DNA from: Desulfobulbus propionicus DSM 2032
GTDB taxonomy: Bacteria; Desulfobacterota; Desulfobulbia; Desulfobulbales; Desulfobulbaceae
Direction: 5' to 3'
Assembly (NCBI RefSeq): GCF_000186885.1
Contig: NC_014972.1
Coordinates: 3,180,001-3,212,000 of the forward strand
Length of the DNA: 32,000 bases
The notes under the pieces are model-generated. The model was not told the DNA's origin. It worked only from the letters and a program-made list of their open reading frames with translations, and made no database searches. Each line of letters opens with the position of its first letter. Positions within the stretch are counted from its first letter, which is position 1. The position numbers and the translations under genes were made by a program. Of this stretch, positions 1 to 32,000 are shown in pieces.

Positions 1-115
1 TTCCCAGACGCAGATAGCCGCAGCCGCCGAGCACCACACTGCCAGGCACCGAGGTCAGAGTGTCATACGCCTCGGCAAGACTGGAAGCGCGGAGATAGTT
101 GTCGATGCGCAGCAT
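1..115 (-). CDS. 5' end (38 codons, runs off the window) of a putative FAD-binding subunit of a xanthine-dehydrogenase/CO-dehydrogenase-family molybdoenzyme
   Basis: My own minus-strand translation from the ATG at 115-113 gives MLRIDNYLRASSLAEAYDTLTSVPGSVVLGGCGYLRLG. This resembles N-termini of FAD_binding_5 subunits (Y-x-R-x-x-SL-x-EA ... L-AGG). A GGGGAG Shine-Dalgarno (plus 125-130) lies 9 nt upstream. The ORF is too short to appear in the track. Confidence 0.4.
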   Translation of the reverse strand, partial: MLRIDNYLRASSLAEAYDTLTSVPGSVVLGGCGYLRLG

Positions 116-355
116 AGGCGTGTACTCCCCTGTGATGGAGGTTGGCTCAGGTCAGGCCATTGGCGTGCAGCAACCTGTGTTCCCTCAGCAATGTCCGCAG
201 CAGTCGGGTCAGAACCGGCCAGGGCTCACCAGGAGCCTAGAGTATAAAATTTTCGCCCGTAATGTGCAGCAACGATCATCAAGAAGCGAACCACCCGCAC
301 ATTTTGCTCCGAACAGCCGAAGGTTCCATGCTCCATCACGCTTCGCCCCTCACCC

Positions 356-1996
<1,641 letters not shown>

Positions 1997-2126
1997 GGAA
2001 ACTCACAGAAAAGGATACAATGCGGGCCGAGGGCTCAGAGGGCCAGGGACTGGTGAACGCAAAAAAGGGCCGCACCATAGTCGGGATCGAAGGCGGGCGC
2101 AAGGGCCGCGTCTTCCGTTTCCAGCG

Positions 2127-3008
2127 TCAAGACCCGGCAGGAACGGAAAAGCGCAGCCGGTACGAACAGCGGCGGCACAGCGGTTCGACCAGCCATTGAT
2201 GGCCCAACCCTTCGCGCATCCGCACGGCCCGGGGGCTGGCCAGGACCTCGTCCAGGGACTGCGCGAAGATGTTGCCCAGGGCAAGCACGCCCTCGGCGTC
2301 GAGACAGCAGGGCACCACCGTGCCGTCGACCAGGATGGCGAGATGATCGCGCAGGCCGCGACAGTGCCCCAGGCGACCGAGGTCGGGGTCATCGGGACGG
2401 GGCCAGGTGAACGGTTCTTCGGGATTGAGAAAGACCCGGGGTGCCAGTGGAATGCCGCGTTCGCTCCGAAGTGCATCGGCGCGGAGGGGAGGATGACCGA
2501 AAGCAGAGGTCAGCCGCTGTAGCAGCCACGGGTTAACCTTCTTCGCCTGCGCCTCCCCTGTCCCCAGATTCCACAGCCGCAGACTGAGATAGAGGCCGGT
2601 GGTCCGGCTCGCCTCCTGGGCAAAATCGAGGACCCCGGCAAGATGGGCCTCCGCGCTCCTCCGTTCCAGATGCGCCAAGCCGTGGAGGGAAATATTGATC
2701 TGGCGCAGGGCAGGGCTGGCGAGCAGGGTCTGCCGATGACGGGCCAGCAAGGTGCCGTTGGTGGTCAGGTTGACACGAAACCCCTGTTCCTGGCAGAGGG
2801 CGAGCAGGCGGTCAAAATGAGGATGGAGCAACGGTTCGCCGAGTACGTGGAGATAGAGATAACGGGTGGCCCCTGCAAGCCGGTGCAGGACTTCGGCAAA
2901 GGCGGTCACCGCCATGGTCCCCTTGGCACGATCGCTGCGGGCGCAAAACGGGCAGGCCAGATTGCAGCGGTTGGTGATTTCGATGTAGATTTTTTTCAAC
3001 GCGGTCAC
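2127..3008 (-). CDS. Radical SAM enzyme with a C-terminal SPASM/twitch-like Cys cluster
   Basis: 293 aa with a GTG start. Canonical CX3CX2C (NRCNLACPFC) at residues 15-22. The C-terminus carries HC...VPCCLD...LCRRCSY auxiliary-cluster cysteines. Confidence 0.85.
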   Translation of the reverse strand: MTALKKIYIEITNRCNLACPFCARSDRAKGTMAVTAFAEVLHRLAGATRYLYLHVLGEPLLHPHFDRLLALCQEQGFRVNLTTNGTLLARHRQTLLASPALRQINISLHGLAHLERRSAEAHLAGVLDFAQEASRTTGLYLSLRLWNLGTGEAQAKKVNPWLLQRLTSAFGHPPLRADALRSERGIPLAPRVFLNPEEPFTWPRPDDPDLGRLGHCRGLRDHLAILVDGTVVPCCLDAEGVLALGNIFAQSLDEVLASPRAVRMREGLGHQWLVEPLCRRCSYRLRFSVPAGS

Positions 3009-3050
3009 GGAAAAAGGAAAGTCACCACCAGAAATGGCCTCTGTGGTCGC

Positions 3051-4217
3051 TCAGATGAACCGCTGCATCAGGGCATCGCAGATCGGGTCAACGTTTTCCG
3101 GCGTGACCATCCACTGCTCGACATACCGTTGAGCCTGGTCACGCAGGGCGGGATCGAGGCGGTCATCCAACCGCCGGAACAGACCGGTGCGGCGGCCGAT
3201 CTGGTACAGCACCTGTTCCTCCGGGTCCAGGGCGAGGAAGCGGTGGATCACCGCCAGCATCCGCTGCTGGTCATCCGGCAGGACGCCGTCGATCTCCTCG
3301 AACAGGTTGAGGATGTGGTCGCTCCTGATCCGGCTGGTGATGCCGGAGAGTGACTGCAGAAAGAGGAGCAACTCCTCGGCAGTCTCCCGGTCGCCCATCT
3401 TGGCGAACGTGCCGGTTGCCTGCTCGTGGGCCAGTTCCAGGCCCTCGGGCAGGGCCAGGGTACGCAGGCGGATGAAGTCCGGGTTGATCCGGTTCAGGGC
3501 CTCAGCGCTCTCCAGGGCATGCGGGCGAGAGAGCGCCCGCCCGCCGAGACCGGGCATATAGTATTCCGAAAGCTCGATGCCGGCCCCTTTGACCTTGCGG
3601 CCCGCACGCACATGGGTCTCACGGTTCGCGCCCTTGCGGACCCTGGCCAGGACCGCATCGCAGCCGGATTCCAGGCCGATGTGGATGCGGTTGAGCCCGG
3701 CGTCTGCGATGCGTGCCAGGTCGGCATCACGCATACGGGCAATGGTCTGCGAACGGGCGTAGGAGGTGATCCGCTCGATGGCGGGAAAGGCCTCGTTCAG
3801 ATGCGCCAGTATGGCGACCAGATGATCGGGCTTGATGATCAGGCTGTTGGAGTCCTGGAGAAAGACCGACCGGCTGCCGGCCCTCATCCAGTGGCGGGCC
3901 GCGTGCAGGGCCATCTGCTCGCGCCAGTCCGCCCCCCTATCCAAGGAAGGCAGCGCTTGCCCTGTTCGCAGCAACTCGACGAAACGGCGCACCGTGTCGA
4001 TATCGCGCAGCACATGGTCCACCGGCCGCTGGCTGAACGGCTCCCCCTTGTACAGACCGCAGAAGGTGCAGCGGTTCCAGGGACAGTTGCGCGTCACCCG
4101 AAGGAGCAGACTCCCACTCTCGCTGGGCGGCCGGATAGGCCCCTGTTCAAAGCCGAGGTACGGTTCAGGATCTGCATGGTGCAGTTCCCGCAATGGTCCA
4201 TGGTCACAGGCACTCAC
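3051..4217 (-). CDS. Radical SAM family protein of unknown specificity (non-canonical CX4CX2C)
   Basis: 388 aa. Motifs QGPIRPPSESGSLLLRVTRNCPWNRCTFCG (Cys45/50/53), a GGE-like segment (VFLQDSN) and GLESG. The GTG start at 4217 overlaps the trkH stop (GTGA). Confidence 0.8.
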   Translation of the reverse strand: MSACDHGPLRELHHADPEPYLGFEQGPIRPPSESGSLLLRVTRNCPWNRCTFCGLYKGEPFSQRPVDHVLRDIDTVRRFVELLRTGQALPSLDRGADWREQMALHAARHWMRAGSRSVFLQDSNSLIIKPDHLVAILAHLNEAFPAIERITSYARSQTIARMRDADLARIADAGLNRIHIGLESGCDAVLARVRKGANRETHVRAGRKVKGAGIELSEYYMPGLGGRALSRPHALESAEALNRINPDFIRLRTLALPEGLELAHEQATGTFAKMGDRETAEELLLFLQSLSGITSRIRSDHILNLFEEIDGVLPDDQQRMLAVIHRFLALDPEEQVLYQIGRRTGLFRRLDDRLDPALRDQAQRYVEQWMVTPENVDPICDALMQRFI

Positions 4218-5670
4218 CGCCTGAACACCCAGAAATCGGGGTGGAGCATGGCGAGAAAGGGAATCAGCTCAAGCCGGCCCACCACCATGTCGACGATAAA
4301 GATAAGCTTGGTCAGATCGGTGAGGTTCCCGAAGGTGCCCATCGGGCCAATGGCGCCATACCCTGGGCCGATATTGCCGATGGTCGCCGCCGTGCCGACG
4401 ATACCGACGGCCGCATCGCCCTCGATGATGCTCACCAGCAGCGAGGAGAGGGTCATCAAGAAGATATAAAAGAGGAGAAAGCCGAGGATTTGGCGCTGGA
4501 TATCGTCAGGCACGGTCACCCGGTCGATCTTGATCGGCAGCACCGCCTTGGGGTGCACGACCTGGGCGATCTCCCGTTTGAGGTATTTGAGCCCGAACAG
4601 GACCCGCACCACCTTGACGCCGCCGCCCGCCGAACCGGCGCAGCCGCCGATCAGCATCACGGTAAAGAGAATGGTCTGTGCCGGGACGGCCCAAAGTCCG
4701 AAATCCACCGAGGCAAAGCCGGTGGTGGTGATGATCGAGGCAATCTGGAAAAAACCGTCGCGCAGCCCGTCGTTGAAGGTGGCCGTGCCGCTGACCACCA
4801 GGGCCGCACAGAGCAGCAGCGACATCAGCACCACGATGGTCGCGTACAGGCGAAACTCCTCGTTGTGCAGCAATGCGCGGATTTTTCCCTGAAACAGTAC
4901 CCGGTACTGGAGGGCGAAGTTGCCGCCTGCAAGAAACATGAACAGGGTGATGATCCAGGTGGCGCTGGCGCTCTGGTAGCCCATGATCGACTGGGGATGG
5001 GGAGAAAAACCGCCGGCCGCCAGGGTGGAGAAAGCGTTGCAGACCGCGTCGAACAGGGGCATGCCGGCAACGCGGAGCAGGATGACCTCAAGCACGGTCA
5101 GGAGGATATAGACCAGCCACAGGGCCTTGGCCGTATGGGTGATGCGCGGAGTGACTTTCTCCTCGGTGGGACCGGGGGCCTCGGCAAAGAACATCTGTCG
5201 CCCGGCCACAGCGAACTGGGGCAGGACGGCGACAAAAAGCACGATGATCCCCATGCCGCCCAGCCACTGACTGAGGCTGCGCCAGAAAAAGAAAGTTTTG
5301 GGATAGGGCGCGAAATCCTTGAGGATCGTGGCCCCGGTGGTGGTGAAGCCGGAGATCGATTCGAAGTAGGCGTCGATCGGCCCCAGGTCATAGAACAGAT
5401 AGGGAATGCCGCCAATGGCTCCGGTGACCACCCAGGCCAGGGACACGATCAGCATTCCCTCGCTGCGTCTCAGTTCATCGAAATCGCGGGAAAACCCCCC
5501 CGCCATTGCAAAATCAGCCCCAAGGCCACGCTGACCCCGCAGGCCACGACAAAGGGAAGGATGGAACCGTATTCCCTCGCCAGCAGGGCCACGCTGATCG
5601 GGGTCAGCATGATGATGCCCAGGGCCACGAGGATGATGCCCAGGGGATTGAAAATCGACGCCAGTTTCAT
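4214..5670 (-). pseudogene. trkH: TrkH K+ uptake membrane subunit, split by a -1 frameshift in a G7 (minus) / C7 (plus) run at 5495-5501
   Basis: The 66-aa ORF (5470-5670) is a TrkH N-terminus (first TM helices). The 430-aa ORF (4214-5506) is the rest (SGFTTTGAT, GGCAGSAGGGVKV, NIGPG selectivity-like loops). Adding one G gives ...QWRGGFSRDFDELRRSEG... and a 485-aa product, which is normal TrkH length. Confidence 0.85.
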
Positions 5671-7004
5671 CGGGTGAAGACCGCCTTGATGGCCTCTGCG
5701 TCCTTGGCCATGGTGAAGATGATCAGCTGATCATCCGGCTGCAACGGGGTGTCGCCGTGGGGAAAGATGACGTTGCGTCCCCGCTTGACCACGCCGATGA
5801 TTGCCCGCGCCGGCAGTTTAAAATCCCGCACCAGGGTTTCGGGAAAGGTTTCCGGCAGGGTCAGCCGCAGCACCTCGCCCTGCCCTCCCTCCACCAGGGC
5901 AAGAATATTGACGTCCTTGGCCTGCAGGCGGTTGAGCAGCTCCTTGAGGGCCGAATCCCGAGGCGAAACCACGACGTCGATGCCCACTCGCTCGAACAGG
6001 GTCGAGTTGCGCACATTACTCACCCGGGTGATGATGCGCTCGCAGCCCAATTGTTTCACCAACAGGGAACAGAGCAGGTTCTTCTCGTCGTTGTTGGTGA
6101 CGCAGACCGTCACGTCGCTGTCGCCGATCGATTCGCCTTCCAGCAGTTCCAGGTCGGTCCCGTCACCCTGGAGGATCAGGCTGTCCTTGAGGTTATCGGC
6201 CAAAAAGATGCAACGGGCCCGATCGTGCTCGATCAGCTTGACCCGGATCCCGGCCTGTTCGAGCTTCTGTGCCAGCATGAAGCCAACGCTGCCGCCGCCA
6301 ATCACGGAAGCCGTCTTGATCTTGCTGACATTCTGGAAGAACTGGGCCGCGAGCGTGTCCAGGGCCGGCCCAGTGCCCATGAAGACCACCTTGTCGTCGG
6401 TTTGGATGGTGGTCGAGCCATTGGGAATAAACAGGCTGTTGTTCCTGGTGATACCGACGATCAGCACATTCTGCGGGAAGGAGCAGTCCATGATCCGTGA
6501 ACCGCGGATAATGGACTGTTCCTTGATGCGGTATTCAAACAGCTTGGCCTTGCCGCGGACAAAATACTCGACATCGATGGCATCGGGGACCATGATGATG
6601 CGGAAGATGTCCTGGGTCAGCAGCTGTTCGGGCCAGATGATGGTGTCGATGTCGTACCGGCTCTGATAGCGGTTCTGGGAGAGCGAGGCCAGGTTGCGAT
6701 AGAGCTCCATCCGGCGAATGAAACAGATGGTTTCCGCCTCGGTGATCTTCTTGGCGGTCCAGCAGGCGACGATATTGGCTTCATCGATCAGGGAGCAGGC
6801 GATGAACAGTTCGGCCTTGGCGGCGTTGGCCCGTTCCAGGACCAGAACATCGGCGCCGTTGCCGGCCACGAAACTGATGTCCAGGTTGCTGAATTTTTCC
6901 GGCAGCCGATCCAGATCGTCGACAATGACGATATTGTGCTTACGGTACAGCTGAGAAGCGACCATGTAACCGGTTTCGGTCGCGCCGTAGATAAGGATGT
7001 TCAT
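5667..7004 (-). CDS. trkA: TrkA, tandem RCK (NAD-binding) K+ transport regulator
   Basis: I chose the internal ATG at 7004 (MNILIYGATETGYMV...), giving 445 aa. There are two RCK_N/RCK_C halves. The second has a canonical GGGSVG; the first has a degenerate GATETG. The stop overlaps the trkH start (ATGA at 5667-5670). The upstream 89 codons in the track ORF look non-coding. Confidence 0.85.
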   Translation of the reverse strand: MNILIYGATETGYMVASQLYRKHNIVIVDDLDRLPEKFSNLDISFVAGNGADVLVLERANAAKAELFIACSLIDEANIVACWTAKKITEAETICFIRRMELYRNLASLSQNRYQSRYDIDTIIWPEQLLTQDIFRIIMVPDAIDVEYFVRGKAKLFEYRIKEQSIIRGSRIMDCSFPQNVLIVGITRNNSLFIPNGSTTIQTDDKVVFMGTGPALDTLAAQFFQNVSKIKTASVIGGGSVGFMLAQKLEQAGIRVKLIEHDRARCIFLADNLKDSLILQGDGTDLELLEGESIGDSDVTVCVTNNDEKNLLCSLLVKQLGCERIITRVSNVRNSTLFERVGIDVVVSPRDSALKELLNRLQAKDVNILALVEGGQGEVLRLTLPETFPETLVRDFKLPARAIIGVVKRGRNVIFPHGDTPLQPDDQLIIFTMAKDAEAIKAVFTR

Positions 7005-7315
7005 GCAGTCCCTCGTAACAAGGCAACGAAAACGGATTCGCCCGTTGCTGTGGTGGCGCCCTGCCGCCGACAGCGTTTTCGGCGCCACCGCGCCAGCACC
7101 CGTTGGCAAACCGTCCCGTGGCCATGCTTGGGCATACCCCGGGCGCGGAACACAATACTCGACCGGCTGAAAAATACTCACAATCGGAATATTTGTACAG
7201 TGCTTGCCCGTATGCGCAGGAAAATACCGCACCGCGCACCACCGGCCGGGAGGCCGCCCGATTTTGCGCAATCGGCCCTTGGCGGACCGGAGGGGAATCT
7301 GCTATAGAAAAAGCT

Positions 7316-7843
7316 ATGGAACCTTTCATTCGACACGAAGCCGCCGTGGCCACCATCATCACCCGTGACGCGTCCCCGGAGGTCCTGGTCCTCAAACGCC
7401 GGGCCAACCCCAGGGATCCTTGGTCGGGACATTACGCCTTTCCGGGCGGGCGCAGGGACGAGGCCGACCCCTCTCTGTTGGCCACCTGCATCCGTGAGAC
7501 CTATGAGGAATGCGGCATCCAGCTCTCCACCGAGCACCTGATCAAGAAGTACCCCGTCCGCCAGGCGGGCAACCACCTCAATCAGCCAATCCCCGTGACC
7601 ACCTATCTGTTCGAGCTGCCTGAACCGCCGGTTATCCGGCTGCAACGATCGGAAATCAGCTGTCATGAATGGCTTGACCTCGACTATGTCGCCGATGAAT
7701 CAAACATCATCAAGCGACCCATGAGCCCGCGCTGTCCGGATGTGCTCTTTCCCTGCATCCCTGCCAGCGAGGGTTTTGTCTGGGGATTCACCTACGAGAT
7801 GCTGATGGTGGTGATCGCCGACCGTTACGCCCACATTTCCTGA
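7316..7843 (+). CDS. NUDIX hydrolase (CoA-pyrophosphatase-like context upstream of the Nudix box)
   Basis: Nudix box GGRRDEADPSLLATCIRETYEECGI (GX5EX7REUXEEXGU), preceded by LVLKRRANPRDPWSGHYAFPGG. I chose the start at ATG 7316 (MEPFIRHEAAV...), giving 175 aa. Confidence 0.8.
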   Translation: MEPFIRHEAAVATIITRDASPEVLVLKRRANPRDPWSGHYAFPGGRRDEADPSLLATCIRETYEECGIQLSTEHLIKKYPVRQAGNHLNQPIPVTTYLFELPEPPVIRLQRSEISCHEWLDLDYVADESNIIKRPMSPRCPDVLFPCIPASEGFVWGFTYEMLMVVIADRYAHIS

Positions 7844-7888
7844 AAAATATCTCTATTGCACACAGTTAAGGTAACGGTCAAAGAGCGC

Positions 7889-7917
7889 TTGACTTTTCAG
7901 CCGCTGACTTGTATCAA
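7889..7917 (+). promoter_or_regulatory. Candidate sigma70-type promoter (TTGACT-N17-TATCAA) far upstream of mdh
   Basis: Hexamers read directly at 7889-7894 and 7912-7917 with a 17-nt spacer. This would give a roughly 290-nt leader, so the assignment is weak. Confidence 0.25.
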
Positions 7918-8209
7918 TAACGGCGGATTTGAAAGGGGACTTGTCTCTTTGGTGGGAGGACCTAAGAATTCTTCGTTTTTCTTCCGTCTCCCGGAGTCGT
8001 GTTTGTCCCGCGACACGCTTCCCGCCCGGTTTCGCGCAGACCATTTCCGCAACACTCCCGCGCTTCAATTCCATCGACAGACATGCTTCACAAAAGGTAC
8101 ACAGCTTCTTGATCGACTTTCCCGTACGGGAAAACGCATGACAACGTTACGGTAGATTGCCAAATTTTTTGGTCTACTAATTGTTCGGTTCAACCACAAG
8201 GAGAAACAA

Positions 8210-9190
8210 ATGAAAGCACCAGTACGTGTAGCAGTAACCGGAGCTGCCGGCCAAATCAGCTATTCCCTCATCTTCCGCATCGCCAGCGGCAGCATGCTCG
8301 GACCTGATCAGCCTGTTATCCTGCAGCTTCTGGAGATCCCCCCGGCAATGGGCGCCCTTCAGGGCGTGTTGATGGAACTCAACGACTGCGCCTTCCCGCT
8401 GGTTGCGGGCGTCATCGCCACCGACGACCCCAACGTGGCCTTCAAGGACATCGACTTCGCCCTGCTGGTCGGTTCCCGTCCCCGTGGTCCGGGCATGGAA
8501 CGCTCCGATCTGCTCAACGCCAACGGCGCCATCTTCACCGTTCAGGGCAAGGCACTGAGCGACAACGCCAAACCCAACGTCAGAGTTCTGGTTGTCGGTA
8601 ACCCCGCCAACACCAACGCATTGATCTGCCTGAAAAATGCGCCGAAACTCAACCCGCGCAACGTCACCGCCATGATGCGTTTGGACCACAACCGGGCCAT
8701 GTCGCAGATCGCTGAAAAAACCGGCACCCACTCCACCAAGGTCGAGAAAGTCGTTGTCTGGGGTAACCATTCCTCCACCCAGTATCCGGACATCAGCTAC
8801 GCCACCGCCGACGGCAAAGCAGTCAAATCGCTGGTCACTGACGAGTGGAACAAGAACGAGTTCATCCCCACCGTTCAGCAGCGCGGTGCAGCCATCATCA
8901 AGGCCCGTGGCGCTTCCTCCGCCGCTTCCGCCGCTTCCGCCGCTGTTGATCACATGCGCAACTGGGCCTTGGGCAGCAACGGTCAGTGGGTCAGCATGGG
9001 CGTGTACAGCAAGGGGAATCCCTACGGTGTTGATCAGGATCTGATCTTCGCGTTCCCGATCACCTGCGAAAACGGCGAGTGGAAAATCGTCGAAGGTCTG
9101 GAGATCAGCGACTACAGCCGCGAAATGATCAAAAAGACCGAAGCCGAACTGCAGAGCGAAAGAGCCGCCGTGGCTGACCACATCAAGTAA
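8210..9190 (+). CDS. mdh: Malate dehydrogenase (NAD-dependent, cytoplasmic/Thermus-type LDH-like MDH)
   Basis: 326 aa. Motifs [14 protein letters not shown] (Rossmann), [45 protein letters not shown] and [11 protein letters not shown]. An AAGGAGA RBS lies 6 nt upstream. Confidence 0.95.
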
Positions 9191-9220
9191 GGCGATCTTT
9201 TTTATTCCGCGATTCCCGAA

Positions 9221-9250
9221 GGGGGTGCTCGATGAGCACCCCCTTTTTTT
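9221..9250 (+). terminator. Rho-independent terminator of mdh
   Basis: GGGGGTGCTC (9221-9230) pairs with GAGCACCCCC (9234-9243) across a 3-nt loop, followed by T7 (9244-9250). Confidence 0.85.
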
Positions 9251-9328
9251 ATCTGTTCGCCTGTCTTGACAAAATCGCTCGATGACCGCTACGCTCAAGC
9301 AATATCGTCTTTTACCAGGAGCGAATCG

Positions 9329-10243
9329 GTGTCCACTCTTTCAGCCGCACCTCTCAGAGAACTGATCTCGACCGGCCGCATTGTTGAGGCCAGAACCCTG
9401 CTCACCATGGAGCAAACGCTCCTGGACCAGGAGGAATACAGGGCATTGGAACAGGAATTGGATCGGCAATGGCAGGCGGCCAAGGAGCTGGTGACCCAAG
9501 CCGAAACCATGGAGGCCCAGGGGAGGACGGAAGAGGCCAAGTCCCTCTACGAATCCGTATTATCCCAACTCACTGATTATCCAGGCATCCAGGAGCATAT
9601 CAAGCGGATGGACGAGGCCCTTGCCCTGACCAGGGCTGTCCAGCGCCGCAGCCAACGCCGGCGCGAATCCACTGACGATGCCAGGTCGGCTCGCAGACGA
9701 CTGCTTCCCGCACTTCTGGGAACGGGCCTGGCAGGTGCTGCGGCGTTCCTCTTCCTGCTCTTCTTCCGCCCCGCACCGCAGCACTCCCCGCCAGCGCATT
9801 CGCTGCCGGTCACCCAGGAGCCGCCGGTATCGACCGGCACTCTCGAACCGGCGCCCATCGCCACGGTACCCGTCCCCCCCCCTGCACCAGAGGAGGTCAC
9901 GGTACAGCCCTCCGCACCGCCGCCGCCAGTGGTCAACGAACCGGCCACCGCTTCCGATCCGGCAACACAGCCTCCGCCCAGCCCCGAACTGACCGAGCAG
10001 CCACCCGAGCCTTCCGAACCGATAGCCCAAGATCGATACATCGTTCAACCCGGTGATTCGTTGAGCTCGATTGCAACACGGCAGTTTTGCGACCAAGGCG
10101 CATGGAAGACCCTCTACCGCCTCAACAAACACCTCGTCTCCGACCCAAAAAAATTACGTCCAGGCATGGAATTAAGCCTGGCAGGCATGAAAAGCCGCTG
10201 CCCGGATGTGTTGAAGACCGCCCCGTCAGAACCGCCGCGCTAG
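9329..10243 (+). CDS. Bitopic membrane protein: helical cytoplasmic N-domain, one TM helix, Pro-rich linker, C-terminal LysM domain
   Basis: LysM motif YIVQPGDSLSSIATRQF...WKTLYRLNKHLVSDPKKLRPGMELSL. TM segment LLPALLGTGLAGAAAFLFLLFF. Pro-rich region residues about 170-245. I prefer the GTG at 9329 (AGGAG at 9317-9321). The track start at 9266 is a TTG that coincides with a TTGACA -35-like hexamer directly after the mdh terminator. Confidence 0.75.
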   Translation: MSTLSAAPLRELISTGRIVEARTLLTMEQTLLDQEEYRALEQELDRQWQAAKELVTQAETMEAQGRTEEAKSLYESVLSQLTDYPGIQEHIKRMDEALALTRAVQRRSQRRRESTDDARSARRRLLPALLGTGLAGAAAFLFLLFFRPAPQHSPPAHSLPVTQEPPVSTGTLEPAPIATVPVPPPAPEEVTVQPSAPPPPVVNEPATASDPATQPPPSPELTEQPPEPSEPIAQDRYIVQPGDSLSSIATRQFCDQGAWKTLYRLNKHLVSDPKKLRPGMELSLAGMKSRCPDVLKTAPSEPPR

Positions 10244-10899
10244 TTGGCTTGTCGCCAGTCGAAGGGGGCTCGGGAAACAAACTCCATCGGCCGATACGTT
10301 GCTGGATGGAGAAAATGCAACCGGGTTGCATGCAGTTTAAGCGAATCTCCGTCCCTTCCCGCGCCGTAGAGACGATCGCCGACAATGGGGCAGCCCAATC
10401 CCAGGGGATGGCTGGCATGGAGACGGAGTTGGTGCGTGCGACCGGTCTGGGGAATAAATTCCACCAGGGTGCGCTGCCCACGTATTTCGATCCTGCGCCA
10501 GTGACTCACGCCCATCTTTCCTCGGACCGCGTCGTACACCTGATGAGGGCGATTGTCCGGATCCAGACGAAAAGCCAGGCAGATTTCTCCTTTTTCCCCG
10601 CTCACCACTCCTTCCAACAGGGCAAGATACTGTTTTTCCACCCGGCGCTCGGCAAATTGACGTGAGAGATGGCGGTGGGCAGCGCCGGTGAGGCCAAGGA
10701 CCATCACCCCCGCAGTGTCCATGTCCAGCCGATGAACCGCTGGCTGCTCGATGCACCACGGCACCATCTGCCGCAATCTGCTGACAACACAATCCTGCTT
10801 GTCTGGCCCCCGACCGGGAACGGCCAGCAGGCCACCCGGTTTGTCGACAACCGCCAATTCCTTGTCAAGATAAAGCACGGACAACGATTGCGTGGTCAT
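10240..10899 (-). CDS. RluA-family pseudouridine synthase (catalytic domain only, no S4 domain)
   Basis: Motifs VVDKPGGLLAVPG, the catalytic HRLDMDTAGVMVL and THQLRLH. I chose ATG 10899 (MTTQSLSVLYLDKE...), giving 219 aa. This start overlaps the upstream stop (ATGA). Confidence 0.85.
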   Translation of the reverse strand: MTTQSLSVLYLDKELAVVDKPGGLLAVPGRGPDKQDCVVSRLRQMVPWCIEQPAVHRLDMDTAGVMVLGLTGAAHRHLSRQFAERRVEKQYLALLEGVVSGEKGEICLAFRLDPDNRPHQVYDAVRGKMGVSHWRRIEIRGQRTLVEFIPQTGRTHQLRLHASHPLGLGCPIVGDRLYGAGRDGDSLKLHATRLHFLHPATYRPMEFVSRAPFDWRQAN

Positions 10900-11675
10900 G
10901 GCAAGCCGCACAGAAGAAAACCGAGGATGGGCTGACACTTGGCGGCGCAGGCCGGATAAAATCGTCCCTGCACCTTCGTGCCCGAAGCGTTGCTCGCCCC
11001 CCAATAGAACTCGGCCATGGCCTCCGGACGCAGGCCATGGCGCGCGGCGTGGTGGAGCAGTTTTGGCCCACAACAATCCCCGGTTCCGGAAGGCGGCGCG
11101 CCGTTGCCGATGAAGACACGAGGCAGGGGCTGGGTTGCACCACGAAAGTTGACCAGTTGATAGAGGCAATGAACTCGCTCCATCAGTTGGCGCGAGAGGG
11201 TTCTGCGTTGCGCGCGAAGCAGCTGGCGAGCGCTCGATCCATGGGGCAAAGCTGTCAGTTCCCGGCCCAACCGCTTGATTTCCCGCTCGGGTTCACCCAC
11301 GAGGGCGCCAAAGGCCGCCACATCAAACACCGGCCCCACCCAGCCCTCCACCTGCCACAATCCATTATATTGTCCGGAAAAGGCGCGGAGAACGATTCGC
11401 TTGCCCCCGGTATCCCGACATGACAGCACCCCGAACATCTTCCCACCGGCCTTGTCAAACAAGCACCGAGTATCGCAACGGGGATCCCGGAACCGTTCGG
11501 GAACCAGCCAGTCGATCCGTTGATGACGACATAATTGCCCCATCAGGTGGAGGCCGTCCTTGATGGCAGGCCGAACAGGCAGCGAATGGACGACACCGCA
11601 CCGGCAGCACCATCCGCCGCTGTCGGAATCGAGGAGCGGACCATCGCCCTCCCCTGCGGTCGAACGCAGCGACAT
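10896..11675 (-). CDS. Cys-rich protein of unknown function, translationally coupled to RluA
   Basis: Start chosen at ATG 11675 (GAGG 5 nt upstream) so that it does not overlap the DUF2905 gene; 259 aa. Motifs GKMFGVL...LRAFSGQ, GDCCGPKLL and FYPACAAKCQPILGFLL. From memory, this domain occurs fused N-terminally to long RluA-family proteins in other proteobacteria. Confidence 0.6.
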   Translation of the reverse strand: MSLRSTAGEGDGPLLDSDSGGWCCRCGVVHSLPVRPAIKDGLHLMGQLCRHQRIDWLVPERFRDPRCDTRCLFDKAGGKMFGVLSCRDTGGKRIVLRAFSGQYNGLWQVEGWVGPVFDVAAFGALVGEPEREIKRLGRELTALPHGSSARQLLRAQRRTLSRQLMERVHCLYQLVNFRGATQPLPRVFIGNGAPPSGTGDCCGPKLLHHAARHGLRPEAMAEFYWGASNASGTKVQGRFYPACAAKCQPILGFLLCGLP

Positions 11676-11704
11676 CGCGGCCTCGTCGTCGGCCCGCGCA
11701 ACCT

Positions 11705-11905
11705 CTATTTGCGAAACAGCCACAGCAGGAGGGAAATCACCACACTGACCAGAATGCAGCTGGTGAGGGGAAGAAAGAAGCGGAAATGCTCCCGGACGAT
11801 GACGATATCCCCGGGCAGGCGGCCAAGGGGCAGCTGGCGCAACCACGGCCATGCCACACCGAGCACCACGCAGACCACGCCAATGAGGATGAGCGTTCTG
11901 TTCAT
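11705..11905 (-). CDS. Small membrane protein, DUF2905-like
   Basis: 66 aa: MNRTLILIGVVCVVLGVAWPWL...LGRLPGDIVIVREHFRFFLPLTSCILVSVVISLLLWLF. It has two TM helices flanking the LGRLPGDI motif. Its ATG overlaps the EamA stop by 1 nt (TGATG). Confidence 0.7.
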   Translation of the reverse strand: MNRTLILIGVVCVVLGVAWPWLRQLPLGRLPGDIVIVREHFRFFLPLTSCILVSVVISLLLWLFRK

Positions 11906-12810
11906 CAAACTGCCTCCCGCCTCTGCCCGCTGGTTGTGTCCTGACTCACCAGCACCCCGGTGAACACCAGGGTACAGGCCATCCATTGCCAGAAATTCAG
12001 GCGCTCGCCCAACAGGAGAAAGCCAAACAGAATGGAAAAGACTGGAATCAGATTGACAAAGGCCGACGCCTGACTGGCCGGAATGCGGCTGACGCCAAAA
12101 TTATAGAGACCGTAGGCGCCGACACTGACCACGATGCCGAGATAGAGCACCGCGCCAATGCCGCCGATCGATAGCGCCGACGCCTGCACCGACGGCAGCA
12201 GCAGGACCGGAGCAAAAAACACCGCCCCGGTAAAGGCCTGGATACCGGTCAAAAAAAATGGATGGAGCTCTTTACTTAACCGTTTCATTAGAATAGTATA
12301 GCCCGTCGCGCACACCATGGCCATGAATTCAAGAAAGTTGCCCAGCGCCGGATGCGGGGCCTGGTCGGTTCCTTCGCCGCCCAGGCTGAGCCACAATGCC
12401 CCAGCGGCGGCAAGGAAAAATCCGCCGATGGTGCGCCGGGTGATCCGTTCACCAAGCATCAGACCTGCGGCCAGGGCGACCATGAGCGGCAGCATGGTGG
12501 TGATCATCGAGGCCTGCGAGGCGCTGGTGTAGACCAGCGCCAACGATTCAAACAAAAAATAGCAACAGGGCTCGCACAAGCACATGCATGCCAGCGGCAC
12601 CATGTGGTGGCGCCGCAGGCCCGCCCTGGCAAACGATCGGTAAAATGGAAGGAAACAGAGCGAGGCAACCACCATCCGTCCCAGAATAACCGCCAGGGGA
12701 TGCATCTCCTGAAAGCTGTATTTCAACGCCACAAAAGAACTGCCCCACAGTACCATGGCAGATAGCAGCGCCATGATAGGCAGCATTCTTTGAACGCCAT
12801 CCGTCATCAT
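11905..12810 (-). CDS. EamA/DMT-superfamily transporter (10 TM helices)
   Basis: About 301 aa with duplicated EamA halves (LLSAMVLWGSSFVALK... and ...IPASQASAFVNLIPVFSILFGFLLLGE). The start is uncertain: TTG 12813, ATG 12810/12807 or ATG 12786. Confidence 0.8.
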   Translation of the reverse strand: MMTDGVQRMLPIMALLSAMVLWGSSFVALKYSFQEMHPLAVILGRMVVASLCFLPFYRSFARAGLRRHHMVPLACMCLCEPCCYFLFESLALVYTSASQASMITTMLPLMVALAAGLMLGERITRRTIGGFFLAAAGALWLSLGGEGTDQAPHPALGNFLEFMAMVCATGYTILMKRLSKELHPFFLTGIQAFTGAVFFAPVLLLPSVQASALSIGGIGAVLYLGIVVSVGAYGLYNFGVSRIPASQASAFVNLIPVFSILFGFLLLGERLNFWQWMACTLVFTGVLVSQDTTSGQRREAV

Positions 12811-12823
12811 CAACCCGTCAGAA

Positions 12824-12842
12824 CCACCGGCAAAGCCGGTGG
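12824..12842. repeat. IS200 right-end subterminal hairpin CCACCGG-CAAAG-CCGGTGG
   Basis: 7-bp stem and 5-nt loop read directly. Two further hairpins lie between it and the tnpA stop: ACCGCT-caa-AGCGGT (12858-12872) and GACCACCATATGGTGGTC (12891-12908). Confidence 0.7.
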
Positions 12843-12910
12843 CTTGAAAGACTGTGAACCGCTCAAAGCGGTCTCTTTAAAATATTATCTGACCACCATA
12901 TGGTGGTCGC

Positions 12911-13342
12911 CTATTTAAACAAGTTCAGTTGTTCGACTCGCTGATCCTCTTGCTCCTGGTTACGGATATATGCGCGAACCATTGCCTCGTCGGCACCAAC
13001 GGTTGACACAAAATAGCCCCGTGCCCAAAAGTGCATCCCATTGTAGTTCTTCTTTTGCCCAAGGTAATTGCGTGCGATGTAAATCGCACTTTTCCCTTTC
13101 ATGTAGCCCACAACCTGGGCCACCGAATACTTCGGCGGGATCGACAGTAGCATGTGCACATGATCGGGCTGCAAATGCCCCTCGACAATCCGACTTTCTT
13201 TTTGCCGTGCAAGATCATGGAACACATCACCCAGATTTTTCCGAAGTTGGCCATAGAGTATTTTTCTTCGGCATTTCGGTATCCACACTACATGGAACTT
13301 GCAATCCCATCTTGTGTGGCTTAAACATTGTATGTCGTTCAT
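12911..13342 (-). CDS. tnpA: IS200/IS605-family Y1 (HUH) transposase TnpA
   Basis: 143 aa. Motifs KFHVVWIPKCRRKIL, the HUH motif PDHVHMLLSIPPKYS and the catalytic Tyr region WARGYFVSTVG. Confidence 0.95.
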   Translation of the reverse strand: MNDIQCLSHTRWDCKFHVVWIPKCRRKILYGQLRKNLGDVFHDLARQKESRIVEGHLQPDHVHMLLSIPPKYSVAQVVGYMKGKSAIYIARNYLGQKKNYNGMHFWARGYFVSTVGADEAMVRAYIRNQEQEDQRVEQLNLFK

Positions 13343-13391
13343 GAAGCCTCCTTTTTCGTGACTTTGACCGGTTCACGAGGCGGGAGGCTTC
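13343..13391 (-). promoter_or_regulatory. Hairpin sequestering the tnpA Shine-Dalgarno
   Basis: GAAGCCTCC (13343-13351) pairs with GGAGGCTTC (13383-13391). On the minus-strand mRNA the GGAGG directly before the AUG is the 3' arm, a known IS200 feature. Confidence 0.65.
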
Positions 13392-13424
13392 TTTATTTTG
13401 CAGGAACTGTCAAACTGTTGTTGT

Positions 13425-13443
13425 CCCCCGGCAAAGCCGGGGG
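13425..13443. repeat. IS200 left-end subterminal hairpin CCCCCGG-CAAAG-CCGGGGG
   Basis: 7-bp stem with the same loop and inner 4 bp as the hairpin at 12824-12842. Confidence 0.7.
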
Positions 13444-13472
13444 TTTACCCAAGGGAAATTATTGTTCACGCC

Positions 13473-15938
13473 ATGCACATGCACACCCCCCTTCGCCGGA
13501 TACGCCGGTTCTGTAGCCGCACCCTGCTTCTTTTGCCCGCCCTGGCTCTGCTCGCCGGTCCCGTTCCCGCATCGCACGGCGCGGCCTATCAACCAAACCA
13601 GGTCAGCGCGCAACAGACCGTCGGCCTATACCAGAATATTCCGGGCCTGACCAGCCAACAAATGGAATACGGCAAGGCGGCTATCCCCAAGCTGCACTAT
13701 AACGCCCAGCGGATCCTCCGCAAGATCTGCGCATTGCCGGGGGTGAACTTCGACTACGCCAAGCAGGTGATCGAGCTCCTCGGCCGCGAACGATTCACCT
13801 ATGAACAGGTCCTGACCTACGAAGCGCTCAGCAGCCTGAACACCATGGACATCAAGAACGGTATCGCCGGGCTGGACACGGTCAAGGCGATGAGCTTCGA
13901 GGGGGGCCGTTCGTTCCGCGCCTTTGCCGGCATGCAGGGAGTGACCGCCAACCAGGCCCTGAGCATGATCTCGCAACTCAACGAACTGGATGACGCCAAC
14001 AACCGCGCCGCCCAGGCCTTTTTCAGCATCAAGGGCATGCGGGTCGATATCGCCCAGAAAGGACTGCCGACCCTGATGCGCCTGAGAAACAACCAGGCCA
14101 AGGCCGCCGAGGCTTACGCCAAGATCCCGACCATGGACACCGAGACCATGCTCGACGGCCTGGAACTGATCGCCAAGCTGTACCAGGACGATGCCTGGAA
14201 TGCCCGCTGCCTGTTCACCAACAAATCGGTGACCGCGCGGGACGCCTGGAACTGGCTGGTGAGTTACTTTGCCCTGCCGACCAACGTCCAGGAGGCTCAG
14301 TACGACAAGCTCGACAGCCAGCAAAAATCAATCCTCCTTCAGGCCCTGTACGAAGGCGGCACGGAAATTCTCTGGAAGATCAATAATCTTCACGCAGTTA
14401 CCGACCAATATGGCTATGAAATCTCCGAGGCGGCGCTGAACAGTTGGTCCATGCAGCAGCTGCAGGCCAAGTTCAACGAGCTGGTTCCCTCGGTTCGGGC
14501 CCGCTACAGCGGCTTTGCCAGCGCCGGCAGGGGCCAGGCCGTGGCCATCCTCAAACAGGCCACCTCCGCCGCCCGGGTGCAGACCGCCCGTGATCTGACC
14601 ATCGCCAATGCCTATGCGGTCATGGCCCAGGGCAGCGAGCTGTATGATTCATCCTTCCGCGATATCATGGTGCCGGTCCTCCAGTCCCGGATCGACAGCC
14701 GTTTTCAGGGCGACCTGCTGGCCTTTCTACGTTCCATCGATCCGGGCAACCGCTTGGTTTCCGACTTCATTTCCAGTTGTGCCCAGAAAGGCAAGCTGAC
14801 CGTCTTTTTCCCCACCGACGCCGGCAAACAGAAGGAGATTCTCAGCCTGGTGGCCTCCTCGGCCTTCCAGAACGAGGACTCCATCCTGCTTTTTTCCGCG
14901 ACCCTGAGCCACCTGCTCAAGGTGCTCACTCCCGATGCCCGGTCGTACCTGATTGGCCTGATGGCCGAGAACAGCGAGGCGGAAAACGCCGCCTTTTCCA
15001 AACTGGTCACCGTCATCCTCCAGTACTACCTGCAGACCTACCCCGAGTTGCTCGGCCCGGCTGACCGCACCCTCATCAGCCGGCTCATCGTCCGCCACGG
15101 CGCGGTCAACCTCGACCGCTATCAGGTAACCCCCTTTGCCGAATGGAAACAGGACGGCCGTTTGGCTTCGGTGTCCATGTTTCACCCGGATGACGACGGC
15201 CGGCAATCCTTTGTCTCCAACGCCAACCTGCTGCTGAGCAACGGCTACAAACTGACCGCCTCGCAGCAGTACACCATCCCGCAGATGACCCCGGCGCTCG
15301 CCGCCGAGATCCAGCGGTATATCGGCTCCGGCCTGGTGTCGCTGTTCCAGGCCATGCGCAATCGCCATTTTGCCGTGGCCTTCACCAAACAGGTAAACGG
15401 CATCACCATCGTCCACACCCAGTTTGTCTATTCGGACATGGACAACCAGATGGAGATGCTCGACCGGTTCGTCCGCTCTGGAGACGAAATGCTAGCGCAG
15501 CGCGGTCACAGCTACTGGCGCTCCGAGCAAATCATCGAGCCGCTGACCAAACTGATCGAGGAAAACAGGGTGAGCGAATCCGAGCTCCGGGGCAAACAAC
15601 GCTTCCTCAGCCTTGGCTCGTGCGGCGGCGTCAAGGCCTACACCACTCTGACCCGGCTGTTTGCCTCGTCGGTGGACATCCTTGCCTCCATCGGGACCGG
15701 CTTGGCGATGATCAATGACCCCTACAACAAGATGTTTTTTGAGATCATCGCCACCAACAACACCAACATCTCCTGGAAGACCATGGCCCAGCAATCGGCC
15801 TCCATCTTCCAGAGCGACCGGGGCCAGGACTACCTCCTGCCCGGCTCGCTGACCGCCATCCTCCACAAGATCCTGGACGAGACCGAACAAGCCACCGGAT
15901 CGACGCCGCGGAACCGCTTCGAGCGTTCCCGCGGCTAA
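13473..15938 (+). CDS. Large secreted protein of unknown function (signal peptide, 6 x 32-aa helical repeats, C-terminal candidate Cys-nucleophile domain)
   Basis: Start chosen at ATG 13473 (or 13479): MHMHTPLRRIRRFCSRTLLLLPALALLAGPVPASHG/AAYQ is a signal-peptide-like N-terminus. I recognise no family. See findings for the repeats and the QRGHSYW...LSLGSCGG motif. Confidence 0.7.
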   Translation: MHMHTPLRRIRRFCSRTLLLLPALALLAGPVPASHGAAYQPNQVSAQQTVGLYQNIPGLTSQQMEYGKAAIPKLHYNAQRILRKICALPGVNFDYAKQVIELLGRERFTYEQVLTYEALSSLNTMDIKNGIAGLDTVKAMSFEGGRSFRAFAGMQGVTANQALSMISQLNELDDANNRAAQAFFSIKGMRVDIAQKGLPTLMRLRNNQAKAAEAYAKIPTMDTETMLDGLELIAKLYQDDAWNARCLFTNKSVTARDAWNWLVSYFALPTNVQEAQYDKLDSQQKSILLQALYEGGTEILWKINNLHAVTDQYGYEISEAALNSWSMQQLQAKFNELVPSVRARYSGFASAGRGQAVAILKQATSAARVQTARDLTIANAYAVMAQGSELYDSSFRDIMVPVLQSRIDSRFQGDLLAFLRSIDPGNRLVSDFISSCAQKGKLTVFFPTDAGKQKEILSLVASSAFQNEDSILLFSATLSHLLKVLTPDARSYLIGLMAENSEAENAAFSKLVTVILQYYLQTYPELLGPADRTLISRLIVRHGAVNLDRYQVTPFAEWKQDGRLASVSMFHPDDDGRQSFVSNANLLLSNGYKLTASQQYTIPQMTPALAAEIQRYIGSGLVSLFQAMRNRHFAVAFTKQVNGITIVHTQFVYSDMDNQMEMLDRFVRSGDEMLAQRGHSYWRSEQIIEPLTKLIEENRVSESELRGKQRFLSLGSCGGVKAYTTLTRLFASSVDILASIGTGLAMINDPYNKMFFEIIATNNTNISWKTMAQQSASIFQSDRGQDYLLPGSLTAILHKILDETEQATGSTPRNRFERSRG

Positions 15939-15949
15939 ACAAGGCAACC

Positions 15950-17320
15950 ATGCCCCTGTACACCCGCGAAACCCTGACCGAGCTGCTTGTCCGGGCGGCG
16001 GCCGCCCCTTCGCAGGTGTATCTACTGTTTGGTGAGCGTTACCTCTGCCGCAACGCGGCCGAGCAGTTGGAACAGGTGCTGCTGCAAAAAACGGGCGGGA
16101 CGGTACACGCCATCGACGGCGACCAGGAAGACAGTACCGCCACTTTGGCTAAACTTCGCGGTTACAGCCTGTTGCCGGGGCGTCAGCTCTACAGGGTAAC
16201 TGACACCCGGCTCTTTGTGTCCAAACAGGTGGCCAAACGCATCTGGGATCGGGTTGTTGCTGCCCATGCGGACAATAAACCGGAACAGGCGGGCCGCGCC
16301 TTGCGGGCCTTGCTGGAAAGCGGCGGTCTGGATCCACGGTCCCCGAACAATCTGCTCGACACCATGCCGGCGGCCGAATGGCAGCATTGTTTCGGCTTTG
16401 CCCGTCCCTCCGGCGACCTCAGCTGGACCAGTGCCTTGCTGACCGCTCAACCGAATCACACCGGCCGACCCGCGACCGTGACCGACCCGGCTGAACAACT
16501 CGGCAACGCATTGGCCGCTGGTCTGCCGGCAAGCAACTTCCTCATCCTCCTTGCCGAGGAGGTGGACAAGCGCAAAAAGCTGTTCAAGCAGCTGAAAGAC
16601 GGGCAGACGGTTGTCGACCTGAGCGTCGAATCCGGGGCCGGAGCCAAAGCGCAGAAGGAACAAAAAGCCGTTCTCCACGAACTGGTCCGGAAGACCCTGG
16701 CCGAGCAGGGCAAGACCCTGGCTCCCGGGCTCATCGACCTGCTCGTTGAGCGGGTGGGCTTTCATCCCGTGGCGCTGGTCATGGAACTGCGCAAGGTGAT
16801 GGCCTATGTCGGCGAGCGCCGCCAGATCGATCACGCCGATATCGATCTCCTGGTCGGCCGCACCCGGCAAGAGGCGCTGTTTGAACTGACCACCGCTCTT
16901 GCCGCCGGGAATCGTGAGCAAACCCTCGTGATTGGCGATCGCCTTCAGGAAAACGGCATTCATCCCCTGGCCGTGGTGGCGACGCTCCGCAACTTTGTCC
17001 GCAACCTGTTGCTCTGCCGGGCCCTGTTGGAACAACCCGACATTCGCTTTCAGCCGACCATGTCCGCCGCCGCTTTTCAGAACACCTGCCTGCCACGTCT
17101 CAAGGACCGACCGCAGTGGAAAAAAGAATTGGGCGGTCATCCCTTTGCCCTGTACATGCAATTCAAAACAGCCGCCCTCTTCCCTCTTCCGGTCCTCACC
17201 GGCTGGATGCAGCTGCTCCTCCGGGCGGAACTCCGTCTCAAGGGTTCCTCGATCGCGGCCCCGATCGTGCTCCAGCATCTGCTCCTCTCCATGCTGTCCA
17301 TGGAGACCGCAAAAGAATAA
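15950..17320 (+). CDS. holA: DNA polymerase III delta subunit (HolA), unusually long
   Basis: 456 aa. The N-terminus QVYLLFGERYLCRNAAEQL and the C-terminal LVGRTRQEALFELTTALAAGNREQTLVIGDRLQENGIHPLAVVATLRNFVRNLL align by eye with E. coli HolA domains I and III. The gene starts 11 nt after the upstream stop. Confidence 0.7.
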   Translation: MPLYTRETLTELLVRAAAAPSQVYLLFGERYLCRNAAEQLEQVLLQKTGGTVHAIDGDQEDSTATLAKLRGYSLLPGRQLYRVTDTRLFVSKQVAKRIWDRVVAAHADNKPEQAGRALRALLESGGLDPRSPNNLLDTMPAAEWQHCFGFARPSGDLSWTSALLTAQPNHTGRPATVTDPAEQLGNALAAGLPASNFLILLAEEVDKRKKLFKQLKDGQTVVDLSVESGAGAKAQKEQKAVLHELVRKTLAEQGKTLAPGLIDLLVERVGFHPVALVMELRKVMAYVGERRQIDHADIDLLVGRTRQEALFELTTALAAGNREQTLVIGDRLQENGIHPLAVVATLRNFVRNLLLCRALLEQPDIRFQPTMSAAAFQNTCLPRLKDRPQWKKELGGHPFALYMQFKTAALFPLPVLTGWMQLLLRAELRLKGSSIAAPIVLQHLLLSMLSMETAKE

Positions 17321-17339
17321 CAGGCTGTCCGGCCCGGTC

Positions 17340-17367
17340 TTGCAAAATCAAAAGCGGGCATTACAAT
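17340..17367 (+). promoter_or_regulatory. Candidate sigma70 promoter for clpS-clpA (TTGCAA-N16-TACAAT)
   Basis: Hexamers at 17340-17345 and 17362-17367, about 145 nt upstream of clpS. Confidence 0.35.
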
Positions 17368-17513
17368 ACTGACATGAATAATCGTTGCCAGGAGAGCATG
17401 TTGCAACGGTTCTTCCGTTTCCAAAAAGGTTTCCGCTCTCCAGGAATGACCGTTGAGGGATTCTGCTCGGCTTCACGACCATCGGAACCTGCGCAACCCG
17501 TCGAGTTTACGAA

Positions 17514-17831
17514 ATGGCAAAAGAAGATTCCATCGTTCAAGACAAAATTCAAACCCGTGACAAGGAACAGCTGCAAGAACCACCGCTGTACAAGGTGCTG
17601 TTGCATAACGACGACTACACCACCATGGATTTCGTGGTGATGATTCTGCAGACAGTTTTTCATAAGAATACGGACGAGGCCACCAGAATCATGCTCAACG
17701 TCCATCACCAGGGCGTGGGCATCGCGGGTGTTTATACCCGTGAAATCGGAGAAACCAAGGTGGCGATTGTGCATCGGCTGGCAAAAAGGAACCAATTTCC
17801 GCTGCGATGCTCGCTGGAAAAGGATTGTTGA
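17514..17831 (+). CDS. clpS: ClpS, N-degron adaptor of ClpAP
   Basis: 105 aa. PPLYKVLLHNDDYTTMDFVVMILQTVFHKNTDEATRIMLNVHHQGVGIAGVYTREIGETK is a textbook ClpS core. Confidence 0.95.
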   Translation: MAKEDSIVQDKIQTRDKEQLQEPPLYKVLLHNDDYTTMDFVVMILQTVFHKNTDEATRIMLNVHHQGVGIAGVYTREIGETKVAIVHRLAKRNQFPLRCSLEKDC

Positions 17832-17908
17832 TACATGTCGGCAGGCGGCGAATGTGCCGTTGAACCCGGAGAACAGGGGCGGGAGGGCGCTCCTCGAGGA
17901 CCACTACT

Positions 17909-20179
17909 ATGTTGAGTAAAGAGTTGGAATTGGCCCTGATCAAAGCGATCAAGGAAGCAAAGAATCACCGCCACGAATACGTCACCGTCGAGCACATGCT
18001 GTATGGGTTGCTCCATGACGACCTGGCCCGACACATCATTGATAAATGCGGTGGCAACAATGAAAACATCAAGGAACGCCTGGAGCGTTTCTTTGAAACC
18101 GGCATGCCGGTGATGAAGGAAGGCGACAGCGAACCGGCCCAGACCGTGGCTTTCAACCGGGTGTTGCAACGTGCGGTCAGTCACGTGCAGAGTTGCGGCA
18201 AAAAACAGGTGGACACCGGTGACGTGCTGGTGTCGATCTTCACCGAACCCGACTCGCATGCCGTCTATTTTCTCGGCAGCGAAGGGGTGGGACGTCTGGA
18301 GGTGGTCGAATACATCTCCCACAGTCTACCCGAATATCTGCAGAGCGAGCCGTTTCGCCAGCCGCCTCCGGGCCAGCAGCCAACGAAAAAACGGCAGGAC
18401 AAACAAACGGATGCCCTGGATGAATTCACGGTCAATTTCGCCAAACGTGCGGCCGAGGGCGGCATTGATCCGCTGATCGGCCGTGATCAGGAATTGTACC
18501 GGATGATGCAGGTGCTTTGCCGCCGGAAAAAGAACAATCCGTTGCTCGTTGGCGAACCGGGAGTGGGCAAAACGGCCATGGCCGAGGGATTGGCCCTGCG
18601 GATTCATGAAGACAGCGTTGCCCGGCTGGACGCCAACCCGGATCCCAAGAAACTGGTTCCCGACCTGTTGCAGGACGCGGAAATTTACATGCTGGATCTG
18701 GGCACCCTGGTGGCGGGCACCAAATACCGGGGCGATTTCGAGAAGCGGCTCAAGGAAGTGGTGGCGGCCATTGAGAAGAAGGAAAAAGCCATTTTATTCA
18801 TCGATGAGATGCATACCATCATCGGAGCCGGCGCCACCAGCGGCGGATCGATGGATGCGTCCAACCTGCTGAAGCCGGCGCTGCAGGCAGGGACCATCCG
18901 CTGCATTGGCTCGACGACCTACGAGGAATACAAGAATCATATCGAAAAGGATCGGGCCTTGTCCCGCCGCTTCCAGAAAATCGACATCGCTGAACCGTCG
19001 GTGGAGGACACCTGCCGTATCCTGCGCGGTCTCCAGTCCCGGTATGAGCAGCATCACCAGATTCGCTACGCCAAAACCGCCATCGAGGCCACGGCAGAAT
19101 TGGCGCACCGGTACATCAACGACCGCTTTCTTCCGGACAAGGCCATCGACGTGATGGATGAGGTCGGTGCCTTTTTCCGTCTGAGCGGTAAAACCGGACG
19201 GACCGTCGGAGTTCGCGATGTGGAGCAGATCGTCGCCAAAATCGCCCGGGTTCCGGTCACCAGCAAGACCGGCAGCGATGTCAGCGAACTGCGCCATCTC
19301 GACGAAAAACTCAAATCCGTCATTTTCGGTCAGGACGAGGCCATCGAGGCGTTGGTCAAGGCGGTCAAGCGTTCGCGGGCGGGCTTGGGAAATCCGCAGT
19401 CACCGACAGGCTCTTTTCTCTTCGCCGGCCCCACCGGCGTCGGCAAGACCGAGGTGGCCCGGCAGCTCGCGGCGTCTCTCGCCGTCCATTTCGAACGGTT
19501 CGATATGAGCGAGTACATGGAAAAACATGCGGTTGCCCGGCTGATAGGCGCGCCTCCCGGCTACATCGGCTTTGACCAGGGCGGACTGTTGACCGATGCG
19601 ATTCGCAAGTACCCTTATACCGTCCTCCTCCTTGACGAGATTGAAAAAGCCCATCCGGATGTGTTCTCGATCCTGTTGCAGGTCATGGACCATTCGACCC
19701 TGACCGACAATGCCGGTCGGCGGGCTGATTTCCGTAATGTCATCCTCATCATGACCACCAATGCCGGCGCCCGTGAGATGAGCGAGCGGACCATCGGTTT
19801 TCTAGGCGATTCCAAGGGCAAGGAACAGAAGGCGATCAAGAACCTCTTTTCGCCGGAGTTCCGTAACCGGCTTGACGCCACCATTAGTTTTGCGCCGCTT
19901 GAGCTGGCCACAGTGGAAAAGGTGGTCGACAAGATGGTGCACGAGTTGCAACAGCAATTGGCCGACAAAAAGGTCGAAATCTCCCTCAGCTCCGCAGCCC
20001 GCTCCTGGTTGGCCAAGGAAGGCTACGAACCGGCCTTCGGCGCCCGTCCCTTGCGTCGGTTGATCATGAAGGAGATTGGCGACGTGCTTACCGAGGAAAT
20101 CCTCTTCGGCCGCTTGGCCAAGGGCGGCAGGGTCAAAATTGGTCGCAAGAACGACACCACCACCTTCACCTATCTCTGA
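17909..20179 (+). CDS. clpA: ClpA, AAA+ unfoldase of ClpAP
   Basis: 756 aa. Clp N-domain, two AAA+ modules ([18 protein letters not shown]; [13 protein letters not shown]) and the ClpP-binding-loop context IGF (TIGFLG). GAGGA RBS 9 nt upstream. Confidence 0.95.
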
Positions 20180-20188
20180 TGCTCCTTG

Positions 20189-20216
20189 CAGCCGGGCGGC
20201 GAAAGTCGCCCGGCTG
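20189..20216 (+). terminator. Putative terminator hairpin after clpA
   Basis: CAGCCGGGCG (20189-20198) pairs with CGCCCGGCTG (20207-20216) across an 8-nt loop. It is followed by a pyrimidine-rich TTCCCTTCTCTTTCC stretch rather than a clean U-run. Confidence 0.5.
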
Positions 20217-20289
20217 TTCCCTTCTCTTTCCTCCCCCTTTTTCCCTCGACACTGAGTACAATTTTTTTAACCACTCTTTGTCTGTTGAA

Positions 20290-20318
20290 TTGACATTCAA
20301 AAAACGACACGTTAAGGT
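20290..20318 (+). promoter_or_regulatory. Candidate sigma70 promoter for the outer-membrane protein gene (TTGACA-N17-TAAGGT)
   Basis: A consensus -35 at 20290-20295, embedded in the inverted repeat TGAATtgacATTCA (20286-20299). The -10-like hexamer is at 20313-20318. Confidence 0.3.
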
Positions 20319-20438
20319 TCTTCGCAATTAAGAGTGTTATTCATTGCCGCCAGGTGTTTTTTTCTTCCGATTGATTCAGCTCGGGGGGAACAACCGCCGG
20401 GGTATATTCCAGGGCATCAACGAACAGGAGGGAGAGGA

Positions 20439-21992
20439 ATGGTCAAAAAATTTTCCATGCTGGTCGTGGCAGGGTTGATCGCGCTACCCACACTCGCGTC
20501 CGCCGGTGGCGGCAAAAGCAATGCTGATCTGGAGCAAAAAATTGAGGAATTGTCGCGGCAGCTCGATGAGCTGAAAGCCCAGATGGCCAAGCAGAACGAA
20601 ACCATCACCGAAACCAGCGGCAAGGTCGACGACATGGACACCATGCTCGAGGAAAAATCCGAGCAATGGGATCTTGCATCGCGCTTCCAGTTCGACGGCG
20701 ATTTCCGCGCCCGGGGCGATTATTACAATGCGAGCACGGTGTTTGCAGCTGGAACACCCTTGTTTGACGGATACGACAGTCTCGGTAATCCACAGTTCAG
20801 GCCAGCGGGTGGTGGTCAGGAAAACGACACCATCATGACCAACCGTCTCCGCCTGAATATGCGGGTCAAGGCCACCGAAAACCTGGAGTTCAAAGGCCGG
20901 TTGGCCATGTACAAGGCGTGGGGCATGCAATCCACGCCCGATGGCCTTGGCGGCGGCTTTCCAGTTTTTGACGGCAATACCACCCGTACCCCCGATGACA
21001 GTGCCCTCTATGTCGACCGCGCCTTTGTCAACTGGAACAACATCGGCGGCGCTCCGGTTTGGTTTTCGATCGGCCGTCGTCCTACCACCGACGGCCCGCC
21101 CGCGCAACTGCGCATGGGGAACGAGGAACGCATGGCCACACCCGTGGCCTACATGGACTATCCCTTTGACGGCATTTCGCTCGGGTATGCCTATGACTGG
21201 GGGACCGACGCCCTCGGCGAAGGCCGCATTCGCTTCTGTTATGGCCGTGGCTTTGAAAATGGGCTGGAAGACGATACAGGGGCCAGCATCGACGATACCG
21301 ATTTTGCCGGCATTGATTGGGATATCTTGAAACAGGGACCGCGTTTTCTCAACCTCCAATCGTTTGGCGCCTTTAATCTCTTCAACTACCCAACCTTCAG
21401 CAGCGATCTTGTGAACTACGGCGCGCCAAGCGAGTACGGCGCCCAGATCAATCTCGGCAATGTTTACCACACCAGCGCGGTCTATATGGACAAGATCAAC
21501 AACCTGAACTATTTCATCGCTGGTGGCTGGAGCCGTACCGATCCGAACGAGAACGGCATGTTCAATGACTACACCAGCGCGACCCCAAAAAATACCGATG
21601 CGGAAGACGGCTATTCCGTCTATGCCGGCGTACGCTACGACCTGGACAATCTTGGCCTCAAACTCGGCGCGGAATACAACTACGGCTCCCAGTACTGGAT
21701 CGCTTTCTCGCCCGGCCACGACGATCTCTATATGTCGAAACTGGCCACCCGGGGCAGCGCCTACGAACTGTATATGATTTACGATTTACCCACCGGTGAG
21801 GCGATCTCGAAATATGCGCAGACCTTCATCCGTCTGGGGTGGCAGTACTATGATTACAACTATTCCGGCGGATTTGATTGGAACCTCAAGCCGTACGATT
21901 TGGATGACGAAAAAATGCAAATGCAGATGATGGGCCTGGATCCGGTTGAGAGCGCCAATCAGGTCTATCTCACCTTTGAGGCCTACTTCTGA
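20439..21992 (+). CDS. Outer-membrane beta-barrel protein with N-terminal coiled coil (DUF3373-like, porin-like)
   Basis: Start at ATG 20439 (AGGAGGGAGAGGA upstream). Signal peptide MVKKFSMLVVAGLIALPTLASA. Coiled coil DLEQKIEELSRQLDELKAQMAKQ. Alternating amphipathic strands are rich in Y/G/N/D. The protein ends with the OMP signature ...YLTFEAYF. Confidence 0.75.
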   Translation: MVKKFSMLVVAGLIALPTLASAGGGKSNADLEQKIEELSRQLDELKAQMAKQNETITETSGKVDDMDTMLEEKSEQWDLASRFQFDGDFRARGDYYNASTVFAAGTPLFDGYDSLGNPQFRPAGGGQENDTIMTNRLRLNMRVKATENLEFKGRLAMYKAWGMQSTPDGLGGGFPVFDGNTTRTPDDSALYVDRAFVNWNNIGGAPVWFSIGRRPTTDGPPAQLRMGNEERMATPVAYMDYPFDGISLGYAYDWGTDALGEGRIRFCYGRGFENGLEDDTGASIDDTDFAGIDWDILKQGPRFLNLQSFGAFNLFNYPTFSSDLVNYGAPSEYGAQINLGNVYHTSAVYMDKINNLNYFIAGGWSRTDPNENGMFNDYTSATPKNTDAEDGYSVYAGVRYDLDNLGLKLGAEYNYGSQYWIAFSPGHDDLYMSKLATRGSAYELYMIYDLPTGEAISKYAQTFIRLGWQYYDYNYSGGFDWNLKPYDLDDEKMQMQMMGLDPVESANQVYLTFEAYF

Positions 21993-22018
21993 TCCCTTCC
22001 TTGCGCCTGCATCATCAA

Positions 22019-22046
22019 GGGAAAGCCGCTCGGCTTTCCCTTTTTT
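22019..22046 (+). terminator. Rho-independent terminator
   Basis: GGGAAAGCC (22019-22027) pairs with GGCTTTCCC (22032-22040) across a 4-nt loop, followed by T6 (22041-22046). Confidence 0.85.
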
Positions 22047-22067
22047 ATTCTCACCACCGGAAGCATC

Positions 22068-22898
22068 ATGCGAGCTGAAGATACACCCTTTCCTTTTTAC
22101 ACAAGCAATCTGCTGTCCGTTCCCCATGGGCTGTTCTGTTGTGCGGGCGGCACCAGTGACGCCCCCTTTGCCTCGCTCAACCTCAGCCACTCTGTGGGCG
22201 ATCATCCCGATCGCGTGCGCATCAACCGCGAGCGGGCCAATGACGCCCTTGGCCTGCGGCACCTCATTGCCGTCAAGCAGATCCACGCCGATCAAATACT
22301 CCAGGCCGAGCCGGCCCATATCGGCACCGAGCAGGAGGGATATGACGCCATTATCTCCACCCTCCCGGGCACAGGGGTGCTGATTCAACAAGCCGACTGC
22401 CAGGCGGTGCTGCTTTGGGCCCCGCAGCACCATGTTGTCGCCGCCATCCACTGCGGCTGGCGGGGCAGCGTCCTCAATATCATCGGCAAGACCGTGCGGT
22501 GCCTGAGCGAACAGTACGACGTGCCTGCCGAGAGTCTGCGAGCGGTGATCAGCCCTTCATTGGGGCCATGTTGCGCGGAATTCATCAACTACCGAACGGA
22601 ACTGCCCACCTGGATGCATGCCTACCAGATTCGGCCGTTTTTTTTCGATTTCTGGGCCATCAGCCGGCATCAATTGATCAGCGTGGGTGTGCAGCCGGAT
22701 CATATCGAGACGGCCAACATGTGCACCTGTTGCGACCAGCGATTCTTCTCCTACCGTCGGGCAACAAAATCAGCCCAGGGCATCACCGGTCGCAACGGTT
22801 CAATCATCGGTCTTCCAGCGTCAACCGCCGTTCTGTCGCCTGGCCCTCAAACGAGGGACGCCGCTCAAAAGGTGAAATCGCAGATCAAGGGAGCGTGA
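22068..22898 (+). CDS. pgeF: YfiH/PgeF family (DUF152, laccase-domain; peptidoglycan editing factor / purine nucleoside enzyme)
   Basis: Motifs FASLNLSHSVGD, VKQIHAD, ADCQAVLL, IHCGWRG, SLGPCC and CTCCDQRFFSYRR. It carries a roughly 30-aa C-terminal tail beyond the usual family end. Confidence 0.85.
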   Translation: MRAEDTPFPFYTSNLLSVPHGLFCCAGGTSDAPFASLNLSHSVGDHPDRVRINRERANDALGLRHLIAVKQIHADQILQAEPAHIGTEQEGYDAIISTLPGTGVLIQQADCQAVLLWAPQHHVVAAIHCGWRGSVLNIIGKTVRCLSEQYDVPAESLRAVISPSLGPCCAEFINYRTELPTWMHAYQIRPFFFDFWAISRHQLISVGVQPDHIETANMCTCCDQRFFSYRRATKSAQGITGRNGSIIGLPASTAVLSPGPQTRDAAQKVKSQIKGA

Positions 22899-23596
22899 TC
22901 CGAGTAGGTCACGCTGGGGATGTGGAAATGCACCACCTTGAGCTCCGGACTGTGGAGAATGAAATCCAGCTCCCGTTTTGGAGCCCGACTGGGATAGGAG
23001 GGTTTTTTCTCGGGATTGGCGCTGATCAAACCGGTGGCGCCGAGAAAGAGTTCAAGTTCGCGCATCCCCCAGAGCACATTGAAATCTCCCGCCAGTATCA
23101 TCGGCCGGTCAACCTGGCGGATCAATTTGTAGAGGCGTTCCAGCTGATACTGGCGGTTGCGGTAGGTCAGGGAGAGGTGAACCAGGAAAATGGTCAGCCG
23201 CTCGGTGCATACCTGGATCACCAACCGTTTCACCCCTTCGTCGAAATAGTGAAAGCGGTGGCTGATGATCGGCATCCGGGTCAGCACGGCATTGCCCTGG
23301 GTTTTGAGCAACGGCAGGCGTTTGGCCATGGAAGCCGATCCATATTTGGTCTCGATCACATGGTAATACCCGAGTTGATCGGCGAGCATCTCTGCCTGGC
23401 ACAGCTGATCGGTGCGGAAGGAACCGCCATCCACCTCGACCAGCCCCATCACGTCCGGCTGAACCGATCGGATGAATTCCCTGATCTTGCTGAAATTATC
23501 ATGCGAATGTCGCAGGTAGCCCGCGTAGGGAAACGGAAAGTGAAACCGGCTCCCATGCCCCGCGGCATAGCGAATGTTATAGAGTAAAAAGCGCAA
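22865..23596 (-). CDS. Endonuclease/exonuclease/phosphatase (EEP) family hydrolase
   Basis: 243 aa. Motifs LLYNIRYA, DVMGLVEVD, LAGDFN and the C-terminal SDHAPLICDF. Confidence 0.85.
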   Translation of the reverse strand: MRFLLYNIRYAAGHGSRFHFPFPYAGYLRHSHDNFSKIREFIRSVQPDVMGLVEVDGGSFRTDQLCQAEMLADQLGYYHVIETKYGSASMAKRLPLLKTQGNAVLTRMPIISHRFHYFDEGVKRLVIQVCTERLTIFLVHLSLTYRNRQYQLERLYKLIRQVDRPMILAGDFNVLWGMRELELFLGATGLISANPEKKPSYPSRAPKRELDFILHSPELKVVHFHIPSVTYSDHAPLICDFTF

Positions 23597-23613
23597 TCCG
23601 CAGCCTCCGTTCC

Positions 23614-25008
23614 CTACTCACGCGGCCGCCGGAGTCCAAACACCCCCTGCGCTGCGCTGCTGAAGGCCGGGTTCAATCCACCCCGGCCCCGCGTCCGTGA
23701 TTCGCCGTTGCCCTCGTGCACCGGACTCAGCACCTCGACCGCCTCCTCGGGCGGCTTATCGACAACAAACCGTTCCGGCTTGAGCGCGGCAATACCCTGT
23801 GATTCGAGATAGATATCGTAAAAGCGGGAGCAGTCGCGGTAGTAGCTTTTTCGCTTCAGCCACTTGGGATCGCCCCCCTGAACACGGGCATGATGAAAAG
23901 TCGACAGATTGATCAACAGGGTCGTTATCGCCTCCTTGGCCATCCGCTGCACATTGAACGGCTCGCCAAAATAACGGTCGACATCCTCCTTGATCATCCG
24001 CGACAGACGATGGAACGCCTGGCCACGCACGTTTGTTTCGGGCAAATTGAAGCGCTGGCAGGCCCACGGCAGCAGCAGGGTGGCCAGCAGGAGGGATTCC
24101 GGAATCTTTACTGGTTCATCCTCGCCCCCGCGGGCGTGGAGACGATCAAGCACGGTGAAGATATTGAGCAGCTCCTGGCGGATCCTCTCCCCATCCCCCC
24201 CCTGCAGGGCATCGGCATACAGCGGGAACAGGGCGGCCCACAGCGAAGAGGTCATGCACAGTTCGGCCCAGGGGCGGCTTGCGCCGGACTGGAGATCCTT
24301 CAGGACCTCGTCGCGGATTCGCGAAGGCGGACAGAGGAGCAATTTTTCCCGGTGCCGCCGCAGAGCGGCAAAGGTATCATCCTCAATGGAAAACCCGGTG
24401 CGGGCCGCATGCCGCACCACCCGCATCATCCGCACGGGATCGCGGGTGAACCGTCGATCCGGATCGCCGACGACGCGGATGATTCCGTCATCCAGATCAC
24501 GGACCCCGCCGGTGTAGTCGATGATGGTGTGGTTTTCGATCTCGTAGAACAGGGCATTGATGGTCAGATCGCGGCGAAAGGCATCTTCTTCCAGGGTGCC
24601 GAAGGTGTTGTTGGACGGCAGCACCGCATCGTCGCCATCGATATCGAACTCGCTGCTGGAGCGCAGCGTGGAAACCTCGATGATCTTGTTGCCACGAAAA
24701 AAGACTTGCACCAAGCGAAACCGGCGGCCGATGGTCCGGCTGTTGCGAAACAGCTGCCGCAGCTGCCCCGGTCGGGCATCAGTGGAGATGTCGAAATCCT
24801 TGGGCGTTCGCCCAAGGTACAAATCACGGACACCGCCGCCCACCAGATATCCCTTGAACCCGGCATCCCGAAGACGGTACAGAACCTTCAGCGCCTCGCG
24901 ATCCAGCAGATGTTCGCGGATGGGGTGTTCCGATTCGGGAATGATGATGGCGGATACCGCCGCTCCCTTTTCCGGAGCGGCGTGTTGCTCCTGGGTTTCA
25001 GCTGTCAT
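23614..25008 (-). CDS. pcnB: Poly(A) polymerase I (PcnB; class II nucleotidyltransferase)
   Basis: LKVLYRLRDAGFKGYLVGGGVRDLYLGRTPKDFDISTDARPGQLRQLFRNSRTIGRRFRLVQV and RRDLTINALFY align closely by eye with E. coli PcnB. I prefer ATG 25008 to the track's TTG at 25032. Confidence 0.85.
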   Translation of the reverse strand: MTAETQEQHAAPEKGAAVSAIIIPESEHPIREHLLDREALKVLYRLRDAGFKGYLVGGGVRDLYLGRTPKDFDISTDARPGQLRQLFRNSRTIGRRFRLVQVFFRGNKIIEVSTLRSSSEFDIDGDDAVLPSNNTFGTLEEDAFRRDLTINALFYEIENHTIIDYTGGVRDLDDGIIRVVGDPDRRFTRDPVRMMRVVRHAARTGFSIEDDTFAALRRHREKLLLCPPSRIRDEVLKDLQSGASRPWAELCMTSSLWAALFPLYADALQGGDGERIRQELLNIFTVLDRLHARGGEDEPVKIPESLLLATLLLPWACQRFNLPETNVRGQAFHRLSRMIKEDVDRYFGEPFNVQRMAKEAITTLLINLSTFHHARVQGGDPKWLKRKSYYRDCSRFYDIYLESQGIAALKPERFVVDKPPEEAVEVLSPVHEGNGESRTRGRGGLNPAFSSAAQGVFGLRRPRE

Positions 25009-25062
25009 GCAATCCAAGCGACAGGGGAACAATGATAGAGGGCCAAAACAGCGCGTTCCGCA

Positions 25063-26040
25063 TCAATACTGAACGGCCTTTTCCTTGTAGACCGATTCCG
25101 CTGCCTGGACAAACTGGTTGAAGATCTCTTGCACCGAGAGAATCTCCTTCATTTTAAAGGTGTTGGCCCCGGAAAAAACCAACCCGTTCTCCACATCGCC
25201 GTCGTGGGCAGCCCGCAGCCGCTCGCTGATGCAGTATTTGTAGCTGCACTTTTTCAGGCACTTGAACAGGCACGACTTGGCGGAAATATCGTCGCCATTG
25301 AGCATCTTTTCCACGAAGGGGGTTTTGACCGCTCTTCCCGGCATGCCGACCGGCGAGGAAACAAGAACAATATCCTCTTGCTTGGCCTTGAGAAAGGCCT
25401 CCTTGAACTTCTCGGAAACCGAGCATTCCTTGCTGAGGACAAAGCGGGAAGCGATCTGAACGCCATCGGCACCGTATTTATCCATCATTTCAGCCATCTC
25501 AAAACCGTTGGTGATTCCACCGGCGGCAATCAGCGGGATCTTGGACACCACCTTACGGATAGAGGGGAAGAGTTCGCGCAACGGGGTTTCGGTCCCGAGG
25601 TGACCGCCGGCCTCCGTGGCCTCGACGATGATGGCAGCCGCCCCCAGTTTCTCGGCCAATTTGGCCAAGCCCGGCGAGGAAACGATTGACACGATCGGTA
25701 TGTTGAATTTGGCGCCGATTTTGAAAATATCGCGGGAAAAACCTGCTCCCGTGATGATCATGTCGGCCCCGGCCTCGATGGATCCCATGACCAGATCATA
25801 GAAATCCTTCATGGCATACATGATATTGACCGCAATCACCCCTTTGGTGGCCTTTTTGGCCTTGCGGATATCCTCCTGCAGTTCAGGAACCGGGATTCCG
25901 GAACCACCGATGGTACCGATCCCGCCACATTCGGCCACCGGCACCGCCAGAGCGGACGTGGAAACCCGGATGGACATGCCGCCCTGGATAATGGGAATTT
26001 TCGCGATGAGCGAACCTATTTTTAGTTCTGGCAGTTTCAT
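25063..26040 (-). CDS. NMO/2-nitropropane-dioxygenase-family FMN oxidoreductase (FabK-like TIM barrel)
   Basis: 325 aa. Motifs PIIQGGMS, ECGGIGTIG, EAGGHLG and AAGGI, plus a C-terminal CLFKCLKKCSYKYC cysteine cluster. Confidence 0.8.
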   Translation of the reverse strand: MKLPELKIGSLIAKIPIIQGGMSIRVSTSALAVPVAECGGIGTIGGSGIPVPELQEDIRKAKKATKGVIAVNIMYAMKDFYDLVMGSIEAGADMIITGAGFSRDIFKIGAKFNIPIVSIVSSPGLAKLAEKLGAAAIIVEATEAGGHLGTETPLRELFPSIRKVVSKIPLIAAGGITNGFEMAEMMDKYGADGVQIASRFVLSKECSVSEKFKEAFLKAKQEDIVLVSSPVGMPGRAVKTPFVEKMLNGDDISAKSCLFKCLKKCSYKYCISERLRAAHDGDVENGLVFSGANTFKMKEILSVQEIFNQFVQAAESVYKEKAVQY

Positions 26041-26327
26041 TCAAGCCTCTTGATCAAGTGTTGCTTTCGGAATTATATGGAAAATGCGCCCGTTGGCGCA
26101 AAAAAGCCATGCTTTTACAACAAAAAAAGAATGCCGAGATCCCTGGTGTTTGTCAAGCCCTGGGGGCTTGACGGAAAAAATGAATATGAAAAGTTATTCT
26201 ACCATAATATGACCACATCGGCTTGACTTTTCACCTCTTTTACGAGTACATTTATTATTTTTTGTCGACCTTCTCAGTCGCATCGGGTTGCGCACAGCGC
26301 ACCCTTCGAGATACATTGGAGTTTTAA

Positions 26328-27602
26328 TTGAAGATTCAAGCAATTAACGGTTTCAAGGATATCCTGCCGGATACGGCGGTGCGATGGCGCCACATCGAGC
26401 AGCGCGCCCGCGATATCTTCGAGCGCTTCGGCATGCGTGAAATCCGCACGCCGATCATGGAAAAGACCGAACTCTTCGTGCGCTCCATCGGTGAAGCCAC
26501 CGACGTGGTCGAAAAGGAAATGTACACCTTTATCGACAAGGGCATCACCATGCGGCCCGAGGCCACGGCGTCGATCATGCGTGCCTTCATCGAACACGGC
26601 CTCCATGTCCAGCAGCCGATCCAGCGGCTCTATGCCATCGGCCCCATGTTTCGCCATGAACGGCCGCAAAAGGGGCGGTTGCGCCAATTCCATCAGCTGG
26701 ACGCCGAAATCATTGGCGCGGTGGAGCCACGGGTGGACGCCGAATTGATTGCCATGGGCCAGATGCTGCTCGACGAACTCGGCCTTTCGGTCAGCCTGGA
26801 ACTCAATTCCTTGGGTTGCCCTATATGTCGCCCCCCCTTCAAGCAACGACTGGTCGCCTTTCTTGAACAAACCAGCGAGGGGTTGTGCGAGGACTGCAAG
26901 CGCCGCACCCAGACCAACCCCCTGCGCGTACTGGACTGCAAGAAACCAACCTGCCGTGCCTTGGTCAAGGATGCGCCGTCCCTGCTCGATGCCCTCTGTC
27001 CCGACTGCGACCGCCACTTCCAGGAAGTCCAAGGAGCGTTGCAGGGGCTGGAGATCCCCTTTAGGCTCAACCCGTTCATGGTTCGAGGACTTGACTACTA
27101 CACCCGCACCACCTTCGAATTTCTCACCACCGACCTGGGGGCGCAGGCGGCGGTGGGCGCAGGCGGTCGTTACGATGGCCTGATTGAAGAACTGGGCGGC
27201 CCTCCGCTGTCTGGCATCGGTTTCGCCATGGGGCTGGAACGCATCGCCCTGCTGCTCGAACAGCGGCCGGAGGGTGAACAGCCGACCGACACCACGGATA
27301 TTTTCATCGCCGCCCTCGGCCAAGCCACCCTTGCACCCTGCAGCCAATTGGCGCACGGGCTGCGCAAGCAGGGAATCAGGGTGGGGATCGATTACAGCGG
27401 GCGCGGCCTCAAAGCATTGCTCAAACAAGCGGCACGGATCAATGCCCGCTTTACCTTGATCGTCGGTGATGACGAATGGGCGAGCCAGCAAGGCATCCTC
27501 AGAAACATGACGACCCAGGAACAGCAACCTGTTGCCCTGGTCGGCACCACGGACGAACTCAGCCGACGGTTGGCGGAACATTTGCAGGTATTAAGACACT
27601 GA
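26328..27602 (+). CDS. hisS: Histidyl-tRNA synthetase
   Basis: 424 aa. Motifs GFKDILP, the class II motifs (YTFIDKGITMRPEATAS, FRHERPQKGRLRQFHQ, GGGRYDGL) and a C-terminal anticodon-binding domain. TTG start with GGAG 6 nt upstream. Confidence 0.95.
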   Translation: MKIQAINGFKDILPDTAVRWRHIEQRARDIFERFGMREIRTPIMEKTELFVRSIGEATDVVEKEMYTFIDKGITMRPEATASIMRAFIEHGLHVQQPIQRLYAIGPMFRHERPQKGRLRQFHQLDAEIIGAVEPRVDAELIAMGQMLLDELGLSVSLELNSLGCPICRPPFKQRLVAFLEQTSEGLCEDCKRRTQTNPLRVLDCKKPTCRALVKDAPSLLDALCPDCDRHFQEVQGALQGLEIPFRLNPFMVRGLDYYTRTTFEFLTTDLGAQAAVGAGGRYDGLIEELGGPPLSGIGFAMGLERIALLLEQRPEGEQPTDTTDIFIAALGQATLAPCSQLAHGLRKQGIRVGIDYSGRGLKALLKQAARINARFTLIVGDDEWASQQGILRNMTTQEQQPVALVGTTDELSRRLAEHLQVLRH

Positions 27603-27703
27603 CCGCACTTTCCGGCCTTTCCCCTAAACGAACAAACAGGCTGCCGGCGTCGCATTTTCCGGTTCGGTCTAACGACGGAACCGCTCATCTTTGGAGAATA
27701 ACT

Positions 27704-29488
27704 ATGGAATCAATGGGAGCGCTCCGGCGCACACATACCTGCAACGAACTGGGTCTCGATTTTCTTGACCAGGAAACCACCCTCATGGGTTGGGTTCTGC
27801 GCCGCCGCGACCATGGCGGGGTCATCTTTATCGATCTGCGCGACCGCTGGGGCATCACCCAGGTGGTGTTCAACCCGGAGATCAACCCGGCAGTCCATGC
27901 CAAGGCCCATCAGCTGCGCAGCGAGTGGGTCATCGCCGTCCGCGGCCGAGTGGCCAAGCGGCCGGAGTCCATGGAAAACCCCAAACTCGCCACCGGTGCC
28001 ATCGAGATTCTGGTGGATGAACTGCGCATTCTCAACACCAGCGAAACCCCACCCTTCCCCCTGGACGAAGATGTCGAGGTCTCGGACACCCTGCGCCTCC
28101 AGTACCGTTACCTTGATCTGCGCCGCCCTGAGATTGCCAAGAATCTCATCCTCCGTCACCAGGCCCTACAGACGGTGCGCACCTATCTCAACGACAACCA
28201 GTTCCTGGAAATCGAAACCCCGATGCTCACCCGCTCCACCCCCGAAGGGGCCAGGGACTATCTGGTGCCGAGCCGGGTCCATGCTGGCAAGTTTTTTGCC
28301 TTGCCGCAGTCCCCGCAGCTGTTCAAGCAGATCTTGATGGTCGCGGGCATGGACCGCTACTATCAGATCGTCAAATGTTTCCGCGACGAGGACCTGCGCG
28401 CCGACCGGCAGCCCGAGTTCACCCAGATCGATATGGAGTTGAGCTTCATCACCGAAGAGGAGATCATCACCATTGTCGAGGGCATGATCAAGGCCCTGTT
28501 CAAGGAGATCCGCGATCTTGACCTGCAGCCGCCCTTCAACCGCATGACCTACGACGAGGCCATGCGCCGCTTCGGCACCGACCGGCCCGACACCCGTTTT
28601 GGTCTGGAACTGGTCGACCTCACCGAGACCCTGCGCGGCTGCGGCTTCAAGGTGTTCAACACGGTGATCGACAAGGGCGGGATGGTCAAGGCGATCAACG
28701 CCAAGGGCTGCGGCGCTTTCTCCCGCAAGGATCTGGACGATCTCACCGAATATGCCGGCCGTTTCGGTGCCCGCGGCATGGCCTGGATCAAAGTCAAGGA
28801 AGACGAATGGCAGTCACCGATCACCAAATTCTTCACCGAGGACGAGATCAAGGCCATGGCCCAGGCCTTGGATGCCCAACCCGGCGACCTGATCCTCTTC
28901 GGTGCCGACACAGCCAAGACCGTGCACCAAGTCCTCTCCGAACTGCGGCTTGAGTTGGCCCGGCGACTCGGCCTGATCCAGGGCGACAGCTTCAACTTTC
29001 TCTGGGTCACTGATTTTCCCCTCCTTGAGTACGACGAGGAACAAAAACGCTACACCGCCGTGCACCACCCGTTCACCGCGCCCAACGAAGCACAGTTGGA
29101 GCTGCTGGAAACCGATCCCGGCGCGGTCAAGAGCCGAGCCTATGACCTGGTACTCAACGGCAACGAGATCGGCGGCGGCTCGATCCGCATCCACAGCCCC
29201 CTGATGCAGAAGAAGGTGTTCAAGGCCCTGGGCATCGAGACCGAGGAGGCCCAGGAAAAATTCGGCTTCCTTCTGCGCGCCCTGGAACTCGGCGCCCCGC
29301 CTCACGGCGGCATCGCCTTTGGCGTCGACCGGCTGATGATGCTGCTCACCGGTTCCACCTCCATCCGGGACGTCATCGCCTTCCCCAAAACGCAGAAAGC
29401 CACCTGCCCGCTCACCGAAGCACCTTCGTCGGTGGCGCGCAAGCAGTTGACCGAACTGCACCTGCAACCGGACTGGAAGGAAAAATAA
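27704..29488 (+). CDS. aspS: Aspartyl-tRNA synthetase (bacterial type with GAD insertion)
   Basis: Start at ATG 27704 (GGAG 7 nt upstream). Motifs MGWVLRRRDHGGVIFIDLRD (OB fold), FRDEDLRADRQPEFTQ, GGGSIRIH and GIAFGVDRL. 594 aa. Confidence 0.95.
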   Translation: MESMGALRRTHTCNELGLDFLDQETTLMGWVLRRRDHGGVIFIDLRDRWGITQVVFNPEINPAVHAKAHQLRSEWVIAVRGRVAKRPESMENPKLATGAIEILVDELRILNTSETPPFPLDEDVEVSDTLRLQYRYLDLRRPEIAKNLILRHQALQTVRTYLNDNQFLEIETPMLTRSTPEGARDYLVPSRVHAGKFFALPQSPQLFKQILMVAGMDRYYQIVKCFRDEDLRADRQPEFTQIDMELSFITEEEIITIVEGMIKALFKEIRDLDLQPPFNRMTYDEAMRRFGTDRPDTRFGLELVDLTETLRGCGFKVFNTVIDKGGMVKAINAKGCGAFSRKDLDDLTEYAGRFGARGMAWIKVKEDEWQSPITKFFTEDEIKAMAQALDAQPGDLILFGADTAKTVHQVLSELRLELARRLGLIQGDSFNFLWVTDFPLLEYDEEQKRYTAVHHPFTAPNEAQLELLETDPGAVKSRAYDLVLNGNEIGGGSIRIHSPLMQKKVFKALGIETEEAQEKFGFLLRALELGAPPHGGIAFGVDRLMMLLTGSTSIRDVIAFPKTQKATCPLTEAPSSVARKQLTELHLQPDWKEK

Positions 29489-29503
29489 CCCTTCATTGCT
29501 GAT

Positions 29504-29546
29504 CACCACGCCGGAGCAGACCCTGCATCCCAATTCCGGCGTGGTG
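29504..29546. terminator. Putative bidirectional terminator hairpin between convergent aspS and bpt
   Basis: CACCACGCCGGA (29504-29515) pairs with TCCGGCGTGGTG (29535-29546): a 12-bp stem with a 19-nt loop. There is no clean U-run on either side. Confidence 0.4.
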
Positions 29547-29593
29547 CCTTTCCTCCCATACCCTGCCCCCGCCGTGCGGAGCACAGCCGTTCC

Positions 29594-30331
29594 TCAACCC
29601 TGCTCCCGCCACCTGCCGTCGATCAACAGTTCATGGGGCCGAAAGGCCTGCTTGTAGCCCATGCCGGCGTGGCCGTCGATCCAGTAGCCAAGATACAAAT
29701 AATCAATGCCGCGGGTGGCGCAGATGTGATTGAGGGTCAGGATGTTCAAGGTGCCTGGGCTGCGCCATCCTTGCTGCGGATCGAAATAGAAATAAACCGC
29801 GTTGAGCCAGGCGGGCGCCGCATCGACCACCGCCACCCCCAGCAGTTGTGTACCCACTCGGTAGCGGATCTCGAAACAGCGGCTGATGGTAGTGATAAAA
29901 AAGCCGGTATAATAGCTGTCGGCGCTGCTCCGCCCTTCGGGAAAGCGGGTAGAGAGAAAGCGCTGCAACAGCGCCAGGTTTTCCTTGGACATGGTCAGGG
30001 GGGCGATCTCCACCGCCACATCCTGATTCTTTTTCCACACCCGCCGCTGGTTGCGGTTGGGACAAAGCCGGTCCGGACGGATGCGAATGGGCACACACTG
30101 CCTGCATTCCGGACAGTGCATGTTGTACATGCAGTTGCCGTTGCGGCGGTACCCGTAGGCCAAAAAATCGCCCATGGTGGCATCGTCGATCGGGGCAAGG
30201 ATCGCCTGGTGGTACACCGCCTTGGTGCCCATGCCATACGGGCAGTCGGCGGCGGTGTGGATGAAGAATTGCCGCAACTCTCTGGCAAGGCTCGGCGGGA
30301 TATCGTCCTGCCTATCGTTTCGACCGGTCAT
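29594..30331 (-). CDS. bpt: Bpt, Asp/Glu leucyltransferase (arginyl-tRNA-protein-transferase family, N-degron pathway)
   Basis: 245 aa. ATE_N Cys motif (CPYGMG...CPECRQCVPIR) and ATE_C (YFYFDP...SPGTLNIL...YLYLGYWI). Confidence 0.9.
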   Translation of the reverse strand: MTGRNDRQDDIPPSLARELRQFFIHTAADCPYGMGTKAVYHQAILAPIDDATMGDFLAYGYRRNGNCMYNMHCPECRQCVPIRIRPDRLCPNRNQRRVWKKNQDVAVEIAPLTMSKENLALLQRFLSTRFPEGRSSADSYYTGFFITTISRCFEIRYRVGTQLLGVAVVDAAPAWLNAVYFYFDPQQGWRSPGTLNILTLNHICATRGIDYLYLGYWIDGHAGMGYKQAFRPHELLIDGRWREQG

Positions 30332-30346
30332 TCTGGATTCCTCTCC

Positions 30347-31696
30347 TCACACCAGTCCCTGATCAAGCATGGCATCGGCCACCTTGACAAAACCGGCAAT
30401 ATTCGCGCCGGCCAGATAGTCTCCTTCCAGGCCATAGGCCGCGGCCGCCTCCAGGCAGGTTCGATGAATGGTGTGCATGATGGCCCGCAGCCGGCCCTCC
30501 ACCTCTTCCCGCGACCAGCTGATGCGCATCGCATCCTGGGCCATCTCCAGGCCGGACACCGCCACACCGCCGGCATTGGCCGCCTTGGCCGGACCAAAGA
30601 GGATGCCCTGGTCGCGAAAAAAGGCGATGGCCTCAGGTGTTGAAGGCATGTTCGCCCCTTCGCAGACCAACCGCACACCAGCGGCGGCCAGATGTTGGGC
30701 ATCGGCAAGATTGAGCTCGTTCTGGGTTGCCGCCGGCAAAGCGCAATCAGCCGGGTACCGCCACAACGGGTTCCAACCCAGGGTTGGGTTCGCCGCCACG
30801 TAAAGGGCATGCGGATAGCGCTCGCTGTACTCCCCAATACGCCCCCGGTGGATGTTCTTCAGCGTCTTGATGAACTCCAGCTTGCTCGCATCGATGCCCT
30901 CTTCATCGTAGATATGGCCAGAGGAATCGGACAGGCTCAGCACCGTGCCCCCCATTTGCACAATTTTCTCGGCAACGAACTGGGCCACGTTGCCCGAGCC
31001 CGACACCAGGCACCGCTTGCCGGCCAAGGTCTCGCCCCGGTGGGCGAGCATGGCTGCGGTGAAATAGACCACCCCGTAGCCCGTGGCCTCGGGCCGGATC
31101 AGGCTGCCGCCCCATGCCAGCCCCTTGCCGGTCAGCACCCCGGTGAACTTGTTTTGCAATTTTTTATACATGCCGAACAGGTAGCCGATCTCTCGGGCCC
31201 CAACGCCGATATCGCCCGCCGGCACGTCGGTATCCTCGCCGATGTGGCGGAACAGTTCGGCCATGAAGGCCTGGCAGAAGCGCATGATCTCGGCATCGGA
31301 GCGCCCTTTGGGATCAAAATCAGCGCCCCCCTTGGCCCCGCCCATGGCCAGGGTGGTGAGGCTGTTCTTGAACACCTGTTCAAAGGCGAGAAATTTGATG
31401 ATCGACAGGTTGACCGAGGGGTGAAAGCGTAGGCCGCCCTTGTAAGGACCGATGGCCGAGTTCATTTCCACCCGGTAGCCACGGTTGACGTGAATCGCCC
31501 CTTGATCGTCCATCCAGGGCACGCGGAACATGATCATCCGCTCCGGCTCAACCAGCCGTTCCACCACGGCGTGCCGCCGGTACTCGGGATGACGATCAAG
31601 CACCGGCCTGATCGTCGCCAGCAATTCGCCGACCGCCTGGTGGAACTCCCGTTGTTCGGGATCGCGCCGCAGGATGGTGGCCAACACCTCGTCCAC
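30347..31696 (-). CDS. gdhA: NADP-specific glutamate dehydrogenase domain. The upstream reading frame is open, so the start is unresolved; GTG 31696 would give 449 aa.
   Basis: Near-complete by-eye alignment to E. coli GdhA: RDPEQREFHQAV, GPYKGGLRFHPSVNLSIIKFLAFEQVFKNSLT, GGAKGGADFDPKG, GSGNVAQ and GPAKAANAGGVAVSGLEMAQ. Confidence 0.9.
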   Translation of the reverse strand: MDEVLATILRRDPEQREFHQAVGELLATIRPVLDRHPEYRRHAVVERLVEPERMIMFRVPWMDDQGAIHVNRGYRVEMNSAIGPYKGGLRFHPSVNLSIIKFLAFEQVFKNSLTTLAMGGAKGGADFDPKGRSDAEIMRFCQAFMAELFRHIGEDTDVPAGDIGVGAREIGYLFGMYKKLQNKFTGVLTGKGLAWGGSLIRPEATGYGVVYFTAAMLAHRGETLAGKRCLVSGSGNVAQFVAEKIVQMGGTVLSLSDSSGHIYDEEGIDASKLEFIKTLKNIHRGRIGEYSERYPHALYVAANPTLGWNPLWRYPADCALPAATQNELNLADAQHLAAAGVRLVCEGANMPSTPEAIAFFRDQGILFGPAKAANAGGVAVSGLEMAQDAMRISWSREEVEGRLRAIMHTIHRTCLEAAAAYGLEGDYLAGANIAGFVKVADAMLDQGLV

Positions 31697-31753
31697 AGCT
31701 GGTTTCTGTTTCGCTTCCGCGGATCCGCGACCAATGGAGCTATCGGCGGTGCC

Positions 31754-32000
31754 AAGATCCCGGGGCGTGTTGACATTGCGCCACGAGGGACGCAGATGCT
31801 CCGGTGGCCGGGGGGTTGCTACGCCGGGCGCCGAGCGCAGTTGATTGATCCGTCGCTGGTTGCTTGCGGCCATCGCTTCCAGCAGCGGCCGGCAGGACTG
31901 GTCATAATAGGCCAAGAGCGGTTCGACCCGGCCATTCCCCGCCAGGTCCGGCATGACCGCGACCACCCCCGGCTGCCGGCAGTCGAGCAACCACTGCAGG
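31754..32000 (-). CDS. C-terminal part of a MobA-like molybdenum-cofactor nucleotidyltransferase (5' end outside the window), in frame with gdhA
   Basis: ...VVAVMPDLAGNGRVEPLLAYYDQSCRPLLEAMAASNQRRINQL...WRNVNTPRDL parallels the E. coli MobA C-terminus (...HPTIALVNRAIEPLLLEYL...FVNVNTPEEL). The frame is open to the window edge. Confidence 0.6.

Follow-up and report, generated by a model that had tools for sequence, protein, structure and literature searches.

Why should a gene for a large, apparently exported protein lie directly in front of holA, which encodes the δ subunit of DNA polymerase III? The question is raised by an 821-aa gene, here called gene X, in the window (the whole 32,000-nt stretch of Desulfobulbus propionicus DSM 2032 DNA that was analysed). 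The gene and its neighbours are as follows.

11905–12813, minus strand: eamA-family transporter gene (PF00892, 1.4e-46)
12818–13458, minus strand: IS200 element of 641 bp, with tnpA at 12911–13342 on the minus strand (Y1_Tnp, PF01797, E = 8e-39)
13473–15938, plus strand: gene X, encoding a predicted exported protein of 821 aa (ORF list and homologues)
13473–13580, plus strand: predicted Sec-type signal peptide of protein X, residues 1–36 (hydropathy and the N-termini of 35 homologues)
15950–17320, plus strand: holA, DNA polymerase III δ subunit, 456 aa (TIGR01128, E = 2.5e-39; PF21694)
17514–17831, plus strand: clpS, a conserved gene after holA
17909–20179, plus strand: clpA, a conserved gene after holA

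Gene X, its export signal and its family

The longest open reading frame over gene X in the ORF list starts at a TTG and spans 13398–15938 (846 aa). The extension lies within the IS200 insertion (12818–13458) and is therefore an artefact, and the true start is either ATG 13473 or the alternative ATG 13479, which yields 819 aa and is the form called in near-identical strains. Junction mapping showed that IS200 was inserted into a divergent spacer of about 25 nt between eamA and gene X, and the insertion is absent from the near-identical strains L171 and L172. In most relatives eamA lies upstream on the opposite strand, making it the ancestral divergent neighbour of gene X, and the IS200 is a recent, incidental, strain-specific insertion. 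The GC content of the element is 0.487. The original prediction had recognized it correctly, as the Y1_Tnp match shows, and had placed it about 30 nt upstream of the gene; its end is in fact about 14 nt from the ATG of gene X, with the tnpA start codon 130 nt upstream. Gene X itself has a GC content of 0.606, compared with 0.595 for the window, and its GC and GC3 resemble those of the neighbouring genes, which argues against horizontal acquisition.

The N-terminus of protein X has a basic n-region (RRIRR) and a hydrophobic core (LLLLPALALLA; KD 1.68 over residues 13–31), and the −3/−1 rule suggests cleavage between ASHG and AA. The same type of N-terminus was found in 35/35 aligned homologues, in line with the earlier reading of a signal peptide with an Arg-rich n-region. 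Signal peptides, again with no lipobox, were also present in Bacteroidota-type relatives, and some distant members of the superfamily had no obvious one. The RR pair varies among the homologues and thus speaks for the Sec and against the Tat route. No lipobox ([LVI][ASTVI][GAS]C) was detected within the first 45 residues of protein X, and a lipobox Cys was likewise missing from the cleavage site of all 35 homologue N-termini. Apart from the signal peptide, the KD exceeds 1.5 in a single segment, a buried strand plus loop at residues 729–747. As judged from its sequence, protein X is predicted to leave the cytoplasm by the Sec route and to be soluble in the periplasm, with no transmembrane segment beyond the signal peptide.

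Gene X had been regarded as an orphan, a view that did not survive the homology searches. These returned more than 320 homologues with 50–100% identity, all of about 820 aa, and at the 50% clustering level the family had 93 representatives, with full-length members down to 27% identity. The gene was present in at least 176 species-level genomes, mostly of Desulfobulbus and other Desulfobulbaceae, including cable bacteria. The C-terminal module of the protein also occurred in Bacteroidota-type and Gracilibacteria proteins and at 415 metagenomic loci, the latter obtained in a scan run with a tight sub-alignment of the domain. The accompanying statement, that the protein could not be assigned to any described family, was upheld: nothing rose above noise when protein X, 40 family members (E ≤ 10) and 10 distant relatives were run against Pfam and NCBIfam, while phmmer and profile searches of PDB sequences gave no match. 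Literature searches on its motifs, on lptE in Desulfobulbus and on the cable-bacteria elongasome likewise turned up no account of gene X. Protein X thus belongs to a widespread, unnamed and undescribed superfamily.

Linkage to holA

Gene X ends with a TAA at 15938 and holA begins with an ATG at 15950 on the same strand, leaving the gap of 11 nt (ACAAGGCAACC) that had been noted before. Directly downstream of gene X we found holA in 66 of the 80 informative loci; the median gap was 8 nt, some pairs overlapped, and the linkage was still present at 34% identity, in Desulfofustis. All of the exceptions (14/14) were cable-bacteria-type loci, in which gene X was kept but had moved away from holA. 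The linkage of homologues to holA, which had been put forward as a point to survey, is consequently consistent but not obligatory. Judged by this operon-like synteny, gene X heads an ancient X–holA operon in most of the Desulfobulbales, and the number of linked loci, the short gaps and the persistence of linkage in divergent relatives support the proposal that the two genes are co-transcribed, which is almost certainly the case.

The same data bear on whether protein X could be directly linked to replication or to the δ subunit, for instance by signalling envelope status to the replisome. The pairing is very tight and ancient, and holA of the Desulfobulbales is unusually long (451–456 aa), two points in favour of such a link. 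However, protein X is exported while δ is cytoplasmic, cable bacteria retain gene X apart from holA, and the distant superfamily members sampled were never adjacent to holA. In E. coli, moreover, the cluster leuS-lptE-holA-…-rlmH-mrdA-mrdB-rlpA contains an lptE that shares one base with holA, showing that this kind of pairing need not mean a shared function. A direct link to replication is therefore extremely unlikely. The same overlap provides a precedent for an exported-protein gene next to holA, an arrangement that the original prediction had called unexpected.

Downstream of holA, a gap of 193 nt precedes clpS and contains a σ70-like site at 17340–17367; clpS and clpA are therefore probably under the control of their own promoter.

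Domain layout and invariant residues

Modelling with AlphaFold (AF2) and comparison with Foldseek, the route suggested at the outset, gave a confident three-part model with no significant neighbour in the PDB or BFVD. The full-chain model had a pLDDT of 83.5 and a pTM of 0.76, and that of the isolated C-terminal domain had a pLDDT of 80.6 and a pTM of 0.82. The parts and their conserved motifs are listed below.

13596–14387, plus strand: N-terminal α-solenoid, residues 42–305 (AF2 secondary structure, pLDDT above 90)
14427–15155, plus strand: helical middle domain, residues 319–561 (AF2 model)
14637–14663, plus strand: superfamily-invariant motif ELY-D-S393-S394-F-R-D (L[YF]xSS[FY] kept in distant relatives)
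15159–15896, plus strand: C-terminal α/β domain, residues 563–808 (AF2 models and superfamily alignments)
15183–15200, plus strand: loop H571-P-D573-D-D575-G576, directly after the first β-strand (alignments and AF2)
15501–15518, plus strand: R677-G-H679-S-Y-W, directly after strand 673–677 (alignments and AF2)
15615–15629, plus strand: G715-S-C717-G-G719, between strand 711–715 and helix 720–729 (alignments and AF2)

The solenoid is built from about seven helical hairpins whose sequence repeats every 32 residues; the profile self-similarity of this region peaked at an offset of 32 (z = 4.3) and again, as harmonics, at 64 and 96. In the superfamily alignment, which reaches down to 17% identity, sixteen residues were absolutely invariant. 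D573, D575, R677–Y681, C717, N748, S393 and S394 were invariant in 40 sequences over the same range, the two Asp residues throughout the superfamily, and the D.DG, RGHSY and GSCG motifs were retained even in the weakest matches. In doubly-wound α/β enzymes the active sites lie at the C-terminal ends of the β-strands, and in the AF2 model D573-x-D575, R677-G-H679-S-Y and S716-C717 were all located at such ends. His679 and Cys717 each stood no more than two residues from a strand end, the two β-strands being consecutive, a predicted topology suggesting that they are close to each other, and GSCGG formed a nucleophile-elbow-like arrangement at a strand-to-helix junction. The C-terminal α/β domain, which the models and alignments point to as the conserved core of the superfamily, is a putative catalytic domain, with invariant Cys717 as the putative nucleophile and invariant His679 as the putative general base.

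Foldseek searches with the full model against the PDB, and with the C-terminal domain against the PDB and BFVD, returned nothing below E 1e-3. The best match (E 3e-3, TM ≤ 0.5) and those around it, to G-domains and peptidyl-tRNA hydrolase, reflect a weak, generic α/β/α similarity. Without a significant neighbour, the fold therefore gives hydrolase chemistry no independent support. The domain shares with small GTPases and other P-loop G-domains, and with peptidyl-tRNA hydrolase, an α/β/α sandwich, a loop after β1 and a β-hairpin (target-side TM about 0.5). In contrast to P-loop G-domains, it carries an acidic loop (HPDDDG) where these have the P-loop, and the protein is exported, away from nucleotides. 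Regular expressions for Walker A (GxxxxGK[ST]) and NKxD found neither motif, and with Foldseek E values of 3e-3 or worse a GTPase identity was rejected. The name under which JGI lists some homologues, 'protein-disulfide isomerase-like with CxxC motif', was also discarded: protein X, with Cys residues at 14, 86, 246, 436 and 717, has no CxxC and no thioredoxin-type Pfam match.

A rival reading makes protein X a scaffold or binding protein of the periplasm that has no catalytic activity; its helical repeats would bind proteins or polymers, and the invariant Cys, His and Asp would instead bind a metal or ligand. Two thirds of the chain are modelled as α-helical repeat or bundle, the top whole-chain Foldseek matches, although not significant, are solenoid scaffolds, the D-x-D-G loop resembles calcium-binding loops in sequence, and the closest α/β topologies are those of nucleotide-binding G-domains, not hydrolases. 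We consider this rather unlikely, given that a set of sixteen invariant residues that includes a strand-end Cys, a strand-end His and a G-x-C-x-G elbow is more typical of catalysis, and that nucleotide binding is opposed by the missing Walker A and NKxD motifs; the periplasm, besides, has no NTPs. Were it correct, gene X would be just another conserved hypothetical gene whose synteny was inherited.

Among catalytic readings, we compared the motifs of protein X with those of three groups of enzymes. Its G-x-Nu-x-G sequence between strand and helix (G715-S-C717-G-G719) is like the elbow of α/β-hydrolases; in these the order is nucleophile–acid–His, whereas the sole invariant His of protein X (His679) precedes the Cys. 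There was no Abhydrolase-type Pfam match and no α/β-hydrolase in the top 50 Foldseek PDB matches, and in BFVD a single weak lipase/esterase match appeared at rank 29 (E = 0.17, probability 0.21). The resemblance to MepS-type NlpC/P60 and YkuD enzymes would be one of function only, namely a proposed thiol/His chemistry in the periplasm in association with the elongation machinery. Their folds (papain-like α+β and β-sandwich, respectively) differ from the three-layer α/β of protein X, the residue order differs from that of NlpC/P60, protein X having His before Cys, and neither NLPC_P60 nor YkuD was matched in Pfam by protein X or the 40 family members.

The third group, TPR–CHAT and other clan CD proteins, has a similar layout, with N-terminal helical repeats followed by an α/β domain in which an invariant His comes before the Cys, after strands. 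Protein X might accordingly be a periplasmic cysteine protease of this style that processes exported proteins rather than peptidoglycan. Its C-terminal α/β domain has about 250 aa, the modelled His and Cys each follow a hydrophobic β-strand, and the D-D-D loop after β1, being acidic, might provide a pocket specific for basic residues. However, Ser, not Gly, comes after the His, and the G-x-C-x-G elbow is foreign to clan CD. No CHAT, Peptidase_C14, C13, C11 or C25 match was obtained in Pfam for the 40 members at E ≤ 10, hhalign against caspase-3 (sequence verified) gave a probability of 0.16%, and clan-CD structures were missing from the top 50 Foldseek PDB matches of either model. With no profile or fold match, caspase/clan-CD homology and assignment to the caspase-hemoglobinase fold were both rejected, and a protease of this kind is quite improbable.

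A candidate role in the cell envelope

Away from holA, in the cable-bacteria-type loci of Electronema and Electrothrix, gene X occurs in envelope-related surroundings. In Electronema, 6/6 loci had the order mreB-mreC-(mreD)-mrdA-rodA-X. Electrothrix showed a gene for an outer-membrane β-barrel protein (OMP) before gene X in 8/8 loci and a convergent GH3 gene in 4/8. An independent distant member has an FtsW/RodA-family gene, PAP2 and BacA as neighbours, and the relative of gene X in the Bacteroidota-type clade is followed on the same strand by an MsbA-type ABC exporter. Association with peptidoglycan genes was confined to two independent lineages, Electronema and L088; the other sampled contexts comprised housekeeping genes or clade-level synteny. 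Near the metagenomic relatives there were no SEDS genes, and most of what their contexts showed was synteny at the level of the clade (HK/RR, ABC exporter, atp operon). Three short-form relatives had uninformative gene contexts.

In Electronema gene X closes an mreBCD–mrdA–rodA operon, right behind rodA, a position like that of E. coli rlpA after mrdA–mrdB; rlpA encodes an exported protein that acts on peptidoglycan. Unlike RlpA, protein X has no DPBB or SPOR domain in Pfam, and homology was rejected (hhalign probability of 0.1%). The second E. coli parallel is lptE–holA, in which the gene for an exported envelope protein also lies directly before holA, co-directional and with near or actual overlap. 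The products differ, protein X having 821 aa in three domains and LptE (PF04390) being a two-layer α/β plug of LptD of about 190 aa. With regard to the leuS–lptE–holA slot, gene X stands directly before holA, neither the window nor the flanks of the relatives contain leuS, and the divergent eamA lies upstream instead.

On this basis protein X could functionally replace LptE, or be some other factor of outer-membrane or LPS assembly, with its gene in the ancestral lptE slot. Besides the position before holA, the OMP β-barrel gene preceding it in Electrothrix, a PMT_2 (ArnT-like) glycosyltransferase gene downstream of it in Electronema and the MsbA-type exporter in the Bacteroidota-type clade would fit such a role. 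Nevertheless, protein X is no lipoprotein, LptE is only a quarter as large, and leuS is not adjacent to gene X. LptE homology was rejected, with an hhalign probability of 0.4% against the E. coli protein, no Pfam or NCBIfam match and no LptE structure in the top 50 Foldseek PDB matches of either model, so that the early view of an exported protein unrelated to LptE in front of holA is retained. The conserved module also occurs in Gracilibacteria, a CPR lineage that is not known to have LPS or an outer membrane, and the invariant Cys–His motifs are more in keeping with an enzyme than with a plug. An LptE-like role is thus very unlikely.

Our preferred reading, which we put forward tentatively and at somewhat less than even chances, is that protein X is a periplasmic Cys717/His679 thiol enzyme acting on an envelope polymer, encoded in an X–holA operon and with no direct role in replication. 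Its solenoid of 32-residue hairpins would probably bind a substrate or partner, and its α/β domain would be a thiol-dependent hydrolase or transferase. The substrate may be a polymer of the cell envelope, most likely the peptidoglycan made by the Rod system. The operon would tie expression of gene X to a growth-linked housekeeping gene, as in E. coli lptE–holA and mrdAB–rlpA. What we infer from motifs, models and gene contexts is the general role in the cell envelope, catalysis as such and its thiol chemistry, the substrate (peptidoglycan or another envelope polymer) and why the gene is paired with holA.

If so, the family would be a new one of enzymes in bacterial cell-envelope growth, conserved across the order, including cable bacteria, with relatives in Bacteroidota and the candidate phylum Gracilibacteria, and 'exported envelope gene plus holA' would be a recurring operon design open to unrelated proteins. 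A bolder version, which we hold to be doubtful, is that protein X is the first member of a new superfamily of exported thiol enzymes whose catalytic α/β domain is unlike solved structures, that it is an unrecognized accessory of Rod elongation or envelope assembly, and that it displaced lptE beside holA in the Desulfobulbales, where envelope growth and replisome supply would be co-expressed. With a length of about 800 aa, a confident structural model and sixteen invariant residues, and as yet no Pfam or NCBIfam model, the family is suited to curation, and the same features make it amenable to a simple experiment combining Cys/His mutagenesis and depletion.

The reading frame of gene X and the IS200 upstream

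The ATG at 13473 gives an 821-aa product of gene X, the exported-protein gene upstream of holA, as originally described. A longer form with a TTG start was rejected as an artefact, because the extension region belongs to an IS200 that is absent in near-identical strains.

13398–15938 (+), ORF of X in its longest form, TTG start, from the ORF listing
12818–13458, IS200 element, a 641-bp insertion
12911–13342 (−), tnpA of the IS200 (Y1_Tnp, 8e-39)
GAAGCCTCC 13343–13351 and GGAGGCTTC 13383–13391, inverted repeat of the IS200, overlapping the tnpA Shine-Dalgarno sequence
12813/13473, divergent eamA/X junction in the window (4000/4001 in L171, a near-identical sample without the IS200; 7999/8001 in L002, a relative's locus)

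The predicted signal-peptide-like N-terminus was also confirmed, with a basic n-region, a hydrophobic core and a cleavage-type site between ASHG and AA; no lipobox was found in it. All 35 aligned homologues share an N-terminus of this kind, while the Arg-Arg pair of the n-region is not conserved among them, which points to Sec export of X as a predicted soluble periplasmic protein. X is native to the genome, since its GC content and GC3 are like those of the neighbouring genes.

The IS200 (GC 0.487, versus 0.595 for the window) splits the ~25-nt spacer that separates the start codons of the divergent genes eamA and X, and it has displaced the native upstream region of X. Its presence agrees with the original prediction, although its end lies ~14 nt upstream of the ATG and not ~30 nt. 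The element is missing from two further samples of this strain and is incidental to the X family. The IS hairpin followed by a T-run reads on the plus strand as a terminator-like site at 13377–13391, just upstream of X; the region ahead of X showed neither a σ70-like promoter nor a clear Shine-Dalgarno sequence. In IS-free strains no spacer separates the annotated eamA (−) and X (+) genes, and their ATG codons are ~25 nt apart; each promoter must sit within the opposing gene, unless the mRNAs are almost without leaders.

Pairing of X with holA

The stop codon of X ends at 15938 and holA (TIGR01128, 2.5e-39) begins at 15950, leaving a gap of 11 nt. We analysed 86 relatives' loci for this synteny, 80 of which had sufficient downstream sequence, and holA was directly downstream of X on the same strand in 66 of the 80. 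The estimated median gap was 8 nt (≤30 nt in 62/66, with several overlaps); clpS–clpA come after holA in nearly all 66 loci, and a divergent eamA gene lies upstream of X in most. In Desulfofustis the pairing is kept at just 34% X identity, with different upstream genes. The linkage and its persistence in Desulfofustis indicate that X–holA is an ancient pair and that the two genes are probably co-transcribed, as had been proposed. Whether homologues always adjoin holA had been left as a question; the remaining 14 loci, where they do not, all come from the cable-bacteria clade (12 carry the name Electrothrix or Electronema, and two MAGs show the same arrangements), which keeps X at 46–50% identity. 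Adjacency to holA is not obligatory.

In E. coli K-12, leuS–lptE–holA–nadD–cobC–rsfS–rlmH–mrdA–mrdB–rlpA–dacA lie on one strand, and lptE and holA share one base. Operons that join an exported envelope-protein gene to holA are thus already familiar, and calling the coupling unexpected was an overstatement; a direct link of X to replication is highly improbable. The E. coli neighbourhood also includes the Rod-system genes, which have an exported partner of their own in rlpA. X fills an lptE-like slot in most Desulfobulbales and an rlpA-like slot in Electronema. Homology to either product was rejected (hhalign 0.4% for LptE, 0.1% for RlpA). LptE is a lipoprotein, whereas X is a non-lipoprotein four times larger, in keeping with the initial view of a far larger, unrelated protein in that slot; an LptE-like outer-membrane or LPS factor is very unlikely.

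The δ subunit encoded by holA (window 15950–17320; L001–L003 and L084 among relatives) has 451–456 aa throughout Desulfobulbales, versus 343 aa in E. coli. TIGR01128 covers only residues 186–362 and the N-terminal Pfam domain gives a marginal hit (E = 0.027), so the N-terminal third is expanded or divergent.

The X family, its anatomy and conserved residues

X had no sequence match in Pfam, NCBIfam or PDB, as a single sequence or as a profile, and neither did 40 diverse family members scanned at E ≤ 10, which bears out the claim that it is assignable to no family. The term orphan does not hold: we found >320 homologues that share 50–100% identity and are all about 820 aa long. A separate scan of one genome per species placed the gene in at least 176 species, and an exhaustive search of cluster representatives reached full-length relatives down to 27% identity. 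The 80 loci kept from the species scan are mostly from Desulfobulbus, other Desulfobulbaceae and the cable bacteria Electrothrix and Electronema; Desulfofustis and Ca. Desulfobia hold more distant full-length members. Some homologue records carry the JGI name "protein-disulfide isomerase-like protein with CxxC motif", which is unsupported because the CxxC motif is absent.

The AlphaFold2 model of X, built on 35 homologues, was confident (mean pLDDT 83.5, pTM 0.76) and comprised the following parts.

N-terminus, signal peptide, disordered
Residues 42–305, α-solenoid of paired helices
Residues 319–561, helical middle domain
Residues 563–808, C-terminal α/β domain

A true repeat of 32 residues runs through the solenoid sequence (self-similarity z = 4.3 at offset 32, with harmonic peaks at 64 and 96), and the α/β domain modelled alone gave the same fold (pLDDT 80.6, pTM 0.82). 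The module that starts near residue 370 and runs to the C-terminus is also found in other architectures, among them a Gracilibacteria protein of 1034 aa and proteins of 600–1400 aa from other lineages. A metagenome scan yielded 415 loci, most encoding exported 710–790-aa Bacteroidota-type proteins laid out as in X.

Sixteen residues are invariant across 40 sequences down to 17% identity (S393, S394, D573, D575, Y592, R677, G678, H679, S680, Y681, C717, N748, E757, W768, Y787 and P790), and the D.DG, RGHSY and GSCG motifs are kept even in the weakest matches. In α/β folds, a cluster of invariant polar residues at the C-terminal ends of the parallel strands usually marks the active site. The model places D573 and D575 after the first strand of the α/β domain, His679 directly after strand 673–677, and Cys717 in the G-S-C-G-G turn joining strand 711–715 to helix 720–729, so the invariant Cys and His may form a catalytic pair. 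A non-catalytic scaffold or binding protein, in which they would have no such role, is rather unlikely, and a clan-CD-style protease is decidedly so. Taken together, X is a member of a widespread, undescribed protein superfamily with an enzyme-like invariant Asp/His/Cys signature and an α/β domain without a recognisable structural relative; the family lends itself well to curation and to a simple mutagenesis experiment.

Some relatives of the C-terminal domain from metagenomes (L100, 1–10026, +; L107; L126) are giant (>3341 aa, truncated where the contig stops) or tandemly duplicated (930–1200 aa). No obvious signal peptides were seen in these proteins, which suggests a different biology in their lineages.

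Contexts away from holA and other genes of the window

In all six loci of the Electronema clade X closes mreB–mreC–(mreD)–mrdA–rodA–X, and in all eight of the Electrothrix clade an outer-membrane β-barrel gene precedes it, with a convergent GH3 (NagZ-like) gene downstream in 4/8 and rlmH nearby in 2/8. A distant 376-aa relative, an independent case, is grouped on one strand with an FtsW/RodA-family gene, PAP2, BacA and SecDF. Next to the Bacteroidota-type relatives lie a divergently oriented two-component system and, on the same strand, an MsbA-type ABC exporter ahead of the atp operon, a neighbourhood that is largely clade-level synteny; three other sampled contexts gave nothing informative. 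The envelope/peptidoglycan theme is suggestive and rests on few independent lineages. Tentatively, and at somewhat less than even chances, X would be a thiol enzyme of the periplasm that acts in envelope or peptidoglycan growth and is co-expressed with holA through ancient operon inheritance. The feature first reported is real and its core observation stands, its orphan status and surprising linkage having been overstated.

In the Electronema locus L078, the gene after X is an unassigned 255-aa ORF (8343–9110, +), conserved in a second locus (L081); a gene for a PMT_2 (ArnT-like) glycosyltransferase (9046–10602, +) comes next.

Three genes of the N-degron pathway (clpS, clpA and the ATE_N/ATE_C gene) lie in the window within 13 kb of one another, and a DUF3373 gene directly follows clpA, a position conserved in L001–L003.

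17514–20179, clpS and clpA
20334–21992 (+), DUF3373 protein (E = 1.7e-133)
29594–30331 (−), ATE_N/ATE_C aminoacyl-tRNA–protein transferase (Bpt-like)

The sizeable ORFs 8177–9298 (−), 10896–11852 (−) and 26274–27581 (−) had no Pfam match; the second corresponds to a conserved gene of ~259 aa between the DUF2905 and pseudouridine synthase genes in relatives (L001–L003, L171).
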